Virus record (IMG/VR): IMGVR_UViG_3300046517_002304
Location: 248,001-312,000 of that record
Length of the DNA stretch: 64,000 nucleotides
Strand: one strand, 5' to 3'
Shown: piece by piece, positions 1 to 64,000 of the stretch
How the letters are laid out: each line of letters starts with the position of its first letter
Position numbering within the stretch: the first letter of the stretch is position 1
Notes under the pieces: generated by a model
What the model was told of the DNA's origin: nothing
The model's database searches: none
The model's input: only the letters and a program-made list of their open reading frames with translations
Made by a program: the position numbers and the translations under genes

Positions 1-115
1 CTTCTTTCCAATCCATAGTCCAATTACCGGCTATATGTTTGGAAAAAGCTTGCTTAAAATCATTGGCTAAATTAGATAATGATTGGCTATGCTCAACAAA
101 TAGTTTAAACTTCAT
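1..115 (-). CDS. Partial gene running off window edge (MKFKLFVEHSQ...), putative late/virion-internal protein
   Basis: ATG at 115, open to edge; TAAATA 4 nt upstream. Confidence 0.6.
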   Translation of the reverse strand, partial: MKFKLFVEHSQSLSNLANDFKQAFSKHIAGNWTMDWKE

Positions 116-129
116 ATACTATTTAGAAG

Positions 130-381
130 TTAATATCCGTAATCTTCGGAATAATCGCCGTCCATAGGATCAATTATAACGTCAGCATCATAGGCCCACT
201 TAGATAATAGCCTAGATACTTCTTCATAATTCCAGAAGCAGCTTACCATAATTGGACTTTCTTCCCCACAGCTCGGGCCAAATGATCTAATAATGCTTAT
301 AATTTCACTATCCCATTCACCGGAGGTCCATCTAATATGATAATCGTAAAGTCCAACTCCGCTGAAGTCAAATAGTTTCAT
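130..381 (-). CDS. Hypothetical protein
   Basis: 83-aa ORF. Confidence 0.55.
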   Translation of the reverse strand: MKLFDFSGVGLYDYHIRWTSGEWDSEIISIIRSFGPSCGEESPIMVSCFWNYEEVSRLLSKWAYDADVIIDPMDGDYSEDYGY

Positions 382-422
382 CTGGTAAATCTCTTATTAA
401 AAATCCACTAATATATATTAGT

Positions 423-1622
423 ATGCGATTTTCTCAATTCTTGACAGAAATTAGGACTCCTCCACATATGCCTCTGAAGTATTTCAGAGATAAGCTGGCC
501 AGCATTTCTGCTATAGAGCAAAATCTGAGTGAATTTGTTTTAAACTATGAAAAATTTCAAGATATTTTATATGATTTCAATGGTACTTCCAACTATTACA
601 GAATCCGCTTACCATGGGAAATTGGAGAAAAATTAGGCAAAAATACATCATATAAAGATTCATTTTCAGAGCCGATAAGAAGACTATTTCAATATTTAGA
701 GTTTGATAATCCTCACGGTTGGGAAAAATTTCTGCCAAACATTCTTCCGTTCGGAGAAGAAGGATATCAAGCTTTTATTACAAAGCATCAAAAGACATTG
801 AGGAAAATGACTCAATTTATAAAAGCTGCGCCTGATTTAGTTAATGAAATAAAAAGTGTTGCTGAATATTTGCAGGGTGGAAATCAAGCCGAGCCAGGAG
901 CGCCGACTTTAGCAGAGGCAGTAGGGTACGTGAATTACATTGCCAATGGATATCAAAATATAATGAAGTTGCTAAAAGAAGTTTTTGATCTTGAACATAA
1001 ATTAAAAGCGTATATGGAAAGAATACAACTTAATAAAGAGAGACAGTGGAACAGCACCGGAGAAGATATCAAGCCGAAACACGAAGGCACAGAAACATTA
1101 TATCATGCTACAATTGCCGCAGATGCTATTATAAACGGCGGATTTAAAACAAGAGCAGAATTAGGCCATAACGGAGCCTTAGGTGGTGGGCCGAGTGATG
1201 TAGTAAGTTTTACCGCCGACCTAAGAATAGCTAAAGAAATAAGCAAGAACCTAAGAATTGTAGTCAGAATAGCCAAAGGATTAATTAAACCAGAAGAAAT
1301 ACTAAAAATGGCCGCAGACGATAATGTTGACATTAGTAGATTTGACGCTCCCCGTAGTTATGCTCGCCATAAGACAGATGATCCAAAGATGACCTATGAG
1401 TTATTCAGAAGCTTTTTAGCACAGGCACATTTTGATAACAAGCATTATGACCCGTTATTCTTCGACGTATCTTTAGATGATTTGAAAAATGTAGATGAAC
1501 GACAAATTGGCGTACTAGCTTGTAAGGTTGATATGAGCCAAGTGAAAGATTATCTCACATCTATGGAAGAGTATAGAGCGCCGCCTAGTGCAGTTTTAGG
1601 TGTTAGAAAGGCTATAGGATAA
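423..1622 (+). CDS. Putative virion-internal protein with C-terminal ADP-ribosyltransferase-like domain
   Basis: N-terminal MRFSQFLTE; C-terminal LYHAT...VSFT...EEY pattern typical of ART folds. Confidence 0.55.
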   Translation: MRFSQFLTEIRTPPHMPLKYFRDKLASISAIEQNLSEFVLNYEKFQDILYDFNGTSNYYRIRLPWEIGEKLGKNTSYKDSFSEPIRRLFQYLEFDNPHGWEKFLPNILPFGEEGYQAFITKHQKTLRKMTQFIKAAPDLVNEIKSVAEYLQGGNQAEPGAPTLAEAVGYVNYIANGYQNIMKLLKEVFDLEHKLKAYMERIQLNKERQWNSTGEDIKPKHEGTETLYHATIAADAIINGGFKTRAELGHNGALGGGPSDVVSFTADLRIAKEISKNLRIVVRIAKGLIKPEEILKMAADDNVDISRFDAPRSYARHKTDDPKMTYELFRSFLAQAHFDNKHYDPLFFDVSLDDLKNVDERQIGVLACKVDMSQVKDYLTSMEEYRAPPSAVLGVRKAIG

Positions 1623-2311
1623 TGCCATTTAAAAATAAAAGACAAATCAAAGCATGCTTCGCAGCACATGACCCAAAATGGAATTGCGAAAAATGGCTTA
1701 AAGTAACACCTAAAAATATTCCAGAGTCATTGTCATTTAAACAATGGTTGGAAGGCAAACATTTAACAGAAGCTACTAAGGAAGATTTCTGGGAACTAGG
1801 CAATCTTCAAAGAGATAGACCAGAGCACGCCATGCTTCAAGTTCAATATGCTATGGGAGGCGGAGTTATGAATCCTGTCATAGAACATGTCGGCGATTTA
1901 ATTCACAGAATGACAGAGCGCCCTACTTGGAGCTATGCGGGATATGAGTATGTAAAAAATAAAGTAGAAAAAACTCTTAGGTGGCTTACAAATGGGTATG
2001 GGTTTGCCAAAGAATTCAGCGAAAATATAGCCAACAATGCTAGTTCAATGGGAATCCCAGCAGAACAACTACGTAGCAAAATATATCGCGCTATGGATGT
2101 ATATGCCGATGAGCATGCTAAATTACCTACTTATAATAGAGCGCAGAAGCTAGCGCAAATAGCAGCAGTATCTTTAGGTAGACGACAGTTTCATAAAACT
2201 GTCCAGGCACTTAAAATGCTACAATCACATCTTGGATCAATGCAAGAATGGATTAACTTTGCCCATCAAGGCGTCACTCAGAATGAACCAGTCGTAGCAC
2301 CATTGCCTTAG
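1622..2311 (+). CDS. Hypothetical protein (internal SFKQWLE motif)
   Basis: 229-aa ORF coupled to upstream stop (TAATG). Confidence 0.75.
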   Translation: MPFKNKRQIKACFAAHDPKWNCEKWLKVTPKNIPESLSFKQWLEGKHLTEATKEDFWELGNLQRDRPEHAMLQVQYAMGGGVMNPVIEHVGDLIHRMTERPTWSYAGYEYVKNKVEKTLRWLTNGYGFAKEFSENIANNASSMGIPAEQLRSKIYRAMDVYADEHAKLPTYNRAQKLAQIAAVSLGRRQFHKTVQALKMLQSHLGSMQEWINFAHQGVTQNEPVVAPLP

Positions 2312-2726
2312 GTGTGCGATATTCAAATAAACTGCCAACTCCCTTATATGGAGTGCCATTCCAATAATTAATTGCACATTCTTTGGCTTGATCAGGGTTA
2401 TCTATCCACTCATCAATTTCTGAATACCATCCCTCATCTGACGCCTCAACCCTACCAAGTGGCCTAACAAGGTATACAAAATCTAAATATCCGCCAGCAG
2501 AATCAATTTCGTCAATATCTGCTACCATATATACTGATTTTTTGCGGCTTAGCTTATCTTTTGGACGAACTAGCTCAAGAATATTTTCAGAGAACTGCAC
2601 TTCTGGATAACTAGTATATCCATCATTTTGTGGAGTTAAAATAAATCCATTAGGGAATTCCTTTCGGCTCCCATGATAAAGATTTTTAGGATTTAGATTC
2701 TCTAACCATAAACTGAAGGACTGCAT
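2274..2726 (-). CDS. Arr-like ADP-ribosyltransferase-fold protein
   Basis: LYHGS...SVYM...VYLVRPLG...EYR resembles Arr-type ARTs; N-terminal MQSFSLWLE; TAAATA upstream. Confidence 0.55.
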   Translation of the reverse strand: MQSFSLWLENLNPKNLYHGSRKEFPNGFILTPQNDGYTSYPEVQFSENILELVRPKDKLSRKKSVYMVADIDEIDSAGGYLDFVYLVRPLGRVEASDEGWYSEIDEWIDNPDQAKECAINYWNGTPYKGVGSLFEYRTPKAMVLRLVHSE

Positions 2727-2730
2727 TCAT

Positions 2731-2736
2731 TATTTA
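2731..2736 (-). promoter_or_regulatory. T4-like late promoter core TAAATA (also at 120-125 on -, 61335-61340 on +, TATATA at 412-417 on +)
   Basis: Same hexamer 4-5 nt before ATG of four genes with similar N-termini. Confidence 0.55.
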
Positions 2737-2994
2737 TGAGTCTGCTACCAAGTATCTGTCCACTTAGCAACCTTACCTGCTACCGCACCGATAATGATGC
2801 CTCCAACCATTACACCTAAGGCAACCACCATACATCCAAAAAAAACTAGTATTAAATCTAACATCGCTTTAACCTTTCAAAACCATTGTCCAGAAAAATA
2901 TTCCCCATCCGATAAACATAGCTAGTATAACCCATCCAGCAGGTAATACTTTATTCTTTTCTTCAGTCGTGTTTTTCATTTTTTATTTTCCTTG

Positions 2995-3303
2995 TTAATC
3001 ATTAAAACCAACTTGTTCTCTGTACTTAAAAATAAACTCACAAGCCTTGTCTATGCTGGTGCTTCCTACACCATTTGGCGCAGTTACACTTTCAGAATAC
3101 AGCACTTGTGCCGTACTGGCTCCATAAACTGTAATAAAAGAGCCATTAATGGTAAGGCTAACTCTCCCAGCTTCGGTAGAGCCGTCTTTTGTTTTAATTA
3201 CGTGAAGCGGCCAGAACGTTTCTGAATCTAGGTAAGCGACCTGATCGTAAGCATCTTTCCAGCATCTTTCCCCTGATACATTTATACTAACGCTAGCTTT
3301 CAT
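2995..3303 (-). CDS. MKAEVKI-family protein
   Basis: MKASVSINV...IFKYREQVGF. Confidence 0.8.
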   Translation of the reverse strand: MKASVSINVSGERCWKDAYDQVAYLDSETFWPLHVIKTKDGSTEAGRVSLTINGSFITVYGASTAQVLYSESVTAPNGVGSTSIDKACEFIFKYREQVGFND

Positions 3304-3305
3304 AA

Positions 3306-4139
3306 TTACTCGTCTTTCTTATCAGTACTCTTATACATTCGCTCGCCATTAATCCACCACTGCACATTTCCGCTGGCGAAAACAATAGCCGGGCCTTCTT
3401 CTCTATGCAGCTTACCTTCCCTAAACCAGAACATTTCTGCATCTGACGTAATAACAGCAGGGCCATTATCACGGTGCTGTATTCCATCTTTATACCAGTA
3501 TTGACTTCCGTCCGATGTTTGTATGGCAGGACCATTATTGCGATGTAGCTTCCCGTCTAAATACCATAATTGACTACCGTCTGGTGCCATTACAGCCGGC
3601 TTTCCTACTCGGTGATATTTTCCATTAACCCACCATTCTTTTCTTGATTTATATTCTTTTTCAGGCGTGGAACCATGAACCTCTTCAAAAATAATTCTTG
3701 CTGGACCATCTACTCTATGTCTCTCCCCTTCAGAAAACCATTCTTGGTCTCCATTATTACGAATAATGGCAGGCCCACCGTCTCTATGTAATCTTCCTTG
3801 TTTATACCAGCATTGATCGCCATTACTAAAAATCATCGCCGGACCATCTTCCCGATGGAGAAGACCATGTTGGAACCATTCGGCCGTATACCAATTATCT
3901 TGGTAAACGATTGCTGGACCAGAATCTCTATGATATGATCCATACTCGTCAAACCAACGTTCAGTGTTGCCATTTGAATCAGTCTTATACCGTGGAACAT
4001 TAGCGAAACCCCGAGCAACTCCATCAATCGCGGGGCGAGATACAAAATCTTCTCCACGTACAACTTTTGTCCAGATTAGGTATGACCCAAACCCCAGCAA
4101 AAGCAAAAACAACACACGCATTAAATTATTTTTACTCAT
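3306..4139 (-). CDS. Membrane-anchored HRxDGPA-repeat protein
   Basis: N-terminal hydrophobic segment; about 8 W..G..HR.DGPA repeats. Confidence 0.85.
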   Translation of the reverse strand: MSKNNLMRVLFLLLLGFGSYLIWTKVVRGEDFVSRPAIDGVARGFANVPRYKTDSNGNTERWFDEYGSYHRDSGPAIVYQDNWYTAEWFQHGLLHREDGPAMIFSNGDQCWYKQGRLHRDGGPAIIRNNGDQEWFSEGERHRVDGPARIIFEEVHGSTPEKEYKSRKEWWVNGKYHRVGKPAVMAPDGSQLWYLDGKLHRNNGPAIQTSDGSQYWYKDGIQHRDNGPAVITSDAEMFWFREGKLHREEGPAIVFASGNVQWWINGERMYKSTDKKDE

Positions 4140-4165
4140 TTTTTTCTCCTTGTTATTTTTTTCTT

Positions 4166-4396
4166 TCAGGTATTAATAAATTTTAAAACTTCAATAGCAA
4201 TCACGGCTACCCCAACGCCTATGAAGCACATTACTCCAAACATTAACATGACATATCTGGAGTTACTTCTATTTCCTGCCCGACACAGACCACAATCGTA
4301 TATCAATTCATGTCCGTCTATAATCATAGTTCGGCATGTTATATTATGCTTCTTACATTTATATCGGAAGATCAACGTCCTTACTTTAGCTTTCAT
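4166..4396 (-). CDS. MKA-start protein with Cys motifs and C-terminal TM helix
   Basis: CKKH...CGLC; hydrophobic tail. Confidence 0.7.
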   Translation of the reverse strand: MKAKVRTLIFRYKCKKHNITCRTMIIDGHELIYDCGLCRAGNRSNSRYVMLMFGVMCFIGVGVAVIAIEVLKFINT

Positions 4397-4706
4397 AATC
4401 GTCCTTGTATACTTTTCGGTAACGGTAAATAGTTGAGCGCATTTCCGTCAAAGTGTATTCCTTAAAAAACGCCGCACCAAAATCCTTCATCTTACCACTA
4501 CAAATTACACTTCCATCGTCTTTAAAAATAGTCAAAACACTGCTGGTCATTCCTCCTCCATTAGGCGGCACCACTCTACCGACTAATATAAGGTCTTTAT
4601 AAAAACGCTTTTCCAGCCTATTGTTAACCATATAAAAAGAAAGCGAATATTCGTATGTATTCTTTTTTTTCTCAGGCCCTACAGTAATTTTAACTTCAGC
4701 TTTCAT
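4386..4706 (-). CDS. MKAEVKI-family protein
   Basis: MKAEVKITVG. Confidence 0.85.
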   Translation of the reverse strand: MKAEVKITVGPEKKKNTYEYSLSFYMVNNRLEKRFYKDLILVGRVVPPNGGGMTSSVLTIFKDDGSVICSGKMKDFGAAFFKEYTLTEMRSTIYRYRKVYKDDYES

Positions 4707-4978
4707 TTGTTTAATCCATATGCGTTACGATAATAATATACTTCATGTCCAGCGATATCATTAGATTCATCAGACATTTCATACTTAAATGGACGATATG
4801 AGTATGACGCGCCAGAATTATCCTGATAAATATACAATCTTTTCTGGGAATAAACAACATACCCAACACAGTAATTGCCTGGAGTGTAAATGTATACAAT
4901 GCTATACAAATCACCGCTGGGTATAAAATGATATGGGTGTTCTTTAAAACGAATCTTATAATCAACAATGGCCTTCAT
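4703..4978 (-). CDS. MKAEVKI-family protein
   Basis: MKAIV...HPY...YYYRNAYGL. Confidence 0.8.
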   Translation of the reverse strand: MKAIVDYKIRFKEHPYHFIPSGDLYSIVYIYTPGNYCVGYVVYSQKRLYIYQDNSGASYSYRPFKYEMSDESNDIAGHEVYYYRNAYGLNK

Positions 4979-5253
4979 TCCATTCCCTTGCCAGTCCGAT
5001 ATTCATGTAACGCAATACCAAAGGCATCATCGCTAGAATACCATTTTTTAAAAACACCTTTGTTTACCGCAAATCCATCTCCTGTTTCGCCATAAACAAC
5101 AACTAAGCCGTCAAGATCAAACCTCACGCCTACTTTATGATTATTATCATCACGGTAAATCGTACAATATGGCATGCCACTACCATAACATACTTTTTTT
5201 ATCGCATATGGATGTTCGATATTTACTTCTTTTATAATTACTTCAGCCTTCAT
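4975..5253 (-). CDS. MKAEVKI-family protein
   Basis: MKAEVII...LHEYRTGKGME. Confidence 0.85.
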   Translation of the reverse strand: MKAEVIIKEVNIEHPYAIKKVCYGSGMPYCTIYRDDNNHKVGVRFDLDGLVVVYGETGDGFAVNKGVFKKWYSSDDAFGIALHEYRTGKGME

Positions 5254-5516
5254 ACATGCCCCAATTCTCTGAAACGAGTTTCATGAACATATTTCACTAT
5301 TTCATACAAAGCCTCATTAGGGTCAATAGTACGCAGTATATCACGATGATGATTTAAACAAGCATGAACGCGAACAGTGTTGTCAGACCAGTTAATCAAA
5401 CCTGCCAATCCACCATCCTGTAAAGATACTCTAATCATCTGATATGAAATATATTTCAGTCTATAGCCGAACATATCCGGCAACACTTCCAATTCAAATG
5501 AGTAAGGCTTAGTCAT
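5250..5516 (-). CDS. Hypothetical protein within array
   Basis: ATGA-coupled at both ends. Confidence 0.75.
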   Translation of the reverse strand: MTKPYSFELEVLPDMFGYRLKYISYQMIRVSLQDGGLAGLINWSDNTVRVHACLNHHRDILRTIDPNEALYEIVKYVHETRFRELGHV

Positions 5517-5779
5517 TCGTATCCCATCAACTTTCTTAGTTCGTGAATCCTAATGGCAATCTGATCGTCGGTTTCATTTTTACTAATACCAATATCACAA
5601 GTATTCTGAGAATTGTTATTAAAAACACTAGCCTCATCGCGCCTACGATTAATATACCCAACAAAAAATGTATTATCGCTATTCCTTAAGTCCGATCCAT
5701 AGAATGTCTTTTTAAGAGTATAAGGATGACTATTATTTTTTTCCTCAGACCCTAAAGTAATTTTAACTTCAGCTTTCAT
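5513..5779 (-). CDS. MKAEVKI-family protein
   Basis: MKAEVKITLG...IHELRKLMGYE. Confidence 0.85.
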   Translation of the reverse strand: MKAEVKITLGSEEKNNSHPYTLKKTFYGSDLRNSDNTFFVGYINRRRDEASVFNNNSQNTCDIGISKNETDDQIAIRIHELRKLMGYE

Positions 5780-6045
5780 TCCAACCCCTTTGATTTACGA
5801 TATTCGTGTAGAGCAATGCCGAAAGCATTATTACTATCATAATGTTTGTTAAAGCCTATTGCTTCAGAAGTTATATCATTATGATTGTAGAACATCACGC
5901 TACCGTCACCATGAAATCTAACGCCTATAGGGTTATCGTTGTTATCTTTCCAAACCGTATAATGATTACCGCCCAAAACATAAACTTTTTCTGTTTTGTA
6001 AATGATGTTATTTGCTAACTCTCTTACGGTAACTTCAGCTTTCAT
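5776..6045 (-). CDS. MKAEVKI-family protein
   Basis: MKAEVTV...LHEYRKSKGLE. Confidence 0.85.
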   Translation of the reverse strand: MKAEVTVRELANNIIYKTEKVYVLGGNHYTVWKDNNDNPIGVRFHGDGSVMFYNHNDITSEAIGFNKHYDSNNAFGIALHEYRKSKGLE

Positions 6046-6320
6046 TAGTTTCTCCCCAAATAATACTTGCGATAAAGATTTACCTTAAACAAACATGCTT
6101 CTGGCGTAATCCCATCAGGAAGATCAATAGTAGTTACACGCTTCTCCGCTACTTCATCATATATTGAAATTGTGCAATCGGTTAAATTAATAGCAGCAAC
6201 TCTTCCAAGGTTTTTGGCGAAAGGAATCAATAAATAAACAGCACCTTTGGTTGCAGTGGAGTTCCAGTGTATCCGATAAGGCGAATCTTCAACCATTGAT
6301 ATTTTGACTTCAGCTTTCAT
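6045..6320 (-). CDS. MKAEVKI-family protein
   Basis: Start moved to MKAEVKIS (ATGA overlap). Confidence 0.8.
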   Translation of the reverse strand: MKAEVKISMVEDSPYRIHWNSTATKGAVYLLIPFAKNLGRVAAINLTDCTISIYDEVAEKRVTTIDLPDGITPEACLFKVNLYRKYYLGRN

Positions 6321-6604
6321 TCCCATCCCTTTGATTTACGATATTCGTGTACTATCTGGCCAAATTCATCATCACTAGTGTATTGATTAATAGGTAGATT
6401 TAATTCACCATAGTCAAAAGTATTTCCATTTTTATTATAGACAGCAAAACTTTTAGCATTATCATTACTCTCCGCAAACCTAAGAGCGGCTTTATGATTA
6501 TTACCACAGATATAAAGCGTATAATATAACGAACCATTATCGTGGTGCGTTTTCTCAATCTTATATGGGTTACTACAAACAGATACCTTAACAGTTGCTT
6601 TCAT
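6317..6604 (-). CDS. MKAEVKI-family protein
   Basis: MKATVKV...VHEYRKSKGWE. Confidence 0.85.
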   Translation of the reverse strand: MKATVKVSVCSNPYKIEKTHHDNGSLYYTLYICGNNHKAALRFAESNDNAKSFAVYNKNGNTFDYGELNLPINQYTSDDEFGQIVHEYRKSKGWE

Positions 6605-6855
6605 TCGTACCCTTGTTCTTTTCTAAACTCATAAATCCTATGAGCTACTTCATCATTCGTCTCATTTACCAAAGTCATAAACTTAGAAGCAGTCTGACCG
6701 TGTAGATCAAACGCCACTATCGTATTTTGAGGACGATTTACATACCCAACAAAACCATTAGCATTACGAAAGTCCATTCCATATGCCGTAGAATGAAGCG
6801 TGTAAGGGTGCTTGTTAGACCTAGACCCTACAGTAATTTTAACACTAGCCTTCAT
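6601..6855 (-). CDS. MKAEVKI-family protein
   Basis: MKASVKI...IYEFRKEQGYE. Confidence 0.85.
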   Translation of the reverse strand: MKASVKITVGSRSNKHPYTLHSTAYGMDFRNANGFVGYVNRPQNTIVAFDLHGQTASKFMTLVNETNDEVAHRIYEFRKEQGYE

Positions 6856-7118
6856 TCGTATCCCTGTTCTTTCCTAATCTCATAAATCCTACAGGCTGCT
6901 TCGTTATTAGACTCGTAAAGAGAGAGAGGAAAACTAGCAAGAACAACACCATTATTATAAACAAATACAGTGTGATTTGAGCGATCTATCACACCAACCG
7001 TTTTCTCAAAACCATGCTGGTCTATTACAAATGTACTCTGAGTGCCTTCAGACATGCTATAAGGGTGGCTATTATTTTTTTTCTCAGGCCCCAAAGAGAT
7101 TTTAACAGTTGCTTTCAC
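6852..7118 (-). CDS. MKAEVKI-family protein (GTG start)
   Basis: GTGA overlap; (M)KATVKI...IYEIRKEQGYE. Confidence 0.8.
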   Translation of the reverse strand: MKATVKISLGPEKKNNSHPYSMSEGTQSTFVIDQHGFEKTVGVIDRSNHTVFVYNNGVVLASFPLSLYESNNEAACRIYEIRKEQGYE

Positions 7119-7387
7119 GTAGGCCACCCTTTACTTAAACGAAATTCATAGATTCTCTTAGCCACTTCTTCTAACATCTCCTCGTCTTTACCCGATTCTA
7201 CTGTAGTTAAGTGGTCTATACCATTAAAGGCTTTATTATAAATATTCATGTAAGAGTCACCAACATTCATCTTTCCAACAACTACATTCCCTGTAAAAGG
7301 TTTCTCCCAAAAAATATAATATCTACCATCCATAGTCCCAATCCAATAAGGATGCCCGCCAACAGTTATTTTAACTTCAGCTTTCAT
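7115..7387 (-). CDS. MKAEVKI-family protein
   Basis: MKAEVKITVGGHPY...IYEFRLSKGW. Confidence 0.85.
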   Translation of the reverse strand: MKAEVKITVGGHPYWIGTMDGRYYIFWEKPFTGNVVVGKMNVGDSYMNIYNKAFNGIDHLTTVESGKDEEMLEEVAKRIYEFRLSKGWPT

Positions 7388-7659
7388 GTTTCCCATCCAC
7401 TATACAAGCGAAATTCATAAATTCTCTTAGCAGCATTTTCTAAAGATTCCGGTGTAGCTTTTCCATCTATCCAGTCATGATGATGCACTCCGTTAAAACT
7501 CTTATTATAAACGGACACATACTTTTCATCCTTAGCCCATCTTCCTACAACCTTCGATGGATATACTCCTTTAAGCTTAACCATAATATAAGTATACCCA
7601 AATCCTTTAGAGAAATAGTAAGGATGCCCACCAACTGTAATTTTAACTTCTGCTTTCAT
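7384..7659 (-). CDS. MKAEVKI-family protein
   Basis: MKAEVKITVGGHPY...IYEFRLYSGW; close paralog of neighbour. Confidence 0.85.
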   Translation of the reverse strand: MKAEVKITVGGHPYYFSKGFGYTYIMVKLKGVYPSKVVGRWAKDEKYVSVYNKSFNGVHHHDWIDGKATPESLENAAKRIYEFRLYSGWET

Positions 7660-7898
7660 AGGTCGTGATTTTCCACATAACTGGCAATTACTGATGCTAC
7701 CTTTTTCAAATTTTTCGTCTCATAAACAGCATTAAATACCTGCATTCCCTTTTTATCAAATATTTCTAACGTACCGCTCTCGGTCAAAAACCTAGCAACC
7801 ATCGTATAATGGTCATAAAAATAATCCCATCCATAACAATGCATAATACGATAGTCCCCAATCATACTATAAACAATTATAGAAGATAATGCCTTCAT
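7656..7898 (-). CDS. MKA-start array protein
   Basis: MKALSS; coupled to downstream gene. Confidence 0.75.
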   Translation of the reverse strand: MKALSSIIVYSMIGDYRIMHCYGWDYFYDHYTMVARFLTESGTLEIFDKKGMQVFNAVYETKNLKKVASVIASYVENHDL

Positions 7899-7926
7899 AG
7901 GAATCCCTTAATATCCTTTAGAAAAA

Positions 7927-8217
7927 TCATTCCGTCCCAAAAAACTGTTTTCGGGAAGACCAAATTTGTTCGGCAACCTGATCCCTGGTCATATTCTCAT
8001 GACAACTAAAAGTAAATAAAGGACTACATTTATTATCATAAACAACAAATTTCTTACATGATTTAGACTTACTGTCATAGCTCATTGCGCCTACATCACG
8101 AAGTAATTTATAACTATAAACCCTATAATTAAAATCCCAGTCAAGCGCCGTCATGTGAATGCTATATGGATGATCACCTTCTGGTTTATTCACAGATAAT
8201 TTTACTTCAGCTTTCAC
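7927..8217 (-). CDS. MKAEVKI-family protein (GTG start)
   Basis: KAEVKLSV...HPY. Confidence 0.8.
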   Translation of the reverse strand: MKAEVKLSVNKPEGDHPYSIHMTALDWDFNYRVYSYKLLRDVGAMSYDSKSKSCKKFVVYDNKCSPLFTFSCHENMTRDQVAEQIWSSRKQFFGTE

Positions 8218-8477
8218 GCATCACCATTTATTCTTTGTAGTTCTGCGGCTAAGTCATTAGCGTCCCAATATTTTTGACTATAAGTACCAACAATTATTTG
8301 CAATCCTGATAAAGATACATCGTACCGTTCAAGGATATAGACACCAAGATTATTATCTCTAATCCTTCCCTTCTTCTCGCTAAAACCAGAGAAAACATTA
8401 TAATAACCATTGCCAATGTATACCGCATAATACAAAGGCTGGTGATTAATCTTCCAATCTGATAATATTGCTTTCAT
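8214..8477 (-). CDS. MKA-start array protein
   Basis: MKAILS; coupled. Confidence 0.75.
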   Translation of the reverse strand: MKAILSDWKINHQPLYYAVYIGNGYYNVFSGFSEKKGRIRDNNLGVYILERYDVSLSGLQIIVGTYSQKYWDANDLAAELQRINGDA

Positions 8478-8782
8478 ATATGTCCTAATTCCATCATTCT
8501 TTTAGCAAGAATAAATGTAAAAGACTCATACTCATTTGGCAAATATTCCCCTTCCCAAATTGTATTAACTTGATCATCAAACACTCTCATTACATTACTA
8601 TTTCCATCACAGGCACCAATGCTATAATAAGCGCCTTCTTCAGTAATCCTAGCAAATGAATAAAACTTCTTATTAAGATGTTTATACATTATAAAAGGAT
8701 GATATTTTGACGAACTGATAACATCGTATTCAATATATTTTGGAAATTTAAATACAACATCAATACTAACATTGGCTTTCAT
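8474..8782 (-). CDS. MKAEVKI-family protein
   Basis: MKANVSI. Confidence 0.75.
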   Translation of the reverse strand: MKANVSIDVVFKFPKYIEYDVISSSKYHPFIMYKHLNKKFYSFARITEEGAYYSIGACDGNSNVMRVFDDQVNTIWEGEYLPNEYESFTFILAKRMMELGHI

Positions 8783-9059
8783 GTTTACACCCAAATGCCT
8801 TACGTTTTTTGTAAATATGCTCTTCTATTTCTTCTTTACTCATAGCCTTATAATCACTTATAGATAACGTTTTAGATCCAACTCCTTTATTGGCATATAC
8901 TCTTAAGTCACGGATATATCCTGTACTGTTTGGCTTTTGATAACCACATACCAATTCGTTAGTGCTCTCAAGATAAGCGGCTATTCTTCCTAAAGTTGGA
9001 CTATCCCTAAAGACATAACCGTATCGGCTACCAAGACTAAGTTTAACTTCTGCCTTCAT
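8766..9059 (-). CDS. MKAEVKI-family protein
   Basis: MKAEVKLSLG. Confidence 0.8.
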   Translation of the reverse strand: MKAEVKLSLGSRYGYVFRDSPTLGRIAAYLESTNELVCGYQKPNSTGYIRDLRVYANKGVGSKTLSISDYKAMSKEEIEEHIYKKRKAFGCKHESQC

Positions 9060-9340
9060 TGTTTTAACCAATCTCTCTTTAATAATTCATTATGAACATA
9101 GTGAATTAAATGATCATGATTCGCAAATTTAGGAATTCCGTTGATTACTATATACTGCATATTATTAGGATCAGTTGAGCCATATAAACAGATTTGTTCC
9201 GAACCACATAAATGAACTGCTACTAGATTACCCATTACCCAAGGAGGTTGACCTACGTGAACATGTGTCTCTAAAGGAAGCACATCCTGAGCACAATAAT
9301 CAAATATCTTGTTTACTTCTATTTTAACTTCGGCTTTCAT
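9056..9340 (-). CDS. MKAEVKI-family protein
   Basis: MKAEVKIEV. Confidence 0.85.
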   Translation of the reverse strand: MKAEVKIEVNKIFDYCAQDVLPLETHVHVGQPPWVMGNLVAVHLCGSEQICLYGSTDPNNMQYIVINGIPKFANHDHLIHYVHNELLKRDWLKQ

Positions 9341-9597
9341 GGTTTCTCCAATCCAACCGAGATTCTGTATTCATGTAGCTTAGCTCCTACTGCTTCTAAA
9401 TCATCACCTTTTATACTAAGATAAATCGGAAGGCTATTATCTGATTGAATAACAGCCAACATTTTCTTATTCACGTAATACTTGCCAACTATTGCCATAC
9501 CATCTTGAGATATAAACCATTTCTCGTTATTTTTAAGATGATAAATTACATATGGATTATCATTGTTAACAATGGATATTTTAACCGAAGCTTTCAT
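9337..9597 (-). CDS. MKAEVKI-family protein
   Basis: MKASVKIS...LHEYRISVGLE. Confidence 0.85.
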   Translation of the reverse strand: MKASVKISIVNNDNPYVIYHLKNNEKWFISQDGMAIVGKYYVNKKMLAVIQSDNSLPIYLSIKGDDLEAVGAKLHEYRISVGLEKP

Positions 9598-9843
9598 TCT
9601 AATCCCTTTTTCATACGAAACTCATAAATGAACTCAGCTATTTCATCTAAATCACTCATATGAGGAGACAAATACACCGTCTCCCCCATTCCAACGTCAA
9701 CCTGTAGTGAGTTGTTTTCTTTTTTATACATGGCAACAACATGATGTCCACCAGGTTTGCAGAAATAAGTTCCGCCATCATATTGATAATACCAATATCG
9801 CGGTTCTTTTTTTTTCAAGAAAAACTTTTACTTCAGCTTTCAT
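9594..9843 (-). pseudogene. MKAEVKI-family gene frameshifted in an A9 run
   Basis: ATG 9843 MKAEVKVFLE; removing one A of the run at 9807-9815 restores the frame to IYEFRMKKGLE. Confidence 0.75.
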
Positions 9844-10091
9844 TAATCTTCCCACCCTTGATTAAACCTGTACGAATACACCCATCTAGCAACTTCATTT
9901 ACGTCTTTTGACTTAGTAGGAACAAAGAACGTGGACCCATTTGATCGGTAGATCTCTATTCTTTTTTTATTCGTGTCAAACTTTGCCGCTAAGTTGTTGT
10001 TATTTTTATTAGTGAACCAATACAACTGTGGGAAATCAGTAATATTATACGGAGGCTTGTTATTAACAGTGATTTTTACGGTTGCTTTCAT
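9843..10091 (-). CDS. MKAEVKI-family protein
   Basis: MKATVKIT...YSYRFNQGWE. Confidence 0.85.
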   Translation of the reverse strand: MKATVKITVNNKPPYNITDFPQLYWFTNKNNNNLAAKFDTNKKRIEIYRSNGSTFFVPTKSKDVNEVARWVYSYRFNQGWED

Positions 10092-10336
10092 AATTCCCAT
10101 CCTTGCACTGTTCTATAACTGTGTAGCCAAATCCCCGCTTCATCTACGTTAGTATTCGACCACCCGACAGTAATATTCTTTCCATTTGGAGGGAATATCA
10201 ATAGTCTACTGCCTAAAAACAATTTACCGTATATAGAAGATCCATCAGGTGGCGCGAACCAAACTTGGCCTTCTGCAACATAATGTGCCATATACGGATG
10301 TTTTTTATTAATAAAAATTTTGATTTCAGCTTTCAT
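10088..10336 (-). CDS. MKAEVKI-family protein
   Basis: MKAEIKI...LHSYRTVQGWE. Confidence 0.85.
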   Translation of the reverse strand: MKAEIKIFINKKHPYMAHYVAEGQVWFAPPDGSSIYGKLFLGSRLLIFPPNGKNITVGWSNTNVDEAGIWLHSYRTVQGWEL

Positions 10337-10581
10337 TAACCTTCCCACCCTTGCGCTACGCGATAGTTGTATAGGTAGTTTCCTATTTCATCTATGTCTA
10401 CGCTTGATGTACCAATGGTAATTTCATTTCCAACAGGCGAAAACATTACCATTTTGACTCCGAGCAAGAATTTACCGAATACGACATCGCCGTTAGTAAA
10501 CCAAACTTGTTTATCAGAGTAATGGTACTTCTTATAAGGATGCTTGTTATTAATAACGGTGATTTCTACAGATGCCTTCAT
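10336..10581 (-). CDS. MKAEVKI-family protein
   Basis: MKASVEI...YNYRVAQGWE. Confidence 0.85.
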   Translation of the reverse strand: MKASVEITVINNKHPYKKYHYSDKQVWFTNGDVVFGKFLLGVKMVMFSPVGNEITIGTSSVDIDEIGNYLYNYRVAQGWEG

Positions 10582-10829
10582 GGTTGCTCCCATCCCTGCT
10601 CTACTCTGTAGCGATGAATCAAATTTCCTGCATATTCTACGTCCGTACACATAGTAGAAACAATGATGCCTCCTCCTTTTGGAGGACATATCACTATTTT
10701 ACTGCCCCAAAAGAGCTTGCCGAATACCTTGTTTCCGTTCGGTGACGTAAACCAGGTTTGGAATTCGGAATATTGAAGTAAACCGTACGGATGTTTTTTA
10801 CCAATTGTTATTTTTACTTCAGCTTTCAT
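10578..10829 (-). CDS. MKAEVKI-family protein
   Basis: MKAEVKITIG...HRYRVEQGWE. Confidence 0.85.
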   Translation of the reverse strand: MKAEVKITIGKKHPYGLLQYSEFQTWFTSPNGNKVFGKLFWGSKIVICPPKGGGIIVSTMCTDVEYAGNLIHRYRVEQGWEQP

Positions 10830-11074
10830 TCCAATCCTTTTTTCAGCCGGATGAAATAAATCGCTCTGCCAACGTCATCTATTGTATCTTGCGTTTTAGT
10901 CTTAAATATCGCTACGGCCTTACTTTCTCCAAAGCAAGCATGCGCAACTGAAATTCTGGCGAAATATTTGCCGACTAATTTATTTTCATTATTTCTAAAC
11001 TCTATTCTGCGAGGTCCATCATAAGCCCATTTATATGGATGTTTTAGAACAGAGATAATTACGGACGCTTTCAT
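10826..11074 (-). CDS. MKAEVKI-family protein (first gene of operon)
   Basis: MKASVII...IRLKKGLE. Confidence 0.85.
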   Translation of the reverse strand: MKASVIISVLKHPYKWAYDGPRRIEFRNNENKLVGKYFARISVAHACFGESKAVAIFKTKTQDTIDDVGRAIYFIRLKKGLE

Positions 11075-11083
11075 GATTTCACC

Positions 11084-11112
11084 ACAATACCATAAAACCC
11101 CTGTAGAGTCAA
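11084..11112 (-). promoter_or_regulatory. Sigma70-type promoter for the MKAEVKI array
   Basis: TTGACT-17 nt-TATTGT, ending 9 nt before ATG 11074. Confidence 0.7.
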
Positions 11113-11425
11113 TAGGATTTTTTCCTGGTATTTTTGGGAAAACCCCTTGTGGCGATAAAGGGTATTTCCTGGATTTTTTTGAAATGGCCGAATGCGGAAA
11201 ATGTCCCTGAATGTTTATTAAAATGGCAGGGTGCCGGATGAATATGGAACCTTTAAATACCCCTTATGTTTCTAAAGGGGCGGGGTACCGGGAAAATAAA
11301 AGATGAGGGGAATGAGGATGGCTGTCCTGGTGGCGTAGCCCCCCATCTTACTCAGACCCCCCACATGTTCCGGAAGATAATTTATAGCAGCAAGGTTCTG
11401 CTACCAGTTATCCCTAGAGCATGTC

Positions 11426-11647
11426 CTACGCTGCGGTAGGGATGAACTCCTGATACCCGCTCTGTCTATCCAACGCAACCGCTACCTCTCCCGCACTCAC
11501 CGTCAAGTCCCCATGAACCTTGCCCCCTACCAGCACCCGCTTGGTATCCCGCAGTCCCACACTCCAGTGGTGGCAGCAGGTCAGCCCGCTCTCCCTGTCC
11601 CGCACGTAGACCAGACCATTCGGCAGCAGCTCGGCAGTCAGCATCAT
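11426..11647 (-). CDS. Hypothetical protein
   Basis: SD AGGAG; octamer upstream. Confidence 0.7.
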   Translation of the reverse strand: MMLTAELLPNGLVYVRDRESGLTCCHHWSVGLRDTKRVLVGGKVHGDLTVSAGEVAVALDRQSGYQEFIPTAA

Positions 11648-11668
11648 ACTTGGCTCTCCTTACAACCA

Positions 11669-11899
11669 TTAAAGGATAACTAACTGATCCGTGAACGTGT
11701 TCAGCGTGCCTGTCCCGCCCGATGCCCGGTAAGCCTCCCAGCATCGGGCCGCATAGACGACTTGCCCCAGCGAAACGAATGGCAGCCTCTTGCTGGCTTC
11801 CCGCTGGAACTCAGCCGCCTGCTGCCGATTGAACAGGCGAACTAACTCAACCCCGCCGGGCACCTTACGCAAGGCAAGTTGCGACGTTATCCGCATCAT
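11669..11899 (-). CDS. Hypothetical protein
   Basis: Start at MMRITS with AAGGGG SD. Confidence 0.6.
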   Translation of the reverse strand: MMRITSQLALRKVPGGVELVRLFNRQQAAEFQREASKRLPFVSLGQVVYAARCWEAYRASGGTGTLNTFTDQLVIL

Positions 11900-12108
11900 G
11901 GGCAACCCCCTTAATAATAAACAAACAGGTGAACAGGTGTATAGAAAGGCCCACCCGCGGCGTAGATTGAAACGCACGCGGGGGGCGGTAGCAGCTCTAC
12001 TTCCTCATTCCCTGAATGACCGCGATGACGCCCGCAAAGTAGTAGGGGGTTGCTTCCGTCATGTTACTCTCCTGTAAGAGGTCGGGGATACAGAAGGGTA
12101 GGGATAAC

Positions 12109-12372
12109 TCAGGTCGTAAAGGTTCCGTCCGCGAACGTCTGGAGAATCTGGACTTTCTTATCGTGGTTGCCGTCGTCGGCTTTGCGGTTAACCGTCAGTT
12201 CCGCCAGGGTCGCTTCTCCCGCGTTCTGATAGGCGGGAAGGAATTCCTTTACCCATTGCTTGAAGTGAGTCTCAGCGGCGTGTAGAGCGTGCCCAGGCGT
12301 AGCATCGTTGAAGACGACAATCCCTTGAACAATCTGGCGAACCATTTTGAGGACGACGTAAGAATAAATCAC
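12109..12372 (-). CDS. Hypothetical protein
   Basis: SD AGGAG; stop in octamer. Confidence 0.7.
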   Translation of the reverse strand: MIYSYVVLKMVRQIVQGIVVFNDATPGHALHAAETHFKQWVKEFLPAYQNAGEATLAELTVNRKADDGNHDKKVQILQTFADGTFTT

Positions 12373-12381
12373 GATGACTCC

Positions 12382-12591
12382 TTAGAGGGCGGTATAAACC
12401 CAGCCTGAATCGGGCCGACTATTCCAACGGTCAATCAGCTTCAGGAAATCTTGCCGATTGTAACAGTAAACGGTCTTCTCTCCGTCATGGTTGCCGTTGC
12501 CGTTGTACCGAATCCAGTGGTAGCGAAATTGTCGCATGCCAATATGATCGTTGCGGGAATACCAGACGTTGGCTGACGAATCGTGTTCCAT
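12382..12591 (-). CDS. Hypothetical protein
   Basis: Tightly packed ORF. Confidence 0.65.
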   Translation of the reverse strand: MEHDSSANVWYSRNDHIGMRQFRYHWIRYNGNGNHDGEKTVYCYNRQDFLKLIDRWNSRPDSGWVYTAL

Positions 12592-12593
12592 AA

Positions 12594-12791
12594 CTACGCC
12601 CAGGGACTTGACTTGATACGATTTTCGGCGGCTCGCAAAACGGCTGGCGTGCCAGTAAGACGATGGATAACTTCCTTCGCCTCTGCCTTTGTCATGCCGC
12701 CGATCATTCCGAGAATGCCATCGGGCATGTTCAGCGTTTTGCGGGCAACGCGGAGCTGGTGCTTTTCAGGGATACTTAGTTGTCGTGCCAT
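12594..12791 (-). CDS. Hypothetical protein
   Basis: ATG 10 nt after octamer. Confidence 0.7.
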   Translation of the reverse strand: MARQLSIPEKHQLRVARKTLNMPDGILGMIGGMTKAEAKEVIHRLTGTPAVLRAAENRIKSSPWA

Positions 12792-12801
12792 GCGGGGTAA
12801 T

Positions 12802-12949
12802 GGATAACTGCTCCCCGGCTAGTTATCCATATCTTAGGTACAGGGGAAACTATAAGAGTTAATAATTATAGTATCAGTACTTTAGCTATGGATAACTTAG
12901 AGGATCTCCGGGTAACGAAAACAGGGGGGACTTTCCCCCCTAGTTATCC
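12802..12949. repeat. Long intergenic element copy 1 (octamer pair + 77-bp IR-bounded unit + terminator)
   Basis: AGTTATCCATATCTTAGGTAC...TATGGATAACT then G6/C6 hairpin with A-tract. Confidence 0.8.
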
Positions 12950-12953
12950 CTGA

Positions 12954-13205
12954 TTAGTATTCGTCGAAGAATCCGTAGTCTTCGTCGGTCCCCATTCCGG
13001 CGCTGGTCATGGCCGAATCGTGGTCGCCATCCATATCTTCGCCGGGAATGTGGTCGTCGTCGGTCTGCTCTTCGTCTTCCAGAATTCCGACAGAGAGGAA
13101 CAGGCCAGTGGCAGCGTATGCCCGTACCAGCTTGACCGCTTCCTCTTCCGTGGCGACAACGTGCTCATGGCTGGCATTTTGCGTGCGACAGACGACAACT
13201 GGCAT
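12954..13205 (-). CDS. Hypothetical protein with acidic DGDHDSAMTSAG.GTDEDYG tail
   Basis: SD ACAGGAG before MPVVV. Confidence 0.7.
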   Translation of the reverse strand: MPVVVCRTQNASHEHVVATEEEAVKLVRAYAATGLFLSVGILEDEEQTDDDHIPGEDMDGDHDSAMTSAGMGTDEDYGFFDEY

Positions 13206-13254
13206 AGTCCTGTCTCCTGTAAGGGGGGTGCTGAATATAACAGGAGATGGATAA

Positions 13255-13467
13255 CTACGATTTGGCGAAACCGGCTCCGAGCGTCGTTTCAAATTCCCCG
13301 GCGGTCTTGCGGGTTTCGTGGTCCCAGATATAGCCGTAATCCATGTTCGGGCGATTCTGGAATTCGGCGAGGATACGACGGGCCTGTTCCATGCTTTCGG
13401 CGGGCAGAAACGAGATTGACGGCTTGCCCGGCGAAATTTTGCGATGGCCCACGACGGTGAGTTTCAT
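13255..13467 (-). CDS. Hypothetical protein
   Basis: Stop in octamer; AAGGA SD. Confidence 0.7.
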   Translation of the reverse strand: MKLTVVGHRKISPGKPSISFLPAESMEQARRILAEFQNRPNMDYGYIWDHETRKTAGEFETTLGAGFAKS

Positions 13468-13519
13468 AATTCGTTATCCTTTCAAAAATCGGGTGAAACT
13501 TACAACCGACTACGGATAA

Positions 13520-13717
13520 CTAACGGCTAATGCTCCCCGCGAGAAATCGCGTAAAGGGGTTGTGTGTCGTTTGCTGGATTTCTTCGAGGTCGGCCTTTGT
13601 TTCAGCGGCGATTCCCGATATGCGGGCATTGTCGGCGGCTGACATTTGATTTTTGTATCGGCGGGCGATTGACGTTACCTGAGTCAATGCCCGCAAGAGG
13701 TCAATCTGATCCCTCAT
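13520..13717 (-). CDS. Hypothetical protein
   Basis: ATGA-coupled; stop in octamer. Confidence 0.65.
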   Translation of the reverse strand: MRDQIDLLRALTQVTSIARRYKNQMSAADNARISGIAAETKADLEEIQQTTHNPFTRFLAGSISR

Positions 13718-14047
13718 TCTTGCATCGCTGCGATTGCAGCGGCCTTTCTAGTTCTCTGCCTACGCGGGCGGGTATCGTGAACGTGATGAGCGGTGCGGGT
13801 TTGATGACCGATAGCTACGTCAAGGTAGCCGATTTTTACGATCATCTTACGGGTTGACTTCTGTGCGGGGGTGTGCATAATTTCTAACGGATAACTAAGA
13901 CAGTCCGCACATTTTGCGGCTAAAGGAATTATCACGTTTAGGTGGCCTGAAGGAGAGCCAGGCATTCACGGCAACCCCGCGTGGGATTGGTTAACCCCAT
14001 GAATTGTTGTCCTATTATTCCCGACCCGTTTGCCGGTGCGGATTGTC

Positions 14048-14212
14048 TTAGGCGTCAACTTTCTTGATGTAATTGGATTCGAGATAAGCGTTTTTCATGG
14101 CATCCGTGTGGCCGTTGTCCCAGTGAATGATACACTCACCGTTGAGTTCATGCACCACGGTGCCCTTGAGGCCCTTCTCGTTTTGGAGGCGGTCACCCTT
14201 TTTTACATCCAT
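14048..14212 (-). CDS. Small SH3/KOW-like hypothetical protein
   Basis: SD ACAGGAG; GD....GTV...IHWDNG, similar to neighbour. Confidence 0.6.
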   Translation of the reverse strand: MDVKKGDRLQNEKGLKGTVVHELNGECIIHWDNGHTDAMKNAYLESNYIKKVDA

Positions 14213-14249
14213 TGTATACTCCTGTAAGAGACAAGAGTTAAAGGATAAC

Positions 14250-14459
14250 TCAGGCGGCACGCAATTCTTCAGCAACGCAGCCCTCTTCGTCGCCGTTATC
14301 CCATTGGACAGCGTAAATGCCGATGAAATTTCCCGGCACTCTGGCTACAATTTCGCCCCGCTTTGTTCCGTAATAATCCGTTACCCGTTGGCCGACTTCA
14401 AAAACGTATTGCATATTTGCTCCGAGGGTGCTGGTCGTAGCGAGACGTTTACGCCCCAT
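14250..14459 (-). CDS. Small SH3/KOW-like hypothetical protein
   Basis: FEVGQRV...GEIV...VQWDNG; stop in octamer. Confidence 0.6.
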   Translation of the reverse strand: MGRKRLATTSTLGANMQYVFEVGQRVTDYYGTKRGEIVARVPGNFIGIYAVQWDNGDEEGCVAEELRAA

Positions 14460-14687
14460 CTACTTTAATTCCCCCCACGTTGGAGTCCAGCGTTGCAGCG
14501 CTTACCCAATGGCGGGAGAAACTACAATCAGCGTTCCTAGGGATTACCCAGAAAAGTGAGAACATAGTAAACGAACGCGAAGAATCCGAAAATCAAGCTG
14601 CCGAATACGCCGCAGAAAACGGCCATTTCGGCGAATGGGACAATCCACTTGTCAACGAAGCGGTCCATCATGCCCCTCAAAGGATAA

Positions 14688-15071
14688 CTAACTGACGGTG
14701 TTGACGGTGATCGTCTTACGTCGCTTGCCGTTGAACGGGAGCAAGGTCACGAGAAATTCGTTGTGCCGCACGCCGCGAATGGAGTCAATAAAACCGCGAT
14801 GCTTGTTGTAGTAGAAGAGCCCGCCCTCAGACAGCTTTGCCATGAGCTGGCCGTTTGTCAGATTGCCGGGGGTCGGTTTGTTGCCGTCGTCGTTAATCAG
14901 CTTGACGATTTTCGGGATGACATCGTTATCCAAAAGACATGCTGAATCGCAGCGACTTTCAACGTCTGTCGGGTAGTTACAAACAATGTCCAGACTTTCG
15001 CCATACCGCCCGCCGATTTCAGTAAGGCGGATAATGCGATTGTCGTTAGTGATTTGGTTGTCGGCTCTCAT
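14688..15071 (-). CDS. Hypothetical protein
   Basis: Octamer-bounded ORF. Confidence 0.7.
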   Translation of the reverse strand: MRADNQITNDNRIIRLTEIGGRYGESLDIVCNYPTDVESRCDSACLLDNDVIPKIVKLINDDGNKPTPGNLTNGQLMAKLSEGGLFYYNKHRGFIDSIRGVRHNEFLVTLLPFNGKRRKTITVNTVS

Positions 15072-15105
15072 AATCGTTGTACCCTTTCAGGAACTAACGG
15101 ATAAC

Positions 15106-15345
15106 TTAGACCGCTTCCCCCCGACCGATCAGCCAATACCTATACTGGCCGTTCCGATATTCAATGACTGCGGAGCGGTCAATGTGGCTGGCATGGGTGA
15201 ACGCATGGTCGCGGCAATCGGCGAAACTGAAATCGGCAAGGCTTGGATTGACGACGAAGTAGTCAACGGCGATTGATTTGGGAGGAGCTGGCTTTGGCGG
15301 CGGGGACCATGAGCGGCGGTAGCCGTAATCGGTATATGGGTTCAT
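15106..15345 (-). CDS. Hypothetical protein
   Basis: ATG 10 nt after octamer; stop in octamer. Confidence 0.7.
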   Translation of the reverse strand: MNPYTDYGYRRSWSPPPKPAPPKSIAVDYFVVNPSLADFSFADCRDHAFTHASHIDRSAVIEYRNGQYRYWLIGRGEAV

Positions 15346-15355
15346 GGTTGTTAAT

Positions 15356-15510
15356 GGATAACTGCGGGGTGGGCTAGTTATCCATATCTTAGGTACGGGG
15401 AGAGTTTTGTTGTACTAGGATTTAACTAGTAGGTACCTAAGATATGGATAACTCTGGCGGTACGTGGCGAAAAGAAAAAACGCTCCCGTTTCGGGGAGCG
15501 TTAGTTATCC
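15356..15510. repeat. Long intergenic element copy 2 (perfect 21-bp IR, 15376-15396 / 15433-15453)
   Basis: AGTTATCCATATCTTAGGTAC and exact reverse complement; terminator at 15475-15502. Confidence 0.85.
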
Positions 15511-15521
15511 TTAGCTTTGGT

Positions 15522-15890
15522 CTATCGCAGATACTCGGGACCGTATTCGTTCATCCGTCCCATGCCCTTGCTGACGTCGTAGATGTTTCCTCTGGCGTGC
15601 TTCGCGGGGGCTTTCCACGTTGCGGGTTTCAGAATGTCGCCGTTGGCCTTGACGATGAAAGCGAAAGCTGAACCCCTGCAATCTCTGGCCCGTTCGCTGG
15701 CCCGCGATTTCCAGATGCGGACGTATTTGTTGCCGGGATCTTGGATCAACTCCTCCCGCTCCAGGGTCGGGAAGTGAGCCGCCATGTATTCATCAATTTT
15801 CTTCTGGTTATCCGCAACCCATTCCGTCAGTCGCTTCTGAAAGGTCGCGGCCTGTTCGTCGGCATGTCGCTGCAATTCGGCGGCATCCAT
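15522..15890 (-). CDS. Phage hypothetical protein (GDILKPATWKAPAKHARGNI motif)
   Basis: SD CAGGAG; motif familiar from T4-like phage hypotheticals. Confidence 0.75.
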   Translation of the reverse strand: MDAAELQRHADEQAATFQKRLTEWVADNQKKIDEYMAAHFPTLEREELIQDPGNKYVRIWKSRASERARDCRGSAFAFIVKANGDILKPATWKAPAKHARGNIYDVSKGMGRMNEYGPEYLR

Positions 15891-16320
15891 TGTATACTCC
15901 TGAGTAAGGTTGACAATGGGGAATGGATAACTAGCTGACCCGCACCAAGGCCCCACCGTTGCGAATGTCATGCCACGCGAAGCGAATGCCGTGCCGATCC
16001 AAAAATTCGGCGAAGCGAATTGCTCCCAGCGGGTGATTGAACAGGAACGAACGACCGATCCGACGAAAGCTAAGTTTATCCATCTGAGTTATCCTCTTGA
16101 GGAAAATGGACTCACTCTGGATTACGGATAACTAAACGTGCGGCATGTCGTGTGGAGTCAGTATTGCCCACCGGGCTAGGTGGTCCCGCTCCCAGTCTAT
16201 ACGCCGAACGCCTAGTTATAAAAACGAATGGATAACTAAGCAAGTGAGGACGCCAAAATCGTTTTGTCCCTTTCGGAAGATTGCCGATCTGGCTATGTCT
16301 CTTGCCTAGTTATCCGTAGC

Positions 16321-16518
16321 TTAGTTCTGGCGATACTTCGCAATCGCCGAGGCCATCGCGTCGTCAACGGTGCTGCCAGCGGCTACTGCTTCGCGGGTTT
16401 CGCTGAAGATTTTGCTGAGGTCAAACATCATCACCTCAACGCCGTTCCCAAGGCGGCTGTAGGCGTTGTCAATGCTGTCGTCCAACTGCTTTTCGGCTTT
16501 CGTCCTACGTTTCGCCAC
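16321..16518 (-). CDS. Hypothetical protein
   Basis: GTG start with ACAGGAG SD. Confidence 0.65.
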   Translation of the reverse strand: MAKRRTKAEKQLDDSIDNAYSRLGNGVEVMMFDLSKIFSETREAVAAGSTVDDAMASAIAKYRQN

Positions 16519-16561
16519 GATACTCTCCTGTAAGGGGTGACTGATGAGAGTTAAAGGATAA

Positions 16562-16849
16562 CTAGCCGACAGTGAACAGCGGTCGGGTGTATTCCGCCAT
16601 GACCGCCTTATCACTCTGGCGAACGATACGGGCAGCGGAAACTGTCGTCGGGCCGAGATGTTTGTTGCCGCCGGTGCGAGTTGATTCCTCAAAAGCAGCG
16701 ACGTATTTCCGCAAGTTATCCGCAGTCGGTTGACCGTCGCCAGGGACTTGCTCTTGCGGCGATTTTCGCAGTCGCCATTCGCAAGGCGTGTAGATGAAGC
16801 CGGGAACCTTAATCTCAACCGTGAAAGGAATCGCTCTTGATCGTCCCAT
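16562..16849 (-). CDS. Hypothetical protein
   Basis: SD ACAGGAG; stop in octamer. Confidence 0.75.
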   Translation of the reverse strand: MGRSRAIPFTVEIKVPGFIYTPCEWRLRKSPQEQVPGDGQPTADNLRKYVAAFEESTRTGGNKHLGPTTVSAARIVRQSDKAVMAEYTRPLFTVG

Positions 16850-16884
16850 GATAATCTCCTGTTAAGACAGGGAGAAATGGATAA

Positions 16885-17094
16885 CTATTCGCTGATTGTT
16901 TGCGTGTAGGGGATTTCCCCTAATGATTGGAGAATTTCCTCCGCAAGCACATTGCCGGCGTCAGCTCTGAGTTTCAACCCGCCGGCGATCAAGGCAAGTT
17001 TTCCGAGCGACAGGCCAGTAATTTCGTAAAGGTCGTACGCTCCCTTGATTAGTCCCTTAGTTTTCGTCAGTCCTAGCTTTTGCCCTTTCTTCAT
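16885..17094 (-). CDS. Hypothetical protein
   Basis: SD ACAGGAG; stop in octamer. Confidence 0.7.
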   Translation of the reverse strand: MKKGQKLGLTKTKGLIKGAYDLYEITGLSLGKLALIAGGLKLRADAGNVLAEEILQSLGEIPYTQTISE

Positions 17095-17271
17095 GGTATC
17101 TCCTGTGAGAGAAAATTATAAGACTGCCCGTGTTTTCGTCCGCGACAGCACCGCAATGCCGCCAACTGCCTCACCGACCGTTGCCGGGTAATCCGTGGTC
17201 TAGAACACACGACGTTCTACTTCCACGGGCCAGGTTTAGGAGCCTGTTGTCTTACGGTCGGATATGGATAA

Positions 17272-17463
17272 CTAGATGATCGGCATTGAAACCGTGCTGC
17301 CCTTGATTTCCGTGTCAACGATCTTGATATGATTGTTCGGACAATCCAAAGTGAAATTGTAGTCACAATCGGTCGCTGCCATATCGCCCGCGACTTCAGG
17401 TGAAAATACGTGCGGGTGTTCAATGTCAACCGCGACGACAAAGTAAACGCGGGATTTCAGCAT
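17272..17463 (-). CDS. Hypothetical protein
   Basis: SD AAGGAG; stop in octamer. Confidence 0.7.
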   Translation of the reverse strand: MLKSRVYFVVAVDIEHPHVFSPEVAGDMAATDCDYNFTLDCPNNHIKIVDTEIKGSTVSMPII

Positions 17464-17472
17464 GACGCTCCT

Positions 17473-17850
17473 TTATTCGTTTGAGTAACTCAAATCGTCG
17501 CTTGGCTGAAGTTGATTCCAGATATGCCCGCAATTTTCGCATGATTCACCATGCAACGCGGACTCAGGAATCGGCTCTTGACAGTCGGGACATTCGCCCT
17601 TATCATATTCGTTTCGGACGAGATCAGACGGAACCCAAGTCAGACGTTTGGGGAATGGTTTTTTATCACGGAAGCAAAGGATTCGTAAATCGCCCGATGC
17701 CTGACTTTTTGCAGAGGCAAGCGTAGGTGCCCAGTCCTGCCGATTAGTCCCGACTTTGTAACTCCAAAATGGAACAATGCCAGGCGTAGCAATCGGTTGC
17801 TGCCAGATTGTGCATTCGTAGTTCAGGTGTTTGGCGGTATACTGGAGCAT
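17473..17850 (-). CDS. Protein with C-terminal CxxC-CxxC zinc ribbon
   Basis: CPDC...CENC; ATG 10 nt after octamer. Confidence 0.7.
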   Translation of the reverse strand: MLQYTAKHLNYECTIWQQPIATPGIVPFWSYKVGTNRQDWAPTLASAKSQASGDLRILCFRDKKPFPKRLTWVPSDLVRNEYDKGECPDCQEPIPESALHGESCENCGHIWNQLQPSDDLSYSNE

Positions 17851-17860
17851 ACGATTTAAT

Positions 17861-18003
17861 GGATAACTCATCGCCGCCTAGTTATCCATATCTTAGGTAC
17901 GCAGAGAGTTTTGTTGTACTAGGATTTAACTAGTAGGTACTCTAGCTATGGATAACTAGACCTATCAGCTAGGCCAAAAAAATTGGCCCGGGTTTTCCGG
18001 GCC
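17861..18003. repeat. Long intergenic element copy 3
   Basis: 78-bp unit 17880-17957 near-identical to 15376-15453; terminator hairpin follows. Confidence 0.85.
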
Positions 18004-18282
18004 TTGTCCTATTCACCTTGCAGGTTATCCCCCTGATAAGCGGCGTAGCTCTTCTCATCGTGCCAAGTCAGCTTGACCGCACGGCAGGTCGTGAAATCGT
18101 GGTTCCAGAAAAAATCGTAATAGCGGGGGGTGAGATTTCGGTGTTCCCCGCGAGCAAATTGCTCCGCAGTGAATTCAATCATACCGGTTATCCTTTTAAT
18201 CGGGTGAAACTTACAACCGATTACGGATAACTAGAATGACCCTCCCTAGGTATCACTAGGGAGGGTCGGAGGGACGAACGCA

Positions 18283-18753
18283 TCAGGCAGCGGACTTGTC
18301 GGTCTTCTTCTTCGCGGGTTTCTTCGCAGCGACGGCTTTCGTCTTCGCGGCACGCGGCTTGCGGGGTTTGGCGGGTTTCGGGGTTTCGGCGACAGGTGCC
18401 GGCGGTTCAGGGGCGAGCGGTTCAACGGTCGGGGCGTCGTCCACCACAACGGCAGGCTTTCGCTTGCGTTGACGCGGGGCGGTCGGAAGGGCGACGGATT
18501 CGCCAACGGTCGGGATGATCTTTTCGCAGTCCAGTTGCACGCGGACACAATCGGTATCGTGATAGACTTCCAGCACCTTGCACTGAATGCCCATCCAGAC
18601 AGCGGCGGCCAGGCGGAAGAGATTCAGTCGGCCCTTATGGTCGCGGGACAACTCAACGCCGGTGATCGTGGTATCCTTTCGGTCACGAAACTTCAACTGC
18701 GGTTCTACCACCACTTCGCGGGGCTTTTCCTGTTCCTCAACTTCCATACGCAT
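18283..18753 (-). CDS. Protein with Pro/Lys/Ala-rich histone-like tail
   Basis: KPAKPRKPRAAKTKAVAAKKPAKKK. Confidence 0.7.
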   Translation of the reverse strand: MRMEVEEQEKPREVVVEPQLKFRDRKDTTITGVELSRDHKGRLNLFRLAAAVWMGIQCKVLEVYHDTDCVRVQLDCEKIIPTVGESVALPTAPRQRKRKPAVVVDDAPTVEPLAPEPPAPVAETPKPAKPRKPRAAKTKAVAAKKPAKKKTDKSAA

Positions 18754-18933
18754 CGCATACTCCTTAGAGAAGGGGGATTGTTGATTGTTAAGGGATAACT
18801 AACGCCAGTTAGGTGCCACTTCGGTCAACTGGACTACCTCGCACTCTATAGGACTTCGCGGGTGCATGGACGGTCGCAGGCGATTTCAACAGGCCCGCGT
18901 GCGTCTCGGTTAGTTACAACAATGAATGGATAA

Positions 18934-19122
18934 CTAGAAGCTGGATTTTCGTTCGTCCTGAGGCTTCGGCGGCATCGTCAGGCCATCCTGAAAAATCGCC
19001 CGACTTCGCAGCCATTGCAGCATTCCCTTCCAGCGTTCGGGGGGGATATGGTCGGGGCAACCGAAATCGTATCTGGTACATACCAGAAACGAATCAAGGT
19101 TCATTTTGCTGCAATCAATCAT
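18934..19122 (-). CDS. Hypothetical protein
   Basis: Octamer-bounded ORF. Confidence 0.55.
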   Translation of the reverse strand: MIDCSKMNLDSFLVCTRYDFGCPDHIPPERWKGMLQWLRSRAIFQDGLTMPPKPQDERKSSF

Positions 19123-19173
19123 AATACTATCAAACGGATAACTTAGTTGTTAGCTAGTTATCCGTAGCTTGTG

Positions 19174-19404
19174 TCAGTTGCCGTAAGCAAGGCCCATAGC
19201 AATCAACTCTTCGGCCACGCGCCGGGAAATCCGCAGCGCTCCGACATTGCCATTACGAACAATCGTGAGCTGAGGCCGACAACCATGAAACAAGTTGATA
19301 GTTGGCCGATGATCCGCTTTGGGAAGATTTCGGACTTTGCCGTCAATGCTGCCCTTCGGGAGCAACTCAGCAGCAGAGAAATCGGGGAGTTTACTTTTCG
19401 ACAT
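19174..19404 (-). CDS. Hypothetical protein
   Basis: ORF in co-directional cluster. Confidence 0.65.
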   Translation of the reverse strand: MSKSKLPDFSAAELLPKGSIDGKVRNLPKADHRPTINLFHGCRPQLTIVRNGNVGALRISRRVAEELIAMGLAYGN

Positions 19405-19413
19405 TTTGACCTT

Positions 19414-19698
19414 TCATTCGTAAGATGGAATCTCTTCGTCAATCAGATAATTGCGGCAAAGTTTCAAGGCGTCAATCGCGTTGTCCCGTTCGTTTCGCCA
19501 GAATTTGAGGACTTGCCGCTTGGCATTCTCTGCCGTCAAAAACCAGTAGCCAGTGCCGGCACCCTCTGCATGAGCTATCTGGCCGTTGTCAAAAACTACA
19601 ATCTCTTGATCGTCGTCAATGAGAATGTCTTTATAACAGAGGCCGATGGCACAGCAGTTTTGTTCAACCCATCCGTATACTCGGACTTGCTTGCTCAT
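19414..19698 (-). CDS. Hypothetical protein
   Basis: Follows octamer pair. Confidence 0.7.
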   Translation of the reverse strand: MSKQVRVYGWVEQNCCAIGLCYKDILIDDDQEIVVFDNGQIAHAEGAGTGYWFLTAENAKRQVLKFWRNERDNAIDALKLCRNYLIDEEIPSYE

Positions 19699-19749
19699 AA
19701 TGATTGCTAATGGATAACTAGTTGCCCGCTAGTTATCCATAGCTAGGTT

Positions 19750-19971
19750 TCAATGGATGTGAGTCTGGGACTTAAGTATGATGTCCTGATTTTCCTGTGC
19801 GGTCGCAACGCCCGTCAGAAGTCGGGTAGTGTAGATGACGACGTATCGCGGTTCGCCAGTCATACTATCGTGAGGCAGGTCAATCACTTGCATGCTTTCG
19901 CCAGGGTCAAGATTGCCAAGCAACTCAACCATTGCGTCGTGATTCCGACAGTGATAAACGGCGACAAGCAT
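19750..19971 (-). CDS. Hypothetical protein
   Basis: AAGGA SD supplied by an inverted octamer. Confidence 0.65.
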   Translation of the reverse strand: MLVAVYHCRNHDAMVELLGNLDPGESMQVIDLPHDSMTGEPRYVVIYTTRLLTGVATAQENQDIILKSQTHIH

Positions 19972-19994
19972 TGTGAGTTATCCTTTACTAAAAT

Positions 19995-20068
19995 TGGGGA
20001 TGCTAGGACTCGAACCTAGGACCAAAAAATTATGAGTTTTCTGCTCTGACCAACTGAGCTACACCCCC
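19995..20068 (-). tRNA. tRNA with CAT anticodon (elongator Met or Ile2)
   Basis: Cloverleaf: GGGGGTG/CATCCCC acceptor, CTCATAA loop, GGTTCGAGTCC T-arm; CCA not encoded. Confidence 0.9.
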
Positions 20069-20074
20069 GGTGAT

Positions 20075-20533
20075 TTACGCCGCTCCCGCGACCTTACCCC
20101 GACACTCGGGACCGAAACCTGATTCAATACTCTCGGGAACCGTCAACGTCTTGAGGCAACGCCCGCACCTGCCAGCGTTATGCAACTTGAAACCAGCCGC
20201 CTCAATCGCAGCCGTATCGCCCGCCCATACGCGAGCCAGCACGCGATTAATCAATTTGAACGTCATTGAATCCTTTGTGAATTTTGACAGCTTCGTAATC
20301 GTGACTTCGCCGGTGAAAGCATTGACCTTGCCTACGTCGCTGTAATCCCGTATATTTTCGGGACCAGTCAACTTGCCGACCCACCAAGCCTCCGGAAATT
20401 CTGCCGTTGCTTCCGAATAGTTCACGCGATACGTATAATGAGGCTTGCAGCCGTGTTTCGCCGCGAATTCAGCGGGCAACTCAAGAGTAAAAATTGCCTT
20501 GCCAGCGAGGACGAATTCTTTTGTAATCATCAT
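20075..20533 (-). CDS. DUF6011-like zinc-binding protein
   Basis: CGRC..TLTVPESIESGFGPEC. Confidence 0.7.
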   Translation of the reverse strand: MMITKEFVLAGKAIFTLELPAEFAAKHGCKPHYTYRVNYSEATAEFPEAWWVGKLTGPENIRDYSDVGKVNAFTGEVTITKLSKFTKDSMTFKLINRVLARVWAGDTAAIEAAGFKLHNAGRCGRCLKTLTVPESIESGFGPECRGKVAGAA

Positions 20534-20634
20534 ACACTCCTGTTTTATAATTGACAGAAGGGTAGGGATAACTAAAAGACTCTACGCGGCAGTAGTTCCC
20601 ATGGGCGGGCCTTACCGCGTCAGAGTCCAAAACA

Positions 20635-21027
20635 TCACGCAACCGACGACGACCGCAACCGAGCGACTTCGTTGACGTAGGCAGCGGCTTCCGTATCAAC
20701 CGAAAGATACTCCAGAATTTTCTTGTTGACGATGAACGGAGCAACTCCGACGAATTCCCCGACGTATCCCCGAATCGCCGTGCTATACTTTCCGCAGAGC
20801 GAAAGGGCAACGTGATTGAAGGGGGAAACCTTGCGGTTGAGGATGACTTCATCATCCGACCGCCCGCCGAATCCCAAGGCGCGGGCCTCATTCGCCCGAT
20901 TCTGTTTGTCCTTCAGCAAGTCCAGACGAACCTGAGCCATTGCGACATTCGCCGCTGCCTTTGACTGCTGTTTGGCCGACTTCGGCTGAGTCATGCGAAT
21001 ATGAAGCGTCTTTTCGGTCTTCGCCAT
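20635..21027 (-). CDS. Hypothetical protein
   Basis: SD ACAGGAG. Confidence 0.75.
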   Translation of the reverse strand: MAKTEKTLHIRMTQPKSAKQQSKAAANVAMAQVRLDLLKDKQNRANEARALGFGGRSDDEVILNRKVSPFNHVALSLCGKYSTAIRGYVGEFVGVAPFIVNKKILEYLSVDTEAAAYVNEVARLRSSSVA

Positions 21028-21097
21028 AACTTCTACTCCTGTTTAAGAATTGCCTTGACGAATGAGAATGGATAACTACACTAGCGAAAGTTATCCA

Positions 21098-21334
21098 CTA
21101 TTTCGGCGGTCCCTGATTTTTTACTTCGTCCTGCCACGTTGCTTGCTGCCATTCGTGGCTGAAATCTTCGCAAGCCGCTTCCATCTCGGTGATGACTTCG
21201 CGGCAGGCATCGGTCACACTTACGGCAGCGGCACTATCACGATACCGCTCTTGAATCAATTTTCCCAAAGCACGGCGGGTCACATTGCCGCGATTAAATC
21301 TGAGAATGAGAGCCTCAAGAAATTCATCCATCAT
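21098..21334 (-). CDS. Hypothetical protein
   Basis: ATGA-coupled. Confidence 0.65.
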   Translation of the reverse strand: MMDEFLEALILRFNRGNVTRRALGKLIQERYRDSAAAVSVTDACREVITEMEAACEDFSHEWQQATWQDEVKNQGPPK

Positions 21335-21618
21335 ACCCCCTCTACGGATAACTCAGGTTTTTTGAATTTTACCAACTCGGGAAACAACTCAGTCGCTTGT
21401 GTCGGTTGGCCGAATTTGACCGCTCGTAAAATTGCTCTTGACGGCGGGCCAGTCCATCGCCTCCAATGTGATTTGTCGATACGGTTTAACTCAACCGCCC
21501 GTACCCATTGCCCGCCGATCTTAACCGCTCCATCGTATGAACCGACAAAGCTATAATAATTGGCGTCAGAATTCCGTATGCTTCTGGAAATCGTCTTGCC
21601 TAGGTCGTAGTTGGGCAT
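21331..21618 (-). CDS. Hypothetical protein
   Basis: ATG 10 nt after octamer. Confidence 0.65.
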   Translation of the reverse strand: MPNYDLGKTISRSIRNSDANYYSFVGSYDGAVKIGGQWVRAVELNRIDKSHWRRWTGPPSRAILRAVKFGQPTQATELFPELVKFKKPELSVEGV

Positions 21619-21635
21619 GGAGTTTAAGGGATAAC

Positions 21636-22217
21636 TCAGTGTCTCTTTGCCTTGGCACGAAGATAGGCGTCTTCCCACGCATACGCCTCTTCTGCCGTGA
21701 CCGTGCCGCCGATTGCATTGAACATTGCATTCAGCTTGCGATTGTATTCAGCAGCATGCCGACGAACAACGGCAGGATTTGCCTCACCGTCGCAATGCAG
21801 AGTCTCGGGTTCAAGTGCCGCATAGCAAGCAACGATTGCCGCCATGATAGCCTTATCAATATTGGATTGCAGAATCGGATGGAAAACCGAATTTGCTGGT
21901 TGAACGCGACCGACCCCGAGCAACTTCATTGCGTCAACCGTCGCAACGTCAGCGGCGGTCAGCGTCACCTTTTCGCGGGGAGTTTCGGTCTTCTGCGAAG
22001 TAACCCGAGCAACGTCTGCCTCTGTTGCGGGAGTAAGCATTTCATAAGGGACAACCCAAATTGACCCTACTTCGCTGCCACGCCCGTACCCGCGTTGCTC
22101 CAATATGCGAACTTTCGCTTTGACGCGGTTACGCTTGAAAATTTTAGCGATAGTCCTTTGACCATTTTCGCGGCCAAAGCTCACCGGCATTCCGTCGTAT
22201 GCTTGTTCGTAATTCAT
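21636..22217 (-). CDS. Hypothetical protein (LEPETLHCDGE motif)
   Basis: ATG 10 nt after octamer; stop in octamer. Confidence 0.75.
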   Translation of the reverse strand: MNYEQAYDGMPVSFGRENGQRTIAKIFKRNRVKAKVRILEQRGYGRGSEVGSIWVVPYEMLTPATEADVARVTSQKTETPREKVTLTAADVATVDAMKLLGVGRVQPANSVFHPILQSNIDKAIMAAIVACYAALEPETLHCDGEANPAVVRRHAAEYNRKLNAMFNAIGGTVTAEEAYAWEDAYLRAKAKRH

Positions 22218-22227
22218 ATTTGCCAAT

Positions 22228-22368
22228 GGATAACTCATCGCCGCCTAGTTATCCATATCTTAGGTACGTAGCAGATATTGTTGTACTAGGATTTTCTAAT
22301 GTTGTACTCTAGTTATGGATAACTGGCCAGGACTACAGGCCAAAAAATTAGCCCCCGTTTAGCCGGGG
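22228..22368. repeat. Long intergenic element copy 4
   Basis: First ~40 bp identical to copy 3; 78-bp unit 22247-22324; terminator. Confidence 0.85.
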
Positions 22369-22600
22369 GAACGCTGACGCTCATTAGCCGCGAGCGACGA
22401 CAGCAAGGTGTAAGGGATAACTCAGTCAAACAAATCCCGCTTTGCCTGATAGCCGTCATCTTCCGGCCCCCAGGTATTTTCGCAGTTGCCGTGTTCGTCA
22501 ATGTAACGAATCACGCCAGTAAGGTCAAGCTGAAGACAACCGCCGTCTTCCATTTCCAACTCTTGCATAATCAGGACTCCTTTAATTGTTAAGGGATAAC

Positions 22601-22789
22601 TCAGACGGGAACGTGAATGAATTCAATCGTTACGTGCTGGCGGGCAAATCTTCGGGCTTCCTCAATCGCCTCTAGTAAGTTATGATTAGAAGCGATTCCA
22701 AGCATTACGCCCCCTTCGTCGCGGGGAGCATTGCCGAAAATGTCATACCCTCTATAATCATTCGCTTGCACGTAAATCGCCGTAATCAT
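22601..22789 (-). CDS. Hypothetical protein
   Basis: Coupled; stop in octamer. Confidence 0.65.
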   Translation of the reverse strand: MITAIYVQANDYRGYDIFGNAPRDEGGVMLGIASNHNLLEAIEEARRFARQHVTIEFIHVPV

Positions 22790-23451
22790 TTTTCACCACC
22801 TACAAGAGACAGCAGCAATTCGGCGACGGCATTGTTTGTGAAGCGGGTAAGTTTCAAGTCCCTGATCGTGTTGACTCGGGGCTGGCAGTATTCGGCGAAC
22901 GCGGCGGAAATTTCCACAAGCTGATGATTGACTTCAACCAGATTCAACAGGTCGCGGTCAATCGCCTTGATGTATTCCTCTTTCTCGGTGAGTTGCTTCA
23001 CCACTTCAGCAAAAATGCCGTTGTAGCTTCGCCAATCGGGATTGTCCCAATCCTTAGACAAGTAGGTAGAAAGCCTATCGTCGCAACCGATGACCGCCTC
23101 ACGCAAGTAATACTGAGGACCGTCGCCCTTGCTTCGCTCAATCTGTTTGAGCATTTTATTCGACAGCAATTCGGCGGGATAGTAAACTTCACCGCCCCAA
23201 ATTTTGACGCGGACGTTGTAGTTCTCATTCTCCAGAATGACGCTCCACCCCTTGGCGAATGGGTTGTCTGATTTCGCCAAATCGGCCTTGAATTCGCGGA
23301 CCAGCACGTTATCCACACGAACACGATGCTTGATACGGTTCAGGGTGCCGATGAGAATCCCGAGGAGGAAACTTTCAACCTCTGCCACGAGGCGAGCACG
23401 GCGAAGATTCTTTTCGGCTGCAATCGTTTGCGGGAGCGGTGCGAATTCCAT
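22786..23451 (-). CDS. Hypothetical protein
   Basis: SD CAGGAG; 221 aa. Confidence 0.8.
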   Translation of the reverse strand: MEFAPLPQTIAAEKNLRRARLVAEVESFLLGILIGTLNRIKHRVRVDNVLVREFKADLAKSDNPFAKGWSVILENENYNVRVKIWGGEVYYPAELLSNKMLKQIERSKGDGPQYYLREAVIGCDDRLSTYLSKDWDNPDWRSYNGIFAEVVKQLTEKEEYIKAIDRDLLNLVEVNHQLVEISAAFAEYCQPRVNTIRDLKLTRFTNNAVAELLLSLVGGEK

Positions 23452-23491
23452 GGGATACTCCTGAGTAATGTTGACGAAAGTTAAAGGATAA

Positions 23492-23776
23492 CTATTCGCT
23501 CACGTAGACTTTGCCGTGAGCGATGTAGTCCAGTGCCGTCGCCCAATCGCATCGCGGCTCTTCGCAAATGATCGTTGTCTTGCCGTCAAACGTGACCCCG
23601 ACAGAAATCAGTCTATCAGGATTTGTCGGAAGGGCCAGCAGAGTAATATTACGCTGCCGCCACTTGTTGACGGTGGCTCCGATGAGCGGAAGCTGTACGA
23701 TTTCTTCCATGCTCAACGTGGTATTGTTATGAATCTGCATAACGGCCTGATTGTTTGTTTTCATAATGAGCATCAA
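23492..23776 (-). CDS. Hypothetical protein
   Basis: Octamer-bounded ORF. Confidence 0.65.
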   Translation of the reverse strand: MMLIMKTNNQAVMQIHNNTTLSMEEIVQLPLIGATVNKWRQRNITLLALPTNPDRLISVGVTFDGKTTIICEEPRCDWATALDYIAHGKVYVSE

Positions 23777-23872
23777 GGGATAACTGAAAAATTGGCGGGC
23801 CAGCTTGCGTTCAGTATTATCGGGCGTTCCCTAACCTACTAGCAAGCCGTTCCCCGCCGTGAGATCAGTAAT

Positions 23873-23976
23873 GGATAACTAGCTGGCCTCATAGTTATCC
23901 ATATCTTAGGTACAGAGCAATTTTTAATTCTTATAATGAAATAAAAAAACGCCAGCGGGTGATTCCCGCCAGCGTT
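23873..23976. repeat. Long intergenic element copy 5 (single arm) plus terminator
   Basis: GGATAACT-12 nt-AGTTATCCATATCTTAGGTAC. Confidence 0.75.
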
Positions 23977-24197
23977 ATCAAATTCTAGCCCTCAAGGTTC
24001 TAACCTATCTAAACAAACCCCGATGTATAGTATGGCAGGCCGCTCTGCCGGCGCGACGGCACTAGGGAGAATGATGATTGATCTATGCTACATAGTAGGC
24101 TCCGGGCTAGTGGAGCAAAGCATAGCAAAATCAGCAGTGGAAGAAAAATAAACATAATGATTCCGAGGTTTTTGGCAGTTGCACACTATACTAAAGC

Positions 24198-24677
24198 ATG
24201 CAAAAGTTTAACTGCGGGACTTGTGGAAAAGAAGTTTATCGACCGACTTGGAGAATCAAAAAATGTTTAACTGGCATTTTTTACTGTAGCCAGAAATGTT
24301 GCTGTGATGCTAATAACAAAAAAAAGGCGGATCAGGTTAGTGGTATGAGAAAAGGCGAAGTACTAAACCACTGTTCCACGTCCAGTAGGTTCGCAACGAT
24401 ACGGAAAAATGCTAGGCGAACATACCTTGCGTCAGACAAACCTAAGTGCTGCCTAGTATGCGGGTATTCTAAGCATATTGAAATTTGCCATGTTCAGGGG
24501 ATTACAACATTCCCCGATGAGACGAAGTTAATCGTTATCAACGATCTGACAAATCTCGTTGCTTTATGTCCGACCCATCATTGGGAGTTAGACAATAAGC
24601 AGCTTGACGAAGAAATACTCCCGGAAAGATTCGCACTTTCGACCCCCGGGTTAGAAACCCGATGCTCTATCTGCTGA
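24198..24677 (+). CDS. HNH endonuclease with N-terminal Cys-rich zinc finger
   Basis: CLVC...EICHV...NLVALCPTHH; antisense to surrounding genes. Confidence 0.8.
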   Translation: MQKFNCGTCGKEVYRPTWRIKKCLTGIFYCSQKCCCDANNKKKADQVSGMRKGEVLNHCSTSSRFATIRKNARRTYLASDKPKCCLVCGYSKHIEICHVQGITTFPDETKLIVINDLTNLVALCPTHHWELDNKQLDEEILPERFALSTPGLETRCSIC

Positions 24678-24688
24678 GCTACGAGAGC
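24616..24688 (-). tRNA. tRNA-Arg(TCT)
   Basis: Cloverleaf: GCTCTCG/CGGGAGT acceptor, TTTCTAA loop; atypical T-loop TGCGAAT. Confidence 0.85.
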
Positions 24689-24744
24689 AACTGACAGACA
24701 ACAATGGATAACTCAGGAGTTCCTGAGTTATCCTTACCTGAAAT

Positions 24745-24957
24745 TCAAGCGACAACTTTTCCGTGTCTGATCCAGTCCAGTTCGCCACCGAAACACGATA
24801 CGGATGAACCGTCAGGAAAAGCCACTAAGTAATGAGCACGATTTGACATCATTTTCTTGCTCTTCACGCGACCAACCTTGTTGGTTCGCTCATAGAGCAC
24901 CGGGTCACCGACATTATGCTCGGGAACGAATTCCGCACGATAGCCAACAGACTTCAT
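24745..24957 (-). CDS. Hypothetical protein
   Basis: SD ACAGGAG before MKSVGY. Confidence 0.65.
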   Translation of the reverse strand: MKSVGYRAEFVPEHNVGDPVLYERTNKVGRVKSKKMMSNRAHYLVAFPDGSSVSCFGGELDWIRHGKVVA

Positions 24958-25006
24958 AATCGTTGCTCCTGTAGAGTTGTGGACTTGATGCCTGTTAAGG
25001 GATAAC

Positions 25007-25297
25007 TCAGGATTCGGTGGAATGAACAATCAGGATATAGCTCTGACTCTCTTCCGGCGATGAACCAGCAACGTAAAATTGCCCGTCCATCAGGCAGTCC
25101 TCAAATTCGTCGGGAGTCATCACGTTTTCAATGCCGGGGGACGATTCTTTCGCCCACTTCAGGAATAGCTCTTCCGCTTGGCTATTCCCATCCTTATCGT
25201 CGGGGAAGGATGCCAGCTTGTCTACAACTGACTTATCGCTCACCCAAATCACGTTGACGGTTTTAAGCACGGCAATTACTCCAAAAGAAAAGACCAC
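25007..25297 (-). CDS. Hypothetical protein
   Basis: Stop in octamer. Confidence 0.6.
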   Translation of the reverse strand: MVFSFGVIAVLKTVNVIWVSDKSVVDKLASFPDDKDGNSQAEELFLKWAKESSPGIENVMTPDEFEDCLMDGQFYVAGSSPEESQSYILIVHSTES

Positions 25298-25394
25298 CCG
25301 CCACTCCCTGTAAACTCACAATGAGCACCTGAGGGTTTAGGCAGAATGGGTCGTATTATATGGACCGCTTAGCATGCAAGGTTAAGGGATAACT

Positions 25395-25677
25395 GTGTCC
25401 GCTGGTTTTATCTCTTGCTTTCATCGCAACGGGGATACGTTATCCAATAGCGTTGCAGTCATTACGACAAGCCTATTATCCAACTGTCATCACAATTTAG
25501 CAAGGCTCCAACCTTGGATTTAGCCATCGGCACCTACGACGATGGACTTACAGGACTCCAACTGCCTCTAGATTTCACCCGCTCCGCGAGAGCTATTCGG
25601 ATTCACTGGCTCTAGACGCCCAATGTTAAAGCCGCTTCATCGCATTGCGATACCTCACGACTTCAACACTGTATCAT
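25395..25677 (-). ncRNA. Candidate structured ncRNA
   Basis: Octamer-bounded, no long ORF, several complementary helices. Confidence 0.4.
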
Positions 25678-25878
25678 GGATAACTACTTGCGCTTCCGGC
25701 GACCGACGTTCAACAGCGTGCGGTCCTCAAATCCGAGTTTCACGCCATGAACGCGACACACCTGAGCCACCGCTTGAATGAGCTGACGGCCCTGTTCCGA
25801 TTTTGTCGGCTTGCAACTTTTCGCCATGACTCTATTCTCCAGAATGGAAATTGATTTGTCTGATTGACAATGGATAAC

Positions 25879-26148
25879 TCAGCCGCGATTGTCCTCTTGC
25901 CCCTCAACCAACATTGCGGGGACAGTGATGCGACCAGTCAGCATGCCCATCATCGCCCGCCGTGGTGCCGCATAGGTTTCGTAATCAATGCTCAACGCTG
26001 GCGTAGCGACTACCAGATCGGTGCGAGTGACGTAGAAGTATTTCGGGTATTTCAGAGGATTGAAATTGAAGAACGTCTGAAATTGTTCAAGCGTGCGGCT
26101 GGCGTTGCGGTAAACGTAGCCAGAGGCTCTGAGTACTTCAGGATTCAT
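25879..26148 (-). CDS. Hypothetical protein
   Basis: AAGGA SD; stop in octamer. Confidence 0.7.
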   Translation of the reverse strand: MNPEVLRASGYVYRNASRTLEQFQTFFNFNPLKYPKYFYVTRTDLVVATPALSIDYETYAAPRRAMMGMLTGRITVPAMLVEGQEDNRG

Positions 26149-26178
26149 AATCGGTTCCTTTAATTACTAAAGGATAAC

Positions 26179-26442
26179 TCAGCCGCGAAGATACAGCCGT
26201 TCACCCTTCACGATGACGTAGCAACTGCCGGCGTTGCTGTAGCAGATACAGTAAACGCGATACAGCTTCGTATCGCCGTTGAAGCGGAGCATTTTGTCAG
26301 TGCTGATTTTGCTACCGTAGCCGTCTTCCCCTTGCCCTGGGGCTAACTGAAGCATACCACGGCGAGGAACAGGCCGCTCAATCAACTCATAGTTGTCGGC
26401 GTATGTAATCGCCGGGCCACAAGATCCAGAGAGGATAGACAT
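26179..26442 (-). CDS. Phage hypothetical protein (GYG.KI.T...RVYCICYSNAGS motif)
   Basis: SD GGAG; stop in octamer. Confidence 0.75.
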   Translation of the reverse strand: MSILSGSCGPAITYADNYELIERPVPRRGMLQLAPGQGEDGYGSKISTDKMLRFNGDTKLYRVYCICYSNAGSCYVIVKGERLYLRG

Positions 26443-26525
26443 TGAATACTCCGGTGATTTGTAAGGGGGATTTACATCATGGCGACTGTCGAACCCGCCG
26501 CGATAACCCCCAGATGCAGGACGAT

Positions 26526-26722
26526 GGATAACTAGCTGCCCCCATAGTTATCCATAGCTAAGGTACGGACTATCATTTAGATTCCCCTGCTAGTTATCCA
26601 TAGCTAAGGTACGGAACAATACTAGGATGCCCCCGTTAGTTATCCATAGCTTAGGTCCGGCCGAACATAGCTGGGGCCAGTCGAAATAAAAAATGCCCCT
26701 CAGCCAATCAAGGCTGAGGGGA
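26526..26722. repeat. Three direct repeats TAGTTATCCATAGCT(A/T)AGGT at 46-bp period, plus terminator
   Basis: Octamers at 26546, 26592, 26638. Confidence 0.85.
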
Positions 26723-26801
26723 CTAACTAAGGCGGGACATTATGCCCGCAATCGTGGAGGTCCGCCAATCAGGCGGGCCAGTTGAGTCTAACTATGGATA
26801 A

Positions 26802-27590
26802 CTATTCGTCGCTCTCTTCCCATTCTTCATCCCGAGCAACTTCAGCCGTTGCCGTGCTCCGCCCCGGTGCCGCTGTCTTTTCTACCGTAATATAATTCAG
26901 GACACGCATAGACCGCGTATCGCGGACATACTCTAGGTTTCGCTCCTGTTGTAATTCGTGCGGTAGCTTGGCGTATGACGACGGGTAGAGGGAGGGGTCC
27001 AATACCCAAACGGTTTCGGCCTCCAATCCCTTAGCTTTATGCGTCGTCGTCAACAATACCGCGTGCTTTACGTCGCCGGCGTCATTGACTTCCGCGAAGA
27101 TACTGCTAATTAATTCCTTCAACGCTTTCGCAGTATCGGTCCCCTCAGTCAGAGCGATGAGAGTATCGCATTTATCATTAAGAGTTTCCGCCGCACGACC
27201 CGCATTTTTCCGCTTTTCCAGTTTCGTCAACTCCCGACCGCGATATGTTTCAATCCGTTCAATGAGAGTCGGGATATCGTCGGTCTTCATCCGATCAATC
27301 AGATTGATGAGGCCCTCCCCAAAATCGTTGCGGCCTGCAATCTGGACTTTGAGATGACGCCTCAGAAGTTTCCAGACAAGCGTTGCAAGGGGAGCATTGT
27401 TCCGACATTGAACCATATCCCCTGGGGCAATCAAATCAATCGCCGCTGCCAGAGGCATCGTATTGACTTCCCCCTGAGGGGCTGATGCCATTGCTTCAAA
27501 GGCAGGAACGAACGCCTGAGCAATTTCAACGTGCGACTTCGGGCACCGTCGCGTCTTCGTCAGCGTCAAGAGAGTCAAGCCGCGAGACAT
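26802..27590 (-). CDS. UvrD/Rep-like SF1 helicase, C-terminal part
   Basis: Motifs IV (TRRCP), V (TTHKAKGLE), VI (ERNLEYVRDTRS). Confidence 0.85.
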   Translation of the reverse strand: MSRGLTLLTLTKTRRCPKSHVEIAQAFVPAFEAMASAPQGEVNTMPLAAAIDLIAPGDMVQCRNNAPLATLVWKLLRRHLKVQIAGRNDFGEGLINLIDRMKTDDIPTLIERIETYRGRELTKLEKRKNAGRAAETLNDKCDTLIALTEGTDTAKALKELISSIFAEVNDAGDVKHAVLLTTTHKAKGLEAETVWVLDPSLYPSSYAKLPHELQQERNLEYVRDTRSMRVLNYITVEKTAAPGRSTATAEVARDEEWEESDE

Positions 27591-27639
27591 ACTTGTTATC
27601 CTTTAAAAGTGTGCGGAGTTGATGGAAGTTAAAGGATAA

Positions 27640-28605
27640 CTAGGCGGATAGACGACGCTCAAACAATTGCATAGAATCTTCCGCTGCTCCGCAAAAGCCG
27701 TAGATAGCCTGATTCTCATCGCCCACCGCGATAATCCTGCCATTCTTGCCCGCGACCGTGAACGCCATTTCAATTCGGCACATATTCAGGTCTTGAACTT
27801 CGTCAACCAGCACGTTATCATAAGTCGGCAACGTAATCTTATTGACAATCGGAATCCAAATTTGATCGTCAAAATCAAATTCCCGCGTATTCTTGCGTGC
27901 GGCATCCAAAACCTTTGGAACCAATTCAAAAATCCGCTCTACTTCGTCGCCAATTTCAACGCTATGATATTCGCAGAGTTGCGTCAGATTTTCGGTTGTC
28001 GGTGCCAGCAATTTGTTTTTGCAGAGGGAAACCAACTTGACGACCGCATACTTGATACGGTTTTTATCGTTGTCGTCCATCCCCTCAGGGAGCATTGCAT
28101 CAACGCAATTATGCGTTTTGTATTCCTTCAATTCGGCACCCTTATAGAATGCCCGAATTGCACTCCAGCCGAAAGCATGGAACGTGCTAGTGGCCGTTCC
28201 CTCAGGCATGCGTGCTTTCAACTCTCGGGCGATTTTGTTATTAAACGCCAGAGCGATGACGCTACCAGTGAGGCGGGCGGCACCCATGACAATCGTTGTC
28301 GTCTTGCCCGTTCCCGCCAGTGCTTTGATAATCAGGTGGGAAGTCCCATTCTCCATTTCTTCCCATATCGCAATCTGCTGATCCGACCCCTTAAAGGTGG
28401 GGAGAGGAATTTTCGTAATCACCTCCTTAACATACTTGGCTTTCTGAGTATGTTTGCACTGGACTTCACCGGCGGCCTTATCAAACCCCTCAGGATTACG
28501 GGCCGACTTTTCATAGTAGCCCGGGCAACCATAAAACTTGCCGAAACTACTTTTCCGAGCAACCAGCGTTTTGTCGCACTTAGGGCAGAAATATTCGCTC
28601 ATCAT
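27640..28605 (-). CDS. UvrD/Rep-like SF1 helicase, N-terminal part with topoisomerase-type C4 zinc finger
   Basis: ALAGTGKT, STFH, VDEVQD, VGDENQAIYGF; CPKC...FYGC. Confidence 0.9.
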   Translation of the reverse strand: MMSEYFCPKCDKTLVARKSSFGKFYGCPGYYEKSARNPEGFDKAAGEVQCKHTQKAKYVKEVITKIPLPTFKGSDQQIAIWEEMENGTSHLIIKALAGTGKTTTIVMGAARLTGSVIALAFNNKIARELKARMPEGTATSTFHAFGWSAIRAFYKGAELKEYKTHNCVDAMLPEGMDDNDKNRIKYAVVKLVSLCKNKLLAPTTENLTQLCEYHSVEIGDEVERIFELVPKVLDAARKNTREFDFDDQIWIPIVNKITLPTYDNVLVDEVQDLNMCRIEMAFTVAGKNGRIIAVGDENQAIYGFCGAAEDSMQLFERRLSA

Positions 28606-28999
28606 AATCTTTCAGCAAGGGAATTCAAATCCAGTTGCCGTATTGTGGATAACTATTGCTACCCAATGGCAATTCCGTATCTCGTATCTTAGATACGGAT
28701 AACTATGGGGGAGAGGCGTTCTAACTCTACGCTTTGCCTCTCCCCCGTTTTGCGTCGGCCTCCGCACATTAGGCAGGGATAACTCCCCGACCTGTAACGT
28801 GGCATAAGCGACCCTCCGAGGTGTTACGTCGTAATGAGCGACATCCTACCGGCGTCCACTTATGCCGTGTCTGAATTTTTAGGATTGTTGTAATGCCTCT
28901 TATTCTCCTGCAAGTCAAATGAAGCGACCTCAGTCAAGAATATTTAGCTTGTAATGGTCGCATAGGCCAAGCCACAGCTTCCATAGACTTACAACAATT

Positions 29000-29233
29000 C
29001 TAGGAATTCAGCAAATCCGCAATTTCTTGATTACGGATAACTACTGGTTTCGTGATATCGATGTTGAGGGCGGCTCTTGCCCCTTCCAAGTCACCCTCTT
29101 CTAGATAAAACGTGTCGGCGGCATCAGACAAACCGATATCGACTAGCTGATTAACCAGCTCAGCAACCCGCTTCTTACTCATACGAACGGGAGCGTCAAC
29201 CTTAACCAGCAGATTCACCGTTCGTTTTTTCAT
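29000..29233 (-). CDS. Hypothetical protein
   Basis: Start region is tandemly duplicated. Confidence 0.65.
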   Translation of the reverse strand: MKKRTVNLLVKVDAPVRMSKKRVAELVNQLVDIGLSDAADTFYLEEGDLEGARAALNIDITKPVVIRNQEIADLLNS

Positions 29234-29277
29234 GGTTTTCCTGATGGAGTTCGTTTTTTCATGGTTTTCCTGATGGA
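29220..29277. repeat. Exact 29-bp tandem duplication
   Basis: GTTCGTTTTTTCATGGTTTTCCTGATGGA x2. Confidence 0.9.
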
Positions 29278-29546
29278 TCAGGGATAACTAAGAGAGATGC
29301 CCTATTCGCTTGCTACGTCTTCGGGCTACGATTTTTACTGAAGAGTTCTGCTCTTCGCGGCAAGATTCGTCGGATACGCCTATCTCTCGAGGAACAATGG
29401 ATAACTAATTTGTTCTAGCCGTTATTCAGATTCCCGATTTTCACCGAAAGCCCGCTGATCGGGCGAGCCAAATCCTAGAGCTGGAGGCTTTCGCCCCACG
29501 GTCTCCTAACGACCAGAACGAATTAGTTAAATGAATAGGGATAACT

Positions 29547-29584
29547 AAAAATTGCCGGGGAGGGTCTTGGCAACCCTCCCCGGC
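29547..29584 (-). terminator. Intrinsic terminator
   Basis: GCCGGGGAGGG/CCCTCCCCGGC stem plus T-tract on -. Confidence 0.7.
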
Positions 29585-29601
29585 GCGCCAAGCGAAAGCC
29601 T

Positions 29602-29901
29602 TTAGACAGGTTCGCGGGACAGGTAATCGTTGTCGTCGCTGTCGTCGCGGAATTCACCGTCGCCAGAGTCATGCACGACCCCTTCACGCAATTTCTTGCC
29701 GTTTGCGATGAAGTTACGGGCCTCCTTTGCCGAATTCTTGAGGGCGTAGCCGCATGCACGGATGCCCTTATTTTCGGCGGTTTCAACGGGGTTCGCAGCG
29801 AAAATCAACTCCGACAACGCATCGGCTGAGGCCGCATCGTAGCAGGCGTTAATCATACCCTGAAAAGCAACTGCATTGAAAATGAACTTACGACTCATCA
29901 T
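29602..29901 (-). CDS. Hypothetical protein
   Basis: SD ACAGGAG. Confidence 0.75.
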   Translation of the reverse strand: MMSRKFIFNAVAFQGMINACYDAASADALSELIFAANPVETAENKGIRACGYALKNSAKEARNFIANGKKLREGVVHDSGDGEFRDDSDDNDYLSREPV

Positions 29902-30489
29902 GTCTCCTGTTTGGGTAAAAGAAACTTACAATTGTTAAGGGATAACTAGGAGATAACCTCTCGGCAAGTTTCCCACGATTCCTCGCTCATTCCGATATCT
30001 GGTTCCGTTTCATCGTCAACCAGACAGTCCCCGATATTGAGGACATCAACGGCAATCTGCCTATGTTCGCAGAAATCAAGTATTGCCGATGCCGCACCAC
30101 GCGAAAGTTTTCGGTATTTCATTAAGTCCTTTCAAGAATGACCGAAAGTGTATGGATAACTAACGTTGCCCGCCTTGTTTAGCTATTGCCCAATGAATAC
30201 ACCTGCTGTAAGCGTCTTCCCCACCGTTCTCCGAATGAATTGCTACCCAAAGCAGCAACCCTTTCTCCTGAACAGTAGTAAGTTGCAACTCAGGCGAATA
30301 CGTCACCTTGAGTTCCCCCACCATTATTTCTTTCACAATGTCCTCAGGTATGCACGAAACAGGCTAATCGCTTCCCGGCGAGTGTAGCCGATGTATGACA
30401 TTCTCACCAGGTACCCACCGTGAATCGTGGATATCTTCCAGTGGCCGTTATGGTAGGATCGTTCAACTGTCATGATTCCTCACGGATAA

Positions 30490-30702
30490 CTAAATTAAGT
30501 CCCGTTGTGCTTTGCACAGCATGGAATGAAGATCGGGAGCAACGAGTGACTTGGTATTCTCCATATAATACTCGATAGAATTGAACAAGCAAAGTAGCTT
30601 GCCACGGGTGATAACCAACTCAACTTTCACAAGCTGATTGTCATCAACGTATTTCATCTTAACTGACTCTTGCACGAAAACCTCCACAAAAATTGATTGC
30701 AC
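30490..30702 (-). CDS. Hypothetical protein
   Basis: Octamer-bounded ORF. Confidence 0.55.
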   Translation of the reverse strand: MQSIFVEVFVQESVKMKYVDDNQLVKVELVITRGKLLCLFNSIEYYMENTKSLVAPDLHSMLCKAQRDLI

Positions 30703-30962
30703 GGAAGTTGCACGGATAACTAATACATCAACCAGAGGGCCAATGCACCAAGCATCACACCTAAGCTAATCCCGATGAACATAATCATGCTACGGCTTTC
30801 TCGGTGAGGGCGACGTACCCGTTGTCTTTGCGTTCAACGATACCTTGATTTTCAAGGATATCAAGAATGCGCTTTTCGGCCGGCATTAGGTCATCATGAT
30901 GAATGCCGATCAACTGTTTGGCGATAGCAACAAGTGCTTTTTTCATAGTGACCTATGGATAA

Positions 30963-31196
30963 CTAGTTTTCGTCGGCGTCCATAAAATCATCTTCAACTT
31001 CGTCGTCGTTATCGCTTTCTGGGTCATCGTCCCTATCGTCCAGATCTTCTTCGTCACCCCCATGCTCATCCCAGAGGTCATGAGCATAAGTCTCAATCTC
31101 TGACATAACAGATTCAAAGTCACTATGACCAGTTGTCTTGCCGATATCATCAAAGACTCGGCTGATACGTTCAAGTTGTGCGGGGGTGAATTTCAT
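30963..31196 (-). CDS. Small protein with very acidic C-terminus
   Basis: ATG 10 nt after octamer; stop in octamer. Confidence 0.7.
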   Translation of the reverse strand: MKFTPAQLERISRVFDDIGKTTGHSDFESVMSEIETYAHDLWDEHGGDEEDLDDRDDDPESDNDDEVEDDFMDADEN

Positions 31197-31198
31197 AA

Positions 31199-31501
31199 TT
31201 ATGAAGGGATAACTCTAATCTTGAGGAATTCTTCAGGTGGATTGACGCTGGTGTTCGTAAATACGATTGCTTCACCTACCTGTTTGGCTTCTTTGCCTTT
31301 CCAGATAAGATCAATCGTTTCACCGACCGTAGGTCCGTCAAGAAATTCGGACTCCATATACTGAGAAGTCTGCCTCTTTACTTGGCGACTGGTAAACTGC
31401 ATGCCGGGCCGACAATGAACGGCATTACGCCCAATGAACTCGGCAGCAAACTTAGTGCCAACTGGCAGACGACGTTTGACATCGGCGATAGAAATTTTCA
31501 T
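31199..31501 (-). CDS. Hypothetical protein
   Basis: ATG 10 nt after octamer. Confidence 0.75.
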   Translation of the reverse strand: MKISIADVKRRLPVGTKFAAEFIGRNAVHCRPGMQFTSRQVKRQTSQYMESEFLDGPTVGETIDLIWKGKEAKQVGEAIVFTNTSVNPPEEFLKIRVIPS

Positions 31502-31676
31502 ATTTACCTATGGATAACTAGGAATTTTTGGGGCAGCATCACTAGCTTAGTGGATGAATTGGATAGTATCTATTACAGAATATCGGGAAGAATCCGCTCC
31601 GGGACAAGTCAAATCATTTCGGCGAAAAACTGCACAAATATAATTTGCACAAAATCAGGGAATAACAGTTACCAGC

Positions 31677-31874
31677 CTACATTGTCCTATCTAATCCAGT
31701 GGGAACAACAGGCTTAGTCTGCAAATCTTCCAGCCAAGCCGTAAGACCACGAAACAATCTGATGAAGACAACCGCTACAATCACCGTCCCGACACCGTAA
31801 GTAAGGGGCGATACTTTAAGATTGTCCTGAGCAATGAAGATCAGCCAAACCCACATCATTTCTCGCATCATCAT
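31677..31874 (-). CDS. Small membrane protein
   Basis: Hydrophobic segment; ATG 10 nt after octamer. Confidence 0.6.
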   Translation of the reverse strand: MMMREMMWVWLIFIAQDNLKVSPLTYGVGTVIVAVVFIRLFRGLTAWLEDLQTKPVVPTGLDRTM

Positions 31875-31890
31875 GATTTCCTACGGATAA

Positions 31891-32064
31891 CTAATCAATC
31901 TTTACGTCGGAAACGTCAACAGGACGAATACCTAGCACACGTAGATGGCCGTCTTTCCACAAGCAATGATCGGTAAGAGCATTGTCAACGGCATCAACAA
32001 TATCCCCTGCTGTAGTCACTTCAGTATTGTAATCAATTGATACGGTGAGAGTGACTGTAGCCAT
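31891..32064 (-). CDS. VEYDD-family small protein
   Basis: MATVTLTVSIDYNTEVT; stop in octamer. Confidence 0.6.
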   Translation of the reverse strand: MATVTLTVSIDYNTEVTTAGDIVDAVDNALTDHCLWKDGHLRVLGIRPVDVSDVKID

Positions 32065-32294
32065 TAAGCCGCTTCCATTTCATCCTGGCGGGAGGGTTTA
32101 ACTTTGTGAACTTTCTTAGGCTTGCTCGCCGTAGCTTTGGAGAAATCGGGGTAGCCCAAACAGTAATTGAGGCTGTCTCCACTGACGATTTCGTTGATAA
32201 TCAAGTTATCAAGAGCCTCAGCCAATGCTCTCGGATGAGTCTCTACGTCGTCATACTCAACTCGGACACTGATAATTGTTGATCGCTTTGCCAT
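32064..32294 (-). CDS. VEYDD-family small protein
   Basis: SVRVEYDDVET...EAL. Confidence 0.7.
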   Translation of the reverse strand: MAKRSTIISVRVEYDDVETHPRALAEALDNLIINEIVSGDSLNYCLGYPDFSKATASKPKKVHKVKPSRQDEMEAA

Positions 32295-32645
32295 GATTCC
32301 CTTCCTTATGGATAACTAGACCTCTTCCAAGCAACCTTCCAAAATCGCAGCCAATACACCGATCACAATGCACGCGGTAACGTAGGCGTTAGTATTATCT
32401 CCAAACATTAGATAACATACACCGTCAGCCGCCAGCAGGAAGCTGATTGCAATGATGAAGGGGAATGGCTTTTTCATAACTACCTATGGATAACTAAGAA
32501 TTTTTCTCAATAAGATACATTCCAATCCCCGATACGACAACGCCAACTGCCGCACCAACATACCAGCCAATCGGTGCGTTAATGTATGCACCAAGGCCAG
32601 CAACTATGAATCCAGCAGCAACAGAGATAAGCAGGACTTCTTTCA

Positions 32646-32921
32646 TCATGATGTTTTGTACCAGAATTGGAATGAATCGTCGTAGTAGTGCGGTTCAGCG
32701 TGAAAACAAGTATAATACTCGGTAACTCCAAGCAAGGCGACTGCTTCACGAATTGCCTTTGTATAAGTCTGACGCTTCTGGCTTAACCAGATGCACATAG
32801 AGTCCATCTTGAAGTTTTCAAAGACTCTTAGTGTGTCAATCTGGCGACCGAAAGGCAGGGCGTTAAACTGTTTCTCGGGGAAGACGCCTTTAATTTTATA
32901 CTTGCGTGTATAGGTGGGCAT
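32646..32921 (-). CDS. Hypothetical protein
   Basis: AAGGA SD. Confidence 0.7.
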   Translation of the reverse strand: MPTYTRKYKIKGVFPEKQFNALPFGRQIDTLRVFENFKMDSMCIWLSQKRQTYTKAIREAVALLGVTEYYTCFHAEPHYYDDSFQFWYKTS

Positions 32922-32958
32922 AAGTTTCCTTTAAGTGAGGATATAAGAGGATGGATAA

Positions 32959-33177
32959 CTACTCAATCTCATTGCCGTCGCAATCATATAATTCATCTTC
33001 GCTGTAATGAATTACGTGAATTGCATTGTGTCCCGTATGCTCCTGAAAGGCTTTGTAATACCCTAGTCGCTTACAGTGCTCATGGTTGACCAATACGAAT
33101 GTCCCTACGTCGCTATAATTACCACCGTAGTAGGTGAGGTCATATTCAAATCGGACAAATTTTGTGCGTTTGGGCAT
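32959..33177 (-). CDS. Hypothetical protein
   Basis: Stop in octamer. Confidence 0.65.
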   Translation of the reverse strand: MPKRTKFVRFEYDLTYYGGNYSDVGTFVLVNHEHCKRLGYYKAFQEHTGHNAIHVIHYSEDELYDCDGNEIE

Positions 33178-33761
33178 TGCTCTGAATCCCTTTTATGCTC
33201 TCGGGAGGCTCTAAAATCGCATTTGCCGTAAGTCGTTGCAGTGGAACCCCTTAGAGTTCCTGAAAACAATTCGCCGTAAGTCGTTGCTATGAAAGGAGTT
33301 AGGATGGGTGCCAAGCCCCACTCAAATCAAACCCTACCGCATTGGCGTCTTTTCCCTGATTTCGGGGATTTTTACCGCACTTCTTTTATGTCGGTGGCAG
33401 TTTAACGGGTCATGCCCCAGGATCACACTCGCACTCTGATTTATTTCATACTACGGATAACTACTTTCCCCGACTGGCCTGCCATGCCAAGAATAGTAAG
33501 CCGCAAGGATTAACTACAACCGCGATGAACATAGAAATCATTTGCATGTTTTAACTCTTCTCCGTTTCCGAGGACGCCCAATTCCCCCCATTTTCCCCCA
33601 CCGATCCCCACCGATCATTCTATAATTAATCAAAACACTTGAAATATCTATAATTCAGGGGAGTTTGCTCTGGTGGGCAGCTACTCTGCATCGGCCAGTT
33701 TGGCGTTCCCCGAACTATAGATTTAATTTGATAACTCTGAATTATTCCTAATTATGGATAA

Positions 33762-34010
33762 CTACCGCATTTCCTGCGGGTGTTCCCCTTGACGATACGG
33801 CGGAATCCTATAATGCGATTTGAAATTACTCGGCCACTTTTTCGCAATGGACTCCTCAATCATCCTGCAAACAATTTCCGCTTGTCCGCTTGGTTGCTGC
33901 GACTGCAATGCCTTCAGCACTAAAAGAGAGTTTCGCCGCGAAAGAGTCAGTTTCAATTTAAGAAACTTCTTTTTCGCCTTATGCTTGACCGTGACCGATT
34001 CAGTTTTCAT
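33762..34010 (-). CDS. Hypothetical protein
   Basis: Coupled; stop in octamer. Confidence 0.65.
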   Translation of the reverse strand: MKTESVTVKHKAKKKFLKLKLTLSRRNSLLVLKALQSQQPSGQAEIVCRMIEESIAKKWPSNFKSHYRIPPYRQGEHPQEMR

Positions 34011-34210
34011 TACCAGTCCCTTCCTTCGCTTTCGTCTTCCCGCAACGCATTTTCAAAACGGTTGACTGCTTCAGCAGAGAAATCCCCATTAAGAATCGCC
34101 TGTTTGGATTCATACAACTCCCACTGGAGAATACTACACCAATAATGCTGCTTTGATCCTTGAACCGTAAAGCAAACCGCAGTCTTCGTTCTTTTGATTT
34201 CGGTTTTCAT
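34010..34210 (-). CDS. Hypothetical protein
   Basis: ATG 10 nt after octamer. Confidence 0.65.
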   Translation of the reverse strand: MKTEIKRTKTAVCFTVQGSKQHYWCSILQWELYESKQAILNGDFSAEAVNRFENALREDESEGRDW

Positions 34211-34215
34211 AATGT

Positions 34216-34470
34216 CTAATGGATAACTAACTGTTCCGCCGCAGAATTCGTTTTGAAATCTGCCAGACAGATGTTCGTAATGCCACAACTATCAAGAATG
34301 ATAGTTTTCTTAGGCAAGTATAATATAAACTTTGCTGGAAGCGGTTGCTTGCGGTTCCAATCCTCTACCTTGCTTCTGGCAAAGGCTACATTGGTATCAG
34401 CGACCTGAATAAGCGTTGTCGGCCAACCATCATATCTAACAACAAAATGGTAAAGATTCATGAGTTGCAT
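34216..34470 (-). CDS. Hypothetical protein, paralog of 36369-36587
   Basis: LYHF...IQV...AFARS...YLP. Confidence 0.65.
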   Translation of the reverse strand: MQLMNLYHFVVRYDGWPTTLIQVADTNVAFARSKVEDWNRKQPLPAKFILYLPKKTIILDSCGITNICLADFKTNSAAEQLVIH

Positions 34471-34510
34471 TCTTAAATCCTCAAAAACACTTCGTTTCTA
34501 ACAGGGATAA

Positions 34511-34828
34511 CTATCTCAACAAATTTTGCGGGAGGTCCAGCTCAAACTCAACAGGACAAACCCACAAAAGCCGATCATTAAGAGTATTCTGACCTAGCGG
34601 CATCCTGTCAAACGTATACATAAATATAAACAATTCGTGCGGGATATCCCCTCGCCAGACCTTTTTGCCCCACAGAGATTTTTGAGAAATAGTAAAACGC
34701 TCACGAAAGACTTCGGCACGAAACTTGGGATTAAGAACCGCGTTGATTGCAGCAGCACCAGGGCAGGCCGCACAATTTCCCTGCATTCCATTTTTGATAT
34801 GCTCTTCTGTGATTTTAACTAATGTCAT
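34511..34828 (-). CDS. CPxAxAI/FD/F.LD.P family protein
   Basis: ITEEHIKNG...CAACP. Confidence 0.75.
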   Translation of the reverse strand: MTLVKITEEHIKNGMQGNCAACPGAAAINAVLNPKFRAEVFRERFTISQKSLWGKKVWRGDIPHELFIFMYTFDRMPLGQNTLNDRLLWVCPVEFELDLPQNLLR

Positions 34829-34837
34829 AGGGATAAC

Positions 34838-35104
34838 TTACTTCCTCTGATCTACAAGGGTTTCCCAATGGACAGCAATCCACGTTTCATCCAAGTCTTC
34901 GGGCAACTCAATACGCTTGACCTCTGCCGTCGTCAGTTCCAGCACGACCTCAAGGGAAGCAAGATTATACTCCACCGTGAAACCATTGGCGGCAGGAAGG
35001 ATATTCTTGATATCTTCGGCGGCCACCTTATCGGTGCAACTATCCTTGATCCACATAAAGCCATGTTGTTTGAGCAACTGTCTGAGCGTGCCGTCAACTT
35101 TCAT
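34838..35104 (-). CDS. Hypothetical protein
   Basis: Stop in octamer. Confidence 0.7.
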   Translation of the reverse strand: MKVDGTLRQLLKQHGFMWIKDSCTDKVAAEDIKNILPAANGFTVEYNLASLEVVLELTTAEVKRIELPEDLDETWIAVHWETLVDQRK

Positions 35105-35290
35105 CTTATGGTCCCTCCAGTAAATCCATTTGAAACTGCCAGTCTGTGCTTTCGTCGTCCGTCAATGCTTTGAATTCAGGATGAACTTCAACGATATGCT
35201 CCTCAATATAATAAGAAACTGCATCCTCAAATATCTGCTTCACCACTTCTGGCGGGAGGTTTGCGATTCTTGCTTTGACGATGAAATTCA

Positions 35291-35518
35291 TTACTGTTTT
35301 TCCGCCTCTTCCATCCAGCCGTTCAGCCACCTTGCACCATCTCTACTACCAATGTAAGGATTTGCATTGGCGGGAACGCCTGCCCTTTTAGCTTGCTTGC
35401 CAGATTCAACGATGGATGCAAGGTAGGCATCACGACCTTTAGATGCTTCCTTCACCATGAAACACATCCCCCATATCACGGCGATGACCACAGCTAGAAT
35501 TGCAAAGTATTTTTTCAT
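35291..35518 (-). CDS. Membrane-anchored Rmf-like protein
   Basis: TM + GKQAKRAG...NPY...WLNGW. Confidence 0.6.
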   Translation of the reverse strand: MKKYFAILAVVIAVIWGMCFMVKEASKGRDAYLASIVESGKQAKRAGVPANANPYIGSRDGARWLNGWMEEAEKQ

Positions 35519-35534
35519 GATTGATTAGGGATAA

Positions 35535-35831
35535 CTAGGCGAGATACTTTTTGGGAATGTCCATCGTGAAGCGGAAAGGTTTCGCCAAACCATTGTCATA
35601 GTCAAAGTTCCAAATGAAATCCTTAACCTTACGCGGAAGCGGCATATTTGCCAGCTCAACCGTGAATGGTTGCGGGTATCGTTTACAAATCATCAAAATG
35701 CCAAACGCGGCCTTTGCCATTAAAGACGATTTGAGTCTGGCATTGATTGCCCGAGCGACGGGACATTTCCTACAATCCTTCAAAATGCCAGCGTCAATAC
35801 GCTTCTGGGTGACGTAGAATTGAATTTTCAT
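35535..35831 (-). CDS. CPxAxAI/FD/F.LD.P family protein
   Basis: VTQKRIDAG...CRKCPVARAI...PFRFTMDIP. Confidence 0.75.
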   Translation of the reverse strand: MKIQFYVTQKRIDAGILKDCRKCPVARAINARLKSSLMAKAAFGILMICKRYPQPFTVELANMPLPRKVKDFIWNFDYDNGLAKPFRFTMDIPKKYLA

Positions 35832-35832
35832 A

Positions 35833-36018
35833 TCAGCCTGCATCCACTGGTTTCGTTGGTTCAACAACCGTTGGAATCCCGAACAACGTAGACTCCAGTC
35901 CCTTGACTAACGGCGGGAGGGCTTCAAATACATCTTGGAGCGCCTCACGAATGATAAAATGATTCGTTACTTCATCATCGTATTCCACGTACATCGTGAC
36001 TTTGGCGGATTTTTTCAT
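35833..36018 (-). CDS. VEYDD-family small protein
   Basis: VTMYVEYDDEVT...EAL. Confidence 0.65.
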   Translation of the reverse strand: MKKSAKVTMYVEYDDEVTNHFIIREALQDVFEALPPLVKGLESTLFGIPTVVEPTKPVDAG

Positions 36019-36368
36019 GGTTTCTCAAAAGATAAGAGAACATTTTCACCAATGGGAAACTCTTGCTTAAATTCTAATCCTTGAGTCTTCATAACAGTAA
36101 TAACACCTTCCTTATCTTCAGGACGGCAGACGACTCCCAGCGAAGTCACATTGAATTTTCTACAGTTGATAATCATGGTTGATTACGGATAACTAACGAA
36201 ACATATCATGCCAGAATTTGCGATGGGCCGCATTGTTTTCATACTCCACACTGCCGGGGCGGGGAGTTGCCCATCCACCATAGCCGATATTATTAATACC
36301 AGCGACGTAGAAAGAAACGCCAGTCAGAACGATGAGCAATGCCAGAAGCCAGATATCCCAGTATTTTT

Positions 36369-36587
36369 TCATAGCGGTTTCTTGTTTGGGTAAATGTGAA
36401 CAACCTTACTGTCGTCCAGCGACGTAGTAAACTCAGGCAGATAATTCATAACATATTCTGCCTGAGGGTAATTCTGCCCAACCCATTTCGTTGCATCACT
36501 GCGGGCAAAGGCAGCACAAGTGCCGGTGACCTGAATAATCATCGGCTCTTCGCCTTTGATTCGGATATCAAAATGATAAAGACTCAT
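36369..36587 (-). CDS. Hypothetical protein, paralog of 34216-34470
   Basis: Shared motifs. Confidence 0.7.
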   Translation of the reverse strand: MSLYHFDIRIKGEEPMIIQVTGTCAAFARSDATKWVGQNYPQAEYVMNYLPEFTTSLDDSKVVHIYPNKKPL

Positions 36588-36811
36588 GGTTCATATCTCG
36601 GATATCCATGATAGGAAGGCATATTGACATGCACTAGACCCAAACCAGTGCCAGGTTCCGTCTGACTTGGATCAAGATCAATTTTGAGAATTTCCTGATA
36701 CTCCAACTCCGAACCGTCAAGACACAGATACAATACCGCGTTACCCTTCAGCGGGTTAGACTTAGCCATCTTTTGGAGGCTCTTGATTGCGTCGTTGATT
36801 GTCATAGACAT
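36584..36811 (-). CDS. Hypothetical protein
   Basis: Follows octamer; coupled. Confidence 0.65.
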   Translation of the reverse strand: MSMTINDAIKSLQKMAKSNPLKGNAVLYLCLDGSELEYQEILKIDLDPSQTEPGTGLGLVHVNMPSYHGYPRYEP

Positions 36812-36820
36812 AGGGATAAC

Positions 36821-37117
36821 TTAGGCAGCACCTTTCAATGCAATTTTGGGAATGTTCAGTGTAAAACAGAACGGCTTGACTGTTCTGCCATTATCAAATG
36901 CCTTGATAAATTTCTTCACACTTGTCGGCATCTTTAAGCGGCGAAAGACTCCTCTTGTCTTAGTAAAATTATAAATTTCAATACTGCCAGCGATTACATG
37001 AGCGTAATAAGGCCACGCCAGCCTCGCATTAATCACCAAAGCGGCGGGACAAAGCATACAATCACTAGCAATTCCATGTTGGATTTGCTCCTGCATTACT
37101 ACGAATCGTGTTTTCAT
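36821..37117 (-). CDS. CPxAxAI/FD/F.LD.P family protein
   Basis: CMLCPAALVI...FD...PFCFTLNIP. Confidence 0.75.
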   Translation of the reverse strand: MKTRFVVMQEQIQHGIASDCMLCPAALVINARLAWPYYAHVIAGSIEIYNFTKTRGVFRRLKMPTSVKKFIKAFDNGRTVKPFCFTLNIPKIALKGAA

Positions 37118-37308
37118 AATTACATCCTCAACAGCCAGATACGGGAGTGGCGCGGTTGTTCTTTCTCCCACAAAAGAATAGCACAACAGGCAAGAAACGC
37201 AACTATTGCCCACACTATCATCTCCCCCTCATTAGAGGAAGATTTGAGAATGATAGAGAACGCTTTCAGGCAGATAGCAATAAGAGCGATTTTAATTTTC
37301 ATGGATAA

Positions 37309-37542
37309 CTACCTGATCGTTTCCTCAGCACAACATTCGCTTGCACCGCCATTGAACACGAATGGTTTTTCTGGCGTGCCGTCGTTGAATCGGTTGTAGC
37401 CGTTGTCGGATGGAGGCCGCTCCCCTTCCTTTTTGAATACCTTATCGCAAGCATCCTTCGGGGAGTCTGCCTTAACGCTCCTGAACATGTTGAACCCAGC
37501 GCCTAGATTATACGGTCGGGTATAGACGTTATATTTGCTCAT
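37309..37542 (-). CDS. Hypothetical protein
   Basis: Octamer-bounded, 10-nt spacing. Confidence 0.7.
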   Translation of the reverse strand: MSKYNVYTRPYNLGAGFNMFRSVKADSPKDACDKVFKKEGERPPSDNGYNRFNDGTPEKPFVFNGGASECCAEETIR

Positions 37543-37558
37543 AGATATTCATGGATAA

Positions 37559-37786
37559 CTACTTACACTTCCGCATCTTCCAAATTTCCTGATCGTTTTC
37601 CACCTTGATAAACTCAGGACTCCATCCCGTTGCTTCCTCAAAATGATCCATATACCGACCAATGGTCATTCGTCTGGTATAGTAATCAGGGTTTACGCTG
37701 ACGCTATCCGTAGCAATGATATGCTCCACCTTCCGCATATACTCCACGAATCCATCCCATAATGCTTGCGCTTTAACTTTCGTCAT
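37559..37786 (-). CDS. Hypothetical protein
   Basis: Stop in octamer. Confidence 0.65.
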   Translation of the reverse strand: MTKVKAQALWDGFVEYMRKVEHIIATDSVSVNPDYYTRRMTIGRYMDHFEEATGWSPEFIKVENDQEIWKMRKCK

Positions 37787-37934
37787 CGGATGTTCACCCT
37801 TCCGTTTTCGTCAGAGTAATAAAAATCAATCTTGAGAAGGACGTGGGCGGTTTTCAATGCCAGCCAACGGTGATAGGCGATTGCGAAGTCCGAAAACGAT
37901 TCGGCACCTTCATTCGGATTCGTTACGTAGAACA

Positions 37935-38248
37935 TTAAGTGGCTTTCAACAGGAATTCAGGAATATCCATCAGGAAAGTAAGCGGACTCGGCTTTTGATC
38001 GTAATCCTTCTCATCAAACCGCATAATGAAAAAACTCGCTGTATCGGGCAAGTGGCTGGAATATACTTCTTTTCCGCCAAGTCGCCTTGGCGATTTTACG
38101 CTGTAGAACGCTACTCGCCTTTCTCAACATGGAGTTGATACTCTTCAGAAATTAACGGAATAATTGCCAAAGCAATCGGGCATTCCCCGCCCGAACAGGC
38201 AACTCCGTTGTTAATACACTCTTGCGTTACGGCGATTGTTTTAATCAT
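37935..38248 (-). pseudogene. Frameshifted CPxAxAI-family gene
   Basis: MIKTIAVTQECINNG...ECPIALAI stops near 38111; another frame continues to RFD...TFLMDIPEFLLKAT. Confidence 0.7.
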
Positions 38249-38475
38249 ACCTGATTCACGTTTTCGTGGAGTCTGACCCCGCTTGTCTCTGCTGCTTCCC
38301 TGATGATTGCTTCGTCACTACTCAGCCCCGCTACCCAAATCTTAATACCATTCTTGCCATTATAATCAATGTAAGTCGCAACAGTATCCTTAGCATTGCC
38401 TTCCAGCTTTGCCATGAAATTGTCGGCGGCTCTACGGGAGTGTGATACCACTAATGACGCGAATGGCTTTATCAT
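38245..38475 (-). CDS. Hypothetical protein
   Basis: ATG 10 nt after octamer. Confidence 0.7.
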   Translation of the reverse strand: MIKPFASLVVSHSRRAADNFMAKLEGNAKDTVATYIDYNGKNGIKIWVAGLSSDEAIIREAAETSGVRLHENVNQV

Positions 38476-38514
38476 AATGTTTAACGGATAACTACTCGCA
38501 CTTCCGCAAGGTTT

Positions 38515-38721
38515 TCATGGTGCGAAATTTACGCCGATCTGATACTTAGCATTGAAGTCGCCGTCAGCATTCTTGACATGCTGATAGACTACGGCAGCGT
38601 GCGGATTATTTCCAGTGCAGAGAGTTTTCAGCACGGCAAGAGCATTGGCTTGCGAAAGAACCAACTCAATCTTGCAGGATTTTGTCTCTTCCTTATACTC
38701 AATTGAGAATGATTCTTCCAT
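38515..38721 (-). CDS. Hypothetical protein
   Basis: Follows octamer. Confidence 0.6.
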   Translation of the reverse strand: MEESFSIEYKEETKSCKIELVLSQANALAVLKTLCTGNNPHAAVVYQHVKNADGDFNAKYQIGVNFAP

Positions 38722-38740
38722 TGTATTTTTCTATGGATAA

Positions 38741-39034
38741 CTAGGCGGCACGCAAGATGTGGTCGGGGATGTCCAGCTCAAATGTGAACGGTTTCACCGT
38801 ATTATTACCGTCAAAATTCTCAATAAACTTAGCGACTTTTGTCGGAGTCTCCATAAGAGGACAAACCTTTGCGGTATGGTTTTTATAACTAAACCAGATT
38901 AAATCTAGTCCGACCATCACATCATAATGTGTATCAATCACCCCGATGATTGCTCTTGCCACTGGACAATTACCAGAATGGCACGGCTCGCCAGCGTCAA
39001 TGTCTTGCTGAGTGACTGAGATTGTTTTAATCAT
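38741..39034 (-). CDS. CPxAxAI/FD/F.LD.P family protein
   Basis: VTQQDIDAG...CPVARAI...PFTFELDIP. Confidence 0.8.
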   Translation of the reverse strand: MIKTISVTQQDIDAGEPCHSGNCPVARAIIGVIDTHYDVMVGLDLIWFSYKNHTAKVCPLMETPTKVAKFIENFDGNNTVKPFTFELDIPDHILRAA

Positions 39035-39273
39035 GCTTTCACGATTTCAATGTAATTCAAATCGCCCTGGGGATCTCTGATCCAAAGGTCCACATTTTCC
39101 GCAAGATGGCAGACAATGGTTTTCTTACCACGAGGTCTGGTAATCTGGTAAGCGGTTCGTCCATAAGATTTATAAATCTTATTAATCCGATAATCTCTCC
39201 CGCCTTCCAACTTCTCCAGCCATACCCAACCATGCACCCTGATGATACTGCCGACTTGGATTTTAGTATTCAT
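39031..39273 (-). CDS. Hypothetical protein
   Basis: ATG 10 nt after octamer. Confidence 0.7.
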   Translation of the reverse strand: MNTKIQVGSIIRVHGWVWLEKLEGGRDYRINKIYKSYGRTAYQITRPRGKKTIVCHLAENVDLWIRDPQGDLNYIEIVKA

Positions 39274-39289
39274 AATTGATTACGGATAA

Positions 39290-39604
39290 CTAGAGGATAT
39301 CAATATCCTCAACGATGTTTTCGTGAAAGAATGCAGAGATACGGACGACACCGAATCTTACTTTATCGTTGTCGTCCTCCCACGAATAGCCTACAGTATA
39401 CTCTCTCTTGTCGCCAATTCGTACGATGCCGTCAATCTGAAGTCCACCGAGCCATTGCTTGCCGTCAATTTCAACGCCGTGCGGAATGTTCCGACGATGC
39501 CTGACGATTGCCCGTTCAAGGCAACTCCGTTGTCCATCGGTGAGCTGGTTGTGGAAGCTATTGATCTTCTGAACCATGCCGTTTTTAATGATTACTGGAG
39601 TCAT
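39290..39604 (-). CDS. Hypothetical protein
   Basis: Stop in octamer. Confidence 0.7.
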   Translation of the reverse strand: MTPVIIKNGMVQKINSFHNQLTDGQRSCLERAIVRHRRNIPHGVEIDGKQWLGGLQIDGIVRIGDKREYTVGYSWEDDNDKVRFGVVRISAFFHENIVEDIDIL

Positions 39605-39610
39605 AATTAA

Positions 39611-39808
39611 CTACTCGTCTATCTCCACGCTCTCAGGATAGAATGACACCAAGCAATCAGCGTCCATTTTGACTTCGACGATTTCGTTACGACCGTTAGA
39701 GAAAACAGAGTAGACACATCCCTTATGTCCACGCCAATTAGCAATAGAGCAAGATTCTTTAATCTTAACTCTGACGCCGGGGCGGGGAAAAGTGATTGTT
39801 GTTTGCAT
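39611..39808 (-). CDS. KOW/SH3-like small protein
   Basis: PG.RV.I...C...RG..G.V, shared with 40220-40417 and 40984-41184. Confidence 0.65.
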   Translation of the reverse strand: MQTTITFPRPGVRVKIKESCSIANWRGHKGCVYSVFSNGRNEIVEVKMDADCLVSFYPESVEIDE

Positions 39809-39824
39809 AATGTTTAACGGATAA

Positions 39825-40037
39825 CTAGGCGGCTGAGAAAATCATCTTGCCGATTCGCTCAACGTCGGAATCGGGATGAATGAATCCCATTCTCCCGTCA
39901 GCGTGAGCAATGTTGTATTTTTCGGAAGTGGGATTGACGACAATCAATCTGATTGCATGATCCATGCCTCCGATTGTCGTTTCAATTACGTCCCATGTTT
40001 TGCATTCTTTAAGTTTCATTTGTATACTCCGGTGCAA
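39825..40037 (-). CDS. Hypothetical protein
   Basis: Stop in octamer. Confidence 0.6.
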   Translation of the reverse strand: MHRSIQMKLKECKTWDVIETTIGGMDHAIRLIVVNPTSEKYNIAHADGRMGFIHPDSDVERIGKMIFSAA

Positions 40038-40203
40038 GTGGCGGTCTTCGCTCGCCTGTTTTGGGATCGTTCCAGAATTGATGACTTGACTGCTTACACT
40101 TTTTACAATACCTTATCCCCATGCTGGGAGTTGAATAATAATGAACATCACCGCCGCAATCGCCAGTGTGGATTCCGATCTTTCGGTCTTCGTTCTTTTT
40201 CAT
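40009..40203 (-). CDS. Small Cys-containing protein
   Basis: ATG 10 nt after octamer; CKKC. Confidence 0.6.
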   Translation of the reverse strand: MKKNEDRKIGIHTGDCGGDVHYYSTPSMGIRYCKKCKQSSHQFWNDPKTGERRPPLAPEYTNET

Positions 40204-40219
40204 AATTGATTACGGATAA

Positions 40220-40417
40220 CTAGAGAAGGTCTAGACTGCTCTCGCGGACCTTAACAACTAACTTTCCGCCCAATCCAACATGGATGCAATCCTTGCCGAT
40301 GCCTTTGATCTGGCCCATCCTGCCGCGATACTTCGGGAGGAGACAGTTCTGGCGAATTCTGACAACCATGCCAGGCGCGGGAATTGTTTGGGGGATGAAG
40401 GCGGGGAAAGTAATCAT
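40220..40417 (-). CDS. KOW/SH3-like small protein
   Basis: Family motif. Confidence 0.65.
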   Translation of the reverse strand: MITFPAFIPQTIPAPGMVVRIRQNCLLPKYRGRMGQIKGIGKDCIHVGLGGKLVVKVRESSLDLL

Positions 40418-40671
40418 GAGAGGACTTCTATTGTAATGTGGCCTTTGGCGGATTTACGGGGAATGATTTGCGACACATCTTCAAGATTAAACTTGGCAAT
40501 ACCTAATCCATCAGGGTAAACAACGTATTCAAATCGCTCAAATTCGTTGTTTGTCTTGCCAGCCAGAAGTTGCCCATACATGATAAAAAATCGTTCGCCG
40601 CTCGCACGGTGGATGCCCGCGACTCTGACTCCCTTGCCGATATGCTGCTTCAGTATTTCAAGGTTTGTCAT
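40414..40671 (-). CDS. Hypothetical protein
   Basis: ATG 10 nt after octamer. Confidence 0.7.
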   Translation of the reverse strand: MTNLEILKQHIGKGVRVAGIHRASGERFFIMYGQLLAGKTNNEFERFEYVVYPDGLGIAKFNLEDVSQIIPRKSAKGHITIEVLS

Positions 40672-40687
40672 GATTGATAAAGGATAA

Positions 40688-40987
40688 CTAGGCTTTCAGG
40701 ATTGCTTTCGGCAACCGCAGACTGAATCGGAATGGCTTGACCGCTCTGAAGTTGTCAAAATCTTCAATAAATTTTTGCACTCTAAGAGGGAGCGAGAATT
40801 GGATCGGCACTTCCTGATTATGTAAATAAACATCTGCAACCCTCCCAATCACCATAATCAATCTAACTTTCTCGGATAGCTTCTGGCCGATCACTAATGC
40901 AACAGGGCAAGTGGAGCAACTGCATACGTCACCGTCAACGATTAATTCCTCATTAACGGAAAAATAAACTCTTTTTTTGTCGCTCAT
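40688..40987 (-). CDS. CPxAxAI/FD/F.LD.P family protein
   Basis: CSTCPVALVI...FD...PFRFSLRLP. Confidence 0.75.
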   Translation of the reverse strand: MSDKKRVYFSVNEELIVDGDVCSCSTCPVALVIGQKLSEKVRLIMVIGRVADVYLHNQEVPIQFSLPLRVQKFIEDFDNFRAVKPFRFSLRLPKAILKA

Positions 40988-41184
40988 CTTAAATCCATGC
41001 TTTCAGGATAAACATCAATTTGATCGATGCCGTCAAGTTGAACCTCAATGGTTCCTGATTCCTTTTCGCCTGAGACAACCGTTCCAAGTCGGCCACGCGC
41101 CCACTCAATTCGGCATTCGTTGTTAATTGTAACTGGCGTTCCGACTGACGGAATGAATGGTCTTGTTTCGTCCATGAAAGTCAT
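40984..41184 (-). CDS. KOW/SH3-like small protein
   Basis: Family motif. Confidence 0.65.
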   Translation of the reverse strand: MTFMDETRPFIPSVGTPVTINNECRIEWARGRLGTVVSGEKESGTIEVQLDGIDQIDVYPESMDLR

Positions 41185-41193
41185 ACGGATAAC

Positions 41194-41577
41194 TCACCCT
41201 TCCATTGCCTTGCAAGCCTGTTCAAAACTATCAAACGACATTTCGTTTCTTGTATAACGAAAGCCGCACCGAGGATGACGGTTACTTTGAAAAGCAACAT
41301 ACCAAACATCTTCATCCCTGATTGCAAACGTCCAATCACCGCAACTGGCAGTCCAGTCAATGACTCTAACCTCACTGTATCCTAAGAATTTAAATAATTT
41401 CTTATAACTAGATGATCCAGCATTCGGCAGCTCAATACTTTCACCGTTATTAAACAAATCTGCTGCTGGCCTACTCCTCAGAGCGTTTCCATTATCATCA
41501 TAGATGATGCCGAAACCACTCGGGTTTTCGTGCATTCCAGTCGCTTGCTCATGAGCGAATTGTTCGGCTGCTTTCAT
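41194..41577 (-). CDS. Hypothetical protein
   Basis: ATG 10 nt after octamer; stop in octamer. Confidence 0.75.
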   Translation of the reverse strand: MKAAEQFAHEQATGMHENPSGFGIIYDDNGNALRSRPAADLFNNGESIELPNAGSSSYKKLFKFLGYSEVRVIDWTASCGDWTFAIRDEDVWYVAFQSNRHPRCGFRYTRNEMSFDSFEQACKAMEG

Positions 41578-41593
41578 AGTTGTTAATGGATAA

Positions 41594-41935
41594 CTAATCG
41601 TGGGTGCCGATGTGAATCCCATCAGGGTAATGGTCGGGACAAATGTATGACCGTGCGCAGACGCACTGAGTATACTCTGCTTTTTCGCAGCAGATTTGAC
41701 CTTGCTTAACTTCTAATTTCTTTTTGCACTGGTCCCTTCCACATGCTTTCCGCTCAAATGATCTTCTGGCCCAGCTCGCCGTATCAATGTTGAGCGCATC
41801 ACCACAAATGCAGCAATGATAATATTCTTGAACCTTGACCGAACAGTCAGAACAAACATTCAAGCCGTCAGCCATTTTCGTAGTATGCGGCCTTTGTCGG
41901 CACCACTCGCAAGCATCGGCGTATTTAAGTTTCAT
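41594..41935 (-). CDS. Cys-rich zinc-binding protein
   Basis: Multiple CxxC. Confidence 0.7.
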   Translation of the reverse strand: MKLKYADACEWCRQRPHTTKMADGLNVCSDCSVKVQEYYHCCICGDALNIDTASWARRSFERKACGRDQCKKKLEVKQGQICCEKAEYTQCVCARSYICPDHYPDGIHIGTHD

Positions 41936-42245
41936 GGTTGATTACGGATAACTAGGCGACTTTTATGGAGTCAACCAGATGAAAAACCAAGTTATTAAAC
42001 AAACTGGAAGAACATAAAAAAGCAAAAATGGCAAAACTCCAAACCATGCGTAATACATGGCGATACCAATAATAGTAATCAATTTATTCTTAATGCGCTC
42101 AATCATCGCAGCCTAGTTTCCGCTCTGATTGTTGACAGTGCCGTATCAAGGCTCAGGACTTCCGTACTCCACGACAATTCACCGTCGCGGTAGCACTTCA
42201 GCATCCAACAGCCAGCACCGATCTGATTGATTTCAAATTTAAGCA

Positions 42246-42578
42246 TTAGGCTGATTTCAACACATATTGCGGAAAGTCAAGCGTGAAGTGGGCAGGCGTG
42301 ACTGGCTCGGGATAATGGCCGGGATCAAAACAATGAGCGTAGAATTTTTTGGCAATTGTTGCTAACTTAGTAACGACGCCTAAACGCCAAGTTGTGCGTA
42401 TGCCTGAATTGGCAGTTTTAAAAATCAAAACTTCGCCGTCCAACACGCAAACAAAATAACCATCTTTAATTCTTTCGCGGATAGCAAGGTCAACGGGATC
42501 ATGGATGCCGCGATTTTCCATGCTTTTGTTGATTCTGCGTTGCGTGATGCAAAATCTAGTCGGTTTGTAGTTTTTCAT
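42246..42578 (-). CDS. Divergent CPxAxAI-family protein
   Basis: ITQRRI...DPVDLAI...FD...FTLDFP. Confidence 0.7.
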   Translation of the reverse strand: MKNYKPTRFCITQRRINKSMENRGIHDPVDLAIRERIKDGYFVCVLDGEVLIFKTANSGIRTTWRLGVVTKLATIAKKFYAHCFDPGHYPEPVTPAHFTLDFPQYVLKSA

Positions 42579-42595
42579 GATTGGTTTATGGATAA

Positions 42596-42817
42596 CTAAA
42601 TGAAGATAGGTTGACAGGTGACTAGCATTTGTTTCTCAATGGCAATTTCTAATCGCTCAAAAACCCATGCTTGCCGTTGTTCCAGCCATCTATAGTAAGC
42701 GACCTGAGACAATCCTTTAACGGGATAGCGTCTCATCCTATGCCCTTCCATCGGCTGATGAGACAAGTCTAATACTAGACCATCTTGCGGGCCACCGATG
42801 ACATTAGTTTTAGGCAC
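42596..42817 (-). CDS. Hypothetical protein
   Basis: GGPQDG motif; stop in octamer. Confidence 0.6.
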   Translation of the reverse strand: MPKTNVIGGPQDGLVLDLSHQPMEGHRMRRYPVKGLSQVAYYRWLEQRQAWVFERLEIAIEKQMLVTCQPIFI

Positions 42818-42818
42818 G

Positions 42819-43022
42819 TTAATTCCTCTGAACGAGAATTCGTTTGTATTCGGGACTGTCTACGCTGATTAAGTGATGTGTTGTATCAAAATACTTCATA
42901 TACTTCAAATGTTCGCTGCTCTCCGTGTTCTGAAAGTATTGATAACCGTCTGCTTCGCCTTGATAGATATAAATCTTATTGTGGCGAGTTGAGTAGTAGC
43001 GTTGGCCGATTTGGAAATTCAT
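42819..43022 (-). CDS. Hypothetical protein
   Basis: ATG 10 nt after octamer. Confidence 0.65.
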   Translation of the reverse strand: MNFQIGQRYYSTRHNKIYIYQGEADGYQYFQNTESSEHLKYMKYFDTTHHLISVDSPEYKRILVQRN

Positions 43023-43362
43023 AATATTTAAAGGATAACTAGTATCCCCTTTTACGATACAGAATCCATGCAAGATCTTCTAACGCCAGCCTGCGACGGC
43101 GAGTCTCCCACCCTTTGAATGCTGCCAGTCGCCTCTTATTCAGCTTGCGACGACGATTCAGCCATCCTTGTTTCTGCGGGGATGTTTTCATGCTTCCTTG
43201 ACCGCCCAACCGTATATAACGGTTTCAGGGTATGCTACCAAAGCGATTTCTCTTGCGTGAGAATAATCGGCAGCATCAAACATGCTTTCATGCTTGAGAG
43301 AGCCATTCTCAAAATACTGGCAATGAAATCTCTTGTATGTTTTCATAATTATGAAGGGATAA

Positions 43363-43767
43363 CTACTTATATTCCATTTTATTTACAACGCGGGCCGCGA
43401 CTTCCGCCACAACTTCGCCACCATTAATTTTAATGTTAGCGCCGGCATATTCGTTGCTTAAAATTTCATTGCCGATAACCCCCAAATCTTCGGGACGAAT
43501 TTTTCCGACAATAGGCTTGTCGGAAACAACCGAAACGACAATTGAATAATGATACATTTTCTTGACGAAATCGTTGTCGCCAAAATATTTTTCCTGGCAA
43601 CTTAAACAGACAGGCTCATCAATCTCCTCTTCTCCTCCATTTTCGCCGTCTAGAAAACTAGGCGTCCACCCAGCGGCTTGAGCTGCGTCAACATTTGCCA
43701 CCCTGTTATCGCAAAAGTAGCAAGCGATTTCTTTATTCCATCCTGCGGTTTGTTCGGTTTCGATCAT
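43363..43767 (-). CDS. Zn-ribbon protein; C-terminal half resembles 43784-44035
   Basis: CYFC...CLSC; VSVVSDKPI vs LTVLSEDPI. Confidence 0.7.
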   Translation of the reverse strand: MIETEQTAGWNKEIACYFCDNRVANVDAAQAAGWTPSFLDGENGGEEEIDEPVCLSCQEKYFGDNDFVKKMYHYSIVVSVVSDKPIVGKIRPEDLGVIGNEILSNEYAGANIKINGGEVVAEVAARVVNKMEYK

Positions 43768-43783
43768 GATGTTTAAAGGATAA

Positions 43784-44035
43784 CTAATCCTCAAGGTCTT
43801 CGCCGTCATCGTTGATTTGAAAGAATTCTGGCTCTGACGCTTGCTCTCGCAATAGTTCTGCCATTCGCTTCGCGTCAACCGCCTCCGTTACAGATTTTAC
43901 GTCGCCAGAATATTCGCCGTTGATACACTCGTCTACGATAACCTCAAGACTATCCAAATTCACATCGCGGATTGGGTCTTCGGAAAGAACCGTCAACGTG
44001 ATTTCGGTTTTGTAAAACTTGCGTTTTGATGGCAT
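43784..44035 (-). CDS. Hypothetical acidic protein
   Basis: Stop in octamer. Confidence 0.7.
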   Translation of the reverse strand: MPSKRKFYKTEITLTVLSEDPIRDVNLDSLEVIVDECINGEYSGDVKSVTEAVDAKRMAELLREQASEPEFFQINDDGEDLED

Positions 44036-44058
44036 GATTTTCTCTGTAGCGAAAGGGA

Positions 44059-44092
44059 TAACTCACGCCTATTAATTAATAGGCGTGAGTTA
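44059..44092. repeat. Perfect 34-bp palindrome overlapping an octamer
   Basis: TAACTCACGCCTATTAA|TTAATAGGCGTGAGTTA. Confidence 0.9.
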
Positions 44093-44103
44093 GTTGTTGA
44101 CAA

Positions 44104-44325
44104 CTAGGCGACCGAACGAAACTTGCTGGCGTCATTGATGACGACCGCACGACCTTCGGCGAGAAGCATCAAGTGAAAGTCAAAGACTTCGGCTTGCTTG
44201 CGTGCGAAATGATCCTGAACAGGCGGCTGAGCGATAGGCCGAATGCCCAGCACCTTGACAAGCCGCTGCTTCTTTTCAATGACGACGTTGTAGCACTGGC
44301 CTTTGATAATGTCGGTTCGCTTCAT
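44104..44325 (-). CDS. Hypothetical protein, paralog of 44575-44787
   Basis: I..G..Y...V.V..I. Confidence 0.7.
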   Translation of the reverse strand: MKRTDIIKGQCYNVVIEKKQRLVKVLGIRPIAQPPVQDHFARKQAEVFDFHLMLLAEGRAVVINDASKFRSVA

Positions 44326-44380
44326 GATTTTCTTTCTAGGTTGGAGTCAATAGGAACGATTTATAATTGTTAAAGGATAA

Positions 44381-44578
44381 CTAAGCGGGAGTTTTCAGCC
44401 GATCATGTAATTCGGCTTTCGCTTTCGCAGTCATGTATCGCGGATTAGAAATCGCCTCAATCTTCATCGTAGGCGACGATATACCGAAACAATTTCTAGC
44501 TGCCGCATTAGCATCGGCAACGCGGTCAGAGTAGCGAATGTTCCCGCACCAGCTCACTGCGAAGAATTGATTTTTCAT
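44381..44578 (-). CDS. Hypothetical protein
   Basis: ATGA-coupled; stop in octamer. Confidence 0.65.
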   Translation of the reverse strand: MKNQFFAVSWCGNIRYSDRVADANAAARNCFGISSPTMKIEAISNPRYMTAKAKAELHDRLKTPA

Positions 44579-44787
44579 GCTTGTGGCAATTCGTAAATAA
44601 ATTTGCGAACGGTTGTGAAAACGAGAGGCACTTTGCCGTAACAAGTTGTTACATGGAAAAAAATCGGAGAAACTAGACCACGATCAAACGGCATTGTTTC
44701 ATTGATTTCATCTACTCTAACGGCAGTTAATTTTTTATTAACTTTCGCCATGTAGAATTTTCCAGCTTGAATCTCGCTGCGTATCAT
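44575..44787 (-). CDS. Hypothetical protein
   Basis: MIRSEIQAGKFYMAKV. Confidence 0.65.
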   Translation of the reverse strand: MIRSEIQAGKFYMAKVNKKLTAVRVDEINETMPFDRGLVSPIFFHVTTCYGKVPLVFTTVRKFIYELPQA

Positions 44788-44789
44788 AA

Positions 44790-45251
44790 CTAAATGTACC
44801 TTATCCGATACGGAAATTGATCCGCAAGCATCTGATAGCCCCACCACTCTGTTCCTACATCATCGGCACAGGCGTCTACGGCTACCGAAATTCTCGCCTT
44901 TGTTCTTTCTAATAACCCGCATACTGTATCAAATACACACATGCTTTGATAAATGCCGCAAACCCTTAAATGCTCTACTTTAACTTTTAGTTTTTTTAAA
45001 GCAGAAATTACTCCCCGACTACCATCTTGATCGTACTTGGTGATCTGCACAGCCTTTTCGTAATTCGCAACTTTTTTTAGAATACATGGCATTACTGGCC
45101 CACAACGCGACAACCGCACAATAATAATTGGTGCCTTCCGCTTTTTTGCTAACGTAATTTCATGATGAACATTTTTACGGACTTTCGCCCATGTCGGACC
45201 TCCCCACTCAAAATAACCTTGCATATCAATGACAACTAATGCTTGTTTCAT
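44790..45251 (-). CDS. Isochorismatase-like cysteine hydrolase
   Basis: ALVVIDMQ...K...GIYQSMCV (D-K-C triad pattern). Confidence 0.8.
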   Translation of the reverse strand: MKQALVVIDMQGYFEWGGPTWAKVRKNVHHEITLAKKRKAPIIIVRLSRCGPVMPCILKKVANYEKAVQITKYDQDGSRGVISALKKLKVKVEHLRVCGIYQSMCVFDTVCGLLERTKARISVAVDACADDVGTEWWGYQMLADQFPYRIRYI

Positions 45252-45267
45252 AACTTATAACGGATAA

Positions 45268-45441
45268 CTAGGTGCCGACCACATGCAAACTGCCGACTTC
45301 TGGCGTTCCAACTTCATCTAAGACGCCATCCGTGCTTAGGGCATTTTCAAGCAACGTATCCAATGCTTCGCACACTAAATCAGCATCGGTAATGCTGTCG
45401 TCGTATTCAACCGTAACTGAAAGAACTGCGGTTTGTTTCAT
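45268..45441 (-). CDS. VEYDD-family small protein
   Basis: MKQTAVLSVTVEYDDSIT...EAL; stop in octamer. Confidence 0.65.
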   Translation of the reverse strand: MKQTAVLSVTVEYDDSITDADLVCEALDTLLENALSTDGVLDEVGTPEVGSLHVVGT

Positions 45442-45450
45442 GATTGTTTC

Positions 45451-45705
45451 CTAGCTTACGCGAATGTCAATGCTCGCAACGCCATTCATTGCTTTGATAA
45501 TTTTCAACTTGCTAACTAAGCGGTTAGGCATCGGTATTGTGGAACCGATGAGAACGTAGCCAGGCGAATCGGTTTCCGTATAATCATGAAACATCTCATC
45601 GGCTAGTTTTAGCTTGTGTGATTTCGATTCAACTTGGTCACATTCTAACGCCCCGGCGCTCGTAAGCATATAAACCGTGACGCGAATTTTAAATGATTTG
45701 CTCAT
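45451..45705 (-). CDS. Hypothetical protein
   Basis: Follows octamer. Confidence 0.65.
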   Translation of the reverse strand: MSKSFKIRVTVYMLTSAGALECDQVESKSHKLKLADEMFHDYTETDSPGYVLIGSTIPMPNRLVSKLKIIKAMNGVASIDIRVS

Positions 45706-45725
45706 GATTGTTTTCTAATGGATAA

Positions 45726-46169
45726 CTAGTTGATCGGTTTCGTGCCGCTGCATTTCTTAGATGAGAAACCGATACACCCCCAAAACTCTGATTCGGTTTT
45801 TGCATTTTTGCGAACGACCATCGGCCTCCCGCAATGACAAGTTTCATGCGTGCGGGTAGTCGCTTCATCAATGCGGTTCGCAAGATTCTTTTTCCATCCC
45901 TCAACCCGATGGACCCGTTTCTGTTTCCCAACAGGAACAATTGCTCCATCTTCATCTTTATAAACAATCGCGGTGCGAATTGCATCCTCACCACATCCCC
46001 GACTGCTTTCGCCCACGATGCCGCTGAAGATTCTCAGGCAAAGTCTCGGGCCGATAATCTTTCCGTAAACTGCCTCTTTGCAGTTTGGAACAGTGATCGG
46101 AGCAAAACCGAGATTCTTGAGATAAGAATCAAATTCGGTTAGACTGATGTTTTTGTATGTTGCTGCCAT
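45726..46169 (-). CDS. Protein with C-terminal topoisomerase-type C4 zinc finger
   Basis: CHCGRPMVVR...FWGC...C. Confidence 0.75.
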   Translation of the reverse strand: MAATYKNISLTEFDSYLKNLGFAPITVPNCKEAVYGKIIGPRLCLRIFSGIVGESSRGCGEDAIRTAIVYKDEDGAIVPVGKQKRVHRVEGWKKNLANRIDEATTRTHETCHCGRPMVVRKNAKTESEFWGCIGFSSKKCSGTKPIN

Positions 46170-46361
46170 GATGTAATCTAACGGATAACTAAAGTCGCTT
46201 CCAGATAAACCAGATTCCTCTAACAGTCAACCATACAGAAGCAACAAAAGATAACGATGCAAGTATATGATTGCGACTTGTATCAATCTCATACATTGTA
46301 TTAATCCATACTAGCCCTATAACAATTAACAACACCGTTGCGATTGATTTGAAAAAATCGT

Positions 46362-46652
46362 TCATCGGTAGAACCTTAGATTGGGGTATTGAAATTGCAT
46401 TTTTGCCTTAGCATCCCACCGACTAAATGCACGCACAAAATCTTGAAAGCCATCGCCTATTGCAGCATACAACGGACATCCACCACCACCCCAGTAAGCA
46501 CCACCACGATCATAATCGCCGCTTACAAAACGGACTCGGAATAACTGGACTTTGGCCGATTGATTCGTTGTGATTCGCGCACGGCCCTTCGGTGCGCCAT
46601 ATTTACACGGCACATCCGTAAGCAATTTATTTCCGTCGCCTAGCTTTGGCAT
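46362..46652 (-). CDS. Hypothetical protein (YDRGGAYWG motif)
   Basis: Packed ORF. Confidence 0.7.
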   Translation of the reverse strand: MPKLGDGNKLLTDVPCKYGAPKGRARITTNQSAKVQLFRVRFVSGDYDRGGAYWGGGGCPLYAAIGDGFQDFVRAFSRWDAKAKMQFQYPNLRFYR

Positions 46653-46653
46653 T

Positions 46654-46971
46654 TTATCTTACCGATGGGATATAGGATGTAACCAGATTCTTGAATCCAT
46701 CGTCAACGTCTGAGTTTGCGATTTGCTCTTTAAGAAGATTGACAAGATTCGCTCGCTTAATCTTCTTATCTCTTGCGGCCTGAGTGTTAGGACAATCCTG
46801 TTTCCATTCTATACGATTGAAATTAGGACTCCACGAAACAATACAGCCACAAGCAAACTCACGTTCCTCAAATCCATCCCCGCAAGTATGCACGCTCCGA
46901 CACGATTCAGCCACGATATCGGCGGAACAGGTCGGGCAACTTTCAATATGGGCAATGAGTTTAAGATTCAT
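46654..46971 (-). CDS. Cys-rich hypothetical protein
   Basis: CPTC...HTC...CGC. Confidence 0.7.
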   Translation of the reverse strand: MNLKLIAHIESCPTCSADIVAESCRSVHTCGDGFEEREFACGCIVSWSPNFNRIEWKQDCPNTQAARDKKIKRANLVNLLKEQIANSDVDDGFKNLVTSYIPSVR

Positions 46972-47282
46972 CTGAGTTTCCAGTGTTGCGCCAGGGCATC
47001 GTATCGCCTTATCCGATGAATAGACTGTTCACGACGAAAGGTTTGCAAACGATATCCGATGCGAGTTAATTCTTTATGCAATTCGTTATATTCTTCCAGC
47101 TTTGCTGGCGACGTTGCACGAATGCAGTGAGTATAATCAGCACTTCCATGCTGGCCGATATGCTGATATGACTGGCAAGTATGAGATTCGTTAGTTCCCG
47201 GCAATTCAGGGAACAGAGCGAAGATTTCGCCGTCTTTATCTTTTCGGAAGATGACTGCCGTGAGCGGTTCGGTTGTATTCAT
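46968..47282 (-). CDS. Hypothetical protein (ALFP...Y.HIGQH motif)
   Basis: ATG 10 nt after octamer. Confidence 0.75.
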   Translation of the reverse strand: MNTTEPLTAVIFRKDKDGEIFALFPELPGTNESHTCQSYQHIGQHGSADYTHCIRATSPAKLEEYNELHKELTRIGYRLQTFRREQSIHRIRRYDALAQHWKLR

Positions 47283-47298
47283 AATTGTTAAAGGATAA

Positions 47299-47493
47299 CT
47301 ACTTCGCTTCTACAGTAAATTTATAATCGTCAACCGTTAAGTTAGGATGATCGGAGGTAAGCATCCCGCGATGTGCTGCGGTTTTTACGAGGTCTCTCAA
47401 AACCTGCTCGCATTCGGTCGGATCGGGATGAGTTGTCGTTTCGCTGCGAAACTTAACCGTCAGCTTTAACTCAACTGCTTGAATGCGAGGCAT
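47299..47493 (-). CDS. Hypothetical protein
   Basis: Stop in octamer. Confidence 0.6.
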   Translation of the reverse strand: MPRIQAVELKLTVKFRSETTTHPDPTECEQVLRDLVKTAAHRGMLTSDHPNLTVDDYKFTVEAK

Positions 47494-47495
47494 GC

Positions 47496-47744
47496 TTACA
47501 CTTCCGCTTCTGGTCGGATGCAAAGAGGTTTTGTGTGGGGAGCGCCACTAACAATCTTGCCAGTCTTGCGATTAAAAACAAGAATCGTTTCGCAGATATC
47601 AACCTTGATAAGTTTTTTTGTAACTGTAGCAACCTTGCCGTCCCAATCCCCGCCGTATAATCCAGTATTGGTATCAGCGTAGAACACTCTAACTTCGTCA
47701 CCACGTTGGCGAGAGTTAGCTTTAATTGGTGGGAGTGATTGCAT
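47496..47744 (-). CDS. Hypothetical protein
   Basis: Packed ORF. Confidence 0.6.
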   Translation of the reverse strand: MQSLPPIKANSRQRGDEVRVFYADTNTGLYGGDWDGKVATVTKKLIKVDICETILVFNRKTGKIVSGAPHTKPLCIRPEAEV

Positions 47745-48030
47745 TTTTCTTATTCTTATGTTCGTTGCAGCACTTTGCTGAACAGAATGCGTTTGGATGT
47801 TTTTTCATTTCACCGCAATTAATACAAGGCTTCGCAGGATAAACTGGTTTACTTCTGCCTCCACCGCCATAACCCAGCACTCCCATATAAGGCATACCAA
47901 CTAATGCAGCAGCCAAACTAAGATGCATTCGTCCTACTCTGGACAATGCCGATGAGCGAGTAGGATGAATTTCTACTGTATCGTTTCCAGATGTGATTGT
48001 CTCAACCGTATCAGACAAAGCATGCTCCAT
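47722..48030 (-). CDS. Protein with C-terminal CxxC...FCSxxC finger
   Basis: CINC...FCSAKC. Confidence 0.6.
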   Translation of the reverse strand: MEHALSDTVETITSGNDTVEIHPTRSSALSRVGRMHLSLAAALVGMPYMGVLGYGGGGRSKPVYPAKPCINCGEMKKHPNAFCSAKCCNEHKNKKNAITPTN

Positions 48031-48205
48031 TAAGTTTGGGGTTTATAACTTATAATGGATAACTAAGGCTCAAATCCAGTTCCGTCCATAACATCACAAG
48101 CCGCCGCATAAATTTCAGCCATGCGTTCTGCCAGCGTTTCAGGCGATTGATTAGGATCGGACGCACCTTGAATTCTATACAGTGCCATGAGAATTTCGTA
48201 GCTTG

Positions 48206-48775
48206 TCATGGTCTTCCTTTCAGCTTGTAATTCGGAAGTGATTGCTTATCAACATACTTACACGTATCAATAGCAATCACCGAATCAGGACCGTAAAAAC
48301 AAGATTCCATTTCGTTTGCGTCTTCCTCTGTTTCTGGCATCGCCATATTGTCAAACATCCACTGAATAACTTCATAAAAATTTCCTGTGACGGGCTGAGT
48401 AACATGCACAGTTAATTTTTTAACAGGAGCAAGTCTGGTATGCTGCGTCTTAAGAAGATACAATAAATTTAGGTCATTGATAGATTGAATAGATTGTCTT
48501 GACGACAGCATCCCATCTTGCCAGTTTGTTTTCTTGCTACTAAGCCAATCATACTTGCACAGAACAATAGTATGAGGCTCTGTGATAAAATGAGCGTATG
48601 ATGGTTGTCTGACCATTTCGCAGATGCGAGCAACGTCAGACTGGCGAGCGAAAAATGCTCTGTTATATCGCATAAAGTTAAACATATTTCGCAATCCGTG
48701 AGTAGCAAGGATTGCGAAGTTGAACCGATTAAGCGGTCCCTGATCTAAGTATGTTGGTTCGGCGAGTGTAATCAT
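48206..48775 (-). CDS. Hypothetical protein
   Basis: 189 aa; ATGA-coupled. Confidence 0.75.
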   Translation of the reverse strand: MITLAEPTYLDQGPLNRFNFAILATHGLRNMFNFMRYNRAFFARQSDVARICEMVRQPSYAHFITEPHTIVLCKYDWLSSKKTNWQDGMLSSRQSIQSINDLNLLYLLKTQHTRLAPVKKLTVHVTQPVTGNFYEVIQWMFDNMAMPETEEDANEMESCFYGPDSVIAIDTCKYVDKQSLPNYKLKGRP

Positions 48776-49128
48776 GGGAGCGGAGCTACGTCGGCAGAGT
48801 TACAGGCAATGGTATGAACCAACTCCAAAGGAATATCTCCTCTCCCTAATAGACATGAAACTTTAATGATATGCTGGCCTTCATCGTAGCCGATGATTTC
48901 GCCATGCCCCTCAACGCCGCTTACGAAAAAATTAACTTTATCACCGATGGTTGCTTGTGTATCATCGGTGATATCGTGTGCCGTAATAACTTCGGGAAGA
49001 TATTCAGTTAAGGTTCTAGCCGATACTTCAAGCATCGGCCTATGTTTAACCTTGCCGTCTTCGCTAAAAGCAGAATGCAACTGGCGAAGCAAACTGATCG
49101 GAATGAGGATTTGTTCGTCGTTATTCAT
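48772..49128 (-). CDS. Hypothetical protein
   Basis: ATG 10 nt after octamer. Confidence 0.75.
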   Translation of the reverse strand: MNNDEQILIPISLLRQLHSAFSEDGKVKHRPMLEVSARTLTEYLPEVITAHDITDDTQATIGDKVNFFVSGVEGHGEIIGYDEGQHIIKVSCLLGRGDIPLELVHTIACNSADVAPLP

Positions 49129-49332
49129 GATTGATTACGGATAACTACTTTCGCAAAAAGAGAGTAGAGCCTGTCTGAACGTATGTTCCGTTTTCAGATT
49201 TAAAATAAAGCCACATACCATCTTTGCGTATCGCCAGCAACCCATTAGACAAATGGCGAAAACTATTTACGTGGTAACGATGAAGGATGCCTGAGACGCT
49301 GGTCATGGTGTCGCCTTATTGTTACTAGAACA

Positions 49333-49512
49333 TCAACCAATCGGTTCAACTTCCAGCACCTCAACCGTGCGGTCAAGGGTATTTCTCCGACACTTTGCGA
49401 GATTGTCGCTTCCCGCTTCACGAACTTCTTCCTCTACGTCGTCAATGCAATCAGCTTCAATTTCATAGACTGCCCGCATATCTTGACGAATGATGACACG
49501 AAACAAAGGCAT
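49333..49512 (-). CDS. Hypothetical protein
   Basis: SD GGAG before MPLFRV. Confidence 0.6.
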   Translation of the reverse strand: MPLFRVIIRQDMRAVYEIEADCIDDVEEEVREAGSDNLAKCRRNTLDRTVEVLEVEPIG

Positions 49513-49543
49513 GTGATTTCTCCAGTTGATTATTAAGGGATAA

Positions 49544-49756
49544 CTAGCGGGGCCTGTTTCGCATACGTGATGCAGAGGCAAGCCGCTTGATTCGGTTGCG
49601 ACGGAATCTTTCGTTCTTAGAAATGGGACTACGCGCCCGCAACCATCCCGACTTACCGTAGGGATTACTCTGCAAATGCGGTTGACCGCACATGACGCGA
49701 GCAATCGTGTCGGCATAGTATCGGGTGCCGCACATTTCAATCATATCTGGCATCAT
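49544..49756 (-). CDS. Small basic protein
   Basis: Octamer-bounded ORF. Confidence 0.6.
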   Translation of the reverse strand: MMPDMIEMCGTRYYADTIARVMCGQPHLQSNPYGKSGWLRARSPISKNERFRRNRIKRLASASRMRNRPR

Positions 49757-49796
49757 GCGTATGTTCCTTTATGAGTGTTGATTTGTTAAAGGATAA

Positions 49797-50816
49797 CTAG
49801 CGGGGGGTCAACGTCGTTGTCTGGAAATTCGTGATGTTATCGTTTTCCGCCTTGCCTTCAAAATCCATCGGCACAATGTTCGGATCAGTAGGTTGAACTA
49901 CAGGCCGATACATGGAAAGGAATTTCGTTATGACTGCCTTAGTCACGATCTTTAACTGCTGCGGCGTATAAGTCGCCACAACCGCCGGTGGAGGCATCTT
50001 AGCGTTAGAGTCATACAATCCGCCATCCCCGAGAACTCCGTCAAGTCCCGGAGCGATGATCTGGAAACCTTGCGGCTTGAATGGCGTAGGCGTTTTGAAT
50101 GGGTCAATGTTGGGAAGCATGTAAGGGATGACCGATCCATCGGGAACGCTCACGCCAAACATTGCTTGCATGGCGGCTTTTGAGTTTGAATCGAAGTTCC
50201 GCTTAGATACATAAAAATCATTGTAGTTATAAACAGAGCCGTCATACGAACTATAATAAACAATCGGATCGGTATCTTCGGTGCCGCTCATTGTGTATTC
50301 GCGGAACCCATCGCCGTCATAGTCGCGTAGCCGACTCGGCATAAATTCGTAGATGATCTGCTGGCGATTTGTGGATACGGCGAACGGATTCGTTATCATT
50401 GAGGCGAACCCGCTTGGAGTCTTGCCGTTGTCAAATGTGCCGCCCAAAAAGAACACGAGACATTCAGCACCGTCAAGAAATGTCGGCTGGTCAATCGTTC
50501 CATTCCTGTTAATATCGTTATTAACAGTGAAATCAAACATCGGCCACATTTGAGTAATCTGGTATTTTGCCGATGGATAGGATGCCCAATCAGAAGCATT
50601 TTCGCAGAGCGTAATCCCGCTTGGAGGCTGGACACCATAGCGGATTTTGAAAATTGAAATTGCATTGTCAAGCTGAGCAACTTCAATGCGAGATGCGGCG
50701 ATCATCGCTCTTATCCGCACGCCGTTGACAGCGGGGACAAGGAGGCCCATGAGAACAAGAATTACGCTAATCACAATGATTAGCTCAACCACAGTAAACG
50801 CCTTGCGATTCTTCAT
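49797..50816 (-). CDS. Prepilin-type N-terminal cleavage/methylation domain protein (type IV pilin/pseudopilin-like)
   Basis: RKA^FTVVELIIVISVILVLMGLL; AECLVFFLGG; FQIIAPGLDG; DNITNF. Confidence 0.85.
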   Translation of the reverse strand: MKNRKAFTVVELIIVISVILVLMGLLVPAVNGVRIRAMIAASRIEVAQLDNAISIFKIRYGVQPPSGITLCENASDWASYPSAKYQITQMWPMFDFTVNNDINRNGTIDQPTFLDGAECLVFFLGGTFDNGKTPSGFASMITNPFAVSTNRQQIIYEFMPSRLRDYDGDGFREYTMSGTEDTDPIVYYSSYDGSVYNYNDFYVSKRNFDSNSKAAMQAMFGVSVPDGSVIPYMLPNIDPFKTPTPFKPQGFQIIAPGLDGVLGDGGLYDSNAKMPPPAVVATYTPQQLKIVTKAVITKFLSMYRPVVQPTDPNIVPMDFEGKAENDNITNFQTTTLTPR

Positions 50817-50862
50817 AGCGATCTTTCTGTAAGTGAGGTTCAAGATGATTGTTAAAGGATAA

Positions 50863-51243
50863 CTAAGAGAGGATATGCTTGATATCAGAAATGGTTTCCA
50901 AAACGAAAACCATTGTCGGAAAAATCAAAGGGTCTACCACAAATATAAACATGCTATAGAGCATGATGCAAAATTGAAATATGTTTAGTCCCTTCATGGT
51001 TTTGCAGGCAGTCTCTACCCGTTTCCTGTTGTAGACGATGGCCATTGCCGCGATGACAATAAAGGACAATTTAATTTTTACGCCGATCAAACCCATTATG
51101 CCGTTATTGTTGATGTGTGCTTCGGCGAGAGGATTGGCTTCGTAGAACGTATTCCCTTTGTTAATGACCGTCGCAACAGTCATAACAACGTCCATTGATT
51201 GAAGGAACAGGAACAGCAAGAAATGTTTGACGAGCGTTTTCAT
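50863..51243 (-). CDS. DUF5658-like membrane protein
   Basis: D...T...EANPL...K with several TM segments. Confidence 0.6.
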   Translation of the reverse strand: MKTLVKHFLLFLFLQSMDVVMTVATVINKGNTFYEANPLAEAHINNNGIMGLIGVKIKLSFIVIAAMAIVYNRKRVETACKTMKGLNIFQFCIMLYSMFIFVVDPLIFPTMVFVLETISDIKHILS

Positions 51244-51263
51244 ATTTGATAACGGATAACTAA

Positions 51264-51470
51264 TTAGAAGTTTTCAGGAAGCCATTCTCCTAAATCTTTA
51301 ATCATTTTGATAAATGGTGCAATTTTTTCCTCTAGCTGTTGCGGCGTAATGACGCCAGCGGCAGCATTAGATACATTGCCCTCAAGGCCCATGAGGATTG
51401 CAGTGAGTTGCATTTTAGGCGTAGGCTGACGCCAGAGTGGATTAAGTGTTTTCATAAATTCCACATCCAT
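51264..51470 (-). CDS. Hypothetical protein
   Basis: ORF in cluster. Confidence 0.55.
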   Translation of the reverse strand: MDVEFMKTLNPLWRQPTPKMQLTAILMGLEGNVSNAAAGVITPQQLEEKIAPFIKMIKDLGEWLPENF

Positions 51471-51908
51471 CGGCCATGAATTGTTATGTAATTAATCCAG
51501 TCGTGTTCATTCCAATTTCCCGTATACACTGGCGGGGGAGAAAATAGATATTTGCCAGCTCTGTATAGCTGGACTTTATCATCGTAAGATAGGACTACCA
51601 TTTTTGAATGATATCTGTAAGTCGCCAGTAGGCGAACAAAAGAGCGAATGGGAGGAGAAACATTTCAACCTCAATCCATGTTTCGCAAAAGACTTGATTA
51701 ATATCTTTGAGTAGTTCTTTCATTTCAAAAACCTGCCAGCATCAAATCGCGGGTTGTTGAAAAGTAGAAATAAAGTTCGTGGTCTAAGTATGCCAACACA
51801 TATTGACACACTTCACCACTAGGAACATCAAACGTATCGTTGTAGCTGTTCCAGATTTGAGGATTGCTTTTAGGCATTGGATTTTCTTTCTTATCTGGTA
51901 AGGGATAA

Positions 51909-52148
51909 CTACTTACTCCATCCTCTTTCCCACGCTGACGCTTCATCTGCATAAAGCATTCGGTCGTAAATATCACTTTTCTTATAAGGATTTTTGAATT
52001 GCTCTCCACTCATTTTAGTAGAGTAGGCGTCTTCCTCAATCTTAACCAACACTGATTTTCTCGCTTGCATAAACCTTGCGTAATCGGAAAATGCGAACCC
52101 CGCAAATCCAAAAACTAACACGCCAGCGATTATGATTGACGGTCGCAT
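51909..52148 (-). CDS. Membrane-anchored Rmf-like protein
   Basis: TM + NPY...WERGW. Confidence 0.55.
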   Translation of the reverse strand: MRPSIIIAGVLVFGFAGFAFSDYARFMQARKSVLVKIEEDAYSTKMSGEQFKNPYKKSDIYDRMLYADEASAWERGWSK

Positions 52149-52288
52149 ATTTTATAAGGGATAACTAAGGTTGCCCAATCCGTCCTCATTGAATTTTCAG
52201 TCAGTCGACTAAACTTACTAATTCTCCGAATGTTGATTGTCAGATCTGGGAGTTTTATGACCTGATCTTCACCCTTGGCAATCCGTCG

Positions 52289-52561
52289 TTATTCTTCGTC
52301 GGAAATGGTTTTGTTGTTGGCCGTGATTTCAAGTCCGGGAAACGGCGATCCGTCTCTGCCGATTTTCTGGACCGTTTTGAATTTCGCTGGAGCAAAATTG
52401 CTGTTCATATAATTATTAAATGCCGTGTTGTTTCGGCATCGCATACGAACGTGCTTTGCAAACTTGGTGAGGAACCAGAGTTGTTCAGCAGTAGCATCCT
52501 TCACCGAAAATCCAAAAGCCGATTCAAAAGCGGTTGTGAAATCTTTGCCAGTAAAGTGCAT
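52289..52561 (-). CDS. Hypothetical protein
   Basis: AAGGA SD before MHFTGK. Confidence 0.65.
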   Translation of the reverse strand: MHFTGKDFTTAFESAFGFSVKDATAEQLWFLTKFAKHVRMRCRNNTAFNNYMNSNFAPAKFKTVQKIGRDGSPFPGLEITANNKTISDEE

Positions 52562-52602
52562 GGTTCGGTTCCTTTTGTTAATTGACAAATGAAAAGGGAT
52601 AA

Positions 52603-52809
52603 CTATTCGCCGAACATTCCGATGTCGTGGGCAAGACAATCCTTCAAATCAGAAGAAGTATCCGTAAGTTGCACGCCGTTCCCCGACCAAACTTGCACAT
52701 TTAATTTTCCATTAACAATCGTTGTTCTGAGGATACAGCAGAGCCGTTTCCCGTTCACAACTCGGAGAATAGATTGTTCGTCAGTCAATGTTTGTGCGAT
52801 GATGTTCAT
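52603..52809 (-). CDS. Hypothetical protein
   Basis: ATG 10 nt after octamer; stop in octamer. Confidence 0.65.
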   Translation of the reverse strand: MNIIAQTLTDEQSILRVVNGKRLCCILRTTIVNGKLNVQVWSGNGVQLTDTSSDLKDCLAHDIGMFGE

Positions 52810-52829
52810 AGTTTCTAATGGATAACTAA

Positions 52830-52863
52830 AAACTGCCGTGTGGGAATTCCCACACGGCAGTTT
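52830..52863. terminator. Perfect 34-bp palindrome, probable terminator of ParB-like gene
   Basis: AAACTGCCGTGTGGGAA|TTCCCACACGGCAGTTT. Confidence 0.7.
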
Positions 52864-52888
52864 AAACATCCTACCATCACTGCCGAGA

Positions 52889-53902
52889 CTAGGCAGCGTC
52901 GTCTTCGGTCGCCACAGGCAGAGCCTTGTAACGCTGATTCGCCATCTTGCTGATGATGAACCGAACACGCTCAATCCCTTCAAGTGCGTCCATGCTCTCA
53001 GCCAGCTTCGTCAGCTTGCTGGTATTGAGGAGCAATTCCTTCATTTCGCCGAGCGTCTTTGCCTTGGCACGAGCCTTGCTGTTGCCAGCTTCGGTTTCGT
53101 CGGCACCGTCAGTCGCTTCCACCTTCTTGATGAGGCCACGCTTGACGAGGATAGCGGTGTATCCCTTCTTGCCGTCAGCAATGTCCTGGCGATCCTGATC
53201 CGTAACCTTGTCGTCATGCAGCAACGCAAAGTTGCGAGCCTGCTGCTGATTCGGCTTCGGCGGCTGACCCTTCACCGACTTCTGGAAGAGTCCAAGTTTG
53301 CTGGCGATGTCCTTGTAGGACAGTCCCGCAACCTTGTTCAGCCGTGCGGCCTGTCGGCCCAAATCCACAGGCGACAATGCCTTGCGGAAGGTGTTTTCAG
53401 CGACCGAAAACTGTTCGGCCTTGACCTGATCCACCGTCAGCACCTTGACTTCAATCTCGTCGTCCGAAATCTCAGGCGACATGATGTGAGCGGCGGTCTT
53501 CGCAATGAAGCGGCGAGCACCCCACACAATGTTGTATTCGCCATTCGTGGAATGAACCACGCCGATGGCCTGCAACTGACCGTCAGTCAGCAGTTCCTGA
53601 GCGAACGCCCACAGCGCCGGCTCCTTACGCAAACGCTTGACGAAATCAGCTTTCGTCTCTTCGGTGGCGGTGTCGCCCCAGGCGAGGTCGCGGAGAACCT
53701 GTCGGTTATCAACAACCTGCTTCGGCGATTCGCCTTCGGGAAGAACTTCGCCCTCTGCCAGCGGCAGATCGTAGGTGGGAACGAGTTCCGTCTTGAACAG
53801 AACTTCGTCCATTCCCAAGTTTTCAAAGTGTTCGCGGGTATTCTTCCCGTCGTCGCGGGCGAACCCAGTGATCTTGGACAGCTTCAGCTTCTGAGTACTC
53901 AT
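52889..53902 (-). CDS. ParB/Srx-family protein with HTH
   Basis: GQLQAIGV...IVWGARRF...AENTFRKALSP...LSYKDIASKLG; SD GGAG before MSTQK. Confidence 0.8.
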   Translation of the reverse strand: MSTQKLKLSKITGFARDDGKNTREHFENLGMDEVLFKTELVPTYDLPLAEGEVLPEGESPKQVVDNRQVLRDLAWGDTATEETKADFVKRLRKEPALWAFAQELLTDGQLQAIGVVHSTNGEYNIVWGARRFIAKTAAHIMSPEISDDEIEVKVLTVDQVKAEQFSVAENTFRKALSPVDLGRQAARLNKVAGLSYKDIASKLGLFQKSVKGQPPKPNQQQARNFALLHDDKVTDQDRQDIADGKKGYTAILVKRGLIKKVEATDGADETEAGNSKARAKAKTLGEMKELLLNTSKLTKLAESMDALEGIERVRFIISKMANQRYKALPVATEDDAA

Positions 53903-54118
53903 CGTCTTGTTTCTCCGTATGAGAGTTTGCCATGTATCTTTGGGAGCGAAGTCGGACGACTTCTTATTAACTCCCCCTTGTCTCTTCTTCTGTTGATGGA
54001 TAACTAAGAGAGTATTTCTTAACAACCCATCCTTCCCATCCCGCCAAAACTAAGTTAGCTGCTCATGTTGCCGCGTCTCCTGTTAAGAGTGAAACTTTTG
54101 AATTTGATTTCCGATACC

Positions 54119-54373
54119 CTACGGATAACTAACGACGACATTTTTGCCGTCTTTTCTAAGAGTATAAAGAGCAAACTTAGCAAGCATCAGTATATCCCAA
54201 TTAACTTCAAAGTTGATACCCGCTTCTACGATATCGTTTCTAGAAACGATAATTTGAATTTCTTCGGGGTCTTCCGAATACCTTACAGCATGGATTGCAA
54301 CGCCAAGAGCTAAAACAGAACTGGCATGTTGCCATCTCATGCCACTTTTTGCGATGATGAAATAGGTATTCAT
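54119..54373 (-). CDS. Hypothetical protein
   Basis: Follows variant octamer. Confidence 0.6.
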   Translation of the reverse strand: MNTYFIIAKSGMRWQHASSVLALGVAIHAVRYSEDPEEIQIIVSRNDIVEAGINFEVNWDILMLAKFALYTLRKDGKNVVVSYP

Positions 54374-54388
54374 GATGCGTTGTGATAA

Positions 54389-54655
54389 CTAATTGTTACT
54401 TTTAGATGACGATGCATCTGATGTTAAATCAATTAGTAATGCAATAATAATTAGTAAAGTCCATCCTCCAGAGACTTCATGATTATTGTAAATCATCGCA
54501 GCGATATATGCGAGTGTAGTATATGGAACTAAGAGAAAACCAATAAATGCCCACAAGCAACTCATTGATTGCGAAATAACGTTTGTAAAAACCGCCAGCA
54601 CCAATAAAACCAATCTTGGCATAAGTAAGCCAAGTATTACGGCTAAGCAAGGCAT
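54389..54655 (-). CDS. Small integral membrane protein
   Basis: SD ACAGGAG; PR.....P.TTLAY; about 3 TM segments. Confidence 0.7.
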   Translation of the reverse strand: MPCLAVILGLLMPRLVLLVLAVFTNVISQSMSCLWAFIGFLLVPYTTLAYIAAMIYNNHEVSGGWTLLIIIALLIDLTSDASSSKSNN

Positions 54656-56127
54656 TTTATTTCTCCTGTTTCCATCGCCAATGAAACTTATTAGTAGAAG
54701 TGGCCGACACCCATTCGGCATGACCTTTATTTACAGAATCAATTTGCCACCATAAATCCATTGCCAATGCCGATACGAACATCCACAGTATAATATAGAG
54801 AAGCCGAGATAGTTTGCTTGTATCTTTCATTGGCTTACATTAGGTTCGCGGCAGCAGCAAGACCGATTAATCCCAACACCGTAACCACCAATCCCCAAAA
54901 AGCCATTTGCTTACTGCCAAGGTCGATATAGTTAAAAAATGCCACCGTCATTCCACCTAATGCGATGGATATGGACGTAAAAATTAGAAACGCTTGCATG
55001 ATTTTAATCCTTAATTTTTGGTGATGTTAAGAACTTGCAATTAGAAGAGTGTTCACTTAAACCCTTCTTAAACCATTGCTTACACTTCCTGCACTGGCCT
55101 TCGCAGCATGCTATAATATGCAGCATTCCGCCTTTATGGCATTGGCACTTACATATAACAGAAATAGTTTTGTTTTGAGTTTGCACGGTTTCAGTCCACG
55201 CCGCAATGGATAACTATAGTCCTGCGTCCTCTGCTGCTATTAATGCTTTAACTAAACTGCGATATCTTTTATTAATCGTCGGGCTTAAAAAGTTTTCTGG
55301 CACTTCACGAAGTTTATTTGTGGTCCGCTGACACAACCAGCGTAAGCGATCACTACGCTTTGTCCATTTACGATTTGTGATGTTTTCTTTATCTGCACCA
55401 AAAATCATGCCACGGCCCTCATTCGCAGGCTACATTTTGACGATAGTATATTACACATATATGAGGAGAAGAAAATGAAGAAATATTTTATACTAGGGGC
55501 TATTGCTGCTTGTGGTTTCGTGTGGTACTACTGGATTGAGTCAAATATGCTTTTTATTTATTGGAGCTATAACCTACGTGGCTGGCTTGCAGATGTGATT
55601 CGGCCTTAAAGCACGCATCTCTTCCCACGAATAATTGTGCAGCGCCAGTTTCGCTTTGCCACAATTAGAAACCAGTCGGATACGCCGCTCATGATTTCTC
55701 TCGCGGCAAACTCCAGCAGGGACACCGGCACACATTGCGGCTTGCAATTTGCGGTATGGTTATAAACTTTATGTGTGGAGAAAATGTTATTCATGGTACA
55801 CCGATTTTCGCCACAGCTCAACATGCGGCGGATCAACGTCGTCAAACCACTCTCCCATTTGCTCAATAGCTTGTTGCACAGAAAAAGCTTTGATATAATA
55901 ACCAACTTTTCGCCAATGGTGGAGCGCACGGTAGCCGATGACATTTCTTGTGCAACGATATTCATTCATTGCGGCACACAGTATTTGCTAATGAGAGAAA
56001 TCAAAAGTCCTAGCCAACCGATAATGCACAGAACAAGAATTAAAAGAAACATTGAAAGGCATCCATGCAAGATGCCGCCAAAGTTATTCGGTGGAAGTTT
56101 CATGATGCACAAACTTTGCACAAAGTT

Positions 56128-56379
56128 CTACACAAAATAAATATAAACTACGGTTCCGAACGCACCACTTAAAACTGTTCCTACCCAAAAAAGTCGCTCT
56201 TGCTTAGATGAAAAACCAATTCCCATACTTAAGTATAATTTGTCTAACCAAGGGTCATTTCTTGCTCTGTTATAAAATCTGCCCCAAGTAGCCGTACCTG
56301 CCATCATAAATAACGAAACCGAGAGAATCCAGCCGGTTGCGGCGATCATGAAAATGTATGGGAATGGTTCGTTGTTCAT
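56128..56379 (-). CDS. Membrane protein
   Basis: Two hydrophobic segments. Confidence 0.6.
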   Translation of the reverse strand: MNNEPFPYIFMIAATGWILSVSLFMMAGTATWGRFYNRARNDPWLDKLYLSMGIGFSSKQERLFWVGTVLSGAFGTVVYIYFV

Positions 56380-56383
56380 TATT

Positions 56384-56683
56384 TTACTTCACAAAAAACC
56401 ATTGTGCGGCGATGCACACCACAATGCTGCTTATGACACCAAGTAAGATGCATGCAAACACCCCTATTTGAGCTGCGCCTGTGATGGCATTCCAAAAATC
56501 CTCCCCAAACCATTGGGTGCCTCTTCCCAGCAAACAAGAATAATTCTTAGAATAGGCTATCTTGCCTGGCATGGAATCATTTGTTTCTTTCCACTCAATA
56601 ATTTCTCTGAATCCAGCTCCAATTTCTGCGATGATATAAAGAATAAAAGCAAGAAGGAAAAGAGCCAGTGGAAGGTAAAACAT
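56384..56683 (-). CDS. Membrane protein
   Basis: Two hydrophobic segments. Confidence 0.6.
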   Translation of the reverse strand: MFYLPLALFLLAFILYIIAEIGAGFREIIEWKETNDSMPGKIAYSKNYSCLLGRGTQWFGEDFWNAITGAAQIGVFACILLGVISSIVVCIAAQWFFVK

Positions 56684-56905
56684 TTTGTTTCTTTCTGAAA
56701 GTTAAAGGAATTCTGTGCAGGACCGCAATTAGCCCTGCACAGAATTGTCCACACTATGTTTTATCTATCATTCGCTGAACCACAGCACGACAGCGAACTA
56801 TACCGGCATGCGTATTTAGTGTCGCTGAATCCCAGTCTGTATTCATGCCGGAGAACACAGAAGATTGCTAGACTCAACAACGATCTTTTTATGTGATAGG
56901 GATAA

Positions 56906-57127
56906 CTAATAAAGCAGACTCAACACAAATAAAAGGAGTAAAACTGCGGACGCCATAAAAAACCAGTCATTTAATTTTTGGTATGACTTATGTTTTAGGA
57001 CTGCATTTTTTTTATCTTTGCACCAAATATAAGTTGCATCCCGAAAAAACCTCTCGGCAGACCTACCAAATGATACATTCAAAGCAATACTGACACATAG
57101 CAACATGAGTATGATATAGGCCAGCAT
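56906..57127 (-). CDS. Membrane protein
   Basis: Two TM segments; stop in octamer. Confidence 0.6.
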   Translation of the reverse strand: MLAYIILMLLCVSIALNVSFGRSAERFFRDATYIWCKDKKNAVLKHKSYQKLNDWFFMASAVLLLLFVLSLLY

Positions 57128-57132
57128 CAGCG

Positions 57133-57486
57133 CTACTCAATTACGTGTGTTTGACCCCGACCTTGCTTGCCGTGATTCCAGTTTGCACCATTAATATCTT
57201 GCACTGAATGAATATGAAATTCCATATTATAATAATAGTGATTTCCTCGTTCTCCTTTAAACCACATTGACTTGCCTTCTGGAACATCTTGTATGAAAGT
57301 GATGGGCGGTTCGCTATCATACGGGTCAATTCTGTAAAGCTTTAGCTTGTCGCCATCGGCCACCAGAACGGAAAATGTACGTACGTCATGCATAAAAAGA
57401 CGCTCAAAATTAAACTGGTCTACTACATGAGGAGGAGCATAAACACATCCCACAACCAACAGCAGCAGTGGAAGAAAACATTTCAT
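57133..57486 (-). CDS. Putative lipoprotein
   Basis: Lipobox-like LVVGC. Confidence 0.65.
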   Translation of the reverse strand: MKCFLPLLLLVVGCVYAPPHVVDQFNFERLFMHDVRTFSVLVADGDKLKLYRIDPYDSEPPITFIQDVPEGKSMWFKGERGNHYYYNMEFHIHSVQDINGANWNHGKQGRGQTHVIE

Positions 57487-57496
57487 GATTTGTTTC

Positions 57497-57808
57497 TTAT
57501 ATTGAGAAATCGGGTTCGTAAACTTCTGTTTGCTTATTTATAGAGCCATCCAGCACATCTTGAAAATCTCTCGCAATATTAATTTGCTCATATTTAATCT
57601 CCATAATCTTATCGCAGCAATCTCTGAGTTTATAAAAACTAATACCAGTTCGTTGCCTAAGAGCGTCGTTCAGTACGCCCATATCACAGATATTGACGCC
57701 AAGGTCTTCAATCTGATTAGCAGCACTGTTTAGGCATGCTACCAGTTTATCTAATCTTCTGATAGAGTCCCAGCTAATAACATCGCGTATATGATACTTA
57801 GGTCGCAT
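57497..57808 (-). CDS. Hypothetical protein
   Basis: 103-aa ORF. Confidence 0.65.
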   Translation of the reverse strand: MRPKYHIRDVISWDSIRRLDKLVACLNSAANQIEDLGVNICDMGVLNDALRQRTGISFYKLRDCCDKIMEIKYEQINIARDFQDVLDGSINKQTEVYEPDFSI

Positions 57809-57987
57809 TAGATGTACCGAACAGGTCGGATTGCGTCAACGATGAACGGAGCAAGAAACATGGCAAAACAACCCCAAAAGAAGTTGACTTCTCCACCGCG
57901 CAAGCACCACATGATGGGACCGCCAATCAGTCCCATAGCAAGACCTTGCCAAAGTGTCTTCCAGCCAATGCATCCAGTTGTCATGAT

Positions 57988-58248
57988 TCAATCTTTCAGT
58001 TGAAATTTATCAAACATCAACAAACATTCCAACTTGTTTTTTGTATCATTCATAATATTGCCGCAACCTAAACTAATTGCAGCAGTTGACAATGCGGCCA
58101 AAGCACCAGCAGCATCGTTGCCTTCAAGGCATTCCCACTGAACACTCTGGTTATTCCAGATTTCTTTCGGGAGGCCAATGCCATCGGCCCACATACGGAA
58201 CCAGATATCGATTTGTTCAACTCGTTCAGGAGTAGCTGGAGGCATCAT
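57988..58248 (-). CDS. Hypothetical protein
   Basis: AAGGA SD. Confidence 0.65.
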   Translation of the reverse strand: MMPPATPERVEQIDIWFRMWADGIGLPKEIWNNQSVQWECLEGNDAAGALAALSTAAISLGCGNIMNDTKNKLECLLMFDKFQLKD

Positions 58249-58267
58249 GGTTTTCCTTTATTGTAAG

Positions 58268-58351
58268 TGCCGGAAGAGGGATTTGAACCCACACACCCCG
58301 AAGGATACGACATTTTAAGTGTCGTGCGGCTGCCAATTACGCCATTCCGGC
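58268..58351 (-). tRNA. tRNA-Leu(TAA)
   Basis: GCCGGAA/TTCCGGC acceptor, CTTAAAA loop, long variable arm, TTCAAAT T-loop. Confidence 0.9.
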
Positions 58352-58364
58352 CTGTTTCGTCCGC

Positions 58365-58553
58365 TTAATCCTTTTCCCCTAACGGCGAAATATCCCACCA
58401 AAACCGTACGCCAAAAAATATAGCAACCATTGTGATTGAAGTAATAAGAAACTCAAGTTTACCGATTTGAGCATCATGATAGTGTGTAATCCAGATAGCG
58501 CCGCACTGTGCAGAGAAAAGAGCCAGTGCAACATCTCTAATAGTTCTTTTCAT
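58365..58553 (-). CDS. Small membrane protein
   Basis: Two TM segments; similar to 60491-60685. Confidence 0.55.
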   Translation of the reverse strand: MKRTIRDVALALFSAQCGAIWITHYHDAQIGKLEFLITSITMVAIFFGVRFWWDISPLGEKD

Positions 58554-58738
58554 GATTTGTTCCAGTTATTTATTAAACTAGTTTTGCAACAATAAACATT
58601 CACAAAAGCGAGCCAGAGCGGAGAACTAGAAACCACAAAGACTACTGCTGCTATTGAGTTTATTGCCGGGTCTGTACGCTAGGCTAGCATACTTTTCAGT
58701 AGCTTGCTTCGGTCAGGTGAATGCCTATGGATAACTAA

Positions 58739-59041
58739 CTACTTTGAATCTTTTTCCATCTTTCCTTGCGACCAGCCGTTAAGCCACAAAGCGGCCTCAG
58801 CCGTCTTATCGCCGTGCCATGCACTAGATGCGCGTTGCCACGGATTTGCTTCCGACGATGCGCCAGCACGACCAGCTAACTTACCAGATTCAAAAATAGA
58901 ATTTACATAAGCCTGTTGTTTGGCCGCTCTGTTTTCTGCCTCAATTTGACTCCCGCGAAGATGGATGTGAAGGCAACCGCCGACGCACAATAAGCCAATT
59001 ATCCAAAAGATTATTTTCTTCATTTTATTTCTCCACCACAA
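58739..59041 (-). CDS. Membrane-anchored Rmf-like protein
   Basis: TM + SIFESGKLAGRAG...NPW...WLNGW. Confidence 0.6.
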   Translation of the reverse strand: MWWRNKMKKIIFWIIGLLCVGGCLHIHLRGSQIEAENRAAKQQAYVNSIFESGKLAGRAGASSEANPWQRASSAWHGDKTAEAALWLNGWSQGKMEKDSK

Positions 59042-59064
59042 AGAATGCCAACTGCGAACTCAAC

Positions 59065-59298
59065 TCAAATAGCTTCACCGATATCTGATAGCATTCTTAT
59101 TTTTACATTTACTCCACCATCTAATAGCTTCTTTACCCATCTTTCGCTGCGGCCAATTCTTTGGGCCAACTGTAAATTAGTGATATGTTTCTCTTGCATA
59201 ATCTCACAAATTACTTCAGTAACATCAAGAATTAACTTTTCTTGGAAGAAAAGCTTTTTGTATTTTTCGCTTGTCCTAATAATCATTACGGCACCCAT
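59065..59298 (-). CDS. XRE-like helix-turn-helix protein
   Basis: ITNLQLAQRIGRSERWVKKLL. Confidence 0.6.
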   Translation of the reverse strand: MGAVMIIRTSEKYKKLFFQEKLILDVTEVICEIMQEKHITNLQLAQRIGRSERWVKKLLDGGVNVKIRMLSDIGEAI

Positions 59299-59696
59299 TT
59301 AGTTCTGGAAGCAGGATGGCTATCATAAGTTCTAATGTAATAATCATCCTTTTCCTTACCAGGAGCCTTTGTGGGAGCAGGCGATACTTTACCACGAGGC
59401 GGGGGAGATACGTCATTTGCCAATGAACCAAGGAAGAACATGCCAAAAATTATAGTTAATATAAAACAACTGCCAGCCAAACAGCCATAACTTTCAGCGT
59501 GCGAACGATACTCATTCCACTTAACTGTGCCGCTTTTAGCGGTAGCTGATTTATAGACTCCATTATGCCAGTCCAGCTTTACTGTTGAATCATACGATTT
59601 ATTAGAAAGCTGCTGCCTGTTGTACTGCATTTTCCAAAAAGTAGCGGTCAATGCGAGAAGAACCAGCACTACCATTCCGATAATAGCGGTCATCAT
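59286..59696 (-). CDS. Membrane protein
   Basis: Two TM segments. Confidence 0.65.
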   Translation of the reverse strand: MMTAIIGMVVLVLLALTATFWKMQYNRQQLSNKSYDSTVKLDWHNGVYKSATAKSGTVKWNEYRSHAESYGCLAGSCFILTIIFGMFFLGSLANDVSPPPRGKVSPAPTKAPGKEKDDYYIRTYDSHPASRTKWVP

Positions 59697-59905
59697 TGTG
59701 GCACCTTCTCTTTTAAGATATGGTATTCAGTGCCGCCCAACTCCTTATAAAGATTGCGAACTTTGCGATAGAGAAGAATAAGCTGAGTATCCATGGTTGC
59801 TGAAGTGCCTTGGTCGTTGCGGAATCCATAATGGCGATCCCATAACTCTTCTGTTCTAGAGAGAGTTTTGTGCAACTCAGCGGTAATTTGTTTTTTAGTT
59901 CTCAT
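59693..59905 (-). CDS. Hypothetical protein
   Basis: ATGA-coupled. Confidence 0.6.
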   Translation of the reverse strand: MRTKKQITAELHKTLSRTEELWDRHYGFRNDQGTSATMDTQLILLYRKVRNLYKELGGTEYHILKEKVPQ

Positions 59906-60091
59906 TAATATTCTTTCTTACAGCCCGGACAAACCGTATCCTTGCGAGAAATGATTTCGGCATGAGCCTCGCAATACCAAACACAATGCTTGCCACACGC
60001 ATACATTACTGTAGCAGTGCTACGGCATCCGCCTGGGGCCGCACATATTCTTCTCTTAGGAGTTTTCTTTTTCATAAGATTTAAAGGATAA

Positions 60092-60400
60092 CTAGAAAGC
60101 GAACCTAGCGGTCAAGACTTCAAGATGACGCATACCGCTCAACTCTTCGTCATCATCGTCAATACCAATCCCCTCATCAAATTCTTCGCTATCTTCATCA
60201 ATATCGTCGTCGTCAAACTCATCGTCTTCATCATCAAACTCGTCGCTTTCAAATAATTCGTCGTCGTCTTCGTCATCAAAATCGTCTTCATCTTGATCGT
60301 CAAAGTCAATATCGTCTTCGTCAATTTCGCCGAAGTCTTCGTCTTCTTCGTTAATTTCATTAACGAGCAAATCAAGTTCATCGGGATTAGGATTGCTCAT
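60092..60400 (-). CDS. Extremely acidic Asp/Glu-rich protein
   Basis: Long D/E runs with periodic F/I/L; stop in octamer. Confidence 0.7.
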   Translation of the reverse strand: MSNPNPDELDLLVNEINEEDEDFGEIDEDDIDFDDQDEDDFDDEDDDELFESDEFDDEDDEFDDDDIDEDSEEFDEGIGIDDDDEELSGMRHLEVLTARFAF

Positions 60401-60490
60401 GATTTCATTCCTTTTGGTGTACGATGGGGAAGGTGCGGGCCGAACGGGAATGTATCCCTGATATCCAACCGTTCCTTACCCCATTTATTT

Positions 60491-60685
60491 TTACTTAGAA
60501 TTGTCAAACAATAGTTTGAAAAACCACCTCACCACATAAAAAACAATAATTATAAAAGCCGAACACCATAAATAATCACCCTTGCCCACTTTTACATCTT
60601 GGTATCCCAAGACCATTACGGCCCCAATTACGCCGGCAAGAATAGCCAGCAAGGTATCTTTGAAAAACTGTGCAACATTCATCAT
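60491..60685 (-). CDS. Small membrane protein
   Basis: Two TM segments. Confidence 0.55.
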   Translation of the reverse strand: MMNVAQFFKDTLLAILAGVIGAVMVLGYQDVKVGKGDYLWCSAFIIIVFYVVRWFFKLLFDNSK

Positions 60686-60837
60686 GATGATTTTTCCTTT
60701 ATGGATTGTGATGGATAACTAAAAACAAAAAGCTATCCCGACTGCGACGATTGCCAGAAGCCACACAGAAATCATAATGGCTACAAAAGAATAGGCAAGC
60801 AACATTCCTAATCCGTAATATGAAAAGTTAGGGTTTT

Positions 60838-61041
60838 TCATATTACGCAATCAATCTCTATAACGGAACCGACAATACATTTGACTTCCCATAGGTTAAA
60901 CTCAAAGTTGTTTACAGAAAACCCGCCAAGAGTAAGGTCAGCCAGCTCACCCTTCATCAATATCTGTGCTTGACTATTAATTAGGGCAACTTTAGCCTTT
61001 TTTAACTTCAAAAGTTGCTCATAGATTTGCTTGGAAGGCAT
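60838..61041 (-). CDS. Hypothetical protein
   Basis: ATG 10 nt after octamer. Confidence 0.6.
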   Translation of the reverse strand: MPSKQIYEQLLKLKKAKVALINSQAQILMKGELADLTLGGFSVNNFEFNLWEVKCIVGSVIEIDCVI

Positions 61042-61082
61042 ATTTGCCTATGGATAACTAAAATTATATACTATCTTATAGT

Positions 61083-61302
61083 ATGTTCAAAGTAGAGCGG
61101 CATCATATCAAAGAAAATCCTGAAATTATACGTCTTTGCACGCTCAGTAAGGAGTTGTATAACAAGTGTAATTACTACAAAAGTAATCCAGGACAGTGAA
61201 TTTCTTGCTCAACTGGATAGGAGCCTTGTCGCAAGGCCAAAAGTAGTTAATCCATTAAAATCTAGTTGCGTAAAACGGCAGCTAGAGGGTTATATTGCTT
61301 AA
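61083..61302 (+). mobile_element. Internally deleted tnpB (IS200/IS605-type) remnant
   Basis: MFKVERHHIK...LCTLSKELYNKCNYY joined out of frame to KVIQD...DRSLVARPKVVNP; downstream hairpin. Confidence 0.55.
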
Positions 61303-61345
61303 ACTGAGTTATTAATATTACTTAGAACGATAACTAAATAATTAT

Positions 61346-62146
61346 ATGCGTTTTTCCGAATTCTTAGATGAAATGGCGTTCAGCACTGGAGTAGTGCCAA
61401 ATGAACACAAACAGCTATTGCAATTTGATGACACCGATAAACAATTATATCAATGGGCTAAAGCAAAGTTTAATGCTGTTGCTGCGGCTAAAGTTATATT
61501 AGCCAGATATGGATATTTAAGGCCAGACCTACAGCAAAAGGCGATAGAATCTGGCGTTTACTTTAAAGACATAAATGAAAATGTACCAGGCAGTCCAGGA
61601 ATTCTAGTTTTTAAAAATAAAGAGTTTCCGATACAGTCTAATATCAGAGAATTAAGAAACAGAATCAAAGACCAAATACCGCTGCTTACTAGATGGGGAG
61701 GCCGCGCACCTTCAGCAAAGACAGGCATAGATTATGATAGGTTGAGTAAGGGCTTCCAGCTCAACTATCACGCAAAAGCCGATTATTCTAATAATGAGTT
61801 ATGGCAATCAATTATTAAGGCCGATGGGTCAAGGTGTAATTCTCAAGAAGAGTTCAAACAAGAATTTACAAACCCGCACGCTCTTAATTTTAATATGAAA
61901 TTAGGGAGTACTCACGTTGACCACGATCAAATCATAAGGTTGATTAATGATCGGATCAAAAGTAAATTTGGGTCAGTCGCTCCCCCGGGGGATATTAAGA
62001 AAGTATTAGATTATTTATACCTTAACCTCGGCAAGATCGCCAGCAATAGCGGTACAATTCAGTCATCTATCGGAGCCGTTTTTAGGGACTGGGAATATAA
62101 AAATTCTGGGGACAAAGGCAGCTACACGCCTAACTACATCCCATAA
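61346..62146 (+). CDS. Putative late/virion-internal protein
   Basis: TAAATA 5 nt upstream; N-terminal MRFSEFLDE. Confidence 0.7.
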   Translation: MRFSEFLDEMAFSTGVVPNEHKQLLQFDDTDKQLYQWAKAKFNAVAAAKVILARYGYLRPDLQQKAIESGVYFKDINENVPGSPGILVFKNKEFPIQSNIRELRNRIKDQIPLLTRWGGRAPSAKTGIDYDRLSKGFQLNYHAKADYSNNELWQSIIKADGSRCNSQEEFKQEFTNPHALNFNMKLGSTHVDHDQIIRLINDRIKSKFGSVAPPGDIKKVLDYLYLNLGKIASNSGTIQSSIGAVFRDWEYKNSGDKGSYTPNYIP

Positions 62147-62298
62147 GCGTAATCGTTCAGTCCACCGATTTCTACTCCACGCTTGCCCCTAATAAGCATC
62201 GCTTTCCGCTCTCTCCGCGAAAGGACGGGAACGTAAACTAAAATCCACTCGCCCTTATGGGCTGGTTTTCGCTTTTTGCGTTTTATGATTGGCACGAT

Positions 62299-62556
62299 TC
62301 ACCATCCCCACAGAACATTATGGATTAAATATATAGCCAATGCCGGCCCTTCCATTATTAAAAAGAAAAGGCTAATGGTTAGACACCAAGCGTACATGTC
62401 TTCATTAATATAATTCAGAGTATTTTCAAACTTATACTTATAATACCATGCCGTAAGAGCAAATAGTGCCGCCACAAAGGCAAATACTATCATTGCTGCA
62501 ACTGCTAGTGGCATTGTGGGCGCTGTTCTTCTGCTTGTTTGATCCAAGTAGAGCAA
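62299..62556 (-). CDS. Membrane protein
   Basis: Two TM segments. Confidence 0.55.
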   Translation of the reverse strand: MLYLDQTSRRTAPTMPLAVAAMIVFAFVAALFALTAWYYKYKFENTLNYINEDMYAWCLTISLFFLIMEGPALAIYLIHNVLWGW

Positions 62557-62665
62557 TAGCCGATGCTATCATCATCATGCCAGCATGACCGTACTTTGCC
62601 AATCCAGTACATCACAAGGATATCACTGGATTGTTTGGCAACAGCTTCGCAATATTGCCAAAAAC

Positions 62666-62965
62666 TCACTTAACTTCCTCTACCAAGAGGATTTCTTCGT
62701 CCGGCTGCTCTTCAGTAATTCGATCTCTTGCATGTTTCTTAGACACACACTGGAGAACAAAATACTTGCCGGATTTTGTTTCAATTCGCCAAGGGGCAGA
62801 CTTAGAAAGCCCTTCAATGTTAGCCTTCTTGGGTTCCGCTTCAACGGCGACAGGAGCCGCCACCTCAACTGCTTTCTTCTTCATTGTTTTCCTTACATGA
62901 ACTTCGGTGCCATTTTCGGTTGTCTGGCTACCAGATGCGGTTTCAGAACCTTTTTTCTTCATCAT
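62666..62965 (-). CDS. Hypothetical protein
   Basis: ATG 10 nt after octamer. Confidence 0.7.
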   Translation of the reverse strand: MMKKKGSETASGSQTTENGTEVHVRKTMKKKAVEVAAPVAVEAEPKKANIEGLSKSAPWRIETKSGKYFVLQCVSKKHARDRITEEQPDEEILLVEEVK

Positions 62966-63207
62966 GTCTTTCTATGGATAACTAAGGTTTGATTTTAAAA
63001 ACAATCATTCGGCTAATCCGCAAGTATCCCGGTGTTGCCACCCTGGTTTCACAGAGCTTAACCGAACAATTGTCTTATGTCTTTTTTGGCTTCGGCCACT
63101 TCAGATCTGCGGAATTCACAACCCCTTTACCCCGCCATTTTCCCTGAAGTCGGTCCCACAGTCGCCACTTGTCTCCATCCCGACGCATAATAAATCTGAT
63201 TTTCATC

Positions 63208-63519
63208 TTACGCCTTCTTCAATCCAGCGCCGGGGGTTTTCTTCTTGGCCGAAAAATGAATTCGGTTACTGTTGTCGTAATGCCATTCGAATCTGGAATC
63301 GCCGCGAACCAGACCCTTCATAGCCCACACCAAATCTTTATCGTCGCAAGAAATGGAAACCATTGAACCGCTGATGAGCGTCTTCAAGTGTTCCGCTGCT
63401 TTGCTTGCGGCAGCATTCTGAGTCGCTTCACGACGACGCTCAAATCCGTCTCGCTTACGCTTCTCTTTATTCCAATCTCCGAGGGAAAACCCTTCAGCGA
63501 AGTTGCCCTTGCCAGCCAT
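63208..63519 (-). CDS. Hypothetical basic protein
   Basis: AAGGA SD. Confidence 0.7.
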   Translation of the reverse strand: MAGKGNFAEGFSLGDWNKEKRKRDGFERRREATQNAAASKAAEHLKTLISGSMVSISCDDKDLVWAMKGLVRGDSRFEWHYDNSNRIHFSAKKKTPGAGLKKA

Positions 63520-63571
63520 TTTAATTTCCTTTAAAAAAGGTTATTGAATTGTTATGAACTAGTATGGATAA

Positions 63572-63769
63572 CTAAATTTCGATAATGTCTACAACAACGT
63601 CTTTTTCATCTAATATCAAAACTAAACATTCGGCATGTTTCTTATATTCATACAAATCTTTGTTATTCAAATTATCATTAGGTTTTTTGCGAACAGTTAG
63701 ATAACCCATTTTAACTAAATACTTTTCGGCTTTACCTACCTTCATTCCGATTGCGTTTGTTGTTTTCAT
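63572..63769 (-). CDS. Hypothetical protein
   Basis: Coupled; stop in octamer. Confidence 0.65.
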   Translation of the reverse strand: MKTTNAIGMKVGKAEKYLVKMGYLTVRKKPNDNLNNKDLYEYKKHAECLVLILDEKDVVVDIIEI

Positions 63770-63969
63770 ATCTTGATAATTCTTGGGAATGCTTTTAATA
63801 TAACCTTATCAAATGCCTTACAGCAATCTTGCTGCAACCTGTCTATTACGGCATGTCTCCACGCGATATGAGATGGGCTAAGAAGACCCCCTGTAGGAGG
63901 GTCAACCTTATAATGCTTTTTCATACCTTGAAAAAATTGATCTTGCGATAAGCCAGTATCATTGTTCAT
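63766..63969 (-). CDS. Hypothetical protein
   Basis: ORF in cluster. Confidence 0.6.
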   Translation of the reverse strand: MNNDTGLSQDQFFQGMKKHYKVDPPTGGLLSPSHIAWRHAVIDRLQQDCCKAFDKVILKAFPRIIKI

Positions 63970-64000
63970 AGCAACTTCTTGAGTAAATAAACCGCTTCTG

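What the first reader, a model, noticed from the sequence alone, without database searches (positions are those of the whole stretch)
26526..26722. Iteron-like triplet at exact 46-bp period downstream of the helicase
Seen: TAGTTATCCATAGCT(A/T)AGGT with octamers at 26546, 26592 and 26638, in a ~350-bp gene-free gap. They are the last exact inverted copies noticed in the window. Inference: a phased multi-site array such as a replication origin or loading site, or stacked single arms of the long element.
Basis: partly seen in the sequence, partly recalled or inferred. Interest (0 to 1): 0.6.

Follow-up and report, generated by a model that had tools for sequence, protein, structure and literature searches.

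The report
Stacked reverse copies of a phage gene-start signal
The three evenly spaced repeats are real, but they are not origin iterons: they are a triplicated, backward-facing copy of a short promoter-like word that this 511-kb soil phage places in front of about 160 small genes.

Summary
TAGTTATCCATAGCT(A/T)AGGT(A/C)C starts at 26545, 26591 and 26637, an exact 46-bp period, in the 359-bp gap between a UvrD-like helicase ORF and an 87-aa gene.

The iteron/origin reading is not supported.
- The core AGTTATCCNT is the most over-represented word of the 511-kb phage genome. About 160 copies lie on the gene (minus) strand and 16 on the plus strand of the window.
- All copies sit in one 150-kb block of small, lineage-specific genes.
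- It lies just behind intrinsic terminators. Its TAG is the upstream stop codon in 66 of 159 cases. It lies exactly 8 nt before the ATG in 46 of 159 cases, and it also heads a tRNA.
- Two distant relatives (458 kb and 595 kb) have the same block architecture with different words: ATACCAACTAG and AGCTGTAC.

Best reading: a phage-specific single-block promoter, probably read by a phage sigma-like factor. The triplet is a 46-bp module of the recurring terminator/promoter junction element, triplicated and pointing backwards. No RNA data were available, so promoter function is inferred, not shown.

The parts
26545..26566 (+). Copy 1 of the 22-nt long-form word TAGTTATCCATAGCTAAGGTAC. It forms an inverted pair with the gene-proximal copy at 26524-26533, separated by an 11-nt G+C-rich spacer.
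26591..26612 (+). Copy 2 of the long-form word, 22/22 identical to copy 1. The 24 nt before it look like a decayed partner arm plus spacer.
26637..26658 (+). Copy 3 of the long-form word, 20/22 identical to copy 1.
26524..26533 (-). Gene-proximal copy of the core AGTTATCCAT on the coding strand. It lies 81 nt upstream of the ATG (26442) of the 87-aa gene, and a GGAG ribosome-binding site precedes that ATG.
26794..26804 (-). Coding-strand copy TAGTTATCCAT. Its TAG (26802-26804) is the stop codon of the helicase C-terminal ORF.
26684..26721 (-). Intrinsic terminator for minus-strand transcription: a 10-bp G+C-rich stem (26696-26705 / 26712-26721) with a 6-nt loop, followed by a T-run on the minus strand.
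   Evidence: (I10)
26684..26786 (-). About 100 nt between the 26794 copy and the terminator tail. It folds into three hairpins (z = -4.8), two of which share a UGAUUGG loop. It is a candidate small RNA unit.
26179..26442 (-). Downstream 87-aa gene. It matches phrog_3436 (function unknown) and has coding score 0.13.
26802..27590 (-). UvrD-like helicase, C-terminal half (PF13361; phrog_1967 profile positions 426-671).
27632..27641 (-). Copy of the core word (AGTTATCCTT) at the junction between the two helicase ORFs. Its TAG is the stop codon of the N-terminal ORF.
27640..28605 (-). UvrD-like helicase, N-terminal half (PF00580; phrog_1967 profile positions 150-420) with a zinc ribbon.

Best explanation
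The triplet is not an origin. It is three stacked, backward-facing copies of the phage's own gene-junction signal.

The core word AGTTATCCNT, read on the minus (coding) strand, heads about 160 small genes, a tRNA and a terminator-bounded non-coding unit, all inside one 150-kb accessory-gene block. I read it as a single-block, phage-specific promoter. A phage-encoded specificity factor would direct RNA polymerase to it; the genome has two gp55-like proteins, a 180-aa protein with a weak sigma region 2 match, and a 215-aa sigma-70-family protein. Transcription would start about 9 nt downstream. That gives leaderless mRNAs where the ATG sits exactly 8 nt after the word, and short leaders with a ribosome-binding site elsewhere.

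In the G+C-rich distal 15 kb of the block, operon-sized units of about 2.5 kb are separated by a composite element. In order along the coding strand it reads: terminator, long-form word, spacer, long-form word inverted, 11-12 nt, gene-start word, gene.

At 26.5 kb, the 46-bp module made of the inverted long-form word plus spacer plus partner arm has been triplicated by slippage or unequal exchange. This explains the exact period. The 22-nt word has been kept intact in all three copies, while the partner arms of the two outer copies decayed.

The three plus-strand copies most likely bind the same factor facing backwards. They would either launch antisense transcripts into the terminator, small-RNA region and helicase 3' end, or compete with the forward promoter 11 nt away.

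Shown: the anatomy, the counts, the spacing, and the conservation of the architecture in relatives. Inferred: promoter function, the start-site position, the factor, and the effect of the reverse copies.
For: Scale and confinement:
- The core is the top 10-mer of the genome.
- There are 160 minus-sense copies between 255 and 415 kb and almost none elsewhere.
- The genes behind the copies are not paralogs.

Position relative to genes:
- The distance from the word to the ATG is exactly 8 nt in 46 of 159 copies and 11 nt in 15.
- The 8-nt class has no Shine-Dalgarno sequence. The class at 18-60 nt carries AGGAG-type sites.
- In the 71 copies whose ATG lies 18 nt or more downstream, positions +7 and +8 are pyrimidines (49/71, 52/71) and +9 is a purine (53/71), which is the pattern of a transcription start.
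- The 8 nt after the word are A+T-rich, with consensus TAACAATY.

Position relative to terminators:
- Strong minus-strand intrinsic terminators are followed by a copy within 5-27 nt. In four long elements the gap is a fixed 24-27 nt.

Non-coding targets, which argue against a translation signal:
- tRNA-Arg starts 14 nt after a copy.
- In relative G001 a tRNA-Lys starts 16 nt after its own word.
- In LR756511.1 an isolated copy sits 293 nt upstream of a 12-tRNA array.
- The 26794 copy is followed by about 100 nt of structured RNA and a terminator.

Lineage specificity:
- Relatives with 42-46% portal identity have the same block with different words.
- In those relatives the stop codons are built into the word in the same way.
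- This pattern points to a co-evolving phage factor rather than host sigma-70, 16S rRNA or DnaA.
- Sigma-like genes are present and mostly conserved in the relatives.

Triplet as a module copy:
- The alignment of the seven long elements shows the shared architecture.
- Unit identities are 22/22, 20/22 and 20/22 in the word against 14/24, 10/24 and 8/24 in the rest.
- One plus-strand long-form copy (23893) lies upstream of a real plus-strand gene, an HNH endonuclease.
Against: - No RNA data exist for this phage in the runs found, so no transcription start has been seen.
- No phage RNA polymerase was found, and no factor has been tied to the word.
- The long-form copies, including the triplet, lack the pyrimidine-pyrimidine-purine pattern. 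Their downstream 8 nt (AGCTAAGG) are less A+T-rich than in the gene-start form, so they may bind without firing.
- Most plus-strand copies have no credible plus-strand gene behind them.
- In G001 many words are followed directly by a G+C-rich hairpin and a T-tract. This looks like a terminator placed after the supposed promoter, although it could equally be a 5' stabilising hairpin.
- The spacer length is exactly 24 nt in both intervals despite 40-65% sequence divergence.
Confidence: 0.55

Rival explanations
1. RNA-level element. The word acts in the transcript, as a cleavage or processing site that cuts polycistronic RNA into gene-sized mRNAs, or as a binding site for a phage RNA-binding protein. 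The inverted copies are then 'anti-words' that pair with the forward copies to make long imperfect stems (RNase III-type sites or masking hairpins). The triplet would offer three alternative partners for the copies at 26794 and 26524.
For: - The word sits at nearly every gene junction, like a punctuation mark.
- The forward and inverted long forms can form stems of about 21 bp. The 26443-26806 minus-strand RNA folds with the 26794 copy paired to an inverted copy, and the 26524 copy paired to another (z = -3.5). The plus strand folds even better (z = -5.0).
- The fixed 8-nt distance to the ATG would also follow from a defined cleavage point.
Against: - Mismatches between the forward and inverted long forms are not compensated (for example element 17.9k).
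- The two outer triplet copies have lost their partner arms yet keep the 22-nt word intact. This argues that the word is read by itself as DNA, or that gene conversion keeps it intact.
- Copies directly behind strong terminators would rarely be transcribed from upstream.
- A processing site 14-16 nt upstream of tRNAs is redundant with RNase P.
Confidence: 0.2
2. Cassette-boundary or recombination signal. The word and its short leader form a mobile regulatory cassette. Its repeated copies drive gain, loss and shuffling of small accessory genes, in the manner proposed for PeSL elements or, more loosely, integrons. The triplet is a scar of that unequal exchange. This reading can coexist with promoter function.
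For: - Block genes are almost all lineage-specific: only 4-6 of about 150 have a homolog in either relative, while core genes are 40-50% identical.
- The word carries stop codons in two frames, so it terminates an upstream ORF in either of those two frames.
- Whole leader cassettes (word plus about 30 nt plus ribosome-binding site) recur nearly identically.
- A helicase gene is split exactly at a junction word.
- G+C content rises to 0.50-0.52 at one end of the block in all three genomes.
- PeSL papers propose the same role for terminator/promoter cassettes in T4-type phages (PMC2839356, PMC4122927).
Against: - No tyrosine integrase was found (one search shows no skew inflection; one search shows no PF00589 match).
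- Most junctions have only a 10-13-nt single word with no attC-like structure.
- No polymorphism was seen among samples.
- There is no direct evidence of exchange at the word.
Confidence: 0.15
3. Replication origin. This could be a classical iteron array, or a transcription-primed origin of the T4 oriF or T7 phi1.1A/B type, in which tandem promoters next to a helicase gene prime leading-strand synthesis.
For: - There are three tandem copies with exactly conserved spacing despite diverged spacers, next to a helicase gene.
- T4-type phages use promoter-plus-unwinding-element origins, and T7's primary origin is two tandem phage promoters (established knowledge).
- An A-rich run lies 26-36 nt downstream of copy 3.
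Against: - The word is dispersed about 176 times.
- 46 bp is 4.4 helical turns.
- The gap is 48-52% G+C, and the A-run is the tail of the minus-strand terminator.
- The neighbour is a split UvrD-type repair helicase, not an initiator or replicative helicase.
- Cumulative GC skew has no extremum at genome position 274.5 kb.
- The array is unique to this genome. The relatives have at most one tandem pair (33 nt apart).
Confidence: 0.06
4. Cluster of host DnaA boxes (TTATCCAT(A) against the consensus TTATCCACA) that binds or titrates the host initiator.
For: The core contains TTATCC, and with N = A it matches 8 of 9 positions of the E. coli consensus (established knowledge; sequence).
Against: - Box position 7 is free: A 55%, C 17%, G 17%, T 10%. 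The invariant flanks (AG before, T after) are not DnaA-box features.
- The functionally equivalent words in the two relatives bear no resemblance to a DnaA box.
- The strict co-orientation with genes and the fixed distance to the ATG are unexplained by DnaA binding.
Confidence: 0.02

Closest known systems
PeSL elements (promoter-early stem-loop cassettes) of T4-type myoviruses (Arbiol et al. 2010, PMC2839356; Comeau et al. 2014, PMC4122927)
   Same: Both are composite intrinsic terminator plus promoter units in intergenic regions of T4-related phages. Both are concentrated in hyperplastic regions full of small lineage-specific ORFs. Their sequence is conserved within a phage and differs between lineages. 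Tandem copies occur, and both are proposed drivers of gene shuffling.
   Different: The PeSL promoter part is sigma-70-like (-35, N17, -10) or Mot-box type. Here it is a single 10-20-nt block with no sigma-70 resemblance and no room for a -10 element before the ATG. There are about 176 copies in one 150-kb block. The word has built-in stop codons and a fixed 8-nt distance to many start codons. Inverted copies and a G+C-rich block end are also present.
Single-block phage promoters: T7/T3/SP6 class (about 17-23 bp, lineage-specific) and T4 late promoters (TATAAATA read by gp55)
   Same: Both are one contiguous conserved block, strictly oriented, lineage-specific, followed by an A+T-rich stretch and a purine start. 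The number of copies scales with the number of transcription units. A gp55-like sigma is encoded here.
   Different: No single-subunit or multisubunit phage RNA polymerase gene was detectable. The word is unrelated to TATAAATA. The start site is not mapped. Many units would be leaderless.
Iterons of plasmid and phage origins (lambda ori, P1 oriR, R6K, pSC101) and the 43-bp sopC repeats of F
   Same: Both are several direct repeats of about 20 nt in a non-coding gap, at a regular period.
   Different: The word is not confined to one locus. The period is not an integral number of helical turns. There is no initiator or partition gene, no unwinding element and no skew signal.
Integron cassette arrays (for example the Vibrio superintegron with species-specific VCR repeats)
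   Same: Both have one to two hundred small, mostly unknown, co-oriented ORFs, each separated by a repeat that is conserved within the array and lineage-specific.
   Different: There is no integron integrase. Most repeats are 10-13-nt single words without attC secondary structure. The repeat sits at the 5' side, tightly coupled to the start codon, and also heads tRNA genes.
Correia/REP-type small inverted-repeat elements of bacteria
   Same: The long elements are about 100-160 bp with 21-nt inverted arms, are intergenic, and could carry outward signals and form hairpins in RNA.
   Different: The arms share their core with about 160 single, non-palindromic gene-start copies. There is no sign of transposition such as target duplications.

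Membership tests
Iteron-type replication origin | Repeat sequence essentially confined to the origin (and incompatibility loci) | tested here: not met
   The core occurs 160 times on the minus strand in genome 255-415 kb. 128 copies (both strands) lie in the 64-kb window, 16 of them on the plus strand within its first 32 kb.
Iteron-type replication origin | Repeats phased at an integral number of helical turns (typically about 21-23 bp) | tested here: not met
   The period is exactly 46 bp, which is 4.4 turns at 10.5 bp per turn.
Iteron-type replication origin | Adjacent A+T-rich unwinding element and cognate initiator gene | tested here: not met
   Local G+C is about 0.50. The only A-run is the tail of a minus-strand terminator. 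The neighbours are a split UvrD-like helicase and an 87-aa protein of unknown function.
Iteron-type replication origin | GC-skew inflection or coverage peak at the site | tested here: not met
   Cumulative skew declines steadily through 260-511 kb with no extremum at 274.5 kb. Only contig-level depth was available, so coverage could not be used.
Iteron-type replication origin | Supports autonomous replication | not testable with these tools
   Needs a replicon assay.
PeSL regulatory cassettes of T4-type phages | Intergenic composite of an intrinsic terminator stem-loop and a promoter | tested here: inconclusive
   Terminator followed by the word at 5-27 nt is shown. That the word is a promoter is inferred, not shown.
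PeSL regulatory cassettes of T4-type phages | Promoter part is a sigma-70-type early promoter (or Mot box plus -10) | tested here: not met
   The word is a single block. No conserved -35 lies upstream. In 46 copies the ATG lies 8 nt after the word, leaving no room for a -10 element and a start site. Sigma-70-like matches are not enriched: 28 against 19.4 +/- 5.3.
PeSL regulatory cassettes of T4-type phages | Located in hyperplastic regions of lineage-specific small ORFs in a T4-related phage | tested here: met
   The portal is T4-like and a gp55-like sigma is present. Block ORFs have a median length of 79 aa, are not paralogs, and are almost all absent from relatives.
T7-class single-subunit RNA polymerase promoters | Contiguous conserved block of about 17-23 bp, oriented and lineage-specific | tested here: met
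   The consensus is tTAGTTATCCNT plus TAACAATY. The relatives use different words.
T7-class single-subunit RNA polymerase promoters | Cognate phage RNA polymerase gene in the genome | tested here: not met
   PF00940 gave no hit, but its control search did not ring either. PHROGs or Pfam scans of the 23 ORFs of 650 aa or more show no polymerase. Five large proteins remain unassigned.
T4 late (gp55) promoters | gp55-family sigma present and a TATAAATA element at -10 | tested here: not met
   A gp55-like gene is present, but the word is unrelated to TATAAATA. TATAAATA itself shows no clustering in the block.
DnaA-box cluster | 9-mer TTATNCACA with conserved positions 7-9 | tested here: not met
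   Position 7 is free and position 8 is T in 99% of copies. The equivalent words in relatives are unrelated. Binding was not tested.
Integron cassette array | IntI-type tyrosine recombinase and attC sites (57-141 bp imperfect inverted repeats) | tested here: not met
   PF00589 is absent from the genome, with positive controls in 14 of 14 reference genomes. Most junctions carry only the single 10-13-nt word.

The most novel reading that the evidence does not exclude
A clade of huge T4-related soil and freshwater phages (458-595 kb) carries a 100-150-kb 'gene nursery'. One to two hundred small, fast-turning-over genes are each fitted with the same portable cassette: stop codon, lineage-specific single-block promoter, and a leaderless or short leader. 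A dedicated phage sigma-like factor reads that promoter. The block has a G+C-rich growing end where composite terminator/promoter modules duplicate, and the 46-bp triplet is a caught-in-the-act example. This would be a phage-borne, promoter-based functional analogue of an integron, with its own orthogonal transcription code.
Probability: 0.15. Interest if true: 0.8.

Novelty: new variant of a known kind. Interest (0 to 1): 0.5.

Why it matters
If the word is a promoter, it defines an orthogonal, lineage-specific transcription code. That code governs roughly a third of a half-megabase phage genome, mostly unknown small genes that probably take over the host or counter its defences. It gives a simple way to pick out that gene class in related uncultured huge phages. 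It predicts widespread leaderless mRNAs in a T4-related phage.

It also offers a concrete candidate mechanism for how huge phages accumulate and shuffle accessory genes: portable terminator/promoter cassettes with built-in stop codons.

For the scan itself, the lesson is that a locally striking repeat should be checked against the whole genome before it is read as an origin.

Tried and rejected
- Alternative genetic codes. The paucity of long ORFs in the window is not cured by TGA=W, TAG=Q or TAA=Q. The rest of the genome is 80-96% covered by standard-code ORFs. The block simply holds short genes.
- Phage RNA polymerase. PF00940, PF00562 and PF00623 found nothing. PHROGs and Pfam scans of the large ORFs found none. 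The unassigned large proteins L025, L030, L031, L032 and L022 have no tblastn match in relative G001, and L029 has only a weak local one, so none is an obvious conserved polymerase.
- Integron-like system. No tyrosine integrase was found.
- Same-word relatives. There are none in IMG/VR (all single chance hits). There are none in metagenome contigs. The palindrome scan returned only isolated chance palindromes with no further copies. Those loci, some from gut metagenomes, were not pursued further.
- GenBank phage DNA similarity: none.
- RNA evidence. No RNA run holds the phage, so start sites could not be read. Contig laying showed only identity across samples.
- Rfam. The window gives only three tRNAs. 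The gap gives only a sub-threshold Spot 42 resemblance: 19 bits against a cut-off of 80.
- Plus-strand genes behind the plus-strand copies. Codon-usage scoring rejects the plus ORFs at 13.0, 19.2 and 21.1-22.0 kb in favour of the overlapping minus ORFs. Only the HNH ORF at 24198-24677 stands.
- Translation-initiation signal, or pairing with 16S rRNA. Rejected as the general function, because the word also heads tRNAs, lies 18-60 nt from many start codons that have normal ribosome-binding sites, and differs completely in relatives.
- T4 middle (MotA) promoter geometry. Rejected on spacing.

Full report
**1. The observation**

The three copies are there as described. The 22-nt word TAGTTATCCATAGCTAAGGTAC starts at 26545 and 26591. 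TAGTTATCCATAGCTTAGGTCC starts at 26637. The period is exactly 46 bp. Tandem Repeats Finder scores this as the best tandem array of the window. The gap they lie in is 26443-26801, between two minus-strand ORFs.

Chance is excluded. The 20-mer with up to 3 mismatches has 15 matches against 0 in shuffles. The 9-mer GTTATCCAT has 56 against 0.68 expected.

A contig from an independent sample (X4) covers 26158-26807 without any difference. The array is therefore real DNA, not an assembly artefact.

**2. Where we are**

The window is positions 248001-312000 of a 511,233-bp virus record with direct terminal repeats. It is held by six soil and rhizosphere metagenome runs.

The phage uses the standard genetic code. 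It has a T4-like portal, a tail sheath, ribonucleotide reductase and an SbcC-like nuclease. Its closest GenBank record is LR756511.1, a 595-kb uncultured huge phage, with 42% portal identity.

**3. The word is a genome-scale signal, not a local one**

- The core is AGTTATCCNT: N is any base and the following T is 99% invariant.
- It is the most over-represented 10-mer of the genome.
- On the minus strand there are 160 copies between 255 and 415 kb, and almost none in the other 350 kb.
- That block has few long ORFs and a G+C content that climbs from 0.38 to 0.52 toward its distal end at 260 kb. There it drops sharply to 0.34.
- The genes behind the copies have a median length of 79 aa and are not paralogs.
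- Only 4-6 of about 150 have a homolog in either relative.

**4. Anatomy of a junction**

The consensus on the coding strand is tTAGTTATCCNT, followed by TAACAATY or by AAGGA.

- The TAG is the stop codon of the upstream ORF in 66 of 159 copies. A TGA two bases earlier serves in 11 more.
- The next ATG lies exactly 8 nt after the word in 46 copies and 11 nt after it in 15.
- The 8-nt class has no Shine-Dalgarno sequence. Copies 18-60 nt from the ATG have AGGAG-type sites at normal spacing.
- In the 71 copies whose ATG lies 18 nt or more downstream, +7 and +8 are pyrimidines and +9 is a purine in 53 of 71. This is the same position as the A of the ATG in the 8-nt class.
- Strong minus-strand terminators are followed by a copy within 5-27 nt.
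- The word also precedes tRNA-Arg by 14 nt.
- One copy (27632-27641) sits exactly between the two halves of a UvrD-like helicase. Both halves match one PHROG profile back to back, at positions 150-420 and 426-671.

**5. The long elements and the triplet**

A 22-nt long form, AGTTATCCAT-A(G/T)CT(A/T)AGGTAC, occurs 17 times: 12 on the plus strand and 5 on the minus strand. All lie in window 12.8-26.8 kb.

Together with terminators, these copies build a composite element that recurs about every 2.5 kb, at 12.8, 15.4, 17.9, 19.7, 22.2, 23.9 and 26.5 kb. Read along the coding strand its order is:

1. terminator
2. 24-27 nt
3. long form, forward
4. a spacer of about 37 nt
5. long form, inverted
6. 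11-12 G+C-rich nt
7. gene-start form
8. 8 nt
9. ATG

The finding is the seventh and last element. Here the forward copy (26794-26803) holds the helicase stop codon. Three hairpins follow, including the terminator at 26696-26721. Then comes the inverted long form three times. The gene-start copy at 26524-26533 follows, and it heads the 87-aa gene.

Each 46-bp unit is the 22-nt word plus 24 nt. Those 24 nt align with the G+C-rich spacer plus a decayed copy of the partner arm. The period is therefore the length of a duplicated module.

The word is 20-22 of 22 identical among the copies, while the rest is 8-14 of 24 identical. So the word itself is maintained, either by selection or by gene conversion with the other long-form copies. 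The lost partner arms are not.

**6. Relatives**

Portal homologs led to a 458.8-kb IMG/VR record (G001, 46% identity) and to LR756511.1. Neither carries the word. Both have the same architecture with a word of their own.

- G001 has t(g/a)ATACCAACTAG: 98 copies on one strand at 265-359 kb, with G+C rising to 0.50 at the end of the block.
- LR756511.1 has taAAGCTGTACtaA: 55 copies in a G+C-rich 19-kb zone and about 74 on the other strand over the next 230 kb.
- In both, the word supplies the upstream stop codon in a large share of junctions.
- In both, the word heads tRNA genes or arrays.
- LR756511.1 has one tandem pair 33 nt apart, and G001 has one inverted pair with a 10-nt spacer. Small stacks and inverted pairs are therefore recurrent by-products of this architecture.

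**7. What it most likely is**

The relevant properties are:

- strict co-orientation with genes;
- position just behind terminators;
- use before protein genes, tRNAs and a terminator-bounded non-coding unit;
- an A+T-rich 8 nt followed by a pyrimidine-pyrimidine-purine pattern;
- a completely different word in each lineage.

Together these fit a phage-specific single-block promoter read by a co-evolving phage factor. They do not fit host sigma-70, 16S rRNA or DnaA.

No phage RNA polymerase was found. The genome does encode two gp55-like proteins, a 180-aa protein with a weak sigma region 2 match (E 0.016, below the Pfam cut-off), and a 215-aa sigma with regions 2 and 4. Most of these are conserved in the relatives. 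Proteins with only a sigma region 2, such as T4 gp55, are known to read single-block promoters (established knowledge).

The 8-nt class would give leaderless mRNAs, which explains the rigid spacing.

The plus-strand stack at 26.5 kb would bind the same factor facing the helicase. That would produce antisense transcription across the terminator and small-RNA region, or occlusion of the forward promoter 11 nt away. One plus-strand long-form copy does lie upstream of a real plus-strand gene, an HNH endonuclease. The others do not.

None of this is shown by RNA data, because no RNA runs were available.

**8. Rivals**

- An RNA-level role (processing site, with the inverted copies acting as pairing partners) remains possible. 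The predicted folds are better than shuffled sequence. However, arm mismatches are uncompensated, and the outer triplet copies keep the word without a partner.
- A cassette-shuffling role like that proposed for PeSL elements (PMC2839356, PMC4122927) is compatible with promoter function. It is suggested by the gene turnover, the built-in stop codons and the split helicase.
- An origin, whether iteron-type or promoter-primed, has little support. The word is dispersed, the 46-bp period is non-integral in helical turns, there is no initiator or unwinding element, and there is no skew inflection. The one point in its favour is the exactly kept 24-nt spacer length.
- The resemblance to a DnaA box is coincidental.

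**9. Verdict**

The finding is real but mis-scaled. It is one triplicated module of a genome-wide gene-junction signal. It is closest in kind to PeSL terminator/promoter cassettes and to single-block phage promoters, but it fails the defining sigma-70 feature of PeSL and lacks the polymerase of the T7 class.

I rate it a new variant of a known kind. The triplet itself is of moderate interest. The block architecture it belongs to is more interesting, and I found no description of it in the literature I could search.

Noticed in passing
window 12600-64000 and beyond (genome 255-415 kb); relatives G001 265-359 kb (L120-L124) and LR756511.1 1-250 kb (L131-L143): A 150-kb block of about 160 small, co-oriented, lineage-specific genes, each headed by the same word. 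G+C content rises smoothly from 0.38 to 0.52 toward one end and then drops abruptly. Two relatives with only 42-46% portal identity show the same gradient and architecture with different words. The cause of the G+C gradient is unexplained.
   Followed up: partly
window 26802-28605 (minus strand), junction at 27632-27641: A UvrD-like helicase is encoded as two separate ORFs (321 aa and 262 aa). They match one PHROG profile end to end. They are separated by a junction word whose TAG stops the first half, followed by a 41-nt leader to the ATG of the second half. This is a gene split by the regulatory cassette.
   Followed up: partly
window 26684-26786 (minus strand): About 100 nt between a copy of the word and an intrinsic terminator fold into three hairpins (z = -4.8). 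Two of the hairpins share a UGAUUGG loop. This is a candidate small RNA. Rfam gives only a sub-threshold Spot 42-like match (19 bits, E 0.26) with the same end points.
   Followed up: partly
window about 2300-12500 (genome 250-260.5 kb): A low-G+C (0.34-0.40) stretch with strong GC skew (-0.25) and small minus-strand ORFs. At least 11 of them begin with the same coding words, ATGAAAGCTGAAGT (M-K-A-E-V). This is a paralogous small-gene family just outside the block, without the junction word.
   Followed up: no
window 24198-24733: A plus-strand HNH endonuclease ORF (159 aa) lies inside the otherwise minus-strand block. Its 3' end overlaps tRNA-Arg (24615-24689, minus strand). A perfect 12-bp palindrome made of two copies of the word (24706-24733) sits 14 nt upstream of that tRNA.
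   Followed up: partly
window 29220-29277: A perfect 29-bp tandem duplication (2.0 copies). On the coding (minus) strand it reads through a copy of the word's downstream leader and a start codon (…CATGAAAAAACGAAC…).
   Followed up: no
window 52600-54050: A local G+C island (0.50 against 0.43) with ORFs of about 380-390 codons open on both strands and no Pfam match on either. Copies of the word flank it at 52818 and 53996.
   Followed up: no
G001 340-359 kb (L124), for example 342534, 346390, 350202: In the relative's G+C-rich end, the word is followed immediately by a 9-12-bp G+C-rich hairpin whose base includes the last 4-6 nt of the word, and then by a T-tract. This could be a 5' stabilising hairpin, or a terminator placed after the signal. 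It bears on which side of the word transcription ends and starts.
   Followed up: no
LR756511.1 (L131-L160): This 595-kb relative carries 63 tRNA genes by ARAGORN, including one called with a CUA anticodon (tRNA-Pyl type call). They are arranged in long minus-strand arrays. At least two arrays lie downstream of an isolated copy of that phage's word.
   Followed up: no

What the first reader, a model, noticed from the sequence alone, without database searches (positions are those of the whole stretch)
26802..28605. SF1 helicase split in two by a 46-bp octamer-bounded inverted repeat
Seen: motifs I-III lie in 27640-28605 (ends ...FERRLSA*) and motifs IV-VI in 26802-27590 (MSRGLTLLTLTKTRRCP...), in different frames. 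The gap holds a perfect 12-bp IR (GTTATCCTTTAA 27595-27606 / TTAAAGGATAAC 27629-27640). One arm overlaps the TAG stop; the other supplies an AAGGA SD for the second ORF. Known: UvrD/Rep helicases are normally one chain, and the residue count between motifs III and IV here suggests almost nothing is missing. Inference: the octamer element can land inside a gene and give a tolerated two-subunit enzyme. Alternatively the ~50-nt gap is bypassed, as in T4 gene 60, although no matched landing codon is visible.
Basis: partly seen in the sequence, partly recalled or inferred. Interest (0 to 1): 0.75.

Follow-up and report, generated by a model that had tools for sequence, protein, structure and literature searches.

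The report
Conserved two-gene split phage helicase
A giant soil phage and its relatives encode their only UvrD-type DNA helicase as two back-to-back genes, cut exactly between the two motor domains by a 49-base spacer that looks like the phage's usual gene-start signal; this is a real, long-kept gene split, not an error, a dead gene or ribosome hopping.

Summary
Window 27640-28605(-) encodes a Zn-ribbon plus helicase motifs I-III (321 aa). Window 26802-27590(-) encodes motifs IV-VI (262 aa). They lie in different frames, 49 nt apart, and the 12-bp perfect inverted repeat is there.

The window is part of a 511-kb phage genome with terminal repeats, from soil and rhizosphere. TAGTTATCC is not a special insert. 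It occurs 133 times on the gene strand of a 150-kb block, at almost every gene junction, and looks like a phage-specific promoter or gene-start signal.

Three more distinct lineages (four contigs, 55-61% aa identity) carry the same split at the same residue. Each has the motif and its own SD and ATG, and the stop-to-ATG offsets cover all three frames. Synonymous sites are saturated while both halves keep every motif.

The next relatives are single chains with no residues missing. One of them, L005, sits on a contig that also uses the motif.

The second repeat arm is not conserved, so the 46-bp repeat is not the unit. A fold of the two halves rebuilds the ATP cleft (score 0.79 against 0.00 for controls).

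Verdict: a conserved gene fission giving a probable heterodimeric SF1 helicase. This is a new variant of the phage "genes-in-pieces" kind. Gene-60-type bypass is not supported.

The parts
27640..28605 (-). Helicase N-half gene (321 aa). Zn ribbon at residues 7-30 (28516-28587). Motif I AGTGKTT at 28297-28317, motif II DEVQD at 27790-27804, motif III GDENQAIYGFCGA at 27685-27723. The stop TAG is at 27640-27642.
   Evidence: Aligns to Rep 16-262 and UvrD 22-267.
26802..27590 (-). Helicase C-half gene (262 aa). Motif IV TRRCP at 27540-27554, motif V THKAKGLE at 27021-27044, motif VI YVRDTRS at 26910-26930. The stop TAG (26802-26804) is again the TAG of a TAGTTATCC motif.
   Evidence: Aligns to UvrD 437-616.
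27591..27639 (-). 49-nt untranslated spacer between the two cistrons.
   Evidence: Identical in contigs of independent runs.
27634..27642 (-). TAGTTATCC gene-junction motif. Its TAG is the stop codon of the N-half.
   Evidence: The same arrangement occurs in L003 and L004.
27629..27640 (-). 5' arm of the 12-bp inverted repeat (GTTATCCTTTAA on the gene strand).
27595..27606 (-). 3' arm of the inverted repeat (TTAAAGGATAAC on the gene strand). It contains the AAGGA Shine-Dalgarno (27599-27603) of the C-half. This arm is not conserved in relatives.
27623..27623 (-). Predicted transcription start: an A preceded by C, 10 nt after the motif. It lies in the hairpin loop. This is inferred, not measured.
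28647..28655 (-). TAGTTATCC motif 41 nt upstream of the N-half ATG. A second copy lies at 28697-28705.
26796..26804 (-). TAGTTATCC motif that closes the C-half gene.

Best explanation
This is a genuine, evolutionarily conserved fission of a phage UvrD/PcrA-like SF1 helicase gene into two separately translated cistrons.

The cut lies in the linker between motif III and motif IV. That is the boundary between RecA-like domains 1A and 2A; the boundary itself is taken from memory of the UvrD structure papers.

The spacer is a standard intergenic module of this phage lineage. It runs stop codon (the TAG of TAGTTATCC), motif, about 35 nt, Shine-Dalgarno, ATG.

The two products (Zn-ribbon-1A/1B and 2A/2B) most likely reassemble non-covalently. 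The ATP site and DNA-motor cleft would then be formed in trans. That assembly is inferred.

The motif itself is most likely the core of a phage-specific promoter of about 20 bp, with a start site 10 nt downstream. This would give leaderless mRNAs for about 60 genes and SD-bearing leaders of about 30 nt for others, including both helicase halves. This too is inferred.

In this phage the motif also pairs with the SD region of the C-half (the 12-bp repeat). On read-through transcripts that pairing could tie C-half translation to termination of the N-half. This last point is speculative.
For: Shown:
- ORFs, frames and repeat are as described.
- Independent assemblies reproduce the gap.
- The nearest N-half homologs P0002, P0003 and P0004 (323-328 aa, 56-58% identity) are N-halves only. 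Each is followed after 47-50 nt by a 237-239 aa UvrD_C ORF. L012 repeats the L002 type.
- All gaps carry (T)AGTTATCC and their own SD and ATG. Stop-to-ATG offsets are 50, 51, 52 and 53 nt.
- Fused relatives align across the junction with no net residue difference. These are P0005 (551 aa), P0006 (548 aa) and about 45 metagenome loci.
- L005, which carries fused P0005, uses the same motif at its gene junctions but has none inside the helicase gene.
- The two halves are equally conserved (N 57-59%, C 55-61% to the window). All motifs are intact. dN is 0.28-0.43 while dS is saturated.
- This is the only UvrD-family gene in the 511-kb genome.
- Complex prediction scored 0.79, against 0.00 for the best of three controls. 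That mark was reached by 51 of 78 solved complexes and 2 of 108 mismatched pairs. The interface uses motifs I and III and the C-tail of chain 1, and motifs IV, V and VI of chain 2.

For the motif as promoter:
- There are 133 co-oriented copies confined to genome 259-410 kb.
- The ATG begins 10-13 nt after the motif in 60 genes, with no SD.
- In the other 73 genes a pyrimidine-purine step sits at the same position in 43, against a 23% background (p=7e-11). An SD follows further down.
- The genome encodes two sigma-70-family proteins.
Against: - No RNA or protein data exist. No RNA run was listed, so separate translation, assembly and activity are all inferred.
- The complex score may only reflect memory of single-chain SF1 structures (caveat).
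- N-part and C-part trees disagree. The window's N-half groups with the split clade (99/98). Its C-half groups with fused P0006 and P0005 (97/92; 67% identity to P0006). The history is therefore not a simple single fission with vertical descent. AU tests are inconclusive at p=0.10 and p=0.02, the second chosen after seeing the tree.
- No consensus RNA structure is found across the four gaps. L002 shows no excess folding, z=0.16.
- The promoter reading rests on sequence statistics only. No T7-like or RpoB-like polymerase was detected (the control for one search was uninformative).
Confidence: 0.8

Rival explanations
1. Translational bypassing as in T4 gene 60. Ribosomes take off at the last sense codon before the UAG, skip about 50 nt and land in the C-half frame, making a single-chain helicase.
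For: The gap is 49 nt. A UAG directly follows the last sense codon. A hairpin starts at the stop codon.
Against: - The take-off codon would be GCC (GCU in L003 and L004, GGG in L002), and no matching in-frame landing codon exists at the C-half start.
- All four lineages keep a good SD 7-9 nt before an ATG.
- Gap lengths of 50-53 nt put the halves in all three relative frames.
- Gap sequence outside the motif and SD is not conserved.
- The hairpin arm is absent in relatives.
Confidence: 0.03
2. The gene is a decaying pseudogene, and the two ORFs are remnants without function.
For: It is an interrupted enzyme gene in a region full of small ORFans.
Against: - Four distinct lineages keep both ORFs intact over about 580 codons, with all seven helicase motifs.
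- dN is 0.28-0.43 against saturated dS.
- There is no second UvrD-family gene in the genome to cover for a loss.
Confidence: 0.04
3. The 46-bp inverted repeat is itself a small mobile element (MITE-like) that inserted into the gene.
For: - It has perfect 12-bp terminal repeats.
- Three other 5' leaders in the window have the same plan, motif-N31-GGATAAC-N4-5-ATG, at 18233, 16134 and 13522.
Against: - The second arm is missing in L002, L003 and L004, which share the same split.
- There is no target-site duplication.
- The interior is not repeated elsewhere beyond the first 25 nt, which match an ordinary cassette near 23494.
- The first arm is simply the gene-junction motif.
Confidence: 0.07
4. 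The halves are real proteins but no longer work together. They have sub-functionalised: the N-half as a Zn-ribbon DNA binder or partial ATPase, the C-half as something else.
For: Separate predicted promoters would allow separate expression. The N and C trees disagree.
Against: - Motifs IV-VI, including the arginine of motif VI, have no role without domain 1A, yet they are invariant.
- The halves are always adjacent and co-oriented.
- The predicted interface is the canonical cleft.
Confidence: 0.05
5. Assembly or sequencing artefact.
For: It is a metagenome-derived record. In run X4 two contigs meet at 27614/27615, inside the gap.
Against: The sequence is identical in contigs from several independent samples. 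The same split occurs in four distinct lineages from other samples and other assemblers.
Confidence: 0.01

Closest known systems
[quoted passage not shown] Related 'genes in pieces' are nrdA-a/b of phage Aeh1 and T4 topoisomerase genes 39/60 (review PMC2988022).
   Same: A phage DNA-metabolism enzyme is cut into two adjacent cistrons at a functionally central place. In 44RR the cut is made by a short untranslated spacer with no endonuclease gene in it. The products must reassemble, and for 43A/43B of phage 25 and NrdA of Aeh1 they do and are active.
   Different: - Here the enzyme is an SF1 helicase, cut between its two RecA-like domains.
- The spacer is the lineage's own repeated gene-start module.
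- No homing endonuclease lies in or beside the gap in any of the four lineages. HNH ORFs are nearby, at window 24198-24677 and L003 2617-3333.
- Activity is untested.
PeSL (promoter-early stem-loop) mobile regulatory cassettes of T4-type phages (PMC2839356, PMC4122927).
   Same: Both are short, highly repeated promoter-plus-hairpin modules at the boundaries of small genes in plastic regions. PeSLs are proposed to mediate indels and module exchange by recombination. Here the first 25 nt of the gap recur at other junctions, and the N and C trees conflict.
   Different: - PeSL promoters are sigma-70-like and their stem-loops are terminators. This motif has no -35/-10 layout, and the gap hairpin has no U-tract.
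- No PeSL is reported inside a conserved enzyme gene.
- Promoter activity and recombination are not shown here.
T4 gene 60 translational bypass.
   Same: A coding gap of about 50 nt, a UAG right after the last sense codon, and a hairpin at that point.
   Different: There are no matched take-off and landing codons. Each lineage has an independent SD and ATG, the relative frame varies, and the gap sequence is not conserved.
Single-chain phage and bacterial UvrD/Rep/PcrA helicases, for example Pseudomonas phage NP1 and JG054 'pcrA', and E. coli Rep and UvrD.
   Same: Same Pfam domains, same motifs I-VI, same order.
   Different: Those are one polypeptide. Identity to cultured-phage helicases is only 35-38%. 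This lineage also has an N-terminal Zn ribbon.

Membership tests
SF1A UvrD/Rep/PcrA-like helicase | N-terminal ATP-binding domain with Walker A (motif I), DExx (motif II) and motif III | tested here: met
   Pfam UvrD-helicase E=1.9e-26. AGTGKTT, DEVQD and GDENQAIYGF are present and conserved. Aligns to Rep and UvrD.
SF1A UvrD/Rep/PcrA-like helicase | C-terminal domain with motifs IV, V and VI | tested here: met
   Pfam UvrD_C E=7e-9. TRRCP, THKAKGLE and YVRDTRS are invariant or nearly so in six relatives.
SF1A UvrD/Rep/PcrA-like helicase | Both RecA-like domains on one polypeptide | tested here: not met
   There are two ORFs in different frames with stops between them. The same holds in L002, L003, L004 and L012.
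SF1A UvrD/Rep/PcrA-like helicase | DNA-dependent ATPase and unwinding activity | not testable with these tools
   The only support is a predicted heterodimer: score 0.79 against 0.00 for the best control, a mark reached by 51 of 78 solved complexes and 2 of 108 mismatched pairs.
T4 gene-60-type translational bypass | Identical or cognate take-off and landing codons flanking the gap | tested here: not met
   Take-off would be GCC, GCU or GGG. No in-frame match exists at the C-half start in the window, L003 or L004.
T4 gene-60-type translational bypass | Stop codon right after the take-off codon, with a hairpin at the take-off site | tested here: met
   A UAG is followed by a 12-bp stem in the window. 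The stem is not conserved in relatives.
T4 gene-60-type translational bypass | Downstream part lacks its own initiation signals and is made only as a fusion | tested here: not met
   An SD and ATG are conserved in all four lineages. The relative frame varies.
Phage 'genes in pieces' with an intercistronic untranslated spacer (43A/43B type) | Short non-coding spacer, no inserted ORF, two cistrons that together equal one ancestral gene | tested here: met
   The spacer is 49 nt. Alignment to fused relatives shows no net loss of residues.
Phage 'genes in pieces' with an intercistronic untranslated spacer (43A/43B type) | Products associate and are active | not testable with these tools
   Prediction only.
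PeSL-like mobile regulatory cassette | Repeated promoter-containing module at many gene boundaries | tested here: inconclusive
   There are 133 co-oriented copies with fixed spacing to the ATG or to a Y-R step. Promoter activity is not measured, and the motif is not sigma-70-like.
PeSL-like mobile regulatory cassette | Marks indel or exchange points between related genomes | tested here: inconclusive
   Present in split relatives and absent from the helicase gene of fused L005. The N/C tree conflict is suggestive only.
MITE-like inverted-repeat element | Terminal inverted repeats plus target-site duplication plus many copies of the whole unit | tested here: not met
   The repeats are present, but there is no duplication and no second copy of the unit. 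The second arm is absent in relatives with the same split.
Split intein or intron | Extra intein residues at the split ends, or a catalytic RNA in the gap | tested here: not met
   There are no extra residues at the junction. The 49-nt gap has no Rfam match at gathering score.

The most novel reading that the evidence does not exclude
The TAGTTATCC cassette is a self-contained, recombinogenic promoter and leader module of a clade of soil megaphages. It entered the inter-domain linker of the helicase gene and produced an SF1 helicase whose ATP site is assembled from two polypeptides. It now acts as a joint at which N and C halves are exchanged independently between phages. The window's N-half is nearest the split clade, while its C-half is nearest a fused relative. 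In this phage, the motif-SD hairpin would also couple translation of the two halves.
Probability: 0.2. Interest if true: 0.7.

Novelty: new variant of a known kind. Interest (0 to 1): 0.5.

Why it matters
SF1 helicases are textbook single-chain motors, in which ATP binds in the cleft between two RecA-like domains. A naturally conserved version with each domain on its own polypeptide would be useful in three ways.

- It would be a ready-made system for asking how much the covalent linker contributes to coupling ATP hydrolysis to translocation.
- It adds a helicase to the short list of phage 'genes in pieces'.
- It shows that a gene can be split by acquiring nothing more than the lineage's ordinary gene-start module. 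That is a simple route to gene fission which needs no homing endonuclease or intron.

The surrounding motif system may be of wider interest than the split itself. It comprises 133 copies, and about 60 genes appear leaderless.

Tried and rejected
- Alternative genetic code. ORF coverage under TAG, TGA or TAA reassignment gave no sign of recoding. TAG read-through would not join the frames anyway.
- RNA evidence. No RNA run was listed.
- Consensus RNA structure of the four gaps. None was found.
- Other short C-half-like proteins as independent splits. P0157, P0209, P0268 and P0274 are contig-end fragments. P0135 on L008 has at least 93 nt of non-helicase sequence upstream and no motif, but the contig is too short to judge. 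L060 is a multiply frameshifted high-GC locus and was set aside.
- IMG/VR scan for the motif-N10-ATG pattern.
- IMG/VR relatives of the N-half. There was one, distant and fused.
- Cultured phages. The best matches are 35-38% identical and are single genes.
- Other split enzymes in the window. Pfam on ten larger ORFs found none. PolA and RNR lie outside the motif block.
- DNA for the P0006 contig was not available, so whether that fused relative uses the motif is unknown.
- AU tests of the N/C tree conflict were inconclusive.
- The reverse complement of the motif resembles a conserved 16S rRNA stretch. This is from memory only and was not pursued.
Full report
**What is there**

The window is bases 248001-312000 of a 511,233-bp virus record with direct terminal repeats, rated complete. 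Runs that hold this stretch are soil and rhizosphere metagenomes. The standard code fits the genome, and reassigning a stop codon does not improve ORF coverage.

On the minus strand there are two ORFs:
- 27640-28605 encodes 321 aa. It has a Topo-I-type Zn ribbon and Pfam UvrD-helicase (E=1.9e-26).
- 26802-27590 encodes 262 aa with UvrD_C (E=7e-9).

Motifs I, II and III lie in the first ORF. Motifs IV, V and VI lie in the second.

The stop TAG (27640-27642) and the next ATG (27588-27590) are separated by 49 nt. The frames differ, and the C-frame carries a TAA five codons before its ATG. No read-through or single frameshift can therefore fuse the two.

The 12-bp inverted repeat is exact. As RNA it folds into a 12-bp stem with a 22-nt loop (-17.7 kcal/mol, z=-1.9).

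**Not an artefact**

Logan contigs from independent samples reproduce 26000-29500 without a single difference in runs X1 and X3. Run X6 covers 27186-27657 cleanly. In X4 two contigs meet inside the loop, at 27614/27615. No RNA run could be listed.

**The octamer is the phage's ordinary gene-junction signal**

- TAGTTATCC occurs 99 times in the window, against 0.3 expected.
- In the whole genome it occurs 133 times on the minus strand and 14 times on the plus strand. Apart from three outlying copies, all lie between 259 and 410 kb. Density falls from 19 to 3 copies per 10 kb as GC falls from 52% to 39%.
- The conserved core is t-TAGTTATCC-a-T-(a/t)-a.
- In 75 of 133 copies the TAG is the in-frame stop of the upstream ORF.
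- In 60 copies the next ATG begins 10-13 nt after the motif, with no Shine-Dalgarno.
- In the other 73 copies, the position where that A would stand is a purine preceded by a pyrimidine in 43 cases. The background is 23% (p=7e-11). An SD and ATG follow 25-45 nt further on.

I read this as a phage-specific promoter of about 20 bp. Its start site would be fixed 10 nt after the motif, giving leaderless mRNAs for the short class and SD-bearing leaders for the long class. This is inference from sequence statistics only.

The genome encodes two sigma-70-family proteins. No T7-like or RpoB-like polymerase was detected, but the control for the T7-like search was uninformative.

Both helicase halves belong to the long class, with the motif 41 and 43 nt before their ATGs. 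Each half is bracketed by motifs, so each is a normal 'gene unit' of this genome.

**The split is shared and old**

The nearest N-half homologs, P0002, P0003 and P0004, are 323-328 aa long and 56-58% identical. They are N-halves only. On their contigs (L002, L003, L004) each is followed after 47-50 nt by a 237-239 aa UvrD_C ORF. A fifth locus, L012, has the same gap as L002.

The gaps read as follows:
- L003 and L004: ...RLSA, then TAGTTATCC.
- L002: ...RLAG, then TAA plus 8 nt, then AGTTATCC.

Each gap is followed by an SD and by ATG-x-CGY-GGN (M-x-R-G-L). Stop-to-ATG offsets are 50, 51, 53 and, in the window, 52 nt, so all three relative frames occur.

Identity to the window is 57-59% for N-halves and 55-61% for C-halves. 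All motifs are intact. dN is 0.28-0.43 in both halves, while dS is saturated in 11 of 12 comparisons.

This is the only UvrD-family gene in the genome.

**Relatives that are not split**

P0005 (551 aa, 44% to the N-half) and P0006 (548 aa, 45%) are single chains, and so are about 45 more distant metagenome loci. Fragmentary and frameshifted loci are set aside under 'tried and rejected'. None of the distant fused loci carries the motif in any number.

Across the junction the fused proteins read RL-x-x-(S/T)-x-RG(V/L)..LPLT.TRRCPK. The split ones read RLSA|MS-RGL. No residues were lost.

L005 carries the fused P0005. It has ten copies of tTAGTTATCCcTTAA at its gene junctions and none inside the helicase gene. 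The fission therefore arose within a lineage that already used the motif, by gain of one more junction module inside the gene.

Among 1.8 billion representatives, the C-half finds 7205 relatives. Nearly all of the best 150 are 480-900 aa long.

**What the inverted repeat is**

Only the first arm, which is the motif, is conserved. The second arm (GGATAAC) is specific to this phage.

Three other leaders in the window have the same plan, motif-N31-(a)GGATAAC-N4-5-ATG, at 18233, 16134 and 13522. In all of them the motif pairs with the SD region.

The L003 and L004 gaps also fold so that the SD is paired (z=-2.0 and -3.1). L002 does not (z=0.16), and RNAalifold finds no consensus structure.

A role in coupling C-half translation to termination of the N-half on read-through transcripts is possible but speculative. 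Transcripts from the predicted internal start at 27623 would lack the 5' arm.

**Do the halves work together?**

The N-half aligns to Rep 16-262 and UvrD 22-267. The C-half aligns to UvrD 437-616. By my recollection of the UvrD domain limits, the cut is at the 1A/2A boundary.

A complex prediction of N(60-321) with C(1-240) scored 0.79 in three runs. The best of three controls scored 0.00. That mark was reached by 51 of 78 solved complexes and 2 of 108 mismatched pairs.

The interface uses residues 87-101 (motif I), 297-304 (motif III) and 316-321 of the N-half. On the C-half it uses 2-16 (motif IV), 183-190 (motif V) and 211-225 (motif VI). As the tool warns, this may reflect memory of single-chain helicases. 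It shows likeness, not binding.

**An unexplained wrinkle**

In a tree of the N-part, the four split sequences form a clade (99/98) that is sister to P0005 plus P0006. In the C-part tree, the window groups with P0006 and P0005 (97/92). Its C-half is 67% identical to P0006, more than to any split relative.

AU tests do not settle the matter. The C data do not reject a split clade (p=0.10). The N data weakly reject window+P0005+P0006 (p=0.02, chosen after seeing the tree). Exchange of one half by recombination at or near the junction is a reasonable reading, but it is not shown.

**Comparison with what is known**

Phage enzymes in pieces are known. Gene 43 of Aeromonas phage 44RR is cut by a short intercistronic untranslated sequence. 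nrdA of Aeh1 and T4 genes 39/60 are cut by homing-endonuclease genes. The polymerase and reductase pieces reassemble into active enzymes (PMC2988022).

Repeated promoter and stem-loop cassettes (PeSLs) that mediate module shuffling are known in T4-type phages (PMC2839356, PMC4122927).

In full-text searches of the held library I found no report of a UvrD-type helicase split between its RecA domains. Some SF2 YprA-family defence helicases are described as split into several genes.

The case is therefore a new variant of a known kind. The gene-60 bypass, intein, intron, MITE, pseudogene and artefact readings each fail a defining test; see the membership table.

**Verdict**

Noticed in passing
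window 11400-64000 and on to genome 410 kb (G000:C1:259000-410000), minus strand: There are 133 co-oriented copies of TAGTTATCC at gene junctions in a 150-kb block of a 511-kb phage. The TAG doubles as the upstream stop codon in 75 copies. About 60 genes start 10-13 nt after the motif with no Shine-Dalgarno, which suggests leaderless mRNAs. A Y-R step stands at the same position in the other genes. Motif density and GC both decline along the block.
   Followed up: partly
window 4166-11074 (-): This is an array of about 26 paralogous small genes of 74-117 aa, with the pattern MKAEVKITVG...HPY...EYRK..GWE. They are packed with 4-nt overlaps, have 34-36% GC and carry no motif. The array sits directly beside the left edge of the motif block. 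Function is unknown.
   Followed up: partly
window about 12828, 15383, 17887, 19738, 22254, 23900, 26553; tandem at 26537-26660: These are palindromic versions of the motif, GGATAACTAg-N5-8-cTAGTTATCC, preceded by a conserved GTACCTAAGATAT. One site is a 46-bp unit repeated 2.7 times. They are found only in the GC-rich part of the window and could be operator-like or terminator-like sites.
   Followed up: no
window 18233, 16134, 13522 (motif positions, minus strand): Three more 5' leaders are built like the helicase gap, motif-N31-GGATAAC-N4-5-ATG. Two of them share the same interior sequence, so they are paralogous cassettes.
   Followed up: partly
window 24198-24677 (+) and L003 2617-3333 (-): HNH endonuclease-like ORFs lie on the opposite strand near the helicase. 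The window ORF matches HNH_2 at E=1.8e-4 and overlaps tRNA-Arg(tct) at 24615-24689. In L003 the ORF (a faint HNH_3 match) lies directly after the C-half.
   Followed up: no
window 19995-20068, 24615-24689, 58267-58351 (-): tRNA-Met(cat), tRNA-Arg(tct) and tRNA-Leu(taa) genes lie inside the motif block.
   Followed up: no
window 11000-12000 (genome about 259 kb): GC rises abruptly from about 36% to about 52% at the left edge of the motif block, then declines gradually to the genome mean of about 38% over 100 kb. This is unusual for one phage genome. Whether the block was acquired or reflects a transcription or replication gradient is open.
   Followed up: no
G000:C1:37994-38653 (-): The only DNA_pol_A match lies in a 409-aa open frame and covers model positions 108-354 of 381. 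It may be a short or divided polymerase. It lies outside the motif block.
   Followed up: no
L008 1-816: A C-half-only helicase gene (P0135, 240 aa, 44% identity) has at least 93 nt of non-helicase sequence upstream and no TAGTTATCC. It may be an independent split in another lineage, but the contig is too short to tell.
   Followed up: partly
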